A DNA stretch of 64,000 nt from positions 32,001 through 96,000 of the forward strand of contig CAVOKF010000008.1 of NCBI GenBank assembly GCA_963696385.1, written 5' to 3'. This document shows positions 1 through 64,000 of the stretch, in pieces (within the stretch, counting starts at the first letter, position 1; the number at the start of each line of letters is the position of its first letter). The DNA is from an uncultured delta proteobacterium. GTDB taxonomy: Bacteria; Myxococcota_A; Polyangia; Polyangiales; Polyangiaceae. Both the position numbers and the translations under genes were made by a program. The notes beneath the pieces were generated by a model, which searched no databases, was not told the DNA's origin, and worked only from the letters and a program-made list of their open reading frames with translations.

Positions 1-356
1 CGCAGCGGGTGCGCGCGAAGGTCATGGCGGGCGAACTCACCGAGGGTCACGCTCGTGCGCTTCTCGGCGCCAACGACGCCGCATCCATGGATCAACTCGC
101 GGAGCGAGTCATCCGTGGTGGCCTCAGCGTGCGCGCCACCGAGGCGCTCGTGCGGGAGAGGGTGCGTCGAAAGAAGGCCGCCACCGACGAGCAGCCGAAC
201 GGCACCAAGAGCGCCAGCGTGCGCGATTTGGAACAACGGCTGACGCGAGCGCTCGGTACGAAGGTCGACATACGCGATCGCGGAAACAAGGGGGAAATTG
301 CGATTGCTTACGCCAACCTCGACACACTCGACCGTATGCTCGAAAAACTTCTTTGA
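1..356 (+). CDS. parB: ParB/Spo0J chromosome partitioning protein, C-terminal part (5' end outside window)
   Basis: GELTEGHARALL, GLSVRATEALV and C-terminal LEQRLTRALGTKVDI...KGEIAIAY dimerisation segment. Confidence 0.9.
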   Translation, partial: QRVRAKVMAGELTEGHARALLGANDAASMDQLAERVIRGGLSVRATEALVRERVRRKKAATDEQPNGTKSASVRDLEQRLTRALGTKVDIRDRGNKGEIAIAYANLDTLDRMLEKLL

Positions 357-528
357 CCGCTTCTTTGTAGCCCGGCGCCTCTTCGCCAACCTTGCGATGT
401 GAAATTGTGGCCGGCGTCGATTCACCGAAGGCCGATGCCATCGATCTCGCTCTCGCTGGAAAGGCCAAACCGTGTGTGGCGCGACGATTCACCTGAGGTG
501 GATGGCATCGATCTAGCTGGGGGGCCAT

Positions 529-680
529 GCGGCCGAGTCCCCGAGCCGCTTCGGCCGCCTTCAGCCCCTTTACGATTGGACGCGCGGCTGAGTCCCCGAG
601 CCGCTTCGGCCGCCTTCAGCCGCTTTACGATCGGACGCGCGGCCGAGTCCCCGAGCCGCTTCGGCGGGCGCCTTCAGCCG
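529..680. repeat. 55-bp tandem repeat, ~2.8 copies, overlapping the folD stop
   Basis: Units start at 529, 584 and 639 (gcggccgagtccccgagccgcttcggccgccttcagcc...); cggccga/tcggccg hairpin (one mismatch in the second and third copies). Confidence 0.9.
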
Positions 681-1552
681 TGGCGCTCCTCGCGTCTCGA
701 CGCGGCCTCCAGCGTGTTGGCCAGCAGCATCGCGATGGTCATCGGCCCGACTCCCCCCGGAACCGGAGTGATGTATCCCGCGACCTCTTTGGCCTCGTCA
801 AACGCCACATCCCCCCAGAGTTTGGTCTTGCCGTCCGGAAGCGAGACGCGCGTCGTTCCCACGTCGATCACCACCGCGCCCGGCTTGATCCAGTCGCCGC
901 GAATCATTCGGGCCTTTCCCGCCGCGGCGACGAGCACGTCGGCCCTGCGGCAAAGGTCGGGGAGATCGCGCGTGCGCGAGTGGGCAAGCGTGACCGTGGC
1001 ACTTTCGCGAAGAAGAAGCTGCGCCATCGGCTTGCCTACCGTGTTGCTGCGACCCACGACGACCGCGTTTGCGCCTTCGAGCTGGATGCCGGACAGCGCG
1101 ATGAGCCGCATGCAGCCCGAGGGCGTGCAAGCTACGAGCGCTCCGGGGCGCCCAAGCCCGAGTAGCCCGACGTTGACCGGATGGAATCCGTCGACGTCCT
1201 TCGAAGCGTCGATCCGATCGAGAACGCGGTGCGGATCGATGTGCTTCGGCAAGGGCATCTGCACGAGAATGCCGTCGACCCCTGGATCGGCGTTGAGCTC
1301 GCGCACACGCGCCACGAGCTCGTCCTCGAGAGTGGCGCCGCTCAGCGCGAGCAGCCTTCCGTGAATGCCCACGTCGCTCGATGCACGCTCCTTGCTGCGC
1401 GTGTACAGGACACTCGCCGGATCCTCTCCGACCAAGACGACATCGAGCCCCGGCGCCCGGCCGAATCGGCGCCGAAACGCCTCGACACCGGTGCGCACCT
1501 CCGCCCGCACGATCTCCGCGAGCGCCTTGCCATCGAGGATGCGTGCCGTCAT
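674..1552 (-). CDS. folD: Bifunctional methylenetetrahydrofolate dehydrogenase/cyclohydrolase
   Basis: [55 protein letters not shown]. Confidence 0.97.
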
Positions 1553-1567
1553 ACGCGACGCGCGAGC

Positions 1568-2527
1568 TTACCGCGCGGCAGCGCTGCCGTCATGGACACT
1601 CGTTGGCCTGCGCGCCGCACCCCGCCCGCGCCCGAGGTGAATCGCGAGCGCACACGCCAAAAGCACGAGCCCCAGCCATTGCGAGGTCGACAGACCGAAC
1701 ATACTGCCTCGGTCGTCTCTTCGCAGCACCTCGAGCGCACATCGAGCGACGGCGTAGAGCGCGATCGACACGGCGAAGACTTGCCCGTCGTAGCGCTTTC
1801 GCGGATGAACCACGATGAGACAAATGCCGGCGATGAGCAGCGACGTCGCCGACTCGTACACTTGAGTCGGATGCACCGGCAAGCTCCACATCTGTGCGGC
1901 GGGGAGCAAATGCGCCTTGAACTGCTCCTCGCTGGCTGCGCTCCTCGTCGGGAACGATATGGCCCACGGGAGGTTGCATGTGGCTCCGAAACAGCAGCCG
2001 GCCATCAGGCATCCCATGCGGCCGAAGGCGAGACCCAGCGGAATCGCGAATCCAGCCATGTCCGCAGCCTTCCAGAAGGGGAAGCGATCCCGCTTGAGCA
2101 GCAGCCACGCGGCTGCGAAGGCGCCTATCAGTCCTCCGTAATAGGTCAATCCGCCCGCCCAGAACTTCGCCCAGGCCAAGCAGTCGGCGACTCTCGGGTG
2201 ACAGATGCCCTTGGCGGCGTCCCAGATGCCGCCGTACTCGGTCGAGAGGCACTCTGCCCGCGCGAGCGGCCAGTCGACGCGCGATGGGTCGGTGCAAAGG
2301 TGCACGTAGTCCCAGAAGTAGCCATCCGCCAGAACATGGAGAACGCGAGCCCCGGCCACGCCGGCCAGAAGCATGGCAAGCCCGAGGTCGACAATGACAT
2401 CCGGATTTTCGCCGATGCGACGCGCCCAAAGGACTCCAAGCGCCGTTGCGAAAAGAAACGCAGACAGCAGGAAAACGAAATACGACGGGAACGAAGTCCC
2501 GAGCAGATGAAAGAGATCGGGGTGCAC
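1568..2527 (-). CDS. lgt: Prolipoprotein diacylglyceryl transferase
   Basis: GGLTYYGG, GRMGCLMAGCCFG, HPTQVYES, multiple TM helices; next to lspA; GTG start at 2527 inferred. Confidence 0.9.
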   Translation of the reverse strand: MHPDLFHLLGTSFPSYFVFLLSAFLFATALGVLWARRIGENPDVIVDLGLAMLLAGVAGARVLHVLADGYFWDYVHLCTDPSRVDWPLARAECLSTEYGGIWDAAKGICHPRVADCLAWAKFWAGGLTYYGGLIGAFAAAWLLLKRDRFPFWKAADMAGFAIPLGLAFGRMGCLMAGCCFGATCNLPWAISFPTRSAASEEQFKAHLLPAAQMWSLPVHPTQVYESATSLLIAGICLIVVHPRKRYDGQVFAVSIALYAVARCALEVLRRDDRGSMFGLSTSQWLGLVLLACALAIHLGRGRGAARRPTSVHDGSAAAR

Positions 2528-2567
2528 GACGACTCGTACCTTCGGAGAGTACCCGATCGTCGCCGAC

Positions 2568-3314
2568 TCAGCGGTCCGGAGCCGGTGACTCGGCCGAGTC
2601 GCTTGGCGCCTCCCAATCTGGGACGGGTTCGCCGGATTGGGCGGGCGGTGCCGTCGAGATGCGCACCAAAGGCGGTCGCCCACGCTTGCTCGTAAACATA
2701 TCGAGTGCCATCAGGCCGACGCCGACGCAGATCGCGATATCGGCCACGTTGAAGGTGGGCCAGTGATGTTCAACGCCTTTCAACGTTACGTGAACGTCGA
2801 TGAAGTCGATGACATGACCATACCGAATACGATCGAGCACGTTTCCGAGCGCTCCCCCGAGCACGAGCGGAAGGCCCCATTTGAGCGCCAGCTGGTGAGC
2901 GTGGAGGCGGCGATAAAGCGTCATGATGAACGCGATCGCTGCGACCGATACAAGAAGGAAAAACGGGCGGCGGACGTTCTCGCTCGTGGTCTGCAGCAAC
3001 CCCCACGCGCCCCCACGATTTCGAGCCAGCACCAGGGTTACGTACTTCGGCCAAACCTCGACCAAGCCCGGATAGCTGTCGAGATGAGTGGCCGCCCAAC
3101 CCTTCGTCATGACGTCGAGCAGTACCGTTATCGTCGAAACGACCGCCAAAAAAACATACGAAGGATTATTTCGGCCATAGTCCGCCACGGAGCGGGCCGC
3201 TCCAATCGGGACACCCAGACGCCCGCCGTCCCCTTCGTTGGCCGGAGTCGGAACGCCATCCACGGCCGAGCCCTCGGGCGCCTGTGCCGTCGCGCTCTGC
3301 GTGGATTCCGTCAC
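2568..3314 (-). CDS. lspA: Lipoprotein signal peptidase II
   Basis: NRGGAWG, GGALGNVLDRIRYGHVIDFI, WPTFNVADIAI. Confidence 0.95.
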   Translation of the reverse strand: MTESTQSATAQAPEGSAVDGVPTPANEGDGGRLGVPIGAARSVADYGRNNPSYVFLAVVSTITVLLDVMTKGWAATHLDSYPGLVEVWPKYVTLVLARNRGGAWGLLQTTSENVRRPFFLLVSVAAIAFIMTLYRRLHAHQLALKWGLPLVLGGALGNVLDRIRYGHVIDFIDVHVTLKGVEHHWPTFNVADIAICVGVGLMALDMFTSKRGRPPLVRISTAPPAQSGEPVPDWEAPSDSAESPAPDR

Positions 3315-3414
3315 GATGGTTCGGGCGATCTAGTGGATTGTCGGTGCAAGCGGAAGCCCCGCGTGCCGCCCACGCGCTTGCGGCGATAGTATACATCCGT
3401 TTAGCATCGCTTGC

Positions 3415-5802
3415 ATGTCTTTGCCACCCTGGGTGACTGAACGGGGCATCGACGCCACCCTCGCGCGCTGGCGCGCGAGCGCGTGGGTCAAGCCCTGCTT
3501 CTGTGCGGACGAGACCCTCCAGGAGAGCGATGGCCGTTACGCCGCTTTGCCCGAAGGGCTGCCTTCCGAGATCGGTCGTGCGCTGCGAGCACGCGGAATC
3601 GATCGCTTGTACGCGCACCAGGCCGAGGCGATTCAGGCCGCCCTTTCCGGGCGGCACGTGGCGATCGCCACGCCTACGGCGAGCGGAAAGAGTCTCTGCT
3701 TTCATGTGCCGGTTATCGCTCGACTGTGTCAAGTCCCCGACGCACGCGCGCTGTATCTGTATCCGACCAAAGCGCTCGCGCGCGATCAAGAGGCCGGACT
3801 GCTCGACCTGATGAAAGCCGCTGGACTCGGATCGGGGGTCGTCGTCTACGACGGAGACACTCCGGCCGACGCGCGACGCGCCGCCCGCGAACGGGCACGA
3901 ATCGTCCTGACGAATCCGGACATGTTGCACACGGGCATTCTGCCGCATCATACGAGCTGGGCGACGACGTTCAGCAACCTTCGTTACATCGTCATTGACG
4001 AACTGCACACGTACAAGGGTGTGTTCGGGTCCCACGTTGCAAACGTGTTGCGGCGCCTTTTGCGCGTCGCTCAATTTCACGGTTCTCGTCCGTGCCTTCT
4101 CGGAGCCACCGCGACCATCGGTAACCCTCGAGCGCATGCGGCTCGCTTGTTCGGAGTTTCCGAAGACGAAATCGATCTCGTCGATCGCAGCGGAGCCCCG
4201 CGCGGGGAGCGCCGCTTCTTTCTATTCAACCCACCGGTCGTGAACGACGAGCTCGGGATTCGTGCGAGCTACGTCAAGCAAGCCGTCATGCTCGCCGCAG
4301 ACCTCGTTCGCGCCCGAGTCCCTACGCTCATTTTTGGTCATTCGCGAAACTCGGTCGAAGTGATGCTCCGCTATCTTCGAGATGCCGTCGCGACGGACGC
4401 GACGCGGACGGACAAGGGGGCAGGCATCGAGGCGTCGCAGATCGTGGCGTACCGCGGCGGGTACCTGCCGGCTCAGCGCCGCGAGGTCGAGCGACGCTTG
4501 CGCGAAGGCGAGATTCTCGGCGTCGTTGCAACCAACGCCCTGGAACTCGGGATCGACATCGGCGAACTCGACGCCGTCGTGTGCGCGGGCTACCCGGGTT
4601 CGATCGCGGCGACATGGCAGCGCTTCGGCCGAGCCGGACGACGCGGAGCCGAGAGCGTCTGCATCCTCGTCGCATCGAACGCGCCGGTCGATCAATATCT
4701 CGCTCGCGAACCGAGTTTCCTATGGGGCGCGCCCATCGAGGAAGCGCGCATCGACCCGGACAACGTCGAAGTCCTGGTTCAGCATGTCAAGTGCGCGGCG
4801 TTCGAGCTTCCCTTCCGGCGTGGAGAATGCTTCGGTTCGCTCGGATCCGATGAAACCGCGGACGCGCTTTCGTTTCTCACTCGCCACCGCGTGCTTCACG
4901 AATCCGGCGATGCCTTTCACTGGGCCACCGACGCGTATCCGGCCAATGACGTTTCACTTCGGAGCGTCGGATGGGACAACGTCGTCATCATCGACGTCGA
5001 ACGCGACCAGTCGATCGGCGAACTCGATTGGCGATCCGCCCACACGATGCTGCACGAGCAGGCGATTTATCAACACGGCGCGGAATGCTGGCAGGTCGAA
5101 CGCTTCGACCACGACAACCACAAGGCGTTCGTTCGCCGCGTCGAGTCCGACTACTGGACGGAGGCGATGACGTACGCCCAAGTGTCGGTCATCGAGACGA
5201 ACGCGGACGGACCCTTGGTCGATGAAGACCCGATTTGGACGGCGGGATGGGGAGATGTCAGCGTCGTGGAAAAGGTCGTCGGCTACAAGAAGATCCAGTT
5301 TTTTACACACGAGAACACTGGGTACGGCGATGTCCGTCTTCCTGAAATGCAAATGCACACGACGGCATTCTGGCTCACGGTGCCCGAGAAGGCGACGCTG
5401 CCCTCGCCCGCCCAAGTGATCATGGGGTTACGTGGGGTCGGCGCCGCCTTGCAGACCGCGGCGACGGTCGCTCTCATGTGCGATCCGCGCGACCTCGGGG
5501 TCACGCTCGGTGAGGCCGGCCCGGTGGCACCACCCAGAAAGGACTCAGGCCGCCCCACGCCGGGCTACCGTCCAACCTTGTTCGTCTACGAACACGTGCC
5601 GGGAGGGACCGGACTGGCCGCGCGGATCTGGGAGGTGCGGAGCGCGCTCCTGACGCGAGCGTTCCGGCTCATCGAACGCTGTCCCTGCCCGCAGGGCTGC
5701 CCGGCCTGCGTGGGTCCTGGGGATCCCTCGCGAAAGGCGGTGGCGCTGGATCTCCTCCGGATCCTTGCGCCTTTCAGGAACGTGCCGGCTCGACTCAGCT
5801 GA
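3415..5802 (+). CDS. DEAH-box SF2 helicase with C-terminal DUF1998 Zn-binding domain (MrfA/SftH/Hrq1-like DNA-repair helicase)
   Basis: Walker A TPTASGKS, DELH, ATNALELGIDIG, QRFGRAGR, CDPRD and CPCPQGCPAC. Confidence 0.92.
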   Translation: MSLPPWVTERGIDATLARWRASAWVKPCFCADETLQESDGRYAALPEGLPSEIGRALRARGIDRLYAHQAEAIQAALSGRHVAIATPTASGKSLCFHVPVIARLCQVPDARALYLYPTKALARDQEAGLLDLMKAAGLGSGVVVYDGDTPADARRAARERARIVLTNPDMLHTGILPHHTSWATTFSNLRYIVIDELHTYKGVFGSHVANVLRRLLRVAQFHGSRPCLLGATATIGNPRAHAARLFGVSEDEIDLVDRSGAPRGERRFFLFNPPVVNDELGIRASYVKQAVMLAADLVRARVPTLIFGHSRNSVEVMLRYLRDAVATDATRTDKGAGIEASQIVAYRGGYLPAQRREVERRLREGEILGVVATNALELGIDIGELDAVVCAGYPGSIAATWQRFGRAGRRGAESVCILVASNAPVDQYLAREPSFLWGAPIEEARIDPDNVEVLVQHVKCAAFELPFRRGECFGSLGSDETADALSFLTRHRVLHESGDAFHWATDAYPANDVSLRSVGWDNVVIIDVERDQSIGELDWRSAHTMLHEQAIYQHGAECWQVERFDHDNHKAFVRRVESDYWTEAMTYAQVSVIETNADGPLVDEDPIWTAGWGDVSVVEKVVGYKKIQFFTHENTGYGDVRLPEMQMHTTAFWLTVPEKATLPSPAQVIMGLRGVGAALQTAATVALMCDPRDLGVTLGEAGPVAPPRKDSGRPTPGYRPTLFVYEHVPGGTGLAARIWEVRSALLTRAFRLIERCPCPQGCPACVGPGDPSRKAVALDLLRILAPFRNVPARLS

Positions 5803-6178
5803 CGGCCGTCCCCGCATCGCCGTTCGAGGCGCACGCGGGCGAACGGCTCACTTCCCCCCGAAGCCCCTCAGGCACGGCAAGACCGAACGCCTGCATCCAC
5901 TCGGCGGCGACCCAGAGTGGGCCCACGAGCAGGTAGTAGGGGTCGCCGTAGAACGCGGGCTTGTTTCCTTCGAAAACGTAATGACCCACGTACTGGAGCG
6001 CCCAACCTCCCACGAACAGGCCCGCGGCCGCCTTCGTGTGCACGAACGCCATCGGGAGCGCCGCCACAATCATCGGAATACCAATCATGTGGGTCAGTTT
6101 GGTCCCTAGATGCTTGTGCTCGCTCTCGTAAAGCGCGATGTATTGGCGTAACGTGTGTTTGGGACGCGGGAATTTCAT
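5795..6178 (-). CDS. DUF962/Mpo1-like small membrane protein
   Basis: YESEH...THMIGIP, GWALQYVGHYVFEGNKPAF; ATG at 6178. Confidence 0.85.
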   Translation of the reverse strand: MKFPRPKHTLRQYIALYESEHKHLGTKLTHMIGIPMIVAALPMAFVHTKAAAGLFVGGWALQYVGHYVFEGNKPAFYGDPYYLLVGPLWVAAEWMQAFGLAVPEGLRGEVSRSPACASNGDAGTAVS

Positions 6179-6193
6179 GGCCGATGAGCGTAA

Positions 6194-6497
6194 GACGTGC
6201 CGCGCGCCGCGCCAAGATGCCCGGAGCGCCGGCTCGTCCGCGTCAGCGCCATCCGCGGCCATGGGGTACGACGTACCGCGCGCCGCGCCAAGATGCCCGG
6301 AGCGCCGGCTCGTCCGCGTCAGCGCCATCCGCGGCCATGGGGTACGACGTGCCGCGCGCCGCGCCAAGATGCCCGGAGCGCCGGCTCGTCCGCGTCAGCG
6401 CCATCCGCGGCCATGGGGTACGACGTGCCGCGCGTCGCGCCAAGATGCCCGGAGCGCCGGCTCGTCCGCGTCAGCGCGATCCGCGAGTCGCGGCCAT
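6194..6497. repeat. 76-bp tandem repeat, ~3.8 copies
   Basis: Near-identical units start at 6194, 6270, 6346 and 6422; last copy merges into the stop and final codons of the upstream minus-strand gene. Confidence 0.95.
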
Positions 6498-8349
6498 GGG
6501 AATGGGGCCGATCGGCCATTCGGTCAAAAGAGGCGATCGGGCTCTGGGACCGGCTTGGCGAACGACGCGCGCGCACTGCTGCAGCGGAATGCGCCGCGGG
6601 CCGAATGGAGACGAATCTGCGGCATCGGAATCCATGAGAAGCGTGGGAGTGTCGATGCCGTAGTCGTCCGGGTGCCCGGGCAAATTCATCAGGACGTGCC
6701 CGAGTTCGTGGGCCAAGGTCAAACTGCTATGGGCCGCTCGGATGCCGGCTCGAATCCAACAGAACGACGTTGCGCAGGCTCGATAGGTCGCTTTCGATGA
6801 ACGACTCTCCAATGCGTCCTCCTCCAGCGAACAGCGGCACGACGACGACCTCGATCGTAGCGGGGTCGCCATCGTCGAGTGCCTTGAGCAACGTCCGCTC
6901 TTCCAATGTCCCGGCCATCGCGTCCATGTCCGTGAAATGCTGCAGGCCGTCGGAGAGATCGACCGAACCGATACGAACCGTCAACGTGCGGTCCGTCGAC
7001 AGGGGCACGCCCGGTGACACGTCCGCCGCGACCAGCACCCCATCCTTGCGTCGCAAGGAGACGTCGACGCTGGGTCCTATTCCGGGCGCGACGGTCGCAT
7101 TGACCGACACCTGCGCCGAAAGACCCACGCGCTCGGCCGCGCGAGCCAAGTCGCTCGCAACGGCGTCGGTGGTTTCAGAGGGCACGGTGCGAACCGCGAT
7201 CGACTTGCCGTCGGCTCGAAAGCGAATCTCGCCCCCACTCGCAGGCAGTCCGAGGTCATCGCCAATCGCGATCAAATGGGAGGGCGGGGGGTCGACGACC
7301 TTGACGTCGAGCAGCCGTGGATCACCGAACGTGAGTCCGCACTGGCCCCAAACGCCCGATGCGACCCCAATCTCGGCTCTCAGGGCTTGCACGGCACCGG
7401 CGTCCGTTCCCCCAATCGCAGGGGCGCCGCCCGGACTGATCCGCACGACGAAAGGACGCAACGCGGCTCGCAATCGCCCGATGGGGCCGACCGGCGAGCC
7501 GCGCGGGCCAAGCACCCGAATCATCTGCGCCTTTCTTCCGTCAGCCCGAAATACGACGGCACCGCCGACCTGCGCCTCGACGCTTCGACCGGCCGCGACT
7601 GGGTGATTGCGGTCGACGTCGTCCGTGACGAGCCGCAGCGGCAGGCTTGCCCAGCAGTGGACGCGCGCGCTTGCGACCGGGCATTGCCACTGTGTGACGG
7701 CGAGCGGGGGCAGTTCATCGATCCGCGTGCCGAGCGACGTCACGGACTCGGCCGCAATCTCTCGATCGCCGTTCGGCCACGCACCGTTGTCGGGAAGCTC
7801 GAGGACGACGCGAAGGGCGTCGGGGTCGTCGTATTTCTCGGGACTGCCCGAGACCAGCCGCTCCGGAGGATCGCGTTCGAGGGAAGCATGCGACCGCGCC
7901 ATGTCGACGCGCCGCCCCTCGCCGTCCCGCATCTCGATTCCGCGCACCTCGAGGATTACCTGAACGACCGCACCGCGTGCGGTCGCGGTCAGCTCGACGG
8001 TGCCCGGCGACAAGCCCTCGAACCATCCTGCGGACGGCAAAGAGGGACCCCATGGCGCCGGTACGCCGGCGGCCGTCACGACTCTCGCGTGCTCTGCACC
8101 CGATCGCATCTCCACGCGGGCGCCGGCGACGCGCGGGTCAATCGGCACGAAATCCACATAGGTAGGGGGCGGCAGGACGCTCTGCTCGCCGTCGGGGACA
8201 CCGTCGGCGTCGTCGTCGTCTCGATCCGCCCAGAGAGCGATTCGAAGTGTCGGGCCTTCCGCGACCGCGCCGGCAGAAGGTCCCGTCGACACGAGGCCGC
8301 CGACGAGACCGAACGCCGCCGTTATTCGAGCCAGCCCCACTGAATCCAT
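6471..8349 (-). CDS. Putative secreted zinc metallopeptidase-like protein, split by an apparent +1 frameshift at ~6753
   Basis: Signal-like N-terminus and acidic ADRDDDDADGVPDGE motif; removing one A at 6753/6754 joins NVVLLD to RAGIRAA...TLAHELGHVLMNLPGH (HExxH). Confidence 0.65.
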
Positions 8350-9713
8350 CGAAATTCGGTTTCCCCGAGCAACGTCTCGGTCGACGGACCGGTTCTCGCC
8401 GCCGCGCGGATGAGCGCTCCCCACGCGACGTTGCCGATGACTCGGGACTCGATGAACGCCTCGGCCAATTCAAGCGAGCGTGCACGGGTTGCGACCCCAC
8501 TCGGGTCGGCTGCAGGTGAGGCATCCCACAGCGCGGCGGCTGCGAGACCACGGAGGTCCTCGCGTTTCGCGCTGGCCGCCGCTTCGGCGAGAGCCGCCCG
8601 CAAATCGTCCCTCACCCGGTCCCGCGCCAAATGAAGCGCTGCCCGGATGCTGGTCTCGTCGGGCAGCGGCAATACGCGGACGAAGGTCTCGAGCATGGAT
8701 CGCGCCGCGGGCGCGCCCGTACGTGCCATTCGGAAAAGGAATGTCGTGTCTCGATCGGCGCTCGGCCGGTCGGAAAGCCGCGCAACGAGCTCGAGTGTGG
8801 GCCTCGTGGTGGGATGGGGCGGAGCGACCGTCCCCCGCACTGCCGCATCCGCTTCGCGAAGGGCCCACTCCACAAGCGACCACGCCGCGCGCGAACTGAC
8901 CGGACCGGAATGCGCGCGGGATTCGGCTTCTTGGATGGGGCCCGGGTCGCCGGCCTTGACCGCAACCTCGGCGAGCACGAGCCACCGACCCAGGTGTCGC
9001 TCCGCCCCGCGCAACACGGCGAGGGCCGGGCCCACCTGTCTGGCGAGCGGCATCGCCCGAGCGAGCGGCACAAAAAGCTCCGTGCACATCGAGATGCGAT
9101 GACTCTCCTTGATCATGGGAGCGAGTTGGGCGAGCAATGCCCCGTTCGACTCGCCTCGCGCAACTCGGGCGAGTTCGGCGCCAAAGGCGAGATGCGCCTG
9201 GCGGCTCGCAGCGATCTTGGCAAGCAACGTCGCGAGTTCGGGATCTTGCGAGAAACACGCGGCGCTCAACGCGGCGGCACCGCCCGCCTCGTCGCTTGCC
9301 AGCGCCCGCCGCAGCAGCGCGGCAGCTTGTCGATCTTGCGCTTCGGCGAGCGCACGGAGTCCACACGCATAGAGCTCCCGCTGTAGCGCGCCGCGCCGCA
9401 AGAGCACCGCCGTGGCTTCGCCGAGCGATGCCCGCAAGGCGGGACTCAACGGTGCAACCGCGCGAACGGCGCCGGCGAGCTTGGCCTCACTCGCTGGCCT
9501 GCGCTTCAAAGCCGCATCCACTTCGCCCTCGAGCCGCGTGCGGGTCGCTTTGTCGAGAATCTCCGCTCGCGCGATAGGGGGACGAACCGACGCCGAGAGC
9601 GACTCGGCGCGCTGCGTCGTCTTGGCGAGGGGCGGGACGGCGGGGGCTCGCCCCCATGCCACTGGCCCCTCCCTTCGGAGGGCGCCTTCCGCTCGGACCC
9701 GCTTTGCCTTCAT
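8322..9713 (-). CDS. Hypothetical Ala/Leu/Arg-rich helical (HEAT-like) protein
   Basis: Long ORF; GGGGGA upstream of ATG 9713; the upstream ORF extension runs through the repeat array and was discounted. Confidence 0.65.
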   Translation of the reverse strand: MKAKRVRAEGALRREGPVAWGRAPAVPPLAKTTQRAESLSASVRPPIARAEILDKATRTRLEGEVDAALKRRPASEAKLAGAVRAVAPLSPALRASLGEATAVLLRRGALQRELYACGLRALAEAQDRQAAALLRRALASDEAGGAAALSAACFSQDPELATLLAKIAASRQAHLAFGAELARVARGESNGALLAQLAPMIKESHRISMCTELFVPLARAMPLARQVGPALAVLRGAERHLGRWLVLAEVAVKAGDPGPIQEAESRAHSGPVSSRAAWSLVEWALREADAAVRGTVAPPHPTTRPTLELVARLSDRPSADRDTTFLFRMARTGAPAARSMLETFVRVLPLPDETSIRAALHLARDRVRDDLRAALAEAAASAKREDLRGLAAAALWDASPAADPSGVATRARSLELAEAFIESRVIGNVAWGALIRAAARTGPSTETLLGETEFRWIQWGWLE

Positions 9714-9817
9714 CGAATGCGTTCCCCCGTCCTGGGCGCGCGCGCCCGCAGGCTGGACCATATCAGAGGCACGGCGCGACTCGACGACGATCGTCCTAGA
9801 AAAAATGTCCGCGGCAC

Positions 9818-10176
9818 GACCCCACGCCACGACCCCACGCCACGACCCCGCGTCCACGATTCCGCGCCACGGCTTCGCGTCACGATAGATTCCGCGCCAC
9901 GATCCCGGGCCACGGCTTCGCGTCACGATAGATTCCGCGCCACGACCCCGGGCCACGGCTTCGCGTCACGATTCCGCGCCACGATTCCGGGCCACGGCTT
10001 CGCGCCACGATTCCGCGCCACGATTCCGGGCCACGGCTTCGCGTCACGATAGATTCCGCACCACAATTCCGCGCCACGGCTTCGCGTCACGATAGATTCC
10101 GAGCCACAATTCCGGGCCACGGCTTCGTGTCACGATAGATTCGGCGTCACGATTCCGGGCCACGGCTTCGCGCCAC
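9818..10176. repeat. 13-bp satellite (26 monomers) with a 39/43-bp higher-order unit
   Basis: Monomers gattccgcgccac / gattccgggccac / ggcttcgcgtcac in seven trimers, five preceded by gata. Confidence 0.95.
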
Positions 10177-10181
10177 GACTT

Positions 10182-10229
10182 ATCGCCGGGAGGCGATTGG
10201 GGGTCGGGGCCGAGGCCCCAAGGAAATCA
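10182..10229. repeat. REP-like palindromic element, copy 1
   Basis: atcgcc-ggga-ggcgat hairpin, then ggggccgaggcccc hairpin and aaggaaatca; second copy at 52021. Confidence 0.75.
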
Positions 10230-10302
10230 CTTTAAGTACGGCGGCAACCTGCAAAGCGAGCATGCCCTCGCGAAGCTGGGTACCGTTCAAGGGGGCGCTG
10301 CA

Positions 10303-13300
10303 CTAAGCCCGGGCCAAGGCAATCGTGAGCGGTTCGCCGTCCAGATCGACGGCGCGCTGCTCATAACCGGCAGGGATCCGACCTGTTTCAATTTCGATTG
10401 CGAGGATCTCGCGCGCGAGCGCCCCCTCGTAGAGCTTGACGACGGCGGCGACCCGATCGCTTCCCAAGACCGCGAGCCGTACGCGATCCGTGTATTCGAG
10501 CCCCATTTCCTTACGCATCGATTGAATTCGATTCTGAAGCTCGCGCAGCAAGCCGAGGTCGCGCAGCTCGTCATCGAGCTGCGTATCGAGCAGGACGACG
10601 CCGACGCGATCGCCCGCAGCCGCGAAACCTTCCTTTGCGAGAAAATCCACCTCGACATCGTCACGGCCGAGCTCCACGCCATCGAGCGTGACGGAATGGC
10701 CCGCGAGAAGCCGCGACGCGAGCGAGCCGGCCGCGGTCGAGGAGAATGCGGCCATGACCCTCTTCAATGCCTGCGCCTCTTTACCGAGACCTCGTTGGCC
10801 AAGCGACCGGAAGTTGGGCTTCACGCGGAACTCGACGTACCGACTTGCCTGCTCGACGCTGCAAATCTCGACGCCATGCAGGACATTGAGCTCCTCCATC
10901 AGCAAACCGACGGCGGAGGGATCCATGAGTTCGGGCTTGGACGTGATGACGACCGCCGATCGCAAGGGCTGGCGCACCCGGATCTTGGCGTGCGTGCGGA
11001 CCTGCAAACCCAGCGAGACCAGCGCCCGCACCGCGGCAACCTTGATCGATAGGGCTTCGTCGACGGCGGCAAGGTCGGCTTCGGGCCAGTCCGCCAAGTG
11101 GACGCTCTCGGGGGCGATCCGTCCTCTGGCGGCGGCGGGTCCGACCACGAGGTTCTGCCACATTGCCTCTGCGGCATAAGGCGTGAATGGCGCCGTCAAT
11201 TTCGCGATCGCCACGAGACACCCATGAAGCGTCTGGTAAGCGCTCTGCTTGTCGTCGTCCCAACCAGAACGCCAGAACCGCACGCGACTTCGCCGCACCC
11301 ACCAGTTCGACAAGGCATCCACCAGCGTGCCGAGCCTCTGCGTCGCACCAAACACATCGTAGGCATCGAGCGCCGACGTCACCTCGCGCACGGTGACCGC
11401 CAGCTCGCTCGCGATCCACCGATCGAGCTCCGGTTTGACGACCACGGCGAGTGGGTCGGTGCGGTGCGGATCGAAGCCGTCGATGTTCGCGTAGATCGTG
11501 AAAAACGAATAGACGTTGCGAAGCTTAATCGCGAATTCCTTCTGCAGAGCGCGCACGTTCGAAAGCGAATGGCGCGTGGCCGACCATGAAGGGCTGGACG
11601 CATAAAAGAACCAGCGAAAGGCGTCGGCCCCGGGCGCCGGCGACTCGGGATCCTCGATCGTGACTCGTTGCTCGATGGGCAGCCTGGAGACGGCCGACGG
11701 CGCCACGTCGACCCCCTCCGTGGGCAGGACGCCGAGGCTGGCGCGGTCGTCGGGGTGCAGGACGACCGCGCGGCGGCCGGCGATCTTGGTCGCACGGACG
11801 ACCAAGTCGACGGCATTGCGGATCGCGCCGTCTCGGTAAACCCTTACCCGAGCGCCCTCTCGCAGGTCGAGGCCTTCGAGATCGTCGCGATTCATCAACG
11901 CGGCACCGTGAACGGCCGCGGGGGCATCTTTGACCGCGAAGTCCATCGCGACGCGATCCAAGATGATCTCCGGCGGGGTGTAGTTGCCTCTGCTCTTGCT
12001 CTCCTTCTTTCCCTCTTTGTCCATCACGTGTCCGAGCACCAGACACGTCTTGTACGGATGCGGCGGTGCGCGCCGGTCGAACACGAGCGTGGAGACCATC
12101 AGCAACGAGTAGAACCAGCCCCGCGTTTGATCGATCGCTTCGCTGATGAAATCGGCGGGAAACGCTGCTTCGAATTGCTGCTCCGATCCGGGCGCGTGGG
12201 GATATCCCCACTGCGCGAAGGGCATGCACCCGGAGTCGAACCAGACATCGACGACTTCGGAAACGCGCCGCATCGTTCCCTCGCATCGGTCGCACGGCAC
12301 GGTGACCTGATCCATCCACGGCTTGTGGACCATCAGATGCTCGCTGAGAGACGGATCCGCCCGCCGCGCGGCGTGGAAGTGGTCGAACGCACGGGCGTTG
12401 CGCCGCTCGATGTCGGCCACGCTCACCAGCGCCTCTTTGTGATCGGAGTCCCGATCGCAAACCCAAACATTAAGCGGAGTCCCCCAAAAGCGCTCCCGGG
12501 AGAGCGCCCAGTCGACGTTGTGAGCGAGGAAGTCACCGAAGCGCCCCTCCTGGATGTGGTCGGGCGTCCACTGCACCGCGCGGTTGTTCGCGATCGCGCG
12601 ATCGATCACGGCGGTCGTGCGGATGTACCACGCGGGTCGCGCGTACTGAATGAGTGGGTCGTTGTCGGCGCGCCAGCAAAAGGGGTATTCGTGACGGTAG
12701 GGCTCCGCGTGCACGAGTAAACCGCGATCCTTCAAGTCGCGCTGGATATCCTTGTCGCAATCTTTGACCCAGCGACCCGCGTAACGCTCGAAGCGTTCGA
12801 AGAACGTGCCGTCGGGCTTGACGGGGCAAAAGAGCGGCAGTCCGGGTCGATCGCGGGCCAGCCGGCGATGGACGTCGTGATCGTCCTCGCCGAACGCGGG
12901 CGCAACATGCACGATGCCCGTTCCCGCCTCGATCGTGACGAAGTCCGCCGCCATCACGTGCCACACGACGTCCTCGAAGCCGCGCACCTGGTCTTCGAAG
13001 AGGTCGAACGGCGGTCGGTACGCCAAGCCGACGAGATCGCGGCCCATCCTGCTCTCTTCGACGGCCACCGGGCCCCCCAATGCCTTGGCGAGCGGTTCGA
13101 TCAGTCCCCTGGCGAACACGAAGCGACGCCCGCCGGCGACCCGCGCGATCACGTACTCGATCTCCGGGTGAACCGCGGCGTACATGTTCGAGGGAAGCGT
13201 CCACGGCGTGGTCGTCCAGATCAGCAGGGCCAGATCGTCCTCGCCGACGATCGGGAAGGCCACATGCACGCTCGGATCTTCGACGGTGCGGTACCCCTGC

Positions 13301-13896
13301 CCGACCTCACCCGCGCTCAGCGCCGTGCCCCCCTGCGCCCACCACCACACGACCTTGTGTCCCTGATAGAGCAGGCCCTTCCTGAACAGCTCGCCCAGGG
13401 CCCACCAAACACTCTCGACGTAGGATCGGTGAAACGTGACGTACGCGTCGCTGAGGTCCACCCAGAAGGCGACGCGAGCGGTCAGATCTTCCCAGGATGC
13501 CGTATATCGAAAGACGGAGTCGAGGCACTTTTTTACGAACGGCTCGACCCCGTAGTGCTCGATGGCGGCCTTGCCATGCAGGCTGAGCTCCTTTTCGACT
13601 TCGACTTCGACGGGCAGGCCATGGGTGTCCCATCCCGCCTTTCGCGGGACGCTCCAGCCGCGCATCGTCTTATAGCGGGGAAACAGGTCCTTGATGACGC
13701 GCGTGAGTACGTGTCCGTTGTGGGGCATGCCGTTGGCCGTCGGCGGCCCCTCGTAGAACACGAATCGTCCCTTTGGCGCCGGGCGCGCGAGCGTCTTTTC
13801 GAAGATGCGACGGTCCTTCCAGAACTGAAGCGTCCGGCGTTCCTCTTTCGGAAAATCGAGCTCGGTTGGGACCCTCGCGAAGAGCGGACCAGGCAT
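10303..13896 (-). CDS. ileS: Isoleucine--tRNA ligase, type 2-like, with KESKS variant and internal insertion
   Basis: FYEGPPTANGMPHNGH, GWDTHGLPVE, WTTTPWTLPSN, DWALSRERFWGTP, DQTRGWF, KKESKSRGN. Confidence 0.96.
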   Translation of the reverse strand: MPGPLFARVPTELDFPKEERRTLQFWKDRRIFEKTLARPAPKGRFVFYEGPPTANGMPHNGHVLTRVIKDLFPRYKTMRGWSVPRKAGWDTHGLPVEVEVEKELSLHGKAAIEHYGVEPFVKKCLDSVFRYTASWEDLTARVAFWVDLSDAYVTFHRSYVESVWWALGELFRKGLLYQGHKVVWWWAQGGTALSAGEVGQGYRTVEDPSVHVAFPIVGEDDLALLIWTTTPWTLPSNMYAAVHPEIEYVIARVAGGRRFVFARGLIEPLAKALGGPVAVEESRMGRDLVGLAYRPPFDLFEDQVRGFEDVVWHVMAADFVTIEAGTGIVHVAPAFGEDDHDVHRRLARDRPGLPLFCPVKPDGTFFERFERYAGRWVKDCDKDIQRDLKDRGLLVHAEPYRHEYPFCWRADNDPLIQYARPAWYIRTTAVIDRAIANNRAVQWTPDHIQEGRFGDFLAHNVDWALSRERFWGTPLNVWVCDRDSDHKEALVSVADIERRNARAFDHFHAARRADPSLSEHLMVHKPWMDQVTVPCDRCEGTMRRVSEVVDVWFDSGCMPFAQWGYPHAPGSEQQFEAAFPADFISEAIDQTRGWFYSLLMVSTLVFDRRAPPHPYKTCLVLGHVMDKEGKKESKSRGNYTPPEIILDRVAMDFAVKDAPAAVHGAALMNRDDLEGLDLREGARVRVYRDGAIRNAVDLVVRATKIAGRRAVVLHPDDRASLGVLPTEGVDVAPSAVSRLPIEQRVTIEDPESPAPGADAFRWFFYASSPSWSATRHSLSNVRALQKEFAIKLRNVYSFFTIYANIDGFDPHRTDPLAVVVKPELDRWIASELAVTVREVTSALDAYDVFGATQRLGTLVDALSNWWVRRSRVRFWRSGWDDDKQSAYQTLHGCLVAIAKLTAPFTPYAAEAMWQNLVVGPAAARGRIAPESVHLADWPEADLAAVDEALSIKVAAVRALVSLGLQVRTHAKIRVRQPLRSAVVITSKPELMDPSAVGLLMEELNVLHGVEICSVEQASRYVEFRVKPNFRSLGQRGLGKEAQALKRVMAAFSSTAAGSLASRLLAGHSVTLDGVELGRDDVEVDFLAKEGFAAAGDRVGVVLLDTQLDDELRDLGLLRELQNRIQSMRKEMGLEYTDRVRLAVLGSDRVAAVVKLYEGALAREILAIEIETGRIPAGYEQRAVDLDGEPLTIALARA

Positions 13897-14105
13897 CAGG
13901 CGGAGGCTCTAGCGCGCCCAACACGTTGGCGGACCGATGATTTCAAGGCCTCTGGCCTCTCGCAAGGCGCAGACGACGAGCCATGCATGCGGCACGGTGA
14001 GGAGGAGCAACGCCCTAGGAGGCGGGAAACCCGCAGAACGCCGACGGAAGCCAACATGTTTTCCGTGCTCTAGCACTCCGTCCGGGCGAACGGCACGCGA
14101 CCGTC

Positions 14106-14366
14106 CTACTCCGCCGCAGCGCTCGCGTCCTTGGCTTCCAGTTTCTTCACGACCAGGGCACACGCGTTTTCGAGATCGCTGAAATCCGCGAGCTCTTCGT
14201 CCTCGATCTTGATGCGGTACTGCCGCTCGACGGCCGCAACGATCTCGGCGCCCATCATGGAGTCGATACCGAGCTCCTTGAACGTGGCCCCATCGGCGAT
14301 CTCGTCCTTTTCGGCGATCTCGATGACCAGGGCGCGCAGCTCTTCCTTCAACCGTTCGTTCGACAT
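14106..14366 (-). CDS. Acyl carrier protein
   Basis: Acidic 86-aa protein with LGIDSMM phosphopantetheinylation motif; AGGAG RBS. Confidence 0.9.
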   Translation of the reverse strand: MSNERLKEELRALVIEIAEKDEIADGATFKELGIDSMMGAEIVAAVERQYRIKIEDEELADFSDLENACALVVKKLEAKDASAAAE

Positions 14367-14390
14367 GTCACTTCTCCTCGTGGCGCCGCC

Positions 14391-14660
14391 TCAGGTCAGC
14401 CGCTTCTCGACTTCGTCGAGAAGATCCCGAATGGTCTCGATGCCGTCCAATCCTTCGTCCGGTATCTGAATGCGCAGCCGGCGTTCAAGCGAGCCAATGA
14501 TCTCGAGCATTCCCAAAGAATCGATGGCCAGATCGCGGATGGCGCTCGCTTCAAGGACACCGTGGAAGTCCTTTTCGACCACCTCACTCGCCGTTTCGCG
14601 GAACATGGTGAGCAGGTCGAGGCGCGTGGGCCGCGCCGGATCAGCTTGCAAGGGATGCAT
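14391..14660 (-). CDS. Acyl carrier protein
   Basis: LAIDSLGMLEII motif, IPDE...TIRDL; start uncertain. Confidence 0.88.
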   Translation of the reverse strand: MHPLQADPARPTRLDLLTMFRETASEVVEKDFHGVLEASAIRDLAIDSLGMLEIIGSLERRLRIQIPDEGLDGIETIRDLLDEVEKRLT

Positions 14661-14810
14661 TGCGTCGCGCATTCAAACGCTTTCCTGCGGTTGTGTGTCC
14701 AGAAATCGGGCGCGTAGAGGGATACGCGGTTGCCGCTTCACGATCTTTGCTCCACGACCCGATGTCTCTCGCCGCTTCGATGACCGGCGCGGAAAAACGC
14801 ATTCCGAAAT

Positions 14811-16598
14811 TCATTGGGGCTCGACGCCTCCTCGATCGGGCTCGGTCCCTTGCACGACCCGTGCGCGCGGCAGCGTTCCCTCCAGATACATCTGACGCGC
14901 CTTTCTCCGTTGGGGCTTTCCGCTCGACGTTCGCGGCAGCGAGGCCAGCTGCGCCACGACGACCTCGTGCGGCGTCAGGCCGAACTGCGCGGCAACGGTT
15001 GCGCTGGCCGCGTCGCGAATCGCCTCGGCCTCGCTGCCGGTGCCCTCGCAACAGACGACCAAATGCTCCTCGCCCCCGCCGTCGGCCGCAGGGCGCCCGC
15101 GCGAATCCATGAACACTCCAAACGCGACGACGTTGCCCCGGCGCACAGTGTGAATCTGACCGACGGCCCACTCGATATCCGTGGGGTAATAGTTGCGGCC
15201 CCGGACGATGATCACGTCCTTGAGCCTGCCGCACACGAAAAGACGGTCCCCGGCCAGATAGCCGAGGTCGCCGGTGAATAGCCACGGGGCTTGCCCCGGG
15301 AGGTCGTCGGCAAGCGACTTGAACGTCTGCGCTGTCGACTCGGGGTCCTGGAAATAGCCCGCCGTGACGCTCGGGCCGCGCGTGACGATCTCGCCGACTC
15401 TGCGCTGAGCGAGCCGATGCCCCGAGGGATCGACAATCGCAACCTCGTGGCCAGCGAAGGCCGATCCGCAATCGACCATCTCGATCGCCCCGTCCGTCCT
15501 CGACGGCAGCGCGTCGTGGCTCGACAACGCGGTCGGATCGACCGGGTCGGTGTGCAGCCCCGCTCCGAGCGGAGCGAACGTGATGGCCAGTGTCGCTTCG
15601 GCCATGCCGTACGACGGCAAAAATGCGCGAGGATCGAAGCCCGCGGGCGCCAGCTTGGCGGCGAAGTCGCGCAGTGCCTTGGGCTGAATGGGCTCGGCCC
15701 CGCAGCCGGCCACCCGTAAGGCCGACAGGTCCAGTCCCTCGACATCCTTGTCCTTGATGCGCTTGGCCACGAGCGCGTAGGCAAAGTTCGGCGCATACGT
15801 GATCGTCCCGCGATGCGCGTGGAGTTTCTCGAGCCACAAACGGGGCGTCCGGATGAAGCTTGCGGTCGGCAAGAACACGCACGCCACATTCGTGAAGAGA
15901 GGCCCCACCACGAAGCCGATGAGCCCCATGTCGTGGAACAAGGGCAGCCAGCTCACGCCCTTGTCGGTTCGCGAGTCGCGCGCCAGGCCCTCGATCATGA
16001 ACGCCTTGGAATTGGCGGCGAGATTGCCGTGGGTCACAGCGACCCCCTTAGGGCGAGACGTGCTGCCGCTCGTGAATTGCAGGAAGGCGACGTCGTGCGG
16101 AGCGACGTCCACTTCGACGACGGACGCCGCGTCATCGGCCCATTGTTCGACCGTCACGATCGAGCGCAGCGTGTCGACCTGCTCCAGTGCGGGCTGCACG
16201 AACGCTTGGGTGGCTGCCGTCGTCAGCAGCATCGTGGCGCCCGACGCTCGAACGATGTGGGCGACCGTAGCGTGATAATTTTCGACGTTCTTGAACGAGA
16301 GCTGAGGGACCAACGGGACCGGCACGACTCCGGCGAACAGCGCCCCGAGAAACGAGAGCACGAACTCGTCGTTGTCCGGAATGACCAGCGCGATACGATC
16401 TCCTTTTTTGAGACCTCGCGCCGCGAGGCTCGCGCCCCGCCGCGTCGCTTCGATGCCGATGTCGTGAAACGATACGAGCCGCTCGGTGCCGTCCGCCCGG
16501 ACGAACACGAACCCGCGCGTTCGCTCGTCCGCCAGCGCGCGCACGGCATCGACGAGCGTGCGAGGCGTCCGGGCGGCGCCGTGACGGAAATCTTGCAT
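14811..16598 (-). CDS. Fatty acyl-AMP ligase (FAAL)
   Basis: FLQFTSGSTSRPKGV, SWLPLFHDMGLIG, SYGMAEAT followed by FAAL-type insertion, TGDLGY, GRLKDVIIVRGRN, LPRTSSGK. Confidence 0.92.
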   Translation of the reverse strand: MQDFRHGAARTPRTLVDAVRALADERTRGFVFVRADGTERLVSFHDIGIEATRRGASLAARGLKKGDRIALVIPDNDEFVLSFLGALFAGVVPVPLVPQLSFKNVENYHATVAHIVRASGATMLLTTAATQAFVQPALEQVDTLRSIVTVEQWADDAASVVEVDVAPHDVAFLQFTSGSTSRPKGVAVTHGNLAANSKAFMIEGLARDSRTDKGVSWLPLFHDMGLIGFVVGPLFTNVACVFLPTASFIRTPRLWLEKLHAHRGTITYAPNFAYALVAKRIKDKDVEGLDLSALRVAGCGAEPIQPKALRDFAAKLAPAGFDPRAFLPSYGMAEATLAITFAPLGAGLHTDPVDPTALSSHDALPSRTDGAIEMVDCGSAFAGHEVAIVDPSGHRLAQRRVGEIVTRGPSVTAGYFQDPESTAQTFKSLADDLPGQAPWLFTGDLGYLAGDRLFVCGRLKDVIIVRGRNYYPTDIEWAVGQIHTVRRGNVVAFGVFMDSRGRPAADGGGEEHLVVCCEGTGSEAEAIRDAASATVAAQFGLTPHEVVVAQLASLPRTSSGKPQRRKARQMYLEGTLPRARVVQGTEPDRGGVEPQ

Positions 16599-16758
16599 GC
16601 GGCCGCGGCGGCTGTAACGCGCAGCAACGAAAGACGCAAGGAGGAGGTTACGCGCGATCCGTGCCGTCCGGCTTCCCGGCTTCTTGGGGGGTGCGTTCAT
16701 TTCTTCGCGTCCGCGGCGTTGCTCGGTTGTGCAGGGCGGCGCTACATAAGGGTGCTCT

Positions 16759-18057
16759 GTGCTCCAGCGCGTCTATGTCACGGGGGTCGGGGTCGTCAGC
16801 TCCATCGGGTTGGGCAAGGCCGCGTTTTTTCGTTCGCTCGAAGCCGGCGCCAGCGGCATTTCGCGAGTGACCGCGTTCGATGCATCACCGCTCGGCCGCC
16901 ATTATGCGGGCGAAGTCAAGGCTTTCGACGCTCGCGACTACCTCACCGATGCCGAGTGTCGGCGCATGGGCCGCTGCTCCGCCATGGCGCTTGCGGCGGC
17001 CCGTATGGCGCTCGCCGACGCGGAAATGCCCGCTCTCGCGGTTGCCGGACCGCGCACGGCGGTCGTTCTCGGCACGACGATGGGCGAGGCGCGCATCCTG
17101 GAGGAGCTCGACCACGAATGGATTCTCGGCGGAGAGCGAGCGGTTTCGCGCGCACTGATTCCACGATACGGATCGACGCTGCTGCCCATTCACGTGGCTC
17201 GGGCGATCGGTGCACGAGGCATGGTGCTCGCCCTGCCTGCAGCATGCGCGGCGGGAAACTACGCGCTCAGTTTCGGTGCGGATTTGATCCGCGCGGGTCG
17301 CGCGGACATCGTCGTGGCGGGTGCAGCGGAATTGCTGCAGGCGCTTCAGTTCAGCGGCTTTGTCCGGTTGGCGGCGATGGCGCCGGAGAAGTGCCAGCCC
17401 TTCGATTTGAATCGCCAAGGTCTGCTGCTCGGCGAAGGCGCGGGCCTTCTGGTTCTCGAGAGCGAGGCCCATGCTCGACGTCGAGGCGCGCGCCTGCAGG
17501 CCGAGGTCGGCAGCTACGGGTTCTCGTGCGATGCGTACCACATCACACGGCCTCATCCGGACGCGACCGGAAGCATTGCGGCGATGCAGAGCGCCATCGA
17601 ACGCTCCGGGATCGCTCCGGCCGACGTCGATTTCGTCAACGCCCACGGAACGGGCACCAAGCACAATGACGCCGCCGAATCGAAGGTCGTGCGCGAAGTC
17701 TTCGGGGACCGGCGCCTGCCCGTGTCCAGCATGAAAAGCATGCTCGGCCACTGCATGGGTGCGGCAAGCGCGCTCGAAGCGATCGGTTGCGTGTTCACGA
17801 TCGAGACGGGCATCTACCCGCCCACGATCGGGTACGACACGCCGGATCCGGAATGCGACATGCAAGTGGTCGCGAACGTGGCGCGACGTGGAAGAAGCGA
17901 CATCGTGGTCAACAACTCGCTCGCGTTCGGCGGCTACAACGCCGTGACGGTCTTCGCGAAGCCCGGGGTTCTGCCGCCGCCCCGCCGCTTTCCGCCGTCC
18001 GACGGGCGGCCGGCCCTCGTTCGGGCGGTGCGCCACCAAGGCCCCCCGTACCCATGA
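16759..18057 (+). CDS. Beta-ketoacyl-ACP synthase (FabF/type II KS-alpha-like, active)
   Basis: Triad AACAAG, NAHGTGT, KSMLGH; NSLAFGG. Confidence 0.93.
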   Translation: MLQRVYVTGVGVVSSIGLGKAAFFRSLEAGASGISRVTAFDASPLGRHYAGEVKAFDARDYLTDAECRRMGRCSAMALAAARMALADAEMPALAVAGPRTAVVLGTTMGEARILEELDHEWILGGERAVSRALIPRYGSTLLPIHVARAIGARGMVLALPAACAAGNYALSFGADLIRAGRADIVVAGAAELLQALQFSGFVRLAAMAPEKCQPFDLNRQGLLLGEGAGLLVLESEAHARRRGARLQAEVGSYGFSCDAYHITRPHPDATGSIAAMQSAIERSGIAPADVDFVNAHGTGTKHNDAAESKVVREVFGDRRLPVSSMKSMLGHCMGAASALEAIGCVFTIETGIYPPTIGYDTPDPECDMQVVANVARRGRSDIVVNNSLAFGGYNAVTVFAKPGVLPPPRRFPPSDGRPALVRAVRHQGPPYP

Positions 18058-19265
18058 TGGATCGCGCGATCACCGGTTGCGGCGTGGTCTCGGCGCTGGG
18101 CACCGGTCGGAACGCGTTCTTCGCGGCCCTGGCGTCAGGGGCGCGCGCAACGTCCGACACCGGGCGCGTCGAGACGTTCGACGCCTCCAAGTACGCTGGA
18201 GCGCTCGTCGCGGAGGTACGTGGATTCGACGCGGCGAAGCACCTCGGCGACAAGGGCCTCCGAACCCTCGACCGTCTTTCGAAGCTGCTGATTGTGGCGA
18301 CCCGCCTCGCGCTCGACGACGCCGGGCTCAAGACCGGGGGACGGTGGATCGCGCACGGCGAAGGCGATCCGCCTTGGCCCGACCGGGTCGGTCTCGTCGT
18401 GTCCAACGCGTATGGCTCGCTCGAAGCGATTACGGAGCTTGACCGCGTCGCCTTGCTGGAGGACGCCCGCTACATCAACCCCTCGCGTTTCCCGCTTACC
18501 GTCTCGAACAGTGCCGCAGGCTACGCAAGCATTTGGGAGGAGCTGCGGGCTTTGAACGTGACGGTGAGCGACGGAAACTGCGGCGCCCTCGATGCGGTCG
18601 CGTGCGGCGATCTGTTGCTCGAAAACGCGCGAGCCGACGTCCTTCTCGTCGGCGGCGCCGAGGCCTTGACCGAAGCGCTGTTCGTGGGATTCCGCAGGTT
18701 GGGCATGGACCTGCACGCCGGCGTTCACGACGGCTCGTCCGCCGGCGCGTGCCTCGGCGAGGGCGCCGCACTCGTCGCGATCGAAACGGCCGAGGGGGCA
18801 CGCCGGCGCGGCGTCGAGTCATTGGCCGAAATTCGGGGATACGGCACGTCGTTCGCTCCACCGGAGCGCGCAGGGTCGTTGGTCCATGCGACGTCCGACG
18901 CCCTCGAGCGCGCCATCGTCGACGCGATCGCAGACGCGGGCATCGACCGCGACCAGGTCGACCTGGTCGTCTCTGGAGTTTCCGGGTTGCGCGCATTCGA
19001 CGAGGCAGAGCTCACGGCGATTCGCCGCGTCATGGGGGCTGATGCGCTGATCGTCGCGCCGAAGCTTGCCTTCGGCGAGACGCTCGGAGCCAGCGGTGCG
19101 ATGGCCATCGCCGCGACGCTCGGATACTTGCGCGACGTACCGATTCATTGTCTGGCACCCGAGGTGCGTCCGAACGTGCGCGGCCGGCTGCGCACGGCTG
19201 TCGTCACATCGATGGGGTTTTACGGCAATGCGTCGGCGCTCGTCATGCACCGCGCTTCGCGCTAG
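18054..19265 (+). CDS. Inactive ketosynthase-fold protein (chain-length-factor-like)
   Basis: KS fold (LGEGAA, GYGTSF, FGETLGASG); by manual alignment Cys->Asn and HGTGT->GVSGL; ATGA overlap with upstream KS. Confidence 0.85.
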   Translation: MMDRAITGCGVVSALGTGRNAFFAALASGARATSDTGRVETFDASKYAGALVAEVRGFDAAKHLGDKGLRTLDRLSKLLIVATRLALDDAGLKTGGRWIAHGEGDPPWPDRVGLVVSNAYGSLEAITELDRVALLEDARYINPSRFPLTVSNSAAGYASIWEELRALNVTVSDGNCGALDAVACGDLLLENARADVLLVGGAEALTEALFVGFRRLGMDLHAGVHDGSSAGACLGEGAALVAIETAEGARRRGVESLAEIRGYGTSFAPPERAGSLVHATSDALERAIVDAIADAGIDRDQVDLVVSGVSGLRAFDEAELTAIRRVMGADALIVAPKLAFGETLGASGAMAIAATLGYLRDVPIHCLAPEVRPNVRGRLRTAVVTSMGFYGNASALVMHRASR

Positions 19266-19345
19266 AACCGACCGCACTATGCCCGCGCCGGCCATCCGGG
19301 CGAGCGACACCTGACCCGGATCCACCAACGCGAGAGGGACATGCC

Positions 19346-20611
19346 ATGGTAGCCGTCGCCAAACGGGAGCGTTCGGTGAGTTGGATCGAAGCGAAGGCGC
19401 GGGCGGATACGACTCTTGCGCGGGTCCGCGAGGGCCGCGAACTGCAGCTCTACCCCTTTTTCCGTCCGTTCGATTCGGGCGGGTTGCACGCGCAGCTCGA
19501 CGGCAAGGCGATCGTCAACTTCAGCTCGAACGATTATCTGGGCCTGACCACCCACCCGCGGGTCAAAGAGGCCGCCAAGCGCGCGGTCGACGAATACGCC
19601 TGTGGGTTGTCGTCGTCGCGCCCGCAGGCGACCACCCGCGAGCACGTCCGGCTCGAGGAGCGCCTTGCCCGATGGATGGGGTTCGAGAGGTGCCTGACGT
19701 TCACGACCGGCTACCAGGCGATGCTTGGCACCATCGCCGCACTCGCGGACAAGGACACGACGCTGGTCCTCGACGCGTACAGCCACGCCTGCATCTTGGA
19801 TGGATCGTTTCTCGCCGCCGGCATTCCGAAGGGCGGGCCGGAAATCCGATTCTTCAACCACAATTCGGCCAAGAGCCTCGAGCGGGTCCTCAAGACCCGC
19901 GAGCGCAAGAACGCCCTGGTCGTGTGCGAGGGCGTTTACTCGCTCGACGGGGACACCGCCCGCTTGCAAGAGTTCGTCGATCTCTGCGACCGCTACGAGA
20001 GCCCCCTGCTCGTCGACGACGCCCACGGAACCGGAACGATGGGTGCGACCGGTCGAGGCACGATCGAGGCGTTGGGACTGCAAGGCAAGGTTCCCATCGT
20101 CGTGTCGACACTTTCGAAGACCTTCGGCGGCATCGGGGGCTTGCTGCTGGGATCCGCCGAAGTCGTCGATCTCGTACAGTATGCAGCGCGAAGTTTTCTG
20201 TTCAGCGCTTCCCTGCCCGTCCCCATCGTCGCGGCCGCGTCGGCCATTCTCGATATGCTCGAATCGGACGGCGAAGCGCTCGTCACGGAACTTCATGATA
20301 AGGCGCGTTATTTCCGCGAGGGCCTCACGAAAGTCGGATTCGATTTGGGTTCAAGCAATACGCACATCATGCCCGTCATGTGCCGCGAAGAGCGAAAGGC
20401 GCTCTTCATGCACATCGCGCTGCTCGAGTGCGGCGTCTTCATGGTGCCGCTCATCTATCCATCGGTGAAACTGGGAGAAGAGCGCCTGCGGGTCAACGTC
20501 ACCCGCGGGCATACGCGCGAGGACCTCGATCGCGCCTTGGAATTGCTCAAGGAATACGGAGAGGCGTTCTTCGTTCTGTCGGGCGAAGACATCGGCCCCA
20601 GGGAGCCGTGA
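19346..20611 (+). CDS. PLP-dependent alpha-oxoamine synthase (SPT/BioF/KBL family)
   Basis: NFSSNDYLGL, DAYSHAC, EGVYSLDGD, DDAHG, STLSKTFGGIGG, FLFSASLP. Confidence 0.9.
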   Translation: MVAVAKRERSVSWIEAKARADTTLARVREGRELQLYPFFRPFDSGGLHAQLDGKAIVNFSSNDYLGLTTHPRVKEAAKRAVDEYACGLSSSRPQATTREHVRLEERLARWMGFERCLTFTTGYQAMLGTIAALADKDTTLVLDAYSHACILDGSFLAAGIPKGGPEIRFFNHNSAKSLERVLKTRERKNALVVCEGVYSLDGDTARLQEFVDLCDRYESPLLVDDAHGTGTMGATGRGTIEALGLQGKVPIVVSTLSKTFGGIGGLLLGSAEVVDLVQYAARSFLFSASLPVPIVAAASAILDMLESDGEALVTELHDKARYFREGLTKVGFDLGSSNTHIMPVMCREERKALFMHIALLECGVFMVPLIYPSVKLGEERLRVNVTRGHTREDLDRALELLKEYGEAFFVLSGEDIGPREP

Positions 20612-20615
20612 TCGA

Positions 20616-20879
20616 TCAGGGTCGCGCCGAGGCCTGGGGCCGCTGCAGCGACAGAACCGCACGCGCGACGTCCTCGACCGTGGAAATGTGCTCGAACATT
20701 TCGGCCGAAATGTTGACCCCGAAGTAGCTTTCGACGTCCGAGACGAACTCCATGACCCCGAGGCTGTCCAGACCGAGGTCGTTCTGAATATGGTCCGTCG
20801 GGCGTACTTCCCGCGCCTGGTCCACGTGACGGCGAACCAGCTCGCACGTGATCTTCAGCGACTCGTCGTAGCTGGACAT
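20616..20879 (-). CDS. Acyl carrier protein
   Basis: DLGLDSLGVMEFV motif, ISTVEDV. Confidence 0.9.
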   Translation of the reverse strand: MSSYDESLKITCELVRRHVDQAREVRPTDHIQNDLGLDSLGVMEFVSDVESYFGVNISAEMFEHISTVEDVARAVLSLQRPQASARP

Positions 20880-20888
20880 GGGGTGAGG

Positions 20889-21536
20889 TTACCAGCGCCG
20901 AGCCAAGGCGTCATCGATCGAGCGCGCCACGCGGCTGGGCTCGGCGCTGGCCAGCAGTCCGCGGATGAGCGCGACGCCATCGGCTCCCGCCTTGCCACAC
21001 GCGGCTGCGGTCTCTGCCGTGACGCCACCCAGCGCGTAAACGAACGGCCCGCCCCGGGCAATCGACTGCGCGGATCGTAGTGCCTCGAGTCCTCGTTGCG
21101 CCTTGTGCCGGCCAGACAAAGACGGGGACCGTGTACGAAAGATCGGACTGACGAGGACGGCATCGGCACCTTCGTCGCACGCTCGCCGAACGTCGTCGTC
21201 GGTGTGGGCCGCCACAGATACCCAGGCGCGCCGGGCAAACACGGCGCGTGCCTCTTTGACCGATCCCGCGCCACCGCCGAGATGCACGCCGTCGGCTCCG
21301 ACGTCCCGTGCGACCCCCGCATCGCCGTTGACGAAGAGCGCCGCACCGGCCGCACGGGTCGCATCGCGAAGCCGTGCGGCAAACAGCCGCAGACTCACGA
21401 CGGGGCGCGCCTTGTCGCGCAGTTGCACGCCGAACGATCCGCGCGGCAGGGCTCGACCGACGTCGCGCACGCAGCGAAGGATCTGGTCGTCGCCGAACAC
21501 CGGGTCCGTGACGAGCACGATCCGGGGAAGCGTCAT
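20889..21536 (-). CDS. thiE: Thiamine phosphate synthase / TenI family protein
   Basis: VQLRDK, ADGVHL, AAH, SPIFRT, YALGGV; ATGA overlap with thiG. Confidence 0.8.
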
Positions 21537-22447
21537 TCGATGGCGCGCGCGCCGCTCGCTTTGTCGCTCACGGCGCTCGATTGGTCGGCCACCGCGACGC
21601 TCGGTTTGTCGCCCGTCACCGCGATCGCTTTGTCGCCAACCGATCCGATGACTCCTGAAGTCGGGCTCGACGCGTTCGCGTATCGGCGTTTGGGCATTCG
21701 CCCGGCGAGAAACGCTTTGCGTCCCGCGCTCACGGCTTCGCGCATCGCTTCGGCCATCAGGGCCGGATTGCCGGCGTGCGCGATGGCGGTATTGAGCAGA
21801 ACCCCCTGGCAGCCGAGTTCCATCGCGACTGCGACGTCGCTCGCCGTCCCCACGCCCGCATCGACGATGACCGGCACGCGAGCCTGCTCGAGGATGATCT
21901 CCAGGTTGTGAGGGTTGCGAATGCCCAGGCCGCTTCCGATCGGCGCCGCCAGCGGCATGACCGCCGAGCAACCGGCATCTTCGAGCTTGCGGCACAGGAT
22001 CGGATCGTCGATGCAATAGGGCAAGACGACGAACCCTTCGTGGACGAGCTGCCGCGCCGCGACGAGCGTCTGCTCGTTGTCCGGGTAAAGCGTCCTCGGA
22101 TCCCCGATCACCTCGAGTTTGACCATGGGACCTCGAGACGGCGACCGACCATCCTCGGGCGACGCCATCCCGAGGTCGCGCGCCAGCCGCAACGTTCGAA
22201 CCGCCTCGTCGGCCGTAAAACATCCGGCCGTGTTGGGCAACACGATCCACTTCCTTCGCGCGACGAGCGCCATGAGCGACCCGGCCGATCGATCGGCGAG
22301 ATCGACGCGACGCAGTGCGACCGTCACGATCTGCGCGCCGGAAGCGACGATGGCACGCTCGGTCTCGGCCACGTCCTTGTACTTGCCAGTGCCGACGATC
22401 AGCCGGCTCTGGAATTCGTGGCCCGCGATGACGAGAGGATCTTGCAT
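21533..22447 (-). CDS. thiG: Thiazole synthase
   Basis: [47 protein letters not shown]. Confidence 0.96.
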
Positions 22448-23343
22448 TGCGCTCCGAGTGTAGCCTCGCCGGCGCCGCGGTCGACCACCGGCGATCGCGG
22501 ATCCCGCCACCGGCGATGAAGCCACAGCCACTGACTCGGAACCTCACGTACGAATCTCTCGAGCGCCCGAGTTGCTTCGACGGTGGCCCGATCGATCCAT
22601 GCACGCCGCGCTCGAACCGGAGGCCAAAGCACGCTCAGGACATGCAACACGTGGTCGCCGTCGTCGCGCCGACGGAATGCCGCTACGACCAGAGGAGCTC
22701 CCGAACGCGCCGCCAGAGCGGCCGGGGCACGGTCCGACCATGCGCCGCGACCCAGAAAATCGACCCGCACCGCATGTCGACACGAGGCCGGGACCTGATC
22801 GATCATCATCGCAACGGCCCCTCCTTTTCGAAGAGTGGCGCGCGCACGCGCCATGGCCCCCGAGGCGGGCGCCAGCGTCACGCCGTGTCGCGTTCGGGTC
22901 GACTGCCAAAAATCGTCCAACGAGGCACTCTTCAACCGCTTCGTGACGACCAAAAGCTGGATCTGCCTCGCCATGGCGCACGCGGCGAGATCCCAATTGC
23001 CCGTGTGCGAAGCCGCGATCACGACGCCCCGCCCCGCGGCCACGGCGCGCGTCCAGACCGCGCGCGAAGACGCGTGCATCGACACATGCTCGGTCGCCTC
23101 CCCGGCGCTGCGCGCGGCCAGCCAAAGAAACTCGGCCGCGGATGTTCCGAGAGATCGGTACATGGCCCGCGCACTTCGGGCGGGATTGCGAACGCCCGCG
23201 GTTCGCAGTCCCCGGTCGACGTGGGATCGTCGGATCCGAAGCACGCTGCCGGCGATCCATCCGATCGCAGCGCCGACCCAGGGCAGGGCCGACCATGGCA
23301 ACCTCCCGACGAGCGCCGTCAGCGCGCGCCATGCCGCAGCCAT
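22399..23343 (-). CDS. Lipid A lauroyl/lysophospholipid acyltransferase (LpxL-like)
   Basis: SHTGNWD (HX4D), [14 protein letters not shown]. Confidence 0.88.
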
Positions 23344-23361
23344 CGTCGAACGCCGGTCGAC

Positions 23362-23661
23362 TCAGCCGAAACCGGCGCGGCGCGCGACCTTGCCGGCGGT
23401 GGGCTCTCCATCCACGGCGATGGCAAAAACGTCCGATCGGGCGACCACGTAGAGTTCTCGCTTTGGATTGCGCGCGTACACAAGATCGCCGTCTTGCCGG
23501 AGCGCCTCGACCCGCGACACCGTCATGCTCGCCCCGTCGTGAGCGACATGAAGCGTAAGGCCGAGGCCGTCGGGCAGGATGTGCCACCCTTCCCGGTCGC
23601 CCTTCGCACCCACCGCCTTGAGAATCGCATCCATGTGATCGCCGGTCATGACGATGGCCAT
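23362..23661 (-). CDS. Hypothetical small protein
   Basis: Protein-like 99-aa ORF heading the minus-strand operon; ends RRAGFG. Confidence 0.7.
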   Translation of the reverse strand: MAIVMTGDHMDAILKAVGAKGDREGWHILPDGLGLTLHVAHDGASMTVSRVEALRQDGDLVYARNPKRELYVVARSDVFAIAVDGEPTAGKVARRAGFG

Positions 23662-23774
23662 ACCGCGAACCGCGCCGCTCGTCGACGGACGCGGCCGATG
23701 TGCGGCCTTCGACCCGTCGTGCGGACGGCAGCGCGCGACGGCGTCCTGAGTTAGCCTCGATGCGGCTCATCCCG

Positions 23775-24581
23775 ATGACCCGCAACGGATCGGACCGACT
23801 CGCGCAGCCACAACCACAAGCCGTCGTTCTCGAGGGCGTCCACAAGAGCTTCGGGGACACCGAGGTCCTCAAGGGCATCGACATGGTGTGCACCCGAAAT
23901 CAGACGACCTGCGTGGTCGGAGGATCGGGGGCCGGCAAAACGACGCTTCTGCGATTGATCGTCGCACTCGACAAGCCAACGGCCGGGCGCATTTTCATCG
24001 ACGGCGAAGACATCGTGCCGATGGGCGAGCGCGAGCTGAACCGGATCCGTCGAAAGTTCGGCATGGTGTACCAATACGCCGCGTTGTTGGACTCGATCCG
24101 CATCCTGGACAATGTGGCGTTTCCGCTCGTCGAGCACACACGGCTTTCTGCGTCCGAGCGGCGTGACAAGGTCGTCGAAAAGCTTCGAGTGCTCGGGCTC
24201 GACGACAGCATTCTGTCGAAATACCCCTCCGAACTGTCGGGCGGCATGCGCAAGCGCGTGGGTCTCGCGCGCGCTCTCATGCTCGATCCCCAGATCGTGA
24301 TCTACGACGAACCGACCAGCGGTCTCGACCCGCTCACGAGCCGCTCGGTGGATGACCTCATCGACGAAACGAAGCGGCGCTTCCTCGTCACGAGCATCGT
24401 CATTACCCACGACATCGCAAGCTGTTTCCGGATCGCCGATCAAGCCATTCTGATCGACGAAGGCCGCATCGTGGCTCGAGGAACGCCCGCGGAGCTCGCC
24501 CACGGCGACAGCGACGTCGCTCGCGAATTCATCGTCACGTCGGGGGTCGATGTCGACGCCATCACGAGCCACCGACGCTGA
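23775..24581 (+). CDS. ABC transporter ATP-binding protein, MlaF/Ttg2A (Mce) family
   Basis: GGSGAGKT, YPSELSGGMRKRVGLARAL, YDEPTSGLDP, ITHD. Confidence 0.9.
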   Translation: MTRNGSDRLAQPQPQAVVLEGVHKSFGDTEVLKGIDMVCTRNQTTCVVGGSGAGKTTLLRLIVALDKPTAGRIFIDGEDIVPMGERELNRIRRKFGMVYQYAALLDSIRILDNVAFPLVEHTRLSASERRDKVVEKLRVLGLDDSILSKYPSELSGGMRKRVGLARALMLDPQIVIYDEPTSGLDPLTSRSVDDLIDETKRRFLVTSIVITHDIASCFRIADQAILIDEGRIVARGTPAELAHGDSDVAREFIVTSGVDVDAITSHRR

Positions 24582-24606
24582 CTGCGCTATCCTGAACGCA
24601 GGAGCG

Positions 24607-25443
24607 ATGCAACCCGTCCTGCCTGCAGCCGCGCCTCCCCCGCAGGGCGATCCTGCGGCGCAGCCCCCGCCGTCGACCGATCCGAAGGCGATCGCGGCGT
24701 TCGTGCTCGGGGTGTTCGGCGTACTCGGCACGTTCTGCGGCATGGGAGTACTGCTCGGCATTCCCGCGATGGTGCTGGGCGCGGTCGCCCATCGGGACAT
24801 CGGTCGATCCGCAGGGGGGCTACTCGGTCGTGGGCTGGCGACCGCGGGGATGATTCTGGGCACGATCGGCTCGCTCCTGTTCTTCGCGTGGGCGTCGACC
24901 GTGGCCTTCCTCCTGATGAGCTCCCCGGTGGCCGCCTCCGCCCCATTGGAGGTCGACGATTCTCCCATCCCGACGTGGCCCTCGAACACCCCCCTCGTTC
25001 CGTCCGACGAAACGGCCCGCGCGCACGGAGTGAGGCTGCATCGGTCCGGCGGCGCGCTGCGCGTCCAGCTCGCGAGGCAGGCCTCGTCGGCGCGCAGCGC
25101 GGGCGAGATCGTGCTCGTCGAGACTCTGGGAGCGAATTGCGGCGCATGCGAAGAAATCGATCTGGCCATGCGCGATCCGGAGCTGCAGGCCGCCCTGTTC
25201 AACGTTCGGCTCGTCGACGTCGATACGGGCGAGTTCCATCCGGAGCTCGGTCGTCTCCGGATGGACGAGGTCGCGGCGCCATGGTTTTACCTGATTGATT
25301 CTCAAGGCGAGCCGCGCGACGCGATCGGCGCCGACGAGTGGGACGACAACGTAGCGGGGAACATTGCGCCGGTCCTGCATGCTTTCGTGCACGGAAAGCT
25401 CCGCACGCGCCGCCACGCGTGGCACGGCGGCGCCACGCTCTGA
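24607..25443 (+). CDS. DUF4190-like membrane protein with C-terminal thioredoxin-like domain
   Basis: KAIAAFVLG...GRGLATAGMILG hairpin followed by CGAC and VDVD; GGAG RBS. Confidence 0.7.
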   Translation: MQPVLPAAAPPPQGDPAAQPPPSTDPKAIAAFVLGVFGVLGTFCGMGVLLGIPAMVLGAVAHRDIGRSAGGLLGRGLATAGMILGTIGSLLFFAWASTVAFLLMSSPVAASAPLEVDDSPIPTWPSNTPLVPSDETARAHGVRLHRSGGALRVQLARQASSARSAGEIVLVETLGANCGACEEIDLAMRDPELQAALFNVRLVDVDTGEFHPELGRLRMDEVAAPWFYLIDSQGEPRDAIGADEWDDNVAGNIAPVLHAFVHGKLRTRRHAWHGGATL

Positions 25444-25462
25444 TCCACCGGTTCTGGGATCC

Positions 25463-27138
25463 CTAATTTCGCTCGAGCAGCAGATCGTCGGCGGGTTTGT
25501 TGGAAGACGTCGAAACCGCCGGCACGGGGCGCGATGGAGGCGACGGGGACGGACGGGCGAGCTTGGGCGTCGCGGCGGCCGCGCTCGCCGCGGGGGGACT
25601 GTTCGCCGATGCGCTCCCCGACGACCAAGCGGGCGCGCTTGCCGGTGGCGGACCGGTTGTCTTGGGGCCACCCGCGGGCAAATCGCGGGTCTGAGGGGGG
25701 CTGACCCCCGGATCTGTCTTGGGGCCACCCGCCGACAAATCGCGGGTCTGAGGGGGGCTGACCCCCGGATTTGTCTTGGGGCCACCCGCCGACAAATCGA
25801 GGGTCTGAGGGGGGGCGACCCTCGGATCCGTCTTGGGGCCACCCGCCGACAAATCGAGGGTCTGAGGGGGGCGACCCCCGGATCCGTCTTGGGGCCACCC
25901 GCCGACAAATCGAGGGTCTGAGGGGGGGCGACCCCCGGTTCGAGAGCGATTGCGGCGTGCCGTGCGGAGGCCGGGGCAGCGGCACGCGGAGATCGCGATA
26001 CGACGATGAACAGCGCCACGCCGGCCACGGCCGCAAAGGCAAGCGTCGCCACTCCCCGGCGACGCCGAAGAGCCCCGCTGGTTTGTCGGCTCGCGACCGT
26101 CTCGGCATAACCCGACGCGACCTCGCCCTGCGCGGCGGAGGGGCCGACCGAGGCGATCGACCGGCCCGGCGCGCTCCGGCCGGAGCGCGGTGCACTCACG
26201 ATTCGCGCAACGCGATCGACGGCCAGTTTACCCTCGTCGGACGCGAAGGCGCGAAGCGCCTCGGCGAGATTGGCTACGGACTGGAAGCGACGATTCAGGT
26301 CCTTGTCGAGGCACCGCATGATGACGGAGGCAAGCGCGCTCGAAGAATCCGGCCGCCGAGACCGGACAGGCACGGGAGGATCGGCCACGATCTTGGCGCA
26401 CAACCCGGTGACGGTGTCGGCTTCGAACGGCGGCGCCCCGGCGAGAAGCTCGTACAGGATGACCCCGAGAGCCCAGATATCGGTCCGGGTGTCGACGTTC
26501 TTGGTGCTGCGGACCTGCTCCGGCGACATGTAGAGGGGCGAACCGAGAACGGTCGCCGTCGACGTGAGGCTCTGCGCTTGAGCACCCTCGTCCATGGCCT
26601 TCGAGATTCCGAAGTCCAGGACCTTGACCAAGGGCGCGCCGTCCGGTCGCACGGTCAGAAAGAGATTGGACGGTTTGAGGTCGCGGTGCACGATGCCCAC
26701 CCCGTGGGCCTCGGCCACGGCTTCCATGGCTTGGAGGAGGTAGTCCACGGCCTCCGCCACCGGCAGCACGCGGCGGACCTCGAGGACGTGCCCGAGATCC
26801 GTTCCGCTCAGGTGCTCCATCACCATGTAGGGAAGTCCGTCGTCCAGTGCACCCACATCCATGACGCGTACGACGTGGGCGCTCTGGAGCCCGGCGGCCG
26901 CACGCGCTTCGCGCACGAAGCGGTTCACCGCCTCGGGCCCCGATCCGACGCACCGCCGGAGGAGCTTGATCGCGACCGTTTGCCCCAACTGCAGGTGGCG
27001 CGCGGCGACGACAACCCCCATTCCGCCGATGCCGAGCACGCGCTCGACGACGAACTTGCCGCCGATGACGTCGCCCACGGCGGCGAGCCCCTCGGGCATC
27101 TCGGACGCCGTTTCGAGGTCGGCCCCTTCCACCGCCAT
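25463..27138 (-). CDS. Ser/Thr protein kinase with TM helix and repeat-containing tail (frameshift in repeat 25830-25885)
   Basis: LGIGGMG, VAIK, HRDLKPSN, DFG, YMSPEQ; adding one G to the run at ~25866-25871 gives a Pro/Ala tail ending DDLLLERN*. Confidence 0.88.
25659..25938. repeat. Intragenic 57-bp (19-aa) tandem repeat, 5 copies, one of 56 bp
   Basis: Units start at 25659, 25716, 25773, 25830 and 25886; encode GVSPPQTRDLSAGGPKTDP. Confidence 0.95.
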
Positions 27139-27175
27139 ACTCCCCACGATACCGAGTCGCGCGGTCCCTCTCAAC

Positions 27176-28108
27176 TCAGCCGCTTGCCCATCGGCTCGAA
27201 AGCGCACGGGCCGCGGACTTCAGCGTCACGAACTCGTAGCCGGCACGCTTCAGGACGTCGACCGCGGCGCGAAGGGCATCGAGCTTCTCGCCGTGCGCCA
27301 CCCGAACGTCCGCACGAACCGAACGAAGGTCCTGCAGCCCGTCGCCGACATCGAGCACGTCGATGCCATGCAGCTCCAGATTGATCATCGGCTGACCGAT
27401 ACAGGCACGGGCAAGCCAGCGAGCCACACGCGATCCCCAGAGGGTCAGCGTCGTGCCAAAGATGGGCAGGCGGGGGCCGCGCGTGACCTGTACGGGAATC
27501 TCCAGCAGACCCCGACCGGGTCGCCAGTAGGGCCGACCGATGCGGTACGGCTGGGTCGGCGACGTCAGCACGAGCGGAGTGTCGACGATCGACCGGCTCC
27601 GGTGCCCGCGCGCCGCGATCAGGCCCATCTTCAGCGTCTTCGCGAGCCAATACGGCGGGCACGGGAAGACCGACGAATCGTACTCGATGCCCATTTCGGT
27701 GAGCACATCGAACACCTCGTCGGAGATAGTGTACCCCGGAGCCCGAAAACCGACGGGGCAGGTCCCGGTCGCGTGCTCGATCGCCCTGGCCCCTTGTTCG
27801 ATTTGACGCGCGATCTCGGCCCGCCCGAGGCGAACGAGGTCGTAGCGGTGATCGAGCGAGTGGTCGGCGACTTCGAACCCCGCTTCGGCCGCCGACCGCA
27901 CTTTTTGCGCGTTTGCCGCGCGCGCCAGGTCGCTTCCGACGGCAAACCAGGTGAGCGGGATCGCCAGCTCTCGGCCGAGGGAGCTCAGTCGATCGAACGC
28001 GACGTCATAGACGAGCGTGCGCGCCGGACCTTGCGGATCCGGCAGGCCGTGAATCGCAAAGTAGTTCGGAATCTCGTCGAGGTCGACGCTCACTGCGCAG
28101 AGGCGCAC
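27176..28108 (-). CDS. Polysaccharide deacetylase family protein
   Basis: SVDLD, HSLDH, GFRAPGY, YDSS, ELHGID. Confidence 0.88.
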   Translation of the reverse strand: MRLCAVSVDLDEIPNYFAIHGLPDPQGPARTLVYDVAFDRLSSLGRELAIPLTWFAVGSDLARAANAQKVRSAAEAGFEVADHSLDHRYDLVRLGRAEIARQIEQGARAIEHATGTCPVGFRAPGYTISDEVFDVLTEMGIEYDSSVFPCPPYWLAKTLKMGLIAARGHRSRSIVDTPLVLTSPTQPYRIGRPYWRPGRGLLEIPVQVTRGPRLPIFGTTLTLWGSRVARWLARACIGQPMINLELHGIDVLDVGDGLQDLRSVRADVRVAHGEKLDALRAAVDVLKRAGYEFVTLKSAARALSSRWASG

Positions 28109-28114
28109 GGGGGA

Positions 28115-29042
28115 TCAACCCTCGATGGTCTTCGCCACCTCGGCGGCAAGGTCTTCTTGCTTCTTCTCGATTCCTTCGCCGAGCGAATAGCGCACGAATG
28201 CGCGAATCGTGACTTCGCCGCCCAGTTTCTTCGCGAGCTGCTGGCGCAGTTTGTCGATCGTGCCCGCCGGCGGATCCCACACGTTGTCCTGTCCGAGCAA
28301 CGTCACCTCGGTGAACCACTTGGCGAGCTTTCCATCCAGAATCTTCGGCCAAGCTTGTTCAGGCTTGCCCTCTTCTTTCAGCTGAGCCTCGAAGATCTCT
28401 CGCTGTTTGGCAACGTCGGCCGGAGCCAGGTCCTCGCGCCGGACGACCGACGGGTTCATCGCCGCGATCTGCAAGGCCACGTTGTCGACGAACGCGCGGA
28501 TGTCATGGTTTCTCGGGTCCGGCCCATCCACGGACACGAGCACCGCCAGCTTGCCGCCAGCGTGAACGTACCCCACGACGAGTCCGCCGGGCTCTTTGGC
28601 CTCGATGGCCGCCCAACGCCGGACGACACAGTTTTCGCCCGTTTTCGCAACGAGCTCTTGGCGCACGGCGTCGATGTTCTTGTCCACCCCCGGATACTTT
28701 TGGGTGCTGAGAATCCGCCCCTTTCGGCAGCTTGCTCGCGACGCTCACCACGTTCTTCACGAACGTCTTGAATTCGTCGCCGCGGGACACGAAGTCGGTC
28801 TGCGAATTGACTTCGACCAAGACGCCCCGCTTGCCGTCCGGCGCGACCCACGCGGCGACCTCTCCCTCAGCCGCCACGCGACCGGCACGTGCCGCGGCTT
28901 TGACGAGCCCTTTCTTCAAGATGATCTCGACGGCCTTCTCCATGTCGCCGCCCCCTTCGACGAGCGCGCTCTTGCAGTCGGCCATTCCGGCTTGCGTGCG
29001 CTCACGAAGCTCTTTGACCATCGAAGCAGTGATTGCGGCCAT
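28115..29042 (-). CDS. tsf: Elongation factor Ts (apparent +1 frameshift at ~28712)
   Basis: [16 protein letters not shown] and EVNSQTDFV in one frame; [26 protein letters not shown] in another; joined by removing one A; follows rpsB. Confidence 0.95.
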
Positions 29043-29087
29043 GACTTACCCTCGGGAATTCTAGAATCGAGTCGCGTGAAAATCCGT

Positions 29088-29939
29088 TCAACTGGGTCGG
29101 TCGCCGTCGTCCCGGCGGACGCGGCTACGAATGACTTCAGCCTGCGGACCGTCGCGGCGGCCCCCGCCCTGATCGCGATCGCCTTCGCGATTCATCGTCT
29201 CCTTGCGACGCTGGGCACCCTCAATCACCGCGTCGGCGATGCCGGCGGTGATGAGCCGGATCGATCGGATCGCGTCGTCGTTGCCGGGGATGACGAAGTT
29301 GACCCTGTCCGGATCGCAATTGGTGTCCGTGATCGCGATGACCGGAACACCAATTTTGTTAGCCTCTTGGACGGCGATGGACTCGCGCGCAGGGTCGATG
29401 ACGAACATGGCGCTCGGAAGCGAACCCATATTTTTCAATCCGCCGAGGTACTTCTCGAACCGCTCGCGCTCTTTCTCGAGTCGAGAGACTTCCTTCTTCG
29501 TAATCGATTGATACGTGCCGTCTTCCTTCATGCGCTCGAGTTGGCGCATTCGCTCCAGGCCCATCTTGATGGTACGGAAGTTCGTCAACGTTCCGCCGAG
29601 CCAGCGGTTGACGACGTAGAAACTGCCGGAGCGAACCGCCTCCTCTTGGACGATTTCCTGCGCCTGGCGCTTGGTGCCGACCATGAGAATGTGGCCGCCG
29701 CGGCCGACGGTGTCGACCACGAAGTGGTGCGCGCGGGCAAAGAGCCGTGCGGTTTGATCGAGGTCGATGATGTGAATGCCGTTGCGTGCGCCGTAGATGA
29801 ACGGACGCATCTTCGGGTTCCAGCGCTTGGTCTGGTGGCCGAAGTGGACCCCCGCGTCGAGCAGCGACCGGAGAGGCAAAGGCACGTCGCCCGGGAGCTG
29901 GGGCAGTCCCTGGGCATTGAGTTCGGTGGGCTGGGTCAT
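29088..29939 (-). CDS. rpsB: 30S ribosomal protein S2
   Basis: [44 protein letters not shown]. Confidence 0.98.
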
Positions 29940-29953
29940 TCGCGCATCCTTTC

Positions 29954-30069
29954 GGTTGAGCCTCCACCTTCCTCTCCTCGCCAACGGAGCCGCCGGCCCC
30001 TTCCGCAAGGACGGAGTGGAAACGGGACGGCCCCGCACCGGACGGGGATTCGCGCGGGAAAGTGTGTGG
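29954..30069 (-). promoter_or_regulatory. rpsB (S2) autoregulatory leader
   Basis: 5' CCACACAC...CCGGTGC...GGTGGAGGCTCAACC 3', resembling conserved rpsB leader elements, directly upstream of rpsB. Confidence 0.6.
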
Positions 30070-30254
30070 GTTGGAGCGGCAAGCGGAATGCCCGCCGCCT
30101 GTTATCGGGGCAGCCAACGTACTCACCGGCTCCGAAAATGCAAGCTAGGGTCGAGTTGTCGGGCGCTACGCGTGCATCGCCCTGCCCCGTTCGCCCTCCC
30201 CCGCGTTTTGCCAATCTGGGCCGGCCGTTGCTCGGTTCGACCGAAAAGGACACC

Positions 30255-30488
30255 ATGCGCCACAAACTGCGCCCGCCGCGCTTCGCGATCGGGCATTGGC
30301 TGGGGTTGGCCCTCACGATGGGATCGTGCGCCTCGGGACAAGCGGCCCGCCTGCCCCTCGGTTTGCCCGCGCCCGTGTACGAAGAGCCTAGCCCGCCCCA
30401 GAGCGATGAGCGGCAGGATGGCGGCGCGACCGCGGGCCCCGGATCCAAGCCCTCCGCGCCGACGACGGGCAACCCCGGGAGAGAATGA
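30255..30488 (+). CDS. Small putative lipoprotein
   Basis: AAAGGA RBS; basic N-terminus, hydrophobic stretch and MGSC lipobox-like site; PAPVYEEP and low-complexity tail. Confidence 0.55.
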
Positions 30489-30535
30489 ACACCGCAGTCC
30501 GGCTGGCTCGGACGTCGTGCTAGCGTCCCCCGCCG

Positions 30536-30832
30536 ATGCCGGCTCCGACGATCAATCGCGCGCTCGTGCTTCGCGTGGCCAAACTCGCCTGCCTGTCTCT
30601 GGCCGAGCCAGAGCTCGATCGGTTCACGCACGAGCTCGCGCGGATTGTGGGGTACGTCGAGCAGCTCGATGTTCTCGACACACACGACGTCCCGCCCACG
30701 GCACACATCCAGCTCGACCGCACCCCGTGGCGGGAGGACGAAGAGCGGGCCAGCCTTCCACGCGACGAGGTCCTGTCGCAGGCGCCCCGAGTGGAGGCCG
30801 ACGGTTTCGCCGTACCGGCATTCGTCGAGTGA
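30536..30832 (+). CDS. gatC: Asp/Glu-tRNA amidotransferase subunit C
   Basis: [29 protein letters not shown]. Confidence 0.93.
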
Positions 30833-32319
30833 GCGGGATGTGGGCCGACTTCGGTGTCATCGAAATCGCCGACCGCGTTCAGCGTGGCGAAATCACCGCG
30901 CAACAGGTCACTTCCGCCGCGCTCGCGCACATCGCAGCCACCGACGGAGAGGTGCAGGCGTTTCTCTGCGTCGGGCACGCCGCGGCGATCGCGCAGGCCC
31001 GCGCGATCGACGAGCAACAATCGCGCGGTGAGCGCGTGGGCCCACTTGCGGGTGTGCCCATCGCGATCAAGGACGCCATCTGCACCCGCGGACTGCCAAC
31101 GACCGCGGGGTCAAAAATCCTCGCCGGGTACATGCCGCCTTACGACGCAACCGTCATCGAACGGCTGCGCGCTGCCGGAGCCGTCCTCGTCGGAAAAACG
31201 AATATGGACGAGTTCGCGATGGGTTCGTCCAACGAGAACAGCGCGTTCGGGCCCGTCAAAAACCCGTGGAACACCACGCTTACCCCTGGCGGTTCGTCGG
31301 GCGGGAGTGCGGCCGCCGTAGCCGCGCGCATGACCCCTTGTGCCCTCGGAAGCGACACCGGCGGATCCATCCGACAGCCCGCGAGCCTCACCGGAACTGT
31401 AGGCATCAAACCGACCTATGGCCGGGTCCCTCGCTACGGGCTCATCGCCTTCGCATCGAGCCTCGATCAGATCGGCCCGCTGGCGACCGACGTGCGCAGC
31501 GCGGCGCGCGTTCTGTCCGTAATCTCAGGGCACGATCCGCGAGACTCGACGTCGCTCGACGTTCCGGTGCCCGATTTCGAGCAGGCGTGCGGACGAAGCG
31601 TCCGTGGGATCCGAGTGGGGATACCCGCAGAGTACTTTGTCGACGGTCTCGACCCGGAGGTCGCGACAAGCGTTCGAGCGGCGGTTCGCGAACTGCAGGC
31701 CGAGGGATGCGTGGTGCGGCCCGTGAGCCTGCCCCATACCCGATTCGCTGTGGGAACGTACTACGTGCTGGCCACCGCGGAAGCGTCCAGCAATCTCGCT
31801 CGATTCGACGGGGTGCGCTTCGGCTTGCGGGTGGGCACGGGCGCAAGCGGACACGATCTTCGAGCGATGTATGGGGCCACGCGCGATGCCGGGTTCGGCG
31901 CCGAAGTGAAGCGCCGGATCCTGCTCGGAACGTTTGTCCTCTCTTCCGGGTACTACGATGCGTATTATTTGAAGGCGCAGAAGGTGCGCACGCTGATTCG
32001 CCGCGACTTCGACGACGCATTCCGCGAGGTCGACGTGATCTGCTCGCCCACGTCGCCGACCGCGGCGTTTCCCCTGGGCGAAAAGGTCGACGACCCTCTC
32101 GCGATGTACCTCAATGACATCTTCACGCTCCCCGCGAGCCTGGCGGGTGTACCGGCGATGAGCGTACCGTGTGCGCCCACGGCAGCCGGCCTCCCCGTGG
32201 GCTTGCACGTGATGGCCCGGCCACTGGACGAAGCGACGATGCTGGCCGTGGCGGCTGCCTGGGAGTCGCGCTCGCCCGCTCGCGGACTCCTCGCTCCGCT
32301 CGGTCGTCGGGCGGCGTGA
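30829..32319 (+). CDS. gatA: Asp/Glu-tRNA amidotransferase subunit A
   Basis: [46 protein letters not shown]. Confidence 0.97.
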
Positions 32320-32396
32320 GTCGGTCTCACTCCACGGACGTTTGAACGTGCCGCTCGGCCTGGCTTGCCTCGAGTCCCAGGCCGTCGAACACGGGC

Positions 32397-33230
32397 TCAG
32401 CCGACGACCAGACCCGCGGCCTCGAGACGACCTTCGCGGACATCGTAGATTCGCACCCGGGGGGCGTCTTCGTCGTCCACCGTCGCGGTCACTCCGAAGA
32501 TTCGCTGAACGCCGCACCCGAGAGCGCGGTCCACCACGGCGTGCAGGTGTCCGTGCAAAACGAAGATATTCCGGAACTTTTCGAGCAGCGACATCATTCG
32601 GGTCGCGCCAATCAGCCCGTCCACCCAGTGCCACGCGCTCGTCTTACGCAGGAAAGGCGGGTGGTGCTGCACCACGACGAGCGGTCGGCCCGATAGTGAC
32701 GGGTCACTCGCCCGTCTCTCGAGCGCAGCGAGGTTGGCCCGATCCATCAGGCCTGCGGAACGCGTCACGGGCTGGTGCAGCGTCGCGTCCACCGGAAGCA
32801 GCGTCGCAGCACCGATGTCGAGGGCTTTTCCCGGCCCCTGGGCGCTCGTCTTCGCGAAAGCTGCGAGAGGGCCGGCTAGCGCCCACCGCCAAGCGTCCGG
32901 CGACGAGTAGAGATCGTGATTGCCGGGCACGAGCGTCGTCTGCTCCGGACGAATGCCCGAATCATGCAGGCACTCTGCGAGGGTCTCGTACTCCCCGGGC
33001 GATCCAATCTCGGTCAGGTCCCCGGACAAGACCACATGGTCGGCTCCCACCCGCAGCGCCGTCCGGAGCGCGCGGTTCAGCTTTCTCTGTCGTCCGATCG
33101 CATCGAGCGGGCGACCAAAACTCAAGAAACGTGTGCGCATCGACCACCCCGACCGAGTCCTGCTCGGTCTCGGGTCCAGCACATGCGCATCGGACAGATG
33201 CACGATGCGCGTCATCCCCATCGCGTCCAT
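32397..33230 (-). CDS. Calcineurin-like metallophosphoesterase (Icc/CpdA-like)
   Basis: HLSDAH, SGDLT, PGNHD, HHPP, HGHLH. Confidence 0.9.
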   Translation of the reverse strand: MDAMGMTRIVHLSDAHVLDPRPSRTRSGWSMRTRFLSFGRPLDAIGRQRKLNRALRTALRVGADHVVLSGDLTEIGSPGEYETLAECLHDSGIRPEQTTLVPGNHDLYSSPDAWRWALAGPLAAFAKTSAQGPGKALDIGAATLLPVDATLHQPVTRSAGLMDRANLAALERRASDPSLSGRPLVVVQHHPPFLRKTSAWHWVDGLIGATRMMSLLEKFRNIFVLHGHLHAVVDRALGCGVQRIFGVTATVDDEDAPRVRIYDVREGRLEAAGLVVG

Positions 33231-33274
33231 GGCTTCTTCTCCTTACGCTCAGGGAGCGCCACCTGGGCGCTTCC

Positions 33275-33283
33275 TGTGGATAA
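33275..33283 (-). promoter_or_regulatory. Perfect DnaA-box sequence (TTATCCACA on minus strand)
   Basis: tgtggataa at 33275-33283 near an AT-rich patch; single box, function unproven. Confidence 0.35.
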
Positions 33284-33383
33284 GTATCGACCACGGACAA
33301 GTCAGGAGTCCCACAATAGGGAAACGCTTACGCAACATGTTTTTTCATAAACGTATTTTACCTGCTCCGCCTAGAGTCGCTAC

Positions 33384-34537
33384 ATCACCCGGATCACCCT
33401 GAGCGTTCGCTCCGCCTCGACACTTTGGTTCAATCACCCGGATCACCCTGAGCGTTCGCTCCGCCTCGACTCGCTGCGCTCGCTCGGCTCCGCTTTCGCC
33501 GACCCGGCGCTTGAGACACGTCGAGGGGAGCGATGCCGCTCCCCTCGAGCGCCCCAGCAGGAAACGCGTTTTCGGGAGATCCGGTGGGCAGTCTACCTGT
33601 CATGACATCTCGGGCGCCCTAGGTGCGGCGAACGCCGCTCCCCCCGAGCTGGCCCAGCAGGAAACGCGTTTTCGGGAGATCGCGGCGGGGCTCCCCAATA
33701 AGACAATGACATCTCGGGCACTCAGCGCAAGCATCCCTTTCAGGAAATCCTGGACGATCCTCTCGTAAATGAAATTTTGGGCACCCTGAGCGTTTCGGTC
33801 GCATGACTTTGCTCGTTTCGATCGCAACGCTGGGAAACCCCGAAGGGGCCCGTCTGAAGAGCAGCCACGCCCTTCCCTACTGCAGCGCAGCCGCGAGGTT
33901 CGTCCTGAGGAGGTCGCCACGCCTGCTTCGTTTCTGCGGAGCCAGGCGTGCTTTCCCGCTGCAGCGCACGCCGCGCGCTTCGGCTTGGTGATCGCCGCGC
34001 GTTTCCTGCTCGTCTCGCGCTTCCCCGCTGCAGAGCAACCGCGTCCTCCGCAGGAGAGCTCGCCGTGTACGTCCCGCTGCGGGGGGGGTGCTCGAGGGGA
34101 GCGGCACTCGCTCCCCTCCACGTGTCGCAAGGTCGCAAGTGCCGAGAGTGGCCCACTCTTCGCGACCGCGAAACGCGTTTCCTGCTGGGGCGCTCGAGGG
34201 GAGCGGCATGGCTCCCCTCGACGTGTGGCGAGTGCCGGGTCGGCGAGAGCGGAGCCGAGCGAGCGTAGCGAGTCGAGGCGGAGCGAACGCTCAGGCTGAT
34301 CCGGGTGATTGAACCAAGTGCCGGGTCGGCGAACGCTCAGAGTGGCCCACTCTTCGCGACCGCGAAACGCGCTTCCTGCTGGGGCGCTCGAGGGGAGCGG
34401 CATCGCTCCCCTCGACGTGTGGCGAGTGCCGGGTCGGCGAGAGCGGAGCCGAGCGAGCGTAGCGAGTCGAGGCGGAGCGAACGCTCAGGCTGATCCGGGT
34501 GATTGAACCAAAGGCCGATCCGGGTGATTGAACCAAG
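33384..34537. repeat. Composite palindromic repeat region (MITE/REPIN-like): ~150-bp element in inverted orientation plus a 194-bp tandem duplication
   Basis: Left copy ~33425-33571 is the reverse complement of ~34170-34317 and ~34364-34511; internal tcgaggggagcg/cgctcccctcga hairpin; terminus ttggttcaatcacccggatc. Confidence 0.88.
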
Positions 34538-34567
34538 CGAGTGTGATTTAACTTTGCCCCATTTAAC

Positions 34568-36205
34568 TCAGAAAATAAAAAACCCTGAGAGCTGACCGCG
34601 GTGATTGATCGCGTAGATGCTGTCGACGTAGGTCGTCTTCGTCGTCGCGAATTCGACACCGAATCGAACGGCGGGGAGCGGATCGACGAAGAGGTTCACG
34701 TCAAACCAGTTATCGGCGTGCATCAGGCTCGACGAACTGCCGATCGTCCCCTCGGTGTAATAGTGCATGTTGGCGCTCTGCAGGCGCGAATAGTTACCGG
34801 AAATCCAGAGTTTGCCGTCCGTGCCCGGGACGTAATACTGCAGGCCGATGAGGTACGACGTCCACTGGATTCCGTGGAGCTTGCCCGAGTAATCGAACGT
34901 CACGACGCCGGGATCGATGTCCGGCGAATAGGATCCCGTCGGGGGAGCCGGGAATCCGACGCCGCCCGTCAAGCCCGTGTACATGTCCGCGTCGCCGTAG
35001 CCGGTCGAGAATTCACCGTTGAGCGACAGCGAGTTGTCTTTGCTCTCTTTGGTCCCGGGGATCACGGGAACGAATGCGTCGGCGGCGACGGCGCCCATCG
35101 TCAGGTCCGTCGTGTTCGTCCCGTTGACGGGAAAACTGTTGACAGCCACGTGCCGCACCAGCCCCGTCACGGCGACGGACAACGGTGAGATCTGCGTTCC
35201 GGCCGATCCGACGGTTTGCACGCCGGTCCACGAATCGATGGCCAAGCGAAGCCCTCCCTCCCCATCGGGCGCGGCGCTGTCGCGCTGAAATGGGCGGACC
35301 GCCGCAACGGCCGCTTCGAACGTCACCGGGTACGCTTTGACGGTCTTGCTGATTCGAAGCTGAGGCGTCCGCGCGTAGAGCTCGCCCGGAATCCCCTGAA
35401 TCTCGACCGTGTTCGGTTGATACGCGGACCCCCACCCATACAGCTGCCAGTACTGGCCGAACAGAATGTCGACCACCGGCGTTTCGACCTTCAAGTTCAT
35501 GTGCCGGATACGAAACGTCGGATTGGTGAAATACGCGGCTTCGGTTCCGAAGGCCGAATTGGTCGCGGAGGGCACGGCGTAGGGGCCTGTGCCTACGGGA
35601 AGCTGCGTGCCGAGGAAATCGCTCTCGATCATCGCGGTCGCGCGAACCCCGTAGTACTCCGGCGCTTTCATGCGAAAGCCGAGGCGCGAGTTGCGGGCAC
35701 CCATCTGCAGGCGCCCGTTGTTGCCCGCAAGCGTCCCGGGCCGCGCGATAGCCGTATTGCCCGGCAGATCGTTGAGGCTGCGGGTCGAGTCGTAAATCGC
35801 GTCGGCCTCGACGAAGCCGTAGAGTGTGGCTGCCCACTTGCCGATGACCAGGTGCTCCTGGTTGGGCAGCTGGGTGCCCACGCTTTCCCCAATGTCACGA
35901 GCGGCACTGTCGTATTCCGCCTGCGTAATGATTCCCTTTTCGCGCATGATGCGCAGCGTCACCAGTTGAATGGGGGAGCCCGGCGACGCGGGATCGGCAG
36001 GTGGAACCGCGGGCGCCGGGGCCGCCGTCGAGCCGCCCCAGGCCGGAGCCGTGGACGGTGCCGGTGCGAGGGGCGGAGCCGGCACGGGAGCCGGCGGCGC
36101 GGCCTCTGGAGGCGGGGGAGGCAACGCCGACTGAGCGAACGCCGCGCCGGGCAGTGTGAACAGCAGTGAAACGACCGAAATCGAGATCGGGTGTTTTCGT
36201 GTCAC
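34568..36205 (-). CDS. Outer-membrane porin (DcaP-like), last gene of the pst/phoU run
   Basis: Signal peptide (AFA|Q), Pro-rich linker, KGIITQAEY, LYGFVEAD, SRLGF, GQYW, C-terminal FIF; GTG start with AAGAGG RBS. Confidence 0.8.
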   Translation of the reverse strand: MTRKHPISISVVSLLFTLPGAAFAQSALPPPPPEAAPPAPVPAPPLAPAPSTAPAWGGSTAAPAPAVPPADPASPGSPIQLVTLRIMREKGIITQAEYDSAARDIGESVGTQLPNQEHLVIGKWAATLYGFVEADAIYDSTRSLNDLPGNTAIARPGTLAGNNGRLQMGARNSRLGFRMKAPEYYGVRATAMIESDFLGTQLPVGTGPYAVPSATNSAFGTEAAYFTNPTFRIRHMNLKVETPVVDILFGQYWQLYGWGSAYQPNTVEIQGIPGELYARTPQLRISKTVKAYPVTFEAAVAAVRPFQRDSAAPDGEGGLRLAIDSWTGVQTVGSAGTQISPLSVAVTGLVRHVAVNSFPVNGTNTTDLTMGAVAADAFVPVIPGTKESKDNSLSLNGEFSTGYGDADMYTGLTGGVGFPAPPTGSYSPDIDPGVVTFDYSGKLHGIQWTSYLIGLQYYVPGTDGKLWISGNYSRLQSANMHYYTEGTIGSSSSLMHADNWFDVNLFVDPLPAVRFGVEFATTKTTYVDSIYAINHRGQLSGFFIF

Positions 36206-36247
36206 GGTGTGGGCCTCTTTCGTTTGGGCGCACCGTGCTCGCACTCC

Positions 36248-36275
36248 GTGTCACGACTGTGACGAGTCCGAGACA
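36248..36275 (-). promoter_or_regulatory. Putative Pho box upstream of porin
   Basis: Minus strand TGTCTC-n5-CGTCAC-n5-TGACAC, 11-bp period. Confidence 0.6.
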
Positions 36276-36278
36276 AGT

Positions 36279-36986
36279 TTAACCGCGGCCGTTGTCGACC
36301 CGCGGCGGCGGGTGCGTCCGGACGTGCCGGACGTCTTCGCCTCGGACCATGAAGATCACTTCCTCGGCGATGTTGGTGGCGTGGTCCGCCACCCGCTCGA
36401 GGTATTTTGCGACGTGGATCACGCGGATCGCCTCCGCGACCTGCGTCGTGTGCTCCGTCATGAAGTCCGTCATTGCGTGAATGATCCGACCGTAGAGGTC
36501 ATCGACGGCGTCGTCGCGAACCAGCACCTGCTCGGCCCGGGTCGGCTCCCCTTGGACGAACGCGTCGAGCGCATCGCGCAGCATCTCCTGCGCCTGCTCA
36601 CCCATGGCCTTCAGCTCGCCGCGCACCTTTTCCTTCGCGGTGCCGTGTTCCTCTTTCGCGCGCTCGGCGATGTTGACCGCCTCGTCGCCGATGCGCTCGA
36701 GGTCCGTCACCAGACGCAGCGCCCCGGCCAAGAAGCGCAGGTCGTACGCCACGGGCTGACGCAGCGCCAGGACGCGCAGCGCCAGCGCGTCGATGTCCAT
36801 TTCGTCGCGGTCGATGTGCCGATCCAGCTCTTCAACCTCCGCGGCGATCGGCAAGGAGCCTTCCCAGAATGCCTTCAGGGAAAGCTGCAGAGCGCGCTCG
36901 CATCGCGCTCCCATGGCCAGAGAATGAGCGCGCAGCTCGCGCAGCTCCGACTCGAAATCTCGGCTGGTGTGGGCGCCGTGGGTCAT
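36279..36986 (-). CDS. phoU: Phosphate signalling regulator PhoU
   Basis: RQPVAYDLR, DLERIGD, DDAVD, LERVADHATNIAE. Confidence 0.97.
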   Translation of the reverse strand: MTHGAHTSRDFESELRELRAHSLAMGARCERALQLSLKAFWEGSLPIAAEVEELDRHIDRDEMDIDALALRVLALRQPVAYDLRFLAGALRLVTDLERIGDEAVNIAERAKEEHGTAKEKVRGELKAMGEQAQEMLRDALDAFVQGEPTRAEQVLVRDDAVDDLYGRIIHAMTDFMTEHTTQVAEAIRVIHVAKYLERVADHATNIAEEVIFMVRGEDVRHVRTHPPPRVDNGRG

Positions 36987-38113
36987 CTCGTCACCTTCTT
37001 CATCCTCGTCCCCTCGGCGCCGCCAATCCGGGCGAAGCGCGACGCGAGAGCGTTCGTGAGCGCCACCAAGACCACGAGCACGGCCGCGGTCCCCGCGCTG
37101 ATCTCAGCCCGGTCCGGAGAGAGCCCGGCCGAGTTGACGTACCAAAGGTGAACCGCCAGCGTTTCGCCGCCCCGGAACGGGTCGAGCGAATAGGCGGTCG
37201 ATCGCGAAATCGTCGTGCCCGCCGTCATGATGAGCGGCGCACTTTCGGCAAACACCCTGCCGACGGACAGGACCAAGGCGCTCAAGATGCCCGGCCACGC
37301 GTACGGCAACGTCACGCGCCAAGCCGTCTGCACCGGGGTCGCGCCGAGCGCGAGGCTCGCTTCGTCGAGCTCGCGCGGAACGGCGTGCATGCTTTCCTCT
37401 GCGATTCCAACCACCAGAGGCAAGTTGAGAAGAGCCAGGACGACCGCACCAGCGAACAACGAATAGCCCATTTTCATCTGGACCACGAAGACCAGAAACC
37501 CGAAGAGGCCGTACACGATGCTCGGCAGCGACGAGAGCGTGTCGAGAGCCATCCTCACCGCGGCCACGAAACGCGCGGCGCGCGCGAACCGCGCCAAATA
37601 CAGCGCCGCCCCCACCCCGACCGGGAGCGTGATCGCCGTGCTCAGTACCGCGAAATACAGCGTGTTGAACATCTCGGGGCCAATCCCGCCGCCCGCCACC
37701 GTCTCGCTCGGAAGCGAAATCAGAAACCTCGGGAGGTGGTTCCTTCCGAACACGACGCCGGCGAGGGCCGCGACCGAGATACCCACCCACGCCATGCGAT
37801 CGGCCCGGCGATTCCACCGGCCGAATCGATCCATCGCGGACCGCGCGACGAACGCGAGGCACCACGCCATCCCCCCAAAGATGGCTGCCGCCACGACGAC
37901 CCGCATGACGTCTTCGTTGTCGATCCCCGCGAGCGGCGTCGGATAGGCCGTAAAGAGGACTATCTTGCCGGCCCCTCGAATCAGCAAGTAGAGCAGCGTA
38001 CCCGCGTAGGCGCACGCGACCAAGAGCGAGGCCGCTCCGAGAACGACCTTGAGCACTCGCTCGACCGAGCTGCCGACGCGCCGGCTCCGATGAAGATGGG
38101 GTACCGCGGTCAT
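36983..38113 (-). CDS. pstA: Phosphate ABC transporter permease PstA
   Basis: GGIGP, LPSIVYGLFG, EASLALGAT, GRVFAESAPL. Confidence 0.93.
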   Translation of the reverse strand: MTAVPHLHRSRRVGSSVERVLKVVLGAASLLVACAYAGTLLYLLIRGAGKIVLFTAYPTPLAGIDNEDVMRVVVAAAIFGGMAWCLAFVARSAMDRFGRWNRRADRMAWVGISVAALAGVVFGRNHLPRFLISLPSETVAGGGIGPEMFNTLYFAVLSTAITLPVGVGAALYLARFARAARFVAAVRMALDTLSSLPSIVYGLFGFLVFVVQMKMGYSLFAGAVVLALLNLPLVVGIAEESMHAVPRELDEASLALGATPVQTAWRVTLPYAWPGILSALVLSVGRVFAESAPLIMTAGTTISRSTAYSLDPFRGGETLAVHLWYVNSAGLSPDRAEISAGTAAVLVVLVALTNALASRFARIGGAEGTRMKKVTR

Positions 38114-39051
38114 CGGGCCCTGCGGGAAAGAATCCTCGTGACGACGACGACGATCACGGACACGACCAACAGGACGAGCGCCATCGAAAAGAGAACATCG
38201 TTTTGCACCGTTCCCGGACGTGCCTCTTGCATGTCCATGACGATCTGCGCCGAGATCGTGGTCGTCGGCGAGAACAAATCCGCGGGCAGCTTGCGTGCGC
38301 CGCCGATGACCATCTGAACGGCCATGGTCTCGCCGGCGGCGCGCGCAAACCCGTAGAACACGGCGATGAGAAGACCGCGCCACGCGTACGGGAAGGAGAC
38401 GCGGAACGCGGTCTGCCACGACGACGCGCCCAGCGCCGCGCTGGCTTCCCGAATCTCTCGGGGAACTCGAGACATCGCGTCGAGCGAAAGCAGAAGCACG
38501 GTCGGAGTGATCATCACACCCAACAGCACCGCTGCAGCGGCGAGTCCCTCGCCCGTCACGGGCGCATCCGCCCCGCGAAAAAGGCGCCCCACTTGCGCCA
38601 TCACCGGCACGAGATAGACGAGCGCCAGCCAGCCATAGACAACACTCGGAATCGCCGACGCAATCTCCATGATCCTACGGTGGATGCGACGCAGCCGATC
38701 GGGAGCGAACTCCGTCAACCACACCGCGGCGAACACCGCTGGCGTGGCCCCCAGAAGGGTGGCGCCGAAGGCGCTCGCAAACGTGCCGGTGATGAGGGCC
38801 AGCCCGCCGAAGGAATCCGCCTCCGGCTTCCACGTCTCGCCCGTGAGCAGCGTCCCGATCCCGACGTGCACCATGCCGCGGATGCCGGTCTGGGCCAGAA
38901 ATGCGATCATCGCGACGGTCGTTACGATGACGAAGCCCGCGCTGCTCACGAGGGCCAGGCGCACGAGCGAATCGCCCACCCGCGGCCGGCGCGTAATATG
39001 CGGCGCTGCGGTGGATGGATCGGAATCGGTGACCGCCATTCCGTGCGCCAT
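38110..39051 (-). CDS. pstC: Phosphate ABC transporter permease PstC
   Basis: IPSVVYG, EASAALGA, ARAAGETMAV. Confidence 0.95.
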   Translation of the reverse strand: MAHGMAVTDSDPSTAAPHITRRPRVGDSLVRLALVSSAGFVIVTTVAMIAFLAQTGIRGMVHVGIGTLLTGETWKPEADSFGGLALITGTFASAFGATLLGATPAVFAAVWLTEFAPDRLRRIHRRIMEIASAIPSVVYGWLALVYLVPVMAQVGRLFRGADAPVTGEGLAAAAVLLGVMITPTVLLLSLDAMSRVPREIREASAALGASSWQTAFRVSFPYAWRGLLIAVFYGFARAAGETMAVQMVIGGARKLPADLFSPTTTISAQIVMDMQEARPGTVQNDVLFSMALVLLVVSVIVVVVTRILSRRAR

Positions 39052-39053
39052 CT

Positions 39054-39965
39054 TCAGTTCTCGTCGCGCGAAACCTTCATCTGCGTCACCGGAATGAAGC
39101 CCTTGACGGTCGGCAGAACCTGGTTCTGGAATGCCGGCGACAGGATGTAATCGATGAACTCTTTCGCGGCTCCGGTCGGCGGGCCATGGGTGAACATGTG
39201 CTCGTACGACCAAATCGGGTAGCTGCCCGACGTGATGTTCGACACGCTCGCCTCGACCGAGGCCGCGTCGCTCTTGATCCCGAACGTGAGCAGGTCCGGG
39301 TCGGCGAACGACATCGCCAGGTAGCTGATGGCACCCTTAGTCTGCTTGAGCTTGGCGACGAGTGCGCCCGAGTTGTCCTCGGTCTGCGACTCGACGAACT
39401 TGTCTCCGCCGAGCACCACGCTCCCGAAGACCGATCGAGTCCCCGACCCCGGCGCGCGGTTGATGACGACAACCGGAACGTTGCCTCCGCCCACTTCCTT
39501 CCAGTTCTTGACGTCGCCCGAAAAAATCCTGGCCAATTCGGCAAGGCTGATGGCCGTGATTTTCTCGTTGTACCCCCCCTTGTTCGCCATCGCCGCGAAG
39601 CCGATCACCGCCACCTTGTGGTCGACCAGCGTTCCCTTGAGATCCGCCGGCGCAAAGATGTCGCTGTCCCCGATCTGCACAGCGCCCGCAGCCACGTCGG
39701 CCAAGCCCTTCTTGGAGCCTCCGGCCGAGACTTCGACACTGATCCCCTTGTGGCTCGCTTCGAATTTTTCTTTTGCGGCATTGACGAGCGGCTGCAGCGC
39801 GCTCGATCCGCTCACTTGAACCGTTCCCGTCTCGACGGGGCCACCCTGCGAGGCGCTGCCGGCAGAGGCGGCCGGCTGCGGGGGAGCCGGCGGCGCGCTC
39901 CGGTCGCACGAGACGAGCGACAGCACTGCGCCGGCGCATAGAATGGCTACCTTGAAATCGGGCAT
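39054..39965 (-). CDS. pstS: Phosphate-binding lipoprotein PstS
   Basis: Lipobox LVSC; GSSALQPL, GGSKKGL, DHKVAV, GSGTR, YPIWSYEHM. Confidence 0.93.
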   Translation of the reverse strand: MPDFKVAILCAGAVLSLVSCDRSAPPAPPQPAASAGSASQGGPVETGTVQVSGSSALQPLVNAAKEKFEASHKGISVEVSAGGSKKGLADVAAGAVQIGDSDIFAPADLKGTLVDHKVAVIGFAAMANKGGYNEKITAISLAELARIFSGDVKNWKEVGGGNVPVVVINRAPGSGTRSVFGSVVLGGDKFVESQTEDNSGALVAKLKQTKGAISYLAMSFADPDLLTFGIKSDAASVEASVSNITSGSYPIWSYEHMFTHGPPTGAAKEFIDYILSPAFQNQVLPTVKGFIPVTQMKVSRDEN

Positions 39966-40858
39966 CAGCCGAATCTCCCTGTTATGTAATCTTCGGTTTC
40001 GCGCTCTTTGGGACGGGTGAAAATCGTGGTCGTGTCCGCGACTTCGACCAGCCGACCCATGTAAAAGAAACCGGTGCGCTGGGACACGCGCGCGGCCTGC
40101 TGCATGTTGTGCGTCACGATGACGATGGTGAGGTCGTCGCGCAGCTCGGCGACGAGATCCTCGATCTTCGCCGTCGCAATCGGGTCGAGCGCGCTCGCAG
40201 GCTCATCCATCAGCAGGACCTCTGGTTCGACCGCCAGCGCGCGCGCGATGCACAACCGCTGCTGTTGGCCGCCGGACAACCCCAGACCCGATTCGTCCAG
40301 CCTGTCTTTGACTTCGTCCCAAAGCGCCGCATGCCGCAGAGCGCGCTCGACTCGCTCGCCGAGCACGGCTCGCTCGTTGACGCCGGAAATACGCAATCCG
40401 TAGGCGACGTTCTCGAAGATCGACTTCGGGAACGGATTGGACCGCTGAAATACCATTCCCACTCGGCGCCGGACGAGCACGGGATCGACGTCGGGGCCGT
40501 AAATGGCCTCCCGGTCGAGCTCCACGTGCCCGGAGACCGAGACCCCGGGCACCGTGTCGTTCATGCGGTTGAGCGACCGGAGAAATGTGCTCTTGCCGCA
40601 GCCACTCGGGCCAATCAGCGCGAGGACCTGCTTCGCGTACACGTCGATCGTCACGTCTTTGATCGCGACCTTTTCGCCGTAGCGAACGGTCAATCCGCCG
40701 GCGCGCATCTTCAGCTGAGCCTCCGCGCTCGAAGACAAAGTCGCCGCAGCGGCCACGGGCGGGACTTTGGGGCCTGCGAAAGATTGTCCCGTGCCACCTG
40801 GGTGACGATCGCGTGACGTCCCGCGGGGCGGTCGATTCGGATCGTCGGCCTCGCTCAT
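39965..40858 (-). CDS. pstB: Phosphate ABC transporter ATPase PstB
   Basis: [35 protein letters not shown]. Confidence 0.97.
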
Positions 40859-42057
40859 GCGGGCAGGCTCTGACGCGTCGGCGAGCCAGCCGTCGGAGAG
40901 GCCACCGGAAGGATCGCGCTACCCCGCAGCAGCCAGAACGGATGCCCCCGCCACGAGATCTTGCGACTCGCGCAAGCACGAATCCAGCAAATGAGCGCGA
41001 GCACCGACCGGACGATCTCGAGCGGCCCATGCCACCAGGCTACGGCGCGACCGCGAAGCAACCGGACGGCCGCGACCGCACCTGCCATTTGTGCGAGCGC
41101 CACGGCCGCCCAACACATCCCCATGACGGCACCCGGAGCCAAGATCCAACACACGGTGGCCAGCGCAATCGGATTCAATAACGGCTCGGAGGCGAAGCAC
41201 CACCACGGCAAAATGGATCGCCGCAGCTGCGCCCAGCGCGTGTGGCGTTCGAGCGTTCGACGCACCGAGCAGCGCACGTTCCAGTTCGCGACGATCTCGT
41301 GCGACAACCGAATCTCGAAGCCGGCTTCCGCGAAGCGTCGTCCGAGTACGTGGTCCTCTGCGAGCACGCCACCGACCGACGAAAAACCTCCGATGCGAAT
41401 CAAATCCGCCCGCCGAACCGCGATCGACTTCCCGACGGTGAACGAGCGACGGCTGACCACCGCCACGGCCGCGATGCCGGGCGCCGTGGCCGCGCAGATC
41501 TGCAGGTTCTCGATCGCCGCACCCAAGGACTCTTCGCCGTTGCCGGAGAACAGGCTCGTCACGATGCCGACGCGATCGTCGGCGAGCTCAGCGACCATGG
41601 ACCGCAGGTAGCTCGACCGGACTCGAACATTCGAATCGGAGATGACCCAAATTTCGCCCTTGGCGACTGCTTCGAGTCCGACGAGCTGCGCCACCTTGGG
41701 GTTGACCGCCGCGCCCGGGTCCGTCAAAACGATTTGTGCGTCGAGCCGGGGATGTCTCGCAACGAAGCGACGCGCGACGCCGAACGCCGGGTCGGCACGA
41801 TTCGCGACCCCCAACAAGACCTCGAACGAGGGATACTCGATGCGAGCGAAGGACTCGAGGTTGCCTTCGAGGTCGTCGTCCAATCCGGCCAGCGGCTTGA
41901 AAATCGTCACCGCGGGTACGCAAACCCCTCGCGGGAGGCCGGGGCGGCCCGAGGAAATCGCTCGAAGGCGCTTCATCATCGCCCGAACGAAGAGGGTCAT
42001 CATCGCCGCATAGAGCCCAAGCGACGTCAGCGTCAAAGCGACCGCGATGTAGACCAT
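40855..42057 (-). CDS. Glycosyltransferase family 21 (ceramide glucosyltransferase/HpnI-like)
   Basis: N-terminal [33 protein letters not shown]-terminal ISWRG. Confidence 0.88.
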
Positions 42058-42099
42058 CGATAATGGAGGCCCAGGCTTGCCGGACCCTCAAGCAACGCC

Positions 42100-42128
42100 G
42101 TGTCGGATCGGTGAAATCTATGTGACAC
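42100..42128 (-). promoter_or_regulatory. Putative Pho box upstream of GT21-pstBSCA-phoU
   Basis: Minus strand TGTCAC-n5-TTTCAC-n5-CGACAC, 11-bp period, ~43 nt before the ATG. Confidence 0.7.
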
Positions 42129-42137
42129 AATACGCTT

Positions 42138-43934
42138 TTACGGCGAACCGAGGGCGTTCGCCGCGTTCGCACGGTGCAACAGGACAGCGAATGTCGAGCC
42201 TTTGCCGACGACACTTTCGACCGAGACCCTGCCGCGCATGGCTTCGACCATGTGCTTGACGATGGAAAGCCCGAGCCCGGTTCCGCCGAGCTCTCGCGAC
42301 CGGCCGGCATCCACGCGATAGAACCGTTCGAAGACACGACCCAGGTGTTCCGCGGCAATCCCGGGGCCCGTGTCGGTCACGACCAAGCGAATCCGGCCGT
42401 CCTCCTCGGAGGCGCTGACCTGGATCCGGGCTCCGGGAGCACAGTATTTCACGGCGTTGTCGACGAGGTTGGAAAGGACGTGCTCGAGCGCGCGGGCGTC
42501 GCCGTCCACGGGTGCAAGCGCCGATGGAAGCGTCGCCGTCAACGCCACTCCTTTCTTTTCGGCACGTTCGCGGAAGAGCGCCAGAACGATGGGGACCACC
42601 CGCTGAAGGTCGACTCGCTCGCGCTTGAGTTTGAACTCGTTCGACTCGAGCTTGGACAACTCGAGCATGTCTTCGAGCAAGATCTGCAGGCGCTGGGCAT
42701 TGCGCTCGATGATGTCGACGAAGCGCGTGCTGGCGATTCGGTCTTCGAGCGCGCCGGTTCGCAGCGTCTCGGTCGCCGATCGCACCGCGGCGATCGGGGT
42801 GCGAAGCTCGTGCGACGCATTCGCGACGAAGTCGCGCCTCAACGACTCGAGACGCCGCAGCTCGGTGACGTCGACGAATACGAAAAGCATGCCCTCGTCC
42901 CCGCCCGACAGCGGCGCCGCGTGAACGACGACCCGTCGCGGCTTCAAACCGGGAAGCTCGATCTCGACCTGATGGTCGTCGAGCTCGGCTCGGGCTTGCT
43001 CGAGCATCGAGCTCAGCTGCGCGTGGCGGACAGTCTCCATCAGCAGTTTACCCACCGCGTCGGCGCCGAGCAGCAGCATCGACCGGAGCGCCGGGTTCAC
43101 GAGCACGACGCGGCCATGGCGATCGACCACGGCAACCCCGTCATGCATCGCCTCGAGAATTCTCTTATGCAGGTCGCGTTCGGCGCGCAGTTCACCCAGT
43201 GTGGTCCCGAGCCCACCGGCGAGTCGATCGAGGGCCTGCCCGAGCTCGGACAACTCGCTGCGCCCCGACAGCCTCGTCCGCACGGTGAGGTCTCCGTTGC
43301 CCATTCGCCGCGCGGCACGCGTCAACGAAGCGACCACGCCGGAGACCTGCATCGCCAGCGCGTTCGACAGCAGCAGGCAAAGCGCCAGGGCGATCGCAGC
43401 GACGACCCATATCCCACGACGAACGGCACTCTGGGTCCGGTCGAGGTCCGCCAACGACACCGAAACTCGAGCGACCCCTTGCACCACGCCTTCGCGATCG
43501 AACGGGACGGCGACGTGCAGGACGGAGTGCTGACCGGCCGGACCGCGGCGGATGATAGTCCCCTTGCCGTCCAACAGAGCTTCGCGCACCTCCGGCAGGC
43601 CGCCCGAGCTTTCGGGGGTCGTCGCCAACGGCCACGAAGCGTCCGAATCCCCCAGTACCCGCCCGTCGCGACCGATGATCGTGACGTGAGCGTCCGCCGA
43701 CTGCCCAAGCGATTGCGCAAGCGCGTGCCAGGCCGCGCGGTCCGCTGGATCGGGGGTCGCCGAAGCCGAGATTTCGCGAGCCACGAGTCGGGCTCGCGCC
43801 AACACGTCGCGCCGCAAGGAGTCGGTAGCGTCGGCCGCGATCCGCGTCGTGAGACCCACATCCGCTGCCGTGGCGCACAGCGACAGGATCGCGATCCACA
43901 TGACGAAGAGCCGCGTTCGCAGCCTCGCTCTCAC
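42138..43934 (-). CDS. phoR: PhoR-like sensor histidine kinase (TM-sCache-HAMP-PAS-HisKA-HATPase)
   Basis: RRDFVANASHELRTP, NLVDNAVKY, FERFYRVD, GGTGLGLSIVKH; adjacent to pst genes. Confidence 0.9.
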   Translation of the reverse strand: MRARLRTRLFVMWIAILSLCATAADVGLTTRIAADATDSLRRDVLARARLVAREISASATPDPADRAAWHALAQSLGQSADAHVTIIGRDGRVLGDSDASWPLATTPESSGGLPEVREALLDGKGTIIRRGPAGQHSVLHVAVPFDREGVVQGVARVSVSLADLDRTQSAVRRGIWVVAAIALALCLLLSNALAMQVSGVVASLTRAARRMGNGDLTVRTRLSGRSELSELGQALDRLAGGLGTTLGELRAERDLHKRILEAMHDGVAVVDRHGRVVLVNPALRSMLLLGADAVGKLLMETVRHAQLSSMLEQARAELDDHQVEIELPGLKPRRVVVHAAPLSGGDEGMLFVFVDVTELRRLESLRRDFVANASHELRTPIAAVRSATETLRTGALEDRIASTRFVDIIERNAQRLQILLEDMLELSKLESNEFKLKRERVDLQRVVPIVLALFRERAEKKGVALTATLPSALAPVDGDARALEHVLSNLVDNAVKYCAPGARIQVSASEEDGRIRLVVTDTGPGIAAEHLGRVFERFYRVDAGRSRELGGTGLGLSIVKHMVEAMRGRVSVESVVGKGSTFAVLLHRANAANALGSP

Positions 43935-43965
43935 GACCCGCCCCCGGGCGTCGCGCCGGCCCCGA

Positions 43966-46011
43966 TCATTTTGCTTTGATGAAGCTCGCGGGCACCACCC
44001 ATTTCGGGCTCTTTAGCAGTTCGCACGCGAGGCCCAGAAAGACCGCACGAAGGACCTCGTCGGGATCCGTCGCATGCGCACCCGTTCGCTCGGCCATCAC
44101 CTTGGCCAGGGTGGTCTTTCCCGTGATCGACTCGATGACCGCCGCTTCGCGCTCCGGCAGGCGGAACATTTCGAGGCGTACGGGCGGCACGGCAACGGGC
44201 TCGATGACTTCTTCGGAGATCGGAGCGAGCATGGATTGGAGCTCCTCGTAGCCATAACCGCCTCGAATTCCGCGATTGATGATCTCGTAGATATCGACCC
44301 CGAGCGGAAACGTCTCCTCTTGCGATCGAACTCCGCGGGCAAATGCAATTTCCCCCTCTTTCCACCGAAACACGTCGACAAGACGACCTTGGGTCTGGTC
44401 GTGGATGGCGCGAAACAACTCAATCGGTCGCAAAACGCCGATTCCGACCAGCGTGTCGCCGAGACGGCCGCCGAAGCGCGGGAGCATGGCGAGCGCCATC
44501 TCCAACTCCATCCGCAGAACCTGACCCCGGCGGATGAGAAATTCGCCGAGAAGCTCCCCCTTGTCCGTGGAACTCACCCATTCGGGGGAACCCTCGACAA
44601 AGAAGATGCGCTTTCTCCGCGTCCCATTTCGCAGCACGAGCGCGCCGGTTTCACGGCGCACCGCCAGATGAAACACGCGGGTCGGAAGGCGGGCGGGGTC
44701 TAGACCGCCGGAGTCGACGGCGTCGCTCGGGAAGTCGACGTCCCAACGCAGCGCGGGGCTCGCCAAGAAGCGTGCGAGCTCCGGGTACTCGGTCGGAGGG
44801 CGGAACCGCCCCTGCTCGCGCGCAATCTCGCAGCGCGCGCTGAGCTCGCCGGTCGCGAAGAGCTCGACGAGCCGATGGAAAGCCATCGGCCCCATGAGGC
44901 CACCGTCGCTGCGTTGCACGCGATAGGTGCTCGGAGACGCCGGCTGCGGGGGATTCGGCGAAGGGCCCGACTGGTGCGTCGGAAGCTCCGAGTCGTGAGC
45001 TTCGCGAGCGGCCGCCAACGCCGGCTCCGGCGACCCCGCGGTATCGACTTCGCTGTCGCCGAAGTCGATAGGCGAGACGAGCCCCAACTTTTCGATGAGC
45101 CCCGCGAGGCGTGAAGGACCCACCTGCAGCCGGCGACGCCGCACCACCTCTTCGATCGCTTCGGCGAATGCGGCCGCGTCGGGCCAGCGCAAGGCGGGAT
45201 CTCGCGCGAGCGCGCGAAACAGAACGGCCCGAAGATCGTCGGGGACGCGCGACCCGGCCCGATCGATCACCGAAACGTCCGCATCCCGAATTCGCAAGAG
45301 AACGTCGAGCTCTTTGCCGCCACTGAAAAGCGGCTTCAGGATGAGCATCTCCGCCAGGACGATCCCGACCGTGAAGAGATCGCTTCGCCCATCGAGGTCG
45401 CGCCCGATGACCTGCTCCGGGGACATGTAACCGAGCTTGCCCTTGAGCTGGCCCGCATCCGTTCGGCGCTCGATCTCGACGGCGCGCGCGATGCCGAAGT
45501 CGGTCAGTTTGACGGCGCCTGAACGGTCGATGAGCACATTTCCAGGCGAAACGTCCCGGTGCACGAGATGAAGGGGCCTGCCCGCGTCATCGCGTGCTCC
45601 GTGCGCGTAGTCGAGAGCACGCAGAACGGAAAGAGCCGTATGCAGACAGACGTCGAGGGGGATGTCCTCGCCGACCGCGGCCGCGCCCCGGATGAGACGA
45701 GCGCCCGTCGTGCCGTCGACGTACTCCATCGCCATGTACAGTTCGCCGTCCTGCTCGCCGAAGTCGAACACTTGAACGATATTCGGGTGGCCGAGCCGCG
45801 CGCACACCCGCGCCTCGTCGATGAACATCGCGACGAAGTCCGGATCGCGAGCGTATTGAGGAAGGATCCTTTTGACGGCCACGAACTTCTGGAAACCGTG
45901 AGGGCCCGCTCGGCGCGCCAAGTAGACTTCCGCCATCCCGCCGGTTGCGATCCGCTTCAGGAGCTCGTACGGCCCCAGGCGCGGAGGCGCTGGGGAGGAG
46001 GGAATGGTCAT
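43966..46011 (-). CDS. Ser/Thr protein kinase with GYF_2-like and DUF4388-like domains
   Basis: IATGGMAEV, HRDVSPGN, DFG, GKLGYMSPEQ; later GPMAF..LV, TGAL, LGEFLI, RLGDTLV. Confidence 0.88.
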   Translation of the reverse strand: MTIPSSPAPPRLGPYELLKRIATGGMAEVYLARRAGPHGFQKFVAVKRILPQYARDPDFVAMFIDEARVCARLGHPNIVQVFDFGEQDGELYMAMEYVDGTTGARLIRGAAAVGEDIPLDVCLHTALSVLRALDYAHGARDDAGRPLHLVHRDVSPGNVLIDRSGAVKLTDFGIARAVEIERRTDAGQLKGKLGYMSPEQVIGRDLDGRSDLFTVGIVLAEMLILKPLFSGGKELDVLLRIRDADVSVIDRAGSRVPDDLRAVLFRALARDPALRWPDAAAFAEAIEEVVRRRRLQVGPSRLAGLIEKLGLVSPIDFGDSEVDTAGSPEPALAAAREAHDSELPTHQSGPSPNPPQPASPSTYRVQRSDGGLMGPMAFHRLVELFATGELSARCEIAREQGRFRPPTEYPELARFLASPALRWDVDFPSDAVDSGGLDPARLPTRVFHLAVRRETGALVLRNGTRRKRIFFVEGSPEWVSSTDKGELLGEFLIRRGQVLRMELEMALAMLPRFGGRLGDTLVGIGVLRPIELFRAIHDQTQGRLVDVFRWKEGEIAFARGVRSQEETFPLGVDIYEIINRGIRGGYGYEELQSMLAPISEEVIEPVAVPPVRLEMFRLPEREAAVIESITGKTTLAKVMAERTGAHATDPDEVLRAVFLGLACELLKSPKWVVPASFIKAK

Positions 46012-46041
46012 CGACGATTGCGATCTTAACATGGGGCCATC

Positions 46042-46986
46042 GTGACCTCCGGTTTGTTGTCCCGAGAACCTTCGGGCGTTCTGATCCTCGATAAATCCAG
46101 GGGGCTGACGAGCCATGCCGTCGTATCGCACATGCGCCGCGTCCTCGGCGTGCGCGCCATCGGACACGCAGGGACGCTCGACCCGATGGCGACCGGAGTG
46201 CTCGTGCTCGCGGTCGGAGAGGCAACCAAACTCGTGCCGTGGCTGACCTCCCACGACAAAGTCTACGAAGCGACCATCGCGCTCGGCGTCGCGACCGACA
46301 CGCTCGACGCGGACGGGCGAGAACTTCGCCGAGAGCCTCTCGCCCGGGAGTTGCTCGGCGAATTGGCCCGGTCCGACAATCCGACGATCGCGGTCGGATT
46401 GCACGCCGCGCTGGCGCGCGAGCGGGGTCGAACGAGCCAAGTCCCGCCGCAATTCTCGGCGATCAAGACCCGAGGGGAGCGCGCGTTCGCGAGGGCGCGG
46501 CGCGGGCAAGTGACCGAGCTTGCCCCGCGGCAAGTCTGCGTCCGTCGCCTCGATCTGGCCGGGTCGAGCGACGAGCCCGCGCGGATCGACGTCGAGATCG
46601 AGGTCGGCAGCGGTTACTATGTCCGCGCGATGGCGAGAGATCTGGCGGAGAGTCTCGGGACCAGCGGGCACTTGATCCGGCTGCACCGGACGCGGTCGGG
46701 ACCGTTCGCCGTGGACGAAGCCATCTCGATGGATGCGCCGCTTGCCGCGATTCGCGCTCGCATTCAAGCGTTGGCGCACGCTGCGACGCGCACACTCGCC
46801 GTGGCGAGACTGACGCCGGCGGGCGCCCGCGACGCACGATGCGGGCGGCCGGTTCAGCCTTCGGACATCGTCGCCCCCCAACGCGGGCCTTGTGCCTGGA
46901 TCGACGAGGCAGGCACGCTGGTCGCGGTCGGGACTGTCGCCGACGACGGCCGGGGCAGCGTCATTCGAGGCTTCGTGGGCGCCTAG
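46042..46986 (+). CDS. truB: tRNA pseudouridine(55) synthase
   Basis: DKSRGLTSH, GHAGTLDPMATGVL, QVPPQFSAIK, GYYVRAMA. Confidence 0.96.
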   Translation: MTSGLLSREPSGVLILDKSRGLTSHAVVSHMRRVLGVRAIGHAGTLDPMATGVLVLAVGEATKLVPWLTSHDKVYEATIALGVATDTLDADGRELRREPLARELLGELARSDNPTIAVGLHAALARERGRTSQVPPQFSAIKTRGERAFARARRGQVTELAPRQVCVRRLDLAGSSDEPARIDVEIEVGSGYYVRAMARDLAESLGTSGHLIRLHRTRSGPFAVDEAISMDAPLAAIRARIQALAHAATRTLAVARLTPAGARDARCGRPVQPSDIVAPQRGPCAWIDEAGTLVAVGTVADDGRGSVIRGFVGA

Positions 46987-47099
46987 CGCACCGTGCGCAA
47001 GATACCGTCAACATCCACAAGATCGATCCGTCTGGCCAGGGCGCTGATCCTTCGGCCGGTAGGCTTGGCCCTACCTCGCGCACGTGCACGAGCAGTCGG

Positions 47100-48125
47100 T
47101 CACTTCTTTTTCGCGGCCGCGGCGTCTCGCGCGGCTTTGAGACGATCGCGGGCTGGTTTCGCGAGCGACCCGTTCGGCTCGAGGTCGAGCACTTTGGCGT
47201 ATTCGGCGGCCGCGTCCTTGAACCGCTTGGCCATCGCCAACCGGCCCCCGAGGTAATAGTGCGCCGGGGCATACGTCGGTTCCCGCGCGACAGCGGCTTG
47301 AAGATCGTCGAGTGTACCTCGCTCGTCCTTCAGTCCGAGCCGGCAAAGCGCCCTTTCCGTCCGCACTTCGCCGCCGTCTTTGAGCGCGATGGCTGCGTCG
47401 AAGGTACTCACGCACGATTCGAATTCGCCTGCGAAGCGGTATTCGTGGCCCACCGAGGCCAGCATGCCGTAGTCGTCTTTGACCCGGCCACGCGCGGCAT
47501 CGAGATGCGCGACCGCGCCAGGCAGGTGCCAGACATTGAGCCAATGCGCGAGCGTCAGTTGAAGCATCGGATCGGCGGGAGCCATCTCGGCAGCTTGCCC
47601 GAGTTCGCGGATCGCCTGATCCCGTTCACCGCGCGCGGCCATCGCCACCCCGAGATTCTCATGGAGGGCCGCGCTGCCGGGGTGCTTCGCCAGCCCGGCG
47701 CGTGCCACCTCGAGCGCCTCATCGGGCCGCCCTTCGTCGATGTAGAGAGCGCTCAGCTCGGCCGCCGCCGAGTCCAGATCGGGTTTGGCGGCCAATGCGG
47801 ATTTGTAGGCCGACTCGGCCGCCGCCTTGTCCTGCAACTTTTCGCAGGCCATGCCCAAGTTGTAGAGAGCCTCGTAATCGCTGGCCTTCTTCTTGACCGC
47901 GGCCTCGAACGACGCGCGAGCGTCGGCGTAATGTCCGGCGTCAAACGCCTTGATGCCGTTCAGGAGATCGGACGACGGGACGGCTTCGGCCGTGCGGCTG
48001 GGTTCTGGGGCGGCGGCGCTGTCGAGCGCGGGCGGCGGGGCCGCCTGCGGTGCGGGAGTCGATCCACCGCACGCTGCGAGCGTCCACGCGACAAGCGCCC
48101 CCGAAACGGCTCCGATTGGCTTCAT
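47100..48125 (-). CDS. TPR-repeat lipoprotein
   Basis: Lipobox LAAC; repeated TPR units (ALYNLG, HENLG, HYYLG). Confidence 0.85.
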   Translation of the reverse strand: MKPIGAVSGALVAWTLAACGGSTPAPQAAPPPALDSAAAPEPSRTAEAVPSSDLLNGIKAFDAGHYADARASFEAAVKKKASDYEALYNLGMACEKLQDKAAAESAYKSALAAKPDLDSAAAELSALYIDEGRPDEALEVARAGLAKHPGSAALHENLGVAMAARGERDQAIRELGQAAEMAPADPMLQLTLAHWLNVWHLPGAVAHLDAARGRVKDDYGMLASVGHEYRFAGEFESCVSTFDAAIALKDGGEVRTERALCRLGLKDERGTLDDLQAAVAREPTYAPAHYYLGGRLAMAKRFKDAAAEYAKVLDLEPNGSLAKPARDRLKAARDAAAAKKK

Positions 48126-48160
48126 GCCGCCCATCTTGTCATAGGCCCGGTCGGCGCGCG

Positions 48161-50881
48161 TCACCCGCCGACGGCCTGCACCAGCGCGTCCTGGACTTCC
48201 TTATATCGGGGCCCGCGCGCGATCTTCTGCCCATCGAGCTCGCTCACGTAAAATACGTCAGCGACCCGCGCTCCCTCCGTGTTGATTTTCGACAGGGCGA
48301 TCGACAGCCCGAGATGGTGGAGGGCCTGAGCCAAACGGTACAGTAGGCCCGGGCGATCCTTGGCAAAGACCTCGACGATCGTGTGGCGCGGAGAAGATCG
48401 ATCGTCGAGCAGGATCTCGGTCGGGACGGCCGGGCTCGGCCGCTCGCGCCACGCCGAGATCGATCCGGTTCGCTCGCGGATCAGGCTGTCCGGGGCGATC
48501 CGGCCTGAGCAGACGTCTTCGAGGTCGCGCGCCAGTCGGGGCATGGCCTGTTGCACGCCGTCGGTCCCCCCCTCCCGGTCGCGCACCCAAAACAGGTCGA
48601 CGGCCTCGACCCGGTCCCCGGCGGGACGAGAGTAGACCTGCGCGGCGAGCACTTCGAGACGGTTGGCGGTAAGCGCCGCGGCAATGCCGGCGAGCAGACC
48701 GGGACGGTCGTCCGCGACGACGCAGAGTTCGGCGGCCTCGGGGTGGCGCGAATGCACTCGAGCCACGTGAACGGGACGCGTTCCACGATCGAGCACGACC
48801 CTCGCGTGCTGCACGATCGACTCCGGCACGTTCGCCAACAGGTAGCGGTCCGGCATCGAAGCGAGCAGACGATCGAGGTTGCGCCGGGTGGTCCCCGACC
48901 AGGCCGCCCGCACCGCGTCGCGTACGCGGGCAACTCGCTCGACTTCTTCGCGCGGCTGATGGCCGGCCAGATACCCCTCGGCCGCGAAGTACAACTCGTC
49001 GAGCATGCGCCCCTTCCACGACGTCATCGCCGTCGGCGACGTCGTGCTCAGATCCGCGACCGTCAGCAGGTACAGGTTGCGCAGCCCTTCTCGACCGCGA
49101 ACCGTGCGGCAGAATTCCGCGATCGTGGCGGGGTCGTCGAGATCCCGGCGGGTTGCGATGCGGTACATGAGAAGGTGATCGAGTACGAGCTGCCGCGCTT
49201 CGTCGCAGTCCTCCGGGCTCATGCCGAGGCGAGGCAAAATGCGCGCGCACAAGTCGGCGCCCACTTTCGAATGCTGCCGGATCGACCCCTGCTCGTCCGG
49301 CCAACCTTTTCCGACGTCATGGAGGAGCGTCGCCAAAAAGAGAGGTACCGGGCGCGCAATCTCGACGGCCAGACGCGACGCGAGCGGAAACTCTTGAGCC
49401 AGCTCGCCGCGCGCGAACTGACGCAACCGATCGACGGCGGCGACCGAGTGAACGTCGACCGTGTAGACGTGGTAGATGTCGTGGTGAACGCGGCCGGTGA
49501 CGGGCAGAAACTCCGGCACCATCGCCAAGAGCAAGCCAACGTCGTGAAGCTCGCCGACGATCGAGCCGCGTTGCGTTCGCGTCTCGGGCACGGTGCAAAT
49601 GAGCTCGACGAACCACCGAGCGGCCTCGGGGCACGCGCGGAGCCGTTCGCACCATTCGCGATCGGCCGTGCATCGCGTGATCGCATCGCGCGCGAAAGGC
49701 AGCACCGGAGCCTGGTAGCGAACGCAAGCGGCGTACGCGCGCATCGCCAGAGCGGGGTCGTCCTGCAAGAGCGAGCTGCTCGCGATCGTCACGTGTCCCT
49801 CGAACAGCTGGACGCCATCCTCGAGGTCGGTCGGCGGCAACGGTTTGCCGCGACGGCGGGCCGGGCGCAACCGCTCGAAAAGGCTCGCGCGTGCACGACC
49901 GATGGATCGGGCGTGCAGATAATAGTCCTGCATGAGCCGCTCGGCGGCGCGGGCGCGATCCTCGCCGTACCCCATTTGGACCCCGAGCACCTCCTGGTCC
50001 TCGAACCCGAGTCGATCGGACTTGCGGCGGGCGCGCGCGTGCAAGCGATTGCGCACGCGCCAGAGAAACTCCTCGGACGCGGCGATCTCTTGCGCCTCGC
50101 GGGACACGACGATGCCCAGTCGCACCAACTCGCCCCAGAACCCCCCCTCCGTCGCCGTTTCCCTCACGTGGTAGCGGGCACGCGACGCCCACCGCACCCC
50201 ATCGAGGTCCCTCAGTCCGCCCGGCCCGCTCTTGACGTCCGGCTCCAGCAGGTAGACCGACCCGCCGAAGCGCTCGTGACGACCGGCGGCCTCCGCCTCG
50301 AGGCGATCGATGAAGACGCCCAGATCCTGCTCACCGAAGAGGCCCTCGTAGGCATGAACGGCCAGCTCGCGAAGCAGCCCCTCATCGCCGGCGAGGAAAT
50401 GCAAATCGAGAAGCGATGTGGCGGTCGCCAGATCTCGTTGGGCGAGGGGGATGGCGTCGCCGGCGCTGAGGATCTGGTGGCCGACGGGCAGCGCGGCGTC
50501 CCAGAGCGGATACAGAAATGCGTCGGCGAACGCTTCGGCCCTTTCGGTGCCCGACGGCGCAACGACCAGAACGAGATCCGCGTCGCTGTACAGCGCGACC
50601 GCCCCCCGACCGAAGCTGCCGACGGCCGCCAAAGCGAGGCCGGTCGCATCGACGCCGGGCCCGCTCGCGGCGGACATGTACCGGGCAACGATACACGTTT
50701 CGAGAAAGCGCGCGTTGGCGCGGCCTATCGCCAAACCGTCCTCGCCGGGCGTCGTCATCAGACGGGCAATCAGACTTTCGCGGTTGTCCTCCAGCGCTTC
50801 GCGGAGGACACCGATGTGGGCAGCGGGAATGGAAGAGACGGCCTGCGGAGCGGGAGAAGGAGACGACGGATTGGACGTCAT
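48161..50881 (-). CDS. glnD: PII uridylyltransferase/uridylyl-removing enzyme
   Basis: AVGSFGRG..SDAD, EPDVKSGPGGLRD, YHVYTVDVH, LLHDVGKG, two ACT domains (DRPGLL). Confidence 0.95.
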   Translation of the reverse strand: MTSNPSSPSPAPQAVSSIPAAHIGVLREALEDNRESLIARLMTTPGEDGLAIGRANARFLETCIVARYMSAASGPGVDATGLALAAVGSFGRGAVALYSDADLVLVVAPSGTERAEAFADAFLYPLWDAALPVGHQILSAGDAIPLAQRDLATATSLLDLHFLAGDEGLLRELAVHAYEGLFGEQDLGVFIDRLEAEAAGRHERFGGSVYLLEPDVKSGPGGLRDLDGVRWASRARYHVRETATEGGFWGELVRLGIVVSREAQEIAASEEFLWRVRNRLHARARRKSDRLGFEDQEVLGVQMGYGEDRARAAERLMQDYYLHARSIGRARASLFERLRPARRRGKPLPPTDLEDGVQLFEGHVTIASSSLLQDDPALAMRAYAACVRYQAPVLPFARDAITRCTADREWCERLRACPEAARWFVELICTVPETRTQRGSIVGELHDVGLLLAMVPEFLPVTGRVHHDIYHVYTVDVHSVAAVDRLRQFARGELAQEFPLASRLAVEIARPVPLFLATLLHDVGKGWPDEQGSIRQHSKVGADLCARILPRLGMSPEDCDEARQLVLDHLLMYRIATRRDLDDPATIAEFCRTVRGREGLRNLYLLTVADLSTTSPTAMTSWKGRMLDELYFAAEGYLAGHQPREEVERVARVRDAVRAAWSGTTRRNLDRLLASMPDRYLLANVPESIVQHARVVLDRGTRPVHVARVHSRHPEAAELCVVADDRPGLLAGIAAALTANRLEVLAAQVYSRPAGDRVEAVDLFWVRDREGGTDGVQQAMPRLARDLEDVCSGRIAPDSLIRERTGSISAWRERPSPAVPTEILLDDRSSPRHTIVEVFAKDRPGLLYRLAQALHHLGLSIALSKINTEGARVADVFYVSELDGQKIARGPRYKEVQDALVQAVGG

Positions 50882-51066
50882 AAACACCGGTGGGAGCGGG
50901 AGCGACCGATCGGGGTGCACGCCCGCATCGTCTCATTGTAGCGGAACGAGTCGGCGCGCGTGGGCGCGCGATGTGGCTTGACATCACACGGCAACTGACA
51001 TTATTGGCTATGAGGGGTTGTGGTGCGCCGCACCGCGCTTTGTCGCAGACCCCCTGGGAGGGTTGA

Positions 51067-51912
51067 ATGAAGCCGCACTATCTCGTTGTTTTGGGCACGT
51101 TCAGCCTTATAGGCAGCGGGCTCGTCCTTCAGGCCTGCAGCAGCACCCAGAGCAACGAAGGGCCGAGCGATTCGGGGACGCCGGACAGCACGACGATGGC
51201 GGAGACGGGCGTCACGACCCCCGATTCGTCGTCCGATGGGTCGTCACCCGACGCAGGCGATGCGTCCGTGACCGATGCGGCAGCCCTCGACGCCCCGCCG
51301 GACACGGTCGGCGTCACGAGCGACGCGGCCGAGGGCGGCGGGTTGTGCGTCGCGTTCGACGCCGGCCCGCTCGACGAAGCATCGGTCGCCGCAGGTCTCG
51401 CGTTCATCGAGAACACGGGGCGCTGCTACCATTGCCACCAGACGGACACGAGCGCGGATGCGGCGATCGTGCTGTCGGGCAACGACGCTTCCATCAGCGA
51501 CAGCGGTCCGGTCTACCCGCCGAACTTGACGCCCGATCTCGCGACCGGACTCGGCTGCTGGAGCAATGAGCAAATTGCCAATGCCATTCTTTACGGCGTG
51601 GATCCCGGCGACGGAGGCCCATTCTGCGTGATGCCGACGTTCGGCTTGCCCAAAACGAATCCGGACGGAAGTGTCTCGCCGGCGGAACTGACCGACGCGT
51701 CGGTCGGCAACGTGATCGAGTTCTTGCGCAGCTTGGCTCCCGTCGACAACCAGGTTCCCGCCACCGTCTGCCCCGCCTCCGCACCCGCCGATTCGGGCAC
51801 CTCCGACGCGGCCGATGCCGGCGACGCGGCCAATGCCGGCGACGCGGCCAATGCCGGCGACGCGGCCGATGCCGGCGACGCGGGCGATGCCGCCGACGCA
51901 TCCGGCGGTTAG
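51067..51912 (+). CDS. Monoheme c-type cytochrome lipoprotein
   Basis: Lipobox LQAC; CYHCH; YPPNLTPD..TGLG.W; VMP as likely axial Met. Confidence 0.82.
   Translation: MKPHYLVVLGTFSLIGSGLVLQACSSTQSNEGPSDSGTPDSTTMAETGVTTPDSSSDGSSPDAGDASVTDAAALDAPPDTVGVTSDAAEGGGLCVAFDAGPLDEASVAAGLAFIENTGRCYHCHQTDTSADAAIVLSGNDASISDSGPVYPPNLTPDLATGLGCWSNEQIANAILYGVDPGDGGPFCVMPTFGLPKTNPDGSVSPAELTDASVGNVIEFLRSLAPVDNQVPATVCPASAPADSGTSDAADAGDAANAGDAANAGDAADAGDAGDAADASGG
51805..51900 (+). repeat. Intragenic 18-bp repeat (DAA[D/N]AG) x5
   Basis: gacgcggcc(g/a)atgccggc units at 51805, 51823, 51841, 51859 and 51877. Confidence 0.85.
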
Positions 51913-51940
51913 CCTGAAGTTCCTGGCGGGGAACTTCAGG
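51913..51940. terminator. Stem-loop after cytochrome gene, between convergent genes
   Basis: 11-bp stem cctgaagttcc/ggaacttcagg; no U-tract. Confidence 0.5.
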
Positions 51941-52020
51941 TTAGCCCAGTTGGGCTCGTTGGTCCGTTCCCTAAAGTACGCCGCCCCAGAACAAAGAGAT
52001 CAGCCGGGGGGTGTACTTCA

Positions 52021-52064
52021 ATCGTCGGGAGGCGATTGGGGGTTTGGGGCGAACAAGGAAATCA
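52021..52064. repeat. REP-like palindromic element, copy 2
   Basis: atcgtcgggaggcgattgggggtttggggcgaacaaggaaatca matches 10182-10229. Confidence 0.75.
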
Positions 52065-52213
52065 TCTTAGGACAGCGCCTGCGCCGCTGTTTCCCCTTCC
52101 CCTGACGGGGTGCGCCGGACATCCACGCCCCCGGCCAGTGTTGTGCCCCGACGGGGACGCCGGGACGTTCACGCCCCCGGAGAGGAGGATCGGGCGCTCG
52201 CCCTCTTCGTCGA

Positions 52214-53146
52214 TCACTCTGCGGGTGGACGCGCCAGCTCGCCGTCCAGGGCCGAACCCATCCAGTCCTCGTCTTGGCCTTCTTCGGGGAGAAGCAGCGG
52301 GGACCCGTCGTAGCGTACGCGCCGTCCATGAAGGAAGAACGCCTGCACGAGATACATGGCGAACGACCGACGTTGGAGTGCCGGATGAATGTGGGGCGCG
52401 ATGAGAGCGGCGTGCTCGTCCGCAAGGCGGCTCCAGTGGAGCCCCGGGTTCATATGATGCATCCCATGAAAGCCGTTGTTGAAATGAAACCAGTTGAAGA
52501 CCCTACCAACGAAGTTCCGTGAATGGTTGTAGCGATGATCGGTGTCGCAGCCGTCATGCCAAAGAAAGTTGACCGTGGTGATGCCCCAAACCGCGCTCAA
52601 ATGCGGGACGAAGACGAAGAGGAGCGCTTTCTCCCAATCGACGAAGAGAAGCGCGATCTTGACGCCCCAGGCGAGCATCAGCTGCGCATGGCGCTCGGCG
52701 TACCAGTCGCGTCGCGCCTGCTTCGCGAACCTGACGTACTTGGCGTTTGCCCGCACGACATCGAACGCCACCGCCGGGAAGAAGGAGAGCAGACCGACGA
52801 GATTCCACGATGAGCGAACTTTCGTCGTGCGCATCACGTCTCGGCGTTGCTGGACATAGCGGTGGTGGCTCAGGTTGTGCCCGGGAACGTACTCGTTGAC
52901 GGGAAAGCCGTAGGTCAACGAGAGCACCGCGCGAGTCAGGCGGTTGAGCCGCGCGGATCGCCAGAGCGGCACGTGCACCACGTTGTGAGTGATGACGGCG
53001 TTGATCCACGATATCCAGCACATGAAGGCGCACGCAGCGCACGTGGGCAAGCCTCGCGCCACAGGCAAGTGCCACGCGTAGCCGAGCGCCACGAAATACA
53101 TCGCGACGAAGGCCACGGTACGGAGATCGCTGCGGTAGCGGAGCAC
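52214..53146 (-). CDS. Membrane fatty acid desaturase family protein
   Basis: His boxes HNVVH, HNLSHH, HGMHH; WHDG..SRN. Confidence 0.9.
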   Translation of the reverse strand: MLRYRSDLRTVAFVAMYFVALGYAWHLPVARGLPTCAACAFMCWISWINAVITHNVVHVPLWRSARLNRLTRAVLSLTYGFPVNEYVPGHNLSHHRYVQQRRDVMRTTKVRSSWNLVGLLSFFPAVAFDVVRANAKYVRFAKQARRDWYAERHAQLMLAWGVKIALLFVDWEKALLFVFVPHLSAVWGITTVNFLWHDGCDTDHRYNHSRNFVGRVFNWFHFNNGFHGMHHMNPGLHWSRLADEHAALIAPHIHPALQRRSFAMYLVQAFFLHGRRVRYDGSPLLLPEEGQDEDWMGSALDGELARPPAE

Positions 53147-53206
53147 CGGGGGGGGTTCCCAAGAAGGATCGACCTACCGAAGAAGCACGAAGAAGGCCCA
53201 GCAACT

Positions 53207-53227
53207 TGGTGCGAACGGAGGGATTGA
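53207..53227 (-). repeat. Displaced copy of tRNA-Leu 3' end (att-like scar, with CCA)
   Basis: Minus strand TCAATCCCTCCGTTCGCACCA versus tRNA TCAAGTCCCTCCGTTCGCACA. Confidence 0.8.
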
Positions 53228-53264
53228 GAAACGCCGCTTGAGCCGCTCACTTTTAATCAGTCCA

Positions 53265-53419
53265 CCACTCTTTCGCAAGCCGGGACGAGGCACCTGGCAA
53301 CACCTCAGAGCCGAAAGACGAGAGCCCACTCTTTCGCAAGCCGGGTCGAGGCACCTGGCAACACCTCAGAGCCGAAAGACGCGAGCCCACTCTTTTCGCA
53401 AGCCGGGTCGAGGCACCTG
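53265..53419. repeat. 61-bp tandem repeat, ~2.5 copies, downstream of tRNA-Leu
   Basis: Units start at 53265, 53326 and 53387 (ccactctttcgcaagccgggtcgaggcacctg...). Confidence 0.9.
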
Positions 53420-53442
53420 CGGACCTTGCTAACGAAGTCTTG

Positions 53443-53526
53443 TGCGAACGGAGGGACTTGAACCCTCACGAGAGTTACCCCGCCAGAACCTGAATCTGGT
53501 GCGTCTGCCAATTCCGCCACGTTCGC
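53443..53526 (-). tRNA. tRNA-Leu (CAG)
   Basis: Acceptor GCGAACG/CGTTCGC, D-loop GGAATTGGCAGAC, anticodon stem CCAGA-TTCAGGT-TCTGG, long variable arm, T-loop TTCAAGT; CCA not encoded. Confidence 0.96.
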
Positions 53527-53573
53527 ACGAAGCGTGGACACGGGTACTCGCTCGCGGAAATCACGTCAAGCGC

Positions 53574-53656
53574 CGCTCTGGGCCGTGATCGCGCGACGCG
53601 GCGCTCTGGGCCGTGATCGCGCGACGCGGCGCTCTGGGCCGTGATCGCGCGACGCG
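53574..53656. repeat. 28-bp tandem repeat x3 between tRNA-Leu and pyrC
   Basis: cgctctgggccgtgatcgcgcgacgcgg at 53574, 53602 and 53630. Confidence 0.9.
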
Positions 53657-53763
53657 CGGCTCGCCGTCCGGCGCGGACACAGTGGGGTGCCACCTCGGGA
53701 CGGCGCCGCGCCGGCGGTCGACGTGTGCCTCAGAGCTCGCTATACGCCCCCGACGTAGCGCTC

Positions 53764-55080
53764 ATGACGGACTGTCTCGTGTTTCGCCATGTGCGCGCCA
53801 TCGACCCGGCTGCCTCGCTCGACGGTGTCGTCGACGTCGTCGTCGAGCGCGGCCACATCACGCGGATCGGTCGGAACGCCGCGGCCGATCTCGTGCTGCC
53901 CAACGGTCTCGAGGGCCTGCGCGTCATCGAGCGCCCCGGCGCGTGGCTATGCCCGGGCCTTGTCGACTTGCACGCCCACTTGCGCGAGCCGGGCGCGGAG
54001 GGCAAGGAGAACGTCGCGAGCGGTCTGGGCGCGGCGGCCGCGGGCGGATTCGTGGACGTGTGCTGCATGCCCAACACGCGTCCGGTCAACGATTCGCGCG
54101 TGGTCACCGAGATGCTGGTCGGCAAGGCTCGATCGCTCGGAGGCGTGCGGCTTCACCCGATTGGTGCCATCACCCTGGGGCAGCTCGGCGAGCAGCTGAC
54201 GGAAATGGCCGACCTGAAGGACGCTGGAGCGGTGGCAGTGAGCGACGACGGCCGATGCGTCACGAACAGCCAGGTCATGCGGCGCGCGCTCGAGTACGCG
54301 TCGACGTTCGACATGACTCTCATCCAGCACGCCGAGGATCACGCGCTCACCGAGGGGGCCCAGATGCACGAGGGCGGGATCTCGACCCGACTCGGCCTGC
54401 GCGGCTGGCCACGCGTCGCCGAAGACATCATCGTCGCCCGGGACCTGCTGCTGGCCGAATACGTAGGGGCCCGATACCACGTCGCCCATGTGTCGACCGA
54501 AGGCGCCGTGCGACTCATCCGTGAGGCGAAAGGGCGCGGCATCGAGGTTACCGCGGAGGTGACGCCACACCACCTGATGCTGACCCACGAGGCCGTTCTC
54601 GGCTACGACACGGCGTGCAAGGTCAACCCGCCGCTGCGCGAGCACCGCGACGTCGAGGCCTTACGATGGGCCCTTGCCGATGGAACGATCGACTGCGTCG
54701 CCACCGACCACGCGCCACACGGGGTGTTGGACAAGAACGTCGAGTTCGCAGAAGCGGCGCCGGGCATGATCGGACTCGAGCTTTGTCTGCCGGTGCTGCT
54801 GGGGCTCGTGCGGGACGGCACCCTGCCTTTGGCCCGGCTGATGACCGCGCTCACCGTGGCTCCCGCCCGCGTGGCGCGGCTCGATCCGCCCACACTGCGG
54901 CAAGGCGCCCGGGCCGACCTCGTTCTCATCGACCCGGCGGAGCGCTGGGTCATCGACCCCGCCCGGCTGCGGACGCGCAGCCGCAACACCCCATTTGCGG
55001 GGCACGCGGTCGAAGGGCGAGTCGTCATGACCGTCTGCGACGGGCGTATCGTCCACGAGCGCACGGAGGCTGGAACGTGA
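53764..55080 (+). CDS. pyrC: Dihydroorotase
   Basis: DLHAHLREPG, MPNT, HAED, HVST, KVNPPLR, ATDHAPH. Confidence 0.96.
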   Translation: MTDCLVFRHVRAIDPAASLDGVVDVVVERGHITRIGRNAAADLVLPNGLEGLRVIERPGAWLCPGLVDLHAHLREPGAEGKENVASGLGAAAAGGFVDVCCMPNTRPVNDSRVVTEMLVGKARSLGGVRLHPIGAITLGQLGEQLTEMADLKDAGAVAVSDDGRCVTNSQVMRRALEYASTFDMTLIQHAEDHALTEGAQMHEGGISTRLGLRGWPRVAEDIIVARDLLLAEYVGARYHVAHVSTEGAVRLIREAKGRGIEVTAEVTPHHLMLTHEAVLGYDTACKVNPPLREHRDVEALRWALADGTIDCVATDHAPHGVLDKNVEFAEAAPGMIGLELCLPVLLGLVRDGTLPLARLMTALTVAPARVARLDPPTLRQGARADLVLIDPAERWVIDPARLRTRSRNTPFAGHAVEGRVVMTVCDGRIVHERTEAGT

Positions 55081-56225
55081 CCGACCCGACCCAACACGAT
55101 CGCGCTTGGCTGGTGCTCGCCGACGGTACGACTTTCGTGGGTCGTCCGTTCGGCGCACGCGGAGCGACGACAGGCGAAGCCGTGTTCACCACGACTTGGA
55201 CCGGATACCAAGAGGTGCTCACCGACCCTTCCTATTACGGTCAGATTGTCACGATGACCGCGCCGGAGATCGGCAACGTCGGGACCAACAGCGAGGATAC
55301 GGAAGCCGTTTCGGAAGTGCCACGCGTGGCGGGGTTCGTCGTGCGGGACGCCAGCCCCATCGCATCGAACTGGCGATCGCAAGAGAGCCTCGACGCCTAC
55401 CTCGCGAGGACGGGCGTCGTCGGCATCGCGGACGTCGATACCCGCAAGCTCACCCGTCACTTGCGCGATGTCGGCTCTCAGAACGCCGCGATCGGAACGT
55501 CCTCGCCCGAGCAGCTCTTGCGCAGCGCACGGCAGGCTCCGGACATGAATGGGCTCGACTTGGTGCGGTTCGTGACGCCCAAGCAGCCCTATTCATGGAC
55601 CGAGGGACGCGGAGAATGGGCCACCGCTGCAACGCGTCCCCCGGAACACCATGTCGTCGTCATCGACTACGGAATCAAACGCAACATTTTGCGATGCTTG
55701 ACCGACGCGGGATGCCGCCTGACGGTTCTGCCGGCCTCCGCGACGGCGAGCGAAGTGCTGTCGTACCGGCCCGACGGAGTCTTTCTGTCGAACGGCCCAG
55801 GCGACCCGGGCGCGTTGGATTATGCGGTCGAGACCATTCGGGGCGTGCTCGGAATTCGTCCGCTATTCGGTATTTGTCTCGGCCATCAACTCCTCGCTCG
55901 GGCTCTCGGCGCGAAGACCTACAAGCTGAAGTTCGGTCACCGAGGCGCCAACCAGCCGGTCAAGGATCTGACGACTGGACGGATCGAAATCACCACGCAA
56001 AATCACGGCTTCTGCGTCGATCTTGCCACGATGCCCTCCCCTATCCAATCGACGCACATCCATTTGAACGACGGCACGTCCGAGGGGCTCGCCGCCCCGT
56101 CGCTACGAGCGTTCAGCGTACAGTACCATCCGGAGGCCGCCGCCGGCCCGCACGACGCCCTGTACATGTTCGACCGGTTCATCGACTCGATGTCGGCGCC
56201 CGCCGGCCAGCGGGACGCGCGATGA
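55077..56225 (+). CDS. carA: Carbamoyl-phosphate synthase small subunit
   Basis: GYQEVLTDPSY.GQ, SNGPGDP, GICLGHQ, QYHPE. Confidence 0.97.
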   Translation: MTDPTQHDRAWLVLADGTTFVGRPFGARGATTGEAVFTTTWTGYQEVLTDPSYYGQIVTMTAPEIGNVGTNSEDTEAVSEVPRVAGFVVRDASPIASNWRSQESLDAYLARTGVVGIADVDTRKLTRHLRDVGSQNAAIGTSSPEQLLRSARQAPDMNGLDLVRFVTPKQPYSWTEGRGEWATAATRPPEHHVVVIDYGIKRNILRCLTDAGCRLTVLPASATASEVLSYRPDGVFLSNGPGDPGALDYAVETIRGVLGIRPLFGICLGHQLLARALGAKTYKLKFGHRGANQPVKDLTTGRIEITTQNHGFCVDLATMPSPIQSTHIHLNDGTSEGLAAPSLRAFSVQYHPEAAAGPHDALYMFDRFIDSMSAPAGQRDAR

Positions 56226-57628
56226 GAGAGCGCACCGTTCATTTCGTCAGCCTCGGATGCGTGAAAAACCGCGTAGACACCGAGGTCATGCTCGGGGTCG
56301 CCGGCCGCGAAGGCTGGCGAATCGTCTCCGAGGCCGGCGTGGCCGAAGTCATCGTCGTCAATACCTGCGGGTTTATCGGCGAGGCGAAGAAAGAGTCGAT
56401 CGACACGATCCTCGAGATGGCGGAGTACAAGCGCGTCGGCGCATGCAAGAAACTGGTGGTCACCGGCTGCCTGGCCCAGCGGTATGCGGCGGATCTCGCC
56501 GCCAAGATCCCCGAGATTGACCATTTGTTGGGGTCGAGCGACATGCTCAAGCTCGAACGCGTTCTCGCCGGAGACGCCGAGCGGATGCTGGTCGGCAACC
56601 CGGCCGACTGGCTGCTCCGGGCTACGGACCCCCGGATCCTGACGCAATCGAGGGCCAGCGCATGGCTCAAGATCGCCGAAGGTTGCAATCGCACCTGCGC
56701 CTTCTGCGTGATTCCTCAGATTCGCGGAAAACAGCGATCGCGAACGATGGACGACATCGTTGCGGAGGCCGAGCGCTTGGCCGCGGGGGGCGCCATCGAA
56801 TTGAACCTGGTGTCGCAAGACACGGTGGCGTGGGGGCGCGACCGGCCCGCGGCCGAGCGCATCCCGCTCGCCGAGCTCGTTCGACGCGTCGCGGACGTGC
56901 AAGGCGTTCGTTGGGTGCGCCTCTTCTACCTGTACCCCGAGACCCTGGACGACGCGCTGATCGAGCTCTTGGCCCACCATCCGAAGGTGGTTCGTTACGT
57001 CGACATGCCGCTGCAGCACGCCTCGGACGCCATGCTCCAACGAATGCGCCGCGGCCACGGCAAAGACCGCCAGCGTCAGGTCGTCGAGCGGCTGCGGCAG
57101 CAGGTACCCGGGCTGACCTTCCGTACGGCGTTCATCGTCGGTCATCCCGGCGAGACCCAAGAGGACTTCGACGAGCTTTGCGCGTTCGTCGAATGGGCGC
57201 GGTTCGAACATGCCGTCGTCTTCCGCTACTCGGACGAGGAGACCTGTGCCGCCCACGGCATGCACAAAAAGGTATCTCCGCTCGTGACCGCCAACCGGGC
57301 TCGCAAGCTGATGGCGTTGCAGCGAGGCATCGCGCGAGAAAAGAACCGGGATCTCATCGGCCGCGAGCTCGAGGTGCTCGTGGAAGGTCCGAGCGACGAG
57401 CACGATCTCGTGATGAAGGGTCGTCATGCGGGTCAGGCGCCCGAGATCGACGGAAGCGTGTACCTGAGCGACGGGGAGGCCCACGCCGGCCAGATGCGGC
57501 GCGTACGCATCGTCCAAGCGAGCGACTGGGACTTGGTCGGCGAACTGCTCGACGAAGCCACTGCTCCTGCTGCCAAGCGCGTCACGCTGAGGGTCGTCTC
57601 GGGCGCCGGGGACGCTACGGCAGATTGA
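56222..57628 (+). CDS. rimO: Ribosomal protein S12 methylthiotransferase
   Basis: SLGCVKNRVD, NTCGFI, GCLAQRY, CNRTCAFC, QAPEIDG TRAM region. Confidence 0.95.
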   Translation: MRERTVHFVSLGCVKNRVDTEVMLGVAGREGWRIVSEAGVAEVIVVNTCGFIGEAKKESIDTILEMAEYKRVGACKKLVVTGCLAQRYAADLAAKIPEIDHLLGSSDMLKLERVLAGDAERMLVGNPADWLLRATDPRILTQSRASAWLKIAEGCNRTCAFCVIPQIRGKQRSRTMDDIVAEAERLAAGGAIELNLVSQDTVAWGRDRPAAERIPLAELVRRVADVQGVRWVRLFYLYPETLDDALIELLAHHPKVVRYVDMPLQHASDAMLQRMRRGHGKDRQRQVVERLRQQVPGLTFRTAFIVGHPGETQEDFDELCAFVEWARFEHAVVFRYSDEETCAAHGMHKKVSPLVTANRARKLMALQRGIAREKNRDLIGRELEVLVEGPSDEHDLVMKGRHAGQAPEIDGSVYLSDGEAHAGQMRRVRIVQASDWDLVGELLDEATAPAAKRVTLRVVSGAGDATAD

Positions 57629-57977
57629 CCTGAAGCAGCTCCGGCGGGCTGCTCAGATCCCCGTACTCCTGCCAGATGGCGAGCACATCGCCGTTGTGAG
57701 CGTAGACTTGCACCTGCCAACGACCGGTGTCATCGGCTCGGGTGACCACGCCGACCTGGTCGGCGGTCAGGGTGGGGTTTTGGTTCTCGATCACGATGAG
57801 CGCGTCTGGCTCGGCCCCGCCATACGTATCGGAGACGAGGTCGACGTGATCGGCGTCGGATCCGGCCGTGACGGTGGGAAGCGCCGGCGGCGGCAGCGGA
57901 AGCGTCGGGCTCGCACACGCCCACACCGCCGCAGCAACCGCAACGAAGAAGCCGATAGGAAAGAGGCGCCGGAGCAT
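57615..57977 (-). CDS. Small lipoprotein
   Basis: Signal peptide with VWAC lipobox; beta-rich acidic mature domain. Confidence 0.75.
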   Translation of the reverse strand: MLRRLFPIGFFVAVAAAVWACASPTLPLPPPALPTVTAGSDADHVDLVSDTYGGAEPDALIVIENQNPTLTADQVGVVTRADDTGRWQVQVYAHNGDVLAIWQEYGDLSSPPELLQVNLP

Positions 57978-58219
57978 CGGTGTAAACTCCGTGGCGAGTC
58001 GGGTCAATCTCGCTAGCATGTTCTGGGCCGCGACGCTTTTCAGGCCATCGTAGGGCCCGGGGTTGCGCCGTAACGTCAACGCGGTTGCCACCCCGCCCAT
58101 CCGGTAGACAGCCGCACGAGGATCTTGGACCCGAGGGCCCGTAGGGGATACTCGGGCAAGAAACGAAGCGCGCGGCGCCCGAGCCATTCGCCTCACGAAA
58201 CGAACCCACGACAATCGCC

Positions 58220-60871
58220 ATGGTGCTCCACTTTGCAGAACGTCCGTGGACGGGCGGTCGCGCCCAGGTTCGGAGCGTGCTGGTCGGCTGGGTCCTGCGG
58301 GGGTGGCGCTCGCGCGCGCGGCCCTTGCCCTTCGCGGTCGCATTGGCGCTCCTCGTTGCAGGCCGGCCGCGGTTCGCCCCCGTGGGATCGGCGGCGAGCT
58401 CCGAGGCAACCTTGGCGGCGGCCTTGTCGTCACGCGGCCTGGCGTGCAACTCGAACGACGTGACGTGGCTGCCCTCGCCGCGCACTCTCGGAAGGGCGCT
58501 TTGGGGCGGCGCGCGTGCCCTGGTCCGCGCCAGCCCGACGGGCGAGCCGAGCGACCTTTACCTGGTCGAAGCGCGACTCTCTCCCGAAGGAGCCGTCCTC
58601 GACGTCGGAACCGCGTGGAACATTACCGAAACGAGCGGGGTCGACGAGTCGCGCCCGACGCTGCGGGACCGCACCGCCGTGTACACGACGAGCTCCGACG
58701 GCCTGATGACGGGAGTGCACGTCCTCGACCTCGCCGGCTTCGAGCCAGACGCCGGCTTTTCGGCCTTGCAACGAGCGCAAGTCGCCCTGACCAACTTGGA
58801 GCAAACCGGACAGGCGGCCGGCGTCACGCACACCGCCTTCGCTTTCGATCCGATTGCCCGCGACGGTTCCGTCGTGTGGCGGCCCGACGGCGTCGTCGAG
58901 GCCCACGCGGACGGCCACGTCGTGCTCATCGATCCGATTCAGAAGAGAATCGTCGCCGGCGCGGGATTCGTGCGCGTCGTTCCCGACGAGCATGCGCGGC
59001 CCGGCAGCCTCGTCAACTGGGCGGTCGATCGGGTTCGGGCCCTCTCCTGGTTCGGCGACGACCGAATGCAATGGATCAAGGCCGTCGCGTTCACGGCTGC
59101 CGACACGTTGCACTCGAGCGTGTTCACCCACACCACGGCCGACGAGGTTTCGAGCGAGCTTGGTCGGATCGCGACGGGCGCGTCACGCACCCCTTTCACC
59201 AATCCCGAGACGGGCTGGCCCCCGGCTCCCATGGCTCCGATTGTGTCGCCGCCGCTGCCCGGGGAAGGTCGGTGGATTGCCCTCGACGAGGATCCGTTCA
59301 TCACGCCGTCTGCAGACGGTACGGCTCCGCCCTTCGTCACGTCGTTCATCCGGCCGGACGCCCAGCGCCAAGATGTCCGCGTGTACGTGACCCTTTGGGA
59401 TCCACGCCTCGTGAGTCTGCACATGGAGGCGGGCACGGTCGAACCGGTCAGCGCCAATGGCGAGCGCGGGTCGGGCATGATTGCGCGAACCCCCGAGGTC
59501 ATCGGCCGCGTGGTGGCCGCCTTCAACGGCGGATTTCAGGCTCAGCACGGCGAATACGGAATGCAAGCCAACGGCATCCAGTATCTGCCACCGAAGCCGT
59601 ACGCCGCCACCGTCGCCGAACTTCGCGATGGGTCGACCGCGTTCGGAGCATGGCCCGACTCAGCCGTCGTACCCGACGATGTCGTCGCGTTCCGCCAGAA
59701 TCTCACCCCGCTCGTGCAGGACGGAAAGTTCAACCCGTGGGGACGCACCTGGTGGGGTGGCACGCCGCCCGGTTGGCCCGACCAAATTCACGCGACGCGG
59801 AGCGCCATCTGCCTCACGTCGGATGGCTTCGTGGGCTATTTCTACAGTGCCAGCATCTCGGCGGACGACCTCGCCCAGGGCATGCTCGCGGCGCGTTGCT
59901 CGTTTGGAATTCACCTCGACATGAATCCCGGGCACGCCGGCTTCGAATTCTACGACGTGGCGCCCGCGGGGCATCTGCGTCCGCTCTTGCGACGGCTGCA
60001 AAGCGATTGGGAAGCCGAAGGGCGCGTGCCCGACATGGCCGGTTATGCGTTCCGATCGCGCCGCATGATTCGCAGCATGGGCCATATGCTCTTTCCTCGC
60101 TACATCCAACGAGAGGCGCGCGATTTCTTCTATCTGACCCTGCGTCCGACGTTGCCGGGTGCTCCCATCGCGTCCAGCGCCAGCCCGTCCCCCGATTCGC
60201 AGGAAGGTGTGTGGCGCACCCACGGGTTGCCGCAACACGGGTTTCCGTCTGCGGTGGCCACGACGTGGGTGCGAATCGATGCGACGCATCCCGACCTCAA
60301 AGTGCACGTCATCCGCGCCGATCCACACGCCATGGCACCGTTCGACCGCGCTTCGGGCAATCAGCCGACGGTTCTCGCACTCTCGGCTCCGCTGCGCGGA
60401 GCGCTCACGCTCTGGTGGTCGCCCGGGGTGTTCGCCATCGGTGCCACCGCTCCGCCGAACGACTCGTTCGCCGTCATCGCAGGCCAACCGTTCGACGATC
60501 CGCGCGCCCAATCCGCGAGGGCGGCCGTTGGCGTCGCGGATGCCGACGGAACCCTCGTATGGGCGGAGATCGGCCCGGGCCATGCTCCCGAGGCGCCCCC
60601 CTCCGCGCTGGACGCGTTGCTCGAACGACTGGGCTGCTCGGCGCGCATGGCCGTAACGGGCGACTCGCATGCTTTCCTGGGCGGCGATCTCGACGTCGCC
60701 GGCGATGCCGTGGCGCAGCCGCCGCCCGCGGTCGCCCGGCTGGTCCGCGCTCGAGCTCCGGACGCCCATCCCATTTTTTTGGACACGCCCATCGTGCCGA
60801 TTCGCGTTTGGCAACCGCTTCAAGCCAAGCGGATCCGATACTTTTACAAGCCGGCGCCAACGGCCCCTTGA
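58220..60871 (+). CDS. Large exported protein with phosphodiester-glycosidase (NAGPA/DUF2233)-like domain
   Basis: AAFNGGF, RSAI, IHLDMN; degenerate second copy (RAAVG); start codon uncertain. Confidence 0.65.
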   Translation: MVLHFAERPWTGGRAQVRSVLVGWVLRGWRSRARPLPFAVALALLVAGRPRFAPVGSAASSEATLAAALSSRGLACNSNDVTWLPSPRTLGRALWGGARALVRASPTGEPSDLYLVEARLSPEGAVLDVGTAWNITETSGVDESRPTLRDRTAVYTTSSDGLMTGVHVLDLAGFEPDAGFSALQRAQVALTNLEQTGQAAGVTHTAFAFDPIARDGSVVWRPDGVVEAHADGHVVLIDPIQKRIVAGAGFVRVVPDEHARPGSLVNWAVDRVRALSWFGDDRMQWIKAVAFTAADTLHSSVFTHTTADEVSSELGRIATGASRTPFTNPETGWPPAPMAPIVSPPLPGEGRWIALDEDPFITPSADGTAPPFVTSFIRPDAQRQDVRVYVTLWDPRLVSLHMEAGTVEPVSANGERGSGMIARTPEVIGRVVAAFNGGFQAQHGEYGMQANGIQYLPPKPYAATVAELRDGSTAFGAWPDSAVVPDDVVAFRQNLTPLVQDGKFNPWGRTWWGGTPPGWPDQIHATRSAICLTSDGFVGYFYSASISADDLAQGMLAARCSFGIHLDMNPGHAGFEFYDVAPAGHLRPLLRRLQSDWEAEGRVPDMAGYAFRSRRMIRSMGHMLFPRYIQREARDFFYLTLRPTLPGAPIASSASPSPDSQEGVWRTHGLPQHGFPSAVATTWVRIDATHPDLKVHVIRADPHAMAPFDRASGNQPTVLALSAPLRGALTLWWSPGVFAIGATAPPNDSFAVIAGQPFDDPRAQSARAAVGVADADGTLVWAEIGPGHAPEAPPSALDALLERLGCSARMAVTGDSHAFLGGDLDVAGDAVAQPPPAVARLVRARAPDAHPIFLDTPIVPIRVWQPLQAKRIRYFYKPAPTAP

Positions 60872-61147
60872 GCGACGCGAGGTCGGCGGGGGCCACCCGC
60901 GAGCACCCCAAGCGGTGCCCCGAGCCTTGGCGCCGAGCGATCGGCCCCGCGTAACGGCTCGCGCATCCGGGTGAGCGGCGCTAACGTGCCGGCGTCGAAG
61001 GTCCACCGTTTTCAGGTAGCGCTGCCCGAGACAACGAGGAGCGTCGGCGAGGGAGTCTGCATGGCGATGCACGGCCGTGCTTCCCACCTTCCTGGGGCTC
61101 GCGAGGGATGCGATGGTATTGTAAGTGGGCGGCAGGAGACTCGTGCC

Positions 61148-63022
61148 ATGGCACAGAACGACAAGGGCGGATCGGACCTCGACGTCTTCGAGGGCCTCGG
61201 TAAAAAGGGCGGCTCCTCGCACCCGCCCGCGGGTGCGCACAGCGCCCCGCCGCCTCCTCCATCGGCGCGCCCCCCTTCCGAAGCGGTGGGCAAGCGGACT
61301 TTGCTCGGCATCCCGGCGCCCACCCTCGGAGGCCCTTCGCCAAGCCCCCCGGTACGGACTCCCCCGCCCCCTCCGGGCCGGTCCACGCTGCCCCCGGTTG
61401 TGACGTCGTCGAAGGCGACCGCGCCCCAGCCGACCCAGCCCAGGTCCTCGTCGGTCGCCACCACCACCGCCGGCGTCGACGTCGAATGGGACGATGAAGA
61501 CGAAGCGACTCAAATCTTCGACGAAAGCCGCGACTCGCAGGGCGCCCGATCCGCTGCGATCGCGGCGGCCACAGCCGCGGCCGCTGCAAAGCCTGCTTCG
61601 GGCGCAGCCGCCGGCAAAGTCACGCTCTTGGGAGTTACGGCCCCATCGTTTTCGCCCCTTCCTCCTCCGCCCGGTTTTCCGCCTCCGACGAGTTCTCTTC
61701 CGCCACCGCCCGTGACGCAGCCGGGACTCGGCCTTCCGCGTTCGCCGGTGTCGACGATCCCGCCGCGCGGGTCCTTCGGTCCCCCGCCCGTCTTCATGCC
61801 TGCCCAAGCCGGGCTCCCCGGATCCGGAACGGTCCACGAACACCTCGAGTCGCACGCAGGTGCGATGGAGTCCACGGCCCTGCTGCGCCCGCAGAGCAGC
61901 CGGACGGGGCTCTGGATCGTGGTCGGGCTTGCCGCCGCGGCCCTGCTGGCGGTCTCCGTCGTCTTTCTCGGCGCCCCGCACACCGGCCAGATCGTGGTCA
62001 ACGTGAACGACGCCAAGGGGGCCGCGATGAGCCACGTCGACATTTTCGTCGACGGGCGAAAGCAATGCGACTCCGCGCCGTGTCTCGTCGACCAAGTGGC
62101 CAACGGGTCGCACGAGGTCAAAGTGGTCGCCGAAGGCTTCAACCAACCGGCCATTCAGAACGTGTCGGTCGAAGGGCGTAAGCAGGCCGCCGCCAGCTTC
62201 ACGTTGAGCGCGCCCAAGGGATCGGGGCTCAAGGCATCCGGCACTCAGCCCGGCGTGAAACTCTACGTGGACGGCAAAGAAATCGGCCCGTTGCCCCAAG
62301 AGGTGTACGAATTGTCGCCCGGAGACCACATCGTCAAAGTGGCCGGCTCCGAGCGCTACGAGTCGATCGAAAAGCACGTCACGATCGACCGCGACCAGAT
62401 CGTCGATCTCGGCAACCTGACGCTCAAGGTGCTGCACGGCAAAGCCACGATTACGCTGGCGACCCCGGGGGCGCGCGTATCCATCGTGAGCGGAACCGAT
62501 CGTCGTGAGCTGCCGATGCTACCGATTTCGGTCGACATCGACACGACGAAGGCGTGGTCGCTCGAGGCCAGTCGCCCCGGATACGAGGACTACCACCAGC
62601 CGATTAGCTTCGATGACGGTCAGGCCGAAAAGTCCATCGCCATCGCGCTGGTCGCGAAAACCCAGAGTGCGCCGCCGGTCGTCTACTACGGGCCCGCCAC
62701 TCCGGCTGCCGCGCCCGCGGCTCTGCCCCCCCCCGCACCGGCGCCAGCCCCCGTTTCTGCCCCTGCCCCGCAACCCCAGGCCGCAGCGGCGCCCGCCCCC
62801 GCTGCGGAGGCAGGCGAGGCATTTCTCAACATCAACTCGATCCCGCCGTCGACGTGCTTCGTCGACGGCCGCTCGCTCGGCAGCACGCCGCGCATTCACG
62901 TCGCGGTCAAGGCAGGGACTCACACCGTCAGGTTCATCAACGCCGATCAGGGGCTGACCAAGACGATTTCGGTCTCGGTCAACGCCGGCGAAACGAAGCC
63001 GGCGGTCGCAAAACTGAACTGA
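61148..63022 (+). CDS. PEGA-domain membrane protein with Pro-rich N-terminus
   Basis: AGGAG RBS; WDDEDEAT motif, TM helix, repeated VDG..G..P..GxH units. Confidence 0.85.
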   Translation: MAQNDKGGSDLDVFEGLGKKGGSSHPPAGAHSAPPPPPSARPPSEAVGKRTLLGIPAPTLGGPSPSPPVRTPPPPPGRSTLPPVVTSSKATAPQPTQPRSSSVATTTAGVDVEWDDEDEATQIFDESRDSQGARSAAIAAATAAAAAKPASGAAAGKVTLLGVTAPSFSPLPPPPGFPPPTSSLPPPPVTQPGLGLPRSPVSTIPPRGSFGPPPVFMPAQAGLPGSGTVHEHLESHAGAMESTALLRPQSSRTGLWIVVGLAAAALLAVSVVFLGAPHTGQIVVNVNDAKGAAMSHVDIFVDGRKQCDSAPCLVDQVANGSHEVKVVAEGFNQPAIQNVSVEGRKQAAASFTLSAPKGSGLKASGTQPGVKLYVDGKEIGPLPQEVYELSPGDHIVKVAGSERYESIEKHVTIDRDQIVDLGNLTLKVLHGKATITLATPGARVSIVSGTDRRELPMLPISVDIDTTKAWSLEASRPGYEDYHQPISFDDGQAEKSIAIALVAKTQSAPPVVYYGPATPAAAPAALPPPAPAPAPVSAPAPQPQAAAAPAPAAEAGEAFLNINSIPPSTCFVDGRSLGSTPRIHVAVKAGTHTVRFINADQGLTKTISVSVNAGETKPAVAKLN

Positions 63023-63040
63023 ACGGTCGGTCGACAGCCC

Positions 63041-64000
63041 ATGGCCGGGTCGGCGCCCAAACCGCATATCCTGGTCGTCGACGACGAGCCGGGGCTGCGC
63101 GACATGCTGGCTATTTTTTTCAAGCGCGAAGCGATGGACGTCACGATTGCCCCCGGCTTCGCCCAGGGGCGCGATGCCGTGGTGCACGCGCCGGAACCGT
63201 ACGCGATCGTCTTGACCGATTTGCTCATGCCGGATGGCAACGGCTTGGACCTGATCTCGCTCGTCAAGCAGAGGACCGCGCGCACCGAGGTGATCGTGAT
63301 GACGGCGCACGGCCAGGTCGAGACGGCCATCGAAGCGATGAAGCGCGGCGCGTACGACTTCGTCACCAAGCCGTTCGCCACGAGCGAGCTTCGCGCCATC
63401 GTGCACAAGGCGCTCGAAAAGCGCGCGATCGTGACGGAAAACGAGAGGCTTCGCGCCCAGCTGCTGCGCGAGCGCGGCCACGAGATCCTCGGGCACTCCG
63501 AGCCGATGCGTCGCATCTTCGACATGGTCCAGCGAATCGCGCCCGCACGGACGACCGTTCTCATCACCGGCGAAAGCGGGACGGGCAAAGAACGTATTGC
63601 CCGCGCCATCCACGAGGCGAGCGACCGCCGGGACAAGCGCATGCTGGTCGTCAACTGCGGAGCCATTCCGGAGAATCTCATCGAGGCGGAGCTCTTCGGC
63701 CACGAACGCGGAGCGTTCACGGGCGCCGTGTCGAGCCGACTCGGGCTGTTTCGCGAGGCGGAGGGCGGAACCATTCTGCTCGACGAGGTGGCCGATCTGC
63801 CGCTCGCGTTGCAAGTCAAACTGCTCCGAGTGTTGCAGGAGAGAAAGGTGCGCACTCTCGGGGGCTCCGCGGAACTGCCGGTGGACGTGCGCGTGCTCGC
63901 CGCCACCAATCGCAACGTCGAGGAGGACGTCCGCGCCGGGCGCTTTCGACAGGATCTTTATTATCGTCTCAACGTCATTCGCGTTCAGGTGCCGCCGTTA
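63041..64000 (+). CDS. Sigma-54-dependent response regulator (NtrC/PilR family), 3' end outside window
   Basis: ILVVDDE, TDLLMP, GESGTGKE, ELFGHERGAFTGA, FRQDLYYRLNV (not in ORF track because it is open at the window end). Confidence 0.93.
   Translation, partial: MAGSAPKPHILVVDDEPGLRDMLAIFFKREAMDVTIAPGFAQGRDAVVHAPEPYAIVLTDLLMPDGNGLDLISLVKQRTARTEVIVMTAHGQVETAIEAMKRGAYDFVTKPFATSELRAIVHKALEKRAIVTENERLRAQLLRERGHEILGHSEPMRRIFDMVQRIAPARTTVLITGESGTGKERIARAIHEASDRRDKRMLVVNCGAIPENLIEAELFGHERGAFTGAVSSRLGLFREAEGGTILLDEVADLPLALQVKLLRVLQERKVRTLGGSAELPVDVRVLAATNRNVEEDVRAGRFRQDLYYRLNVIRVQVPPL

Follow-up and report, generated by a model that had tools for sequence, protein, structure and literature searches.

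The window analysed here, a 64,000-nucleotide stretch of contig CAVOKF010000008.1, comes from an uncultured bacterium of the myxobacterial order to which Polyangiaceae, Labilithrix and Sandaracinus belong. The locus described comprises seven genes, encoding a fatty acyl-AMP ligase (FAAL), three ACPs, a ketosynthase (KS), an inactive KS partner resembling a chain length factor (CLF) and an alpha-oxoamine synthase (AOS), at the following positions:

14106..14366, minus strand: ACP1, 86 aa, PP-binding domain (Pfam, 3.1e-11), the final gene of the FAAL operon
14391..14672, minus strand: ACP2, 93 aa, PP-binding domain (Pfam, 5.7e-07)
14811..16700, minus strand: FAAL, an AasR homologue, AMP-binding domain (Pfam, 4.1e-64)
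16701..16758: divergent intergenic region of 58 bp between the FAAL and KS operons
16759..18057, plus strand: active FabF-type KS, 432 aa, ketoacyl-synt N and C domains (Pfam)
18054..19265, plus strand: inactive, CLF-like KS partner, 403 aa, ketoacyl-synt N and C domains (Pfam)
19346..20611, plus strand: AOS, 421 aa, Aminotran_1_2 domain (Pfam, 2.2e-47)
20616..20879, minus strand: ACP3, 87 aa, PP-binding domain (Pfam, 1.4e-11), downstream of thiE

The FAAL operon on the minus strand diverges from the KS, partner and AOS genes on the plus strand, and ACP3 is convergent with AOS, with a stop-to-stop gap that was verified as 4 nt. All seven genes of the initial annotation, and the arrangement it gave them, proved real. 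The start of the partner was corrected to 18054, where it overlaps the KS stop codon as ATGA, and AOS most likely starts at 19346, downstream of a GAGAGGGA stretch. The cluster is flanked by IleRS on one side and by thiE/thiG on the other. Domain searches (Pfam and NCBIfam) revealed no KR, DH or ER gene within the cluster, which bears out the gene content first described, and no tailoring, export or regulator genes were found around it between IleRS and thiE.

The KS carries the triad Cys163/His296/His331, which is invariant across 30 orthologues. In the partner, the Cys position is occupied by Asn, with a Cys one residue on, and the two His positions by Gly and Glu. Among 32 partner orthologues Asn175 is nearly invariant and Glu342 is invariant, and the Gly at the first His position refers to the window's own sequence. 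When compared with solved structures, the KS matched 9s5h_B first (8.9e-116) and B. subtilis FabF second (2e-87), and the partner matched 9s5h_C first (1.7e-45, or 1.2e-68 with a profile); the bit scores to 9s5h exceeded those to FabF for both the KS (390 vs 297) and the partner (159 vs 102). The entries 9s5h and 9s5i are probably the amxFabF2/amxFabFmut heterodimer of the anammox ladderane Cluster I. A KS/partner heterodimer was predicted with a score of 0.96 (best control 0.00). Of 157 solved complexes 116 attained this mark, as did 2 of 215 mismatched pairs; because KS-type dimers have been solved many times, the pass shows likeness only. Contacts in the model agreed between runs by at least 90%, with a pLDDT of 90 for the partner. 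In aromatic type II PKS CLFs the KS cysteine is replaced by Gln, which has a role in decarboxylative priming. Assignment of the partner to these CLFs was rejected, as nearly all 32 orthologues have Asn instead of Gln and the scores to act CLF and Iga12 fall below those to FabF.

For the ligase, the top NCBIfam model was fatty acyl-AMP ligase (483 bits, under the cut-off of 600), and the closest solved structures in the PDB comparison were FAALs, with 3pbk at the top (4.4e-90). Its identity to the E. coli BL21(DE3) AasR is 34% across 569 residues (E 3e-99). In all three ACPs the serine motif DS(L/M) is intact, as DSM in ACP1 and DSL in ACP2. ACP1 and ACP2 are 31% identical to each other, and their family profiles rank E. 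coli AcpR last among the references, at 16.9 and 17.5 bits. ACP1 was the best match of the lone ACP in Sandaracinaceae-type loci and of the AOS-adjoining ACP in loci L062 and L075; judged by these matches, it is the ACP type that distant relatives have retained next to FAAL or AOS.

The PLP lysine is present in the AOS translation (STLSK). AOS shares 35% identity with Spt of E. coli B (E 4e-66), which is no closer than to BioF/KBL-type enzymes. It scored roughly equally on the BioF, KBL and SPT models and stayed under every curated SPT cut-off in NCBIfam (NF047600, 298/640; NF047599, 286/500; NF047603, 221/670 bits), so that serine is a putative substrate. Identification as BioF (320 vs 426 bits) or KBL (302 vs 460 and 273 vs 493 bits) was rejected. 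The genome holds two AOS-family genes, the cluster AOS and a BioF that adjoins BioD on another contig, C4. The same contig carries a YghO/bCerS homologue (709636-710763; 35% identity, E 7e-85), directly followed by a CerR-like SDR with 34% identity to the E. coli cluster reductase. Among 41 relatives, bCerS was found in all 41 and an AOS orthologue in 40, the two being adjacent and divergent in G026. The sole relative without the orthologue, G034, has a CFB-like SPT instead, which reaches 461 bits on NF047600 compared with 298 for the cluster AOS, indicating two Spt-like lineages in the order. The additional AOS genes of genus-mates are KBL, two scoring 590-596 bits (cut-off 493) and four more being 75% identical to those. 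Homology and genome content make AOS the likely serine palmitoyltransferase in this lineage.

Synteny was assessed in 80 related loci, with each count restricted to loci with room to see the neighbour. The partner lies directly upstream of AOS in 55 of 75 such loci, across several family-level labels, and the arrangement is therefore not a matter of chance. Of the 41 relatives, 38 have a CLF orthologue, mostly directly upstream of AOS, and the cultured Pendulispora carries one too. The synteny check put forward with the initial annotation was passed. Both ACPs were found upstream of AOS in 36 of 59 loci, one in 13 and none in 10. In 201 genomes of the phylum, CLF orthologues turned up in this order alone, exceeding 300 bits in 19 of them, with the next best at 182 bits. 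In the five CLF-less genomes tested, KS matches were at FabF level throughout (36-42% identity), and KS and CLF are missing jointly in G032, G034, G084, G190 and G238. One of these, G032 (100% complete), retains an AOS orthologue at 69% identity; this, together with the scattering of the genes in some genomes, indicates that the pair is dispensable for the AOS reaction itself.

Such scattering also bears on whether the locus serves one function or two side by side. FAAL, the two ACPs and KS/CLF might make a special fatty acid for some other lipid, with AOS as an independent Spt acting on acyl-CoA, acyl-AcpP or acyl-ACP3. Consistent with this, G239 keeps IleRS-ACP-ACP-FAAL-KS-CLF intact with AOS elsewhere, adjoining thiE, and in two Sandaracinus-labelled genomes (L054 and L070) the KS is apart from CLF and AOS. 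Moreover, the ACP3 family, which adjoins AOS, is the most AcpR-like, its profile scoring 45.8 bits with E. coli AcpR and slightly less, 35.8-41.3 bits, with the housekeeping AcpPs. We nevertheless consider two separate functions unlikely, given the widespread linkage of CLF to AOS, the homology of the FAAL to AasR, and the finding of CLF orthologues only in the order where this AOS clade occurs. ACP3 itself adjoins thiE in 27 of 28 loci and AOS in just 20 of 72, and since it travels with thiE it is uncertain whether it belongs to the system; it may be an extra carrier for Spt or a mere part of the thiG-thiE transcription unit. Its position after AOS stands as first annotated, but its inclusion in the cluster is doubtful.

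Taken together, the sequence relationships make it most likely that the cluster represents, in myxobacterial form, the known set of bacterial genes for the first part of ceramide (sphingolipid) synthesis. That it consists of the first ceramide-synthesis module plus one extra enzyme, KS/CLF, working through the steps proposed here, is in our judgement slightly better than an even chance. The AasR-type FAAL, by homology, would adenylate a free long-chain fatty acid and load it onto ACP1 and/or ACP2, and the KS/partner heterodimer would condense the ACP-bound chain with malonyl-ACP. Given that the cluster is without KR, DH and ER, the elongation cycle must borrow FAS II enzymes, and housekeeping FabG, FabZ and FabI would complete it, while the partner's share of the substrate tunnel would fix the final chain length. 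The Spt-type AOS would then condense L-serine with the acyl-ACP, yielding a base of the 3-oxosphinganine type, which the YghO/bCerS and CerR homologues on C4 would N-acylate and reduce to dihydroceramide. The KS/CLF pair would accordingly extend, or set the length of, the acyl chain before the Spt/serine condensation, and this elongation or length step is the weakest of the series. According to a 2026 preprint (bioRxiv 10.64898/2026.05.19.726425), the anammox pair decarboxylates malonyl-ACP and yields acetoacetyl-ACP, its dead subunit affects chain-length preference, and in vitro it leaves hexanoyl-ACP unelongated and prefers C6-C8 chains, which is at odds with elongation of C15-C17 chains.

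These reported activities of the closest solved relative, and the presence of two ACPs in the operon, would suit KS/CLF in the role of a primer or a de novo synthase rather than an elongase. Such an enzyme would decarboxylate malonyl-ACP, as the anammox pair and type II PKS KS/CLF do, and build the whole chain on a dedicated carrier with borrowed FAS II enzymes, leaving the FAAL to salvage free fatty acids only. We regard this as improbable, since the partner has Asn rather than the Gln of aromatic type II PKS CLFs, a fatty-acid starter is favoured by the co-occurrence of FAAL and KS/CLF at 43 of the 61 loci with room, and a housekeeping acpP-fabF is encoded elsewhere in the genome. Still less probable, to our mind, is that AOS takes the unreduced 3-oxoacyl-ACP straight from KS/CLF to form a non-canonical base, such as a 5-oxo/5-hydroxy sphingoid base or a cyclised 2-alkyl-pyrrolinone. 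RedL and PigJ/PigH in prodiginine synthesis are the model for direct use of a 3-oxoacyl-ACP by an AOS, and the cluster has the same part list (adenylating enzyme, carrier or carriers, KS with inactive partner, AOS) with no KR, DH or ER. Yet AOS remains 69% identical in G032, a genome without KS/CLF, and this suggests that its substrate there is likewise a plain acyl chain. In addition, bCerS and CerR, which require a normal base, are found throughout the relatives, the PigJ model reached just 76 bits against a cut-off of 900, and the stretch between IleRS and thiE holds no tailoring, export or regulator genes.

To our knowledge, the only CLF-type KS heterodimers reported so far belong to polyketide synthesis and, according to a 2026 preprint, to the ladderane lipids of anammox bacteria. 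We offer only tentatively, as the less probable outcome, that such a heterodimer has been recruited into sphingolipid synthesis across the myxobacterial order, working on a private ACP either as a sphingoid-base length ruler or as the source of an unreduced 3-oxoacyl chain for Spt. Should Spt indeed receive the unreduced chain, the resulting long-chain bases would be oxygenated or cyclised and form a class of their own, as yet undescribed.

Among known systems, the ceramide genes AasR-AcpR-Spt, CerR/epi and bCerS/aca/YghO have been described in Caulobacter crescentus and E. coli BL21(DE3) (Padilla-Gomez et al. 2022, PMC9386255). That article shows that AasR, AcpR and Spt make 3-oxosphinganine and places acpR-aasR operons in Myxococcus, Stigmatella and Sorangium "in different genomic contexts"; a ketosynthase is not mentioned in the text searched, "ketoacyl" occurring zero times. 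What the cluster has in common with this system is the grouping of an AOS with an acyl-ACP synthetase of the FAAL type and with a presumably dedicated ACP; YghO and CerR homologues are present as well, lying side by side in the genome. It differs in having a KS/CLF-like pair between FAAL and AOS, in having two or three ACPs instead of one, in the location of CerR and bCerS on another contig, and in an AOS that falls under every curated SPT cut-off. The FAAL-ACP-AOS part is thus already known, and the embedded KS/CLF-like pair is the new part. The initial annotation had proposed a new pathway in which FAAL loads, KS/CLF acts and AOS releases an alpha-aminoketone; that logic is compatible with all our findings, but "new pathway" is too strong, because FAAL, ACP and AOS correspond to the published AasR-AcpR-Spt. 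A match to a characterised pathway, which it had named as evidence against its view, was found for half of the system: for FAAL-ACP-AOS, given the published module and the bCerS/YghO and CerR homologues in the genome, but not for the KS/CLF pair.

The CFB-type SPT (NF047600) is the type reported in PMC9386255 for Bacteroidetes and some delta-proteobacteria; it belongs to the same superfamily as the cluster AOS and presumably catalyses the same reaction. A prodiginine-type assembly, with the fused tandem KS of PigJ/PigH or the ACP-ACP-AOS fusion of RedL, was rejected, as the proteins here are separate and the PigJ score is low. With type II PKS KS/CLF pairs (actinorhodin, 1tqy; ishigamide Iga11/Iga12, 6kxd; AntD/E, 6smo), the pair shares the heterodimer principle and translationally coupled genes. 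It differs in that cyclase/aromatase genes are absent here and the partner scores 58-61 bits with act CLF and Iga12 and 47 bits with AntE, compared with about 100 bits for ordinary FabF. The anammox cluster, according to the preprint, comes with an ACP, FabZ and radical SAM enzymes of its own but without FAAL or AOS, unlike the present one, and its gene order is mut then FabF2, whereas here the KS precedes the partner; the Cys site of the anammox partner also holds Val or Thr instead of Asn followed by Cys. Both systems, however, combine an active FabF-like KS with a neighbouring paralogue that lacks Cys-His-His, the second His site reads Gly-Glu in either partner, and the present pair, like the anammox one, would belong to a lipid pathway rather than to an aromatic polyketide.

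The initial annotation had placed seven genes at 14106..20879, namely a fatty acyl-AMP ligase (FAAL), three acyl carrier proteins (ACPs), a ketosynthase (KS) with an inactive KS-like partner resembling a chain length factor (CLF), and an alpha-oxoamine synthase (AOS), and Pfam domains in all seven ORFs confirmed this gene set throughout.

Genes of the cluster and its flanks
10303-13896, minus strand: IleRS, flank
14106-14366, minus strand: ACP1, phosphopantetheine-binding domain (Pfam)
14391-14672, minus strand: ACP2, phosphopantetheine-binding domain (Pfam)
14811-16700, minus strand: FAAL, AMP-binding enzyme (Pfam)
from 16759, plus strand: KS, first of two consecutive ketoacyl-synthase genes (Pfam)
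start 18054, plus strand: partner, second ketoacyl-synthase gene (Pfam)
most likely start 19346, end 20611, plus strand: AOS, class I/II aminotransferase-fold enzyme (Pfam)
20616-20879, minus strand: ACP3, phosphopantetheine-binding domain (Pfam)
about 20889-21500, minus strand: thiE, the real gene
21533-22531, minus strand: thiG, Pfam ThiG 355 bits

The partner start overlaps the KS stop as ATGA, and 4 nt separate the AOS stop from that of the convergent ACP3. The thiG-thiE pair lies on the opposite flank from IleRS, with thiE followed after 9 nt by ACP3; a 571-aa 'ThiE' ORF (20889-22604, minus strand) with a C-terminal ThiE domain was discarded as an artefact of two overlapping frames, the real thiE being shorter and thiG lying in another frame. 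The DS(L/M) serine is present in ACP1, ACP2 and ACP3, KS carries Cys-His-His, and the partner has Asn (then Cys), Gly and Glu at the same positions. In NCBIfam the nearest families to FAAL were fatty acyl-AMP ligases and AOS was placed among BioF, KBL, SPT and ALAS, both below every curated cut-off.

Bacterial sphingolipid synthesis as described so far comprises five genes: AasR, AcpR, Spt, CerR and bCerS. According to Padilla-Gomez et al. (PMC9386255), in Caulobacter and E. coli BL21(DE3) an acyl-ACP synthetase resembling FAALs, AasR, charges a private carrier, AcpR, acyl-AcpR is the substrate preferred by Spt, and epi/CerR and aca/yghO (bCerS) complete dihydroceramide synthesis; acpR-aasR operons are recorded there in Myxococcus, Stigmatella and Sorangium. 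In the literature searched, this was the only paper found for the myxobacterial locus tags. When the E. coli BL21(DE3) ceramide locus was used for comparison, FAAL matched AasR (34% identity, E 3e-99) and AOS matched Spt (35% identity, E 4e-66), while on contig C4 of the source genome the gene at 709636-710763 matched YghO (35% identity, E 7e-85) and the SDR directly downstream matched the cluster reductase (34% identity, E 7.7e-35). PF13444, tried as a proxy for bCerS, had no match in the source genome and none in the Caulobacter control either, and is therefore the wrong family. The source genome (96% complete) holds one further AOS-family gene only, BioF beside BioD, and the extra AOS genes of six genus-mates are KBL.

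We then followed the module through 41 relatives, drawn from the genus and 16 other families of the order. AOS was matched at 65-97% identity in 40 of them and bCerS was found in all 41; these counts, like the locus counts below, include one unpublished genome (G010), without which AOS stands at 39/40, bCerS at 40/40 and the partner at 37/40. In one relative (G026) bCerS is divergent and adjoins the AOS orthologue. The exception for AOS, genome G034, has a best match of 39% identity and carries a CFB-like SPT instead (C15, locus L126:4184-5446, minus strand; 461 bits on NF047600, cut-off 640; the AOS of the cluster scores 298). G034 also lacks the CLF, and on its contig C215 an FAAL adjoins a KS (42% identity). 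Given the homology to the E. coli B module, the sole non-BioF AOS gene, the co-occurrence with bCerS and the swap in G034, AOS probably serves this lineage as its serine palmitoyltransferase, with serine as a predicted substrate and a score below every curated SPT cut-off. Because G034 has a CFB-like SPT and lacks this AOS clade, the comparison also shows that the order holds two alternative Spt-like lineages, which bears on the use of curated SPT models to predict sphingolipid producers from metagenomes, since this AOS clade falls below their cut-offs. The FAAL-ACP-AOS core is already known; the reading of the locus as a candidate new pathway is partly supported, in that this core is the AasR-AcpR-Spt module and the KS/CLF add-on is what remains new.

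An LPS-less, Sorangium-like organism, in which Spt would be essential, was rejected on finding LpxC in the source genome at 166 bits. Three lipid-related genes lie in the window outside the cluster; the GT21 gene was rejected as evidence of glycosphingolipids, being HpnI-like and below cut-off.

Lipid-related genes in the window outside the cluster
5795-6367, minus strand: Mpo1-like protein (2-hydroxy fatty acid dioxygenase family)
40855-42057, minus strand: GT21 glycosyltransferase, HpnI-like, 237 bits, cut-off 310
52214-53146, minus strand: fatty-acid desaturase family protein

Gene order was examined in the 80 loci most similar to the cluster, whose record titles name uncultured Polyangiaceae, 'Myxococcales', Labilithrix, Sandaracinus and the like, each gene being counted in those loci with enough flank to show it. 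The partner lay directly upstream of AOS in 55 of 75 loci, upstream and non-adjacent in 10/75, and was not found in 10/75. KS was upstream of AOS in 53/67 loci and FAAL in 43/61; two ACPs were upstream in 36 of 59, one in 13/59 and none in 10/59. Genes missing from incomplete-looking loci were often present elsewhere in the same genome. In a Labilithrix-labelled MAG (L041:5481-7870), CLF and AOS are separated by three inserted ORFs of 370, 153 and 232 aa, which have no Pfam matches. Two Myxococcota loci that lack KS (L062:6756-7649 and L075:6748-7641) carry an ACP ahead of the AOS orthologue, together with a serine O-acetyltransferase of CysE/EpsC type, and L075 has an epimerase (HpnA-like) and a MaoC dehydratase nearby. 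Neither the hexapeptide protein, which is a CysE-type enzyme with three paralogues in the source genome, nor the epimerase, which is HpnA-like, was accepted as a clue to AOS.

The three ACPs differ in their company. ACP1 is the type kept in single-ACP loci and beside AOS in KS-less loci, and ACP2 is an extra paralogue. ACP3 adjoins thiE in 27/28 loci and stays with thiE where thiE and AOS are apart (L020, L021, L028, L033 and L053). E. coli AcpR scored 45.8 bits on the ACP3 family profile, 16.9 on that of ACP1 and 17.5 on that of ACP2, and on the ACP3 profile its lead over housekeeping AcpPs was small.

The KS catalytic triad is invariant among 30 orthologues. In 32 partner orthologues, Asn-Cys-Gly occupies the site of the lost cysteine with hardly any variation, and all of them have Gly-Glu at the second histidine. 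A complex model of KS and partner scored 0.96 (the best of its three controls reached 0.00), a value that shows likeness to solved KS dimers rather than binding, as such dimers are abundant among solved structures. Among solved structures, KS matched chain B of PDB entry 9s5h at 8.9e-116, FabF being far weaker (2e-87), and the partner matched chain C at 1.7e-45, or 1.2e-68 with the family profile, with FabF at about 1e-28. Like the partner, chain C has lost the cysteine and carries Gly-Glu at the second histidine, and the sister entry 9s5i contains an 80-aa ACP. When the predicted structure of the partner (pLDDT 83) was compared with a fold library up to 2026-04-08 that lacks 9s5h, only FabF-type KS came back (Z about 47), and the ESM Atlas gave generic KS clusters only. 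Public records call the partner a 'hypothetical protein' or 'beta-ketoacyl synthase N-terminal-like domain-containing protein', and this holds for Pendulispora brunnea and P. rubella, both of them cultured, as well.

Across 201 genomes sampled from the phylum, 19, all of the same order, exceeded 300 bits on the partner profile, the next best reaching 182 bits. One genome of the same family (G131, 96% complete) has a CLF orthologue at 560 bits (C1:462068-463210) in a single contig of 1.8 Mb, unusually small beside the 2.7-11 Mb of other sampled genomes of the group. Among 1.8 billion representatives, a profile search ranked the orthologue family first and, below it, fused two-KS proteins of about 815 aa; the C-terminal halves of P0149, P0153, P0154 and P0158 scored 290-324 bits on the CLF profile, above FabF level, and one such protein, from a Moorella MAG, is named 'chain length factor'. 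The source genome holds a second carrier and ketosynthase cluster (C6:255300-260100; locus L119, about 7322-12106), in the order acyl-CoA dehydrogenase, ACP, KS, second KS-like gene, SDR (FabG-like) and hexapeptide transferase, which we take to resemble the acpXL-type very-long-chain fatty acid clusters of rhizobia.

Among the 41 relatives the partner occurs in 38, the misses being G002 (66% complete), G032 and G034. In five genomes lacking a partner orthologue KS matched at FabF level only, and in G032, which lacks the pair, an AOS orthologue of 69% identity persists. KS and partner are thus gained and lost jointly, and the pair is dispensable for the AOS reaction, which is independent of it. 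Since the two co-vary while AOS persists in their absence, the pair looks like an add-on acting on the acyl substrate ahead of Spt. That two unrelated functions were simply placed side by side, against which the frequent adjacency of partner and AOS speaks, seems to us unlikely.

The mechanism we consider most likely, with a little better than even confidence, has four steps. FAAL would charge ACP1, ACP2 or both with a fatty acid; KS/partner would condense the ACP-bound chain with malonyl-ACP, housekeeping reductive enzymes completing the cycle and the heterodimer tunnel fixing the final length; AOS would couple the acyl-ACP with serine; and bCerS and CerR, from contig C4, would finish the ceramide. 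The basis of the first, third and fourth steps is confined to homology, gene content and neighbourhood. The putative elongation by KS/partner, proposed by analogy, is the weakest step, and it counts against this step that G032 does without the pair. A further point against it is the absence of KR, DH and ER genes from the cluster, a gap that would suit an AOS using the unreduced 3-oxoacyl chain directly, by RedL/PigH-like logic, to give a non-canonical base; with bCerS in every relative, we regard this as the least probable alternative. A third objection comes from the anammox KS and dead partner of the ladderane-lipid pathway, amxFabF2/amxFabFmut. A 2026 preprint (10.64898/2026.05.19.726425) describes the Brocadia fulgida heterodimer and its ACP-crosslinked form; the heterodimer is reported to decarboxylate malonyl-ACP and form acetoacetyl-ACP, to prefer C6-C8 chains and not to elongate hexanoyl-ACP, so that both its short-chain preference and its missing elongation activity in vitro speak against the step. 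Formation of acetoacetyl-ACP would fit a pair that primes or synthesises a chain de novo on a private ACP, a role that the retention of FAAL with the pair speaks against and that we think improbable.

Elongation ahead of Spt remains our preferred, if qualified, role for the pair. Entries 9s5h and 9s5i are probably the amxFabF2/amxFabFmut structures, because the dead-subunit features and the ACP-bearing sister entry fit the description in the preprint, where the dead subunit affects chain-length preference and a chain length factor is claimed for a fatty-acid pathway for the first time. In the literature searched, with Stankeviciute et al. 2022 outside its coverage, we found no ketosynthase or chain length factor tied to a bacterial Spt. 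The new element is the KS/CLF add-on, conserved across an order and with a recently characterised structural relative. If the pair feeds Spt, the bacterium would have a means of setting the chain length of its sphingoid bases separately from that of its bulk fatty acids, the pair would provide a second natural chain length factor that serves the synthesis of membrane lipids and not of polyketides, and the genetically intractable anammox FabF2/FabFmut would have a relative among myxobacteria that can be cultured, for example Pendulispora.
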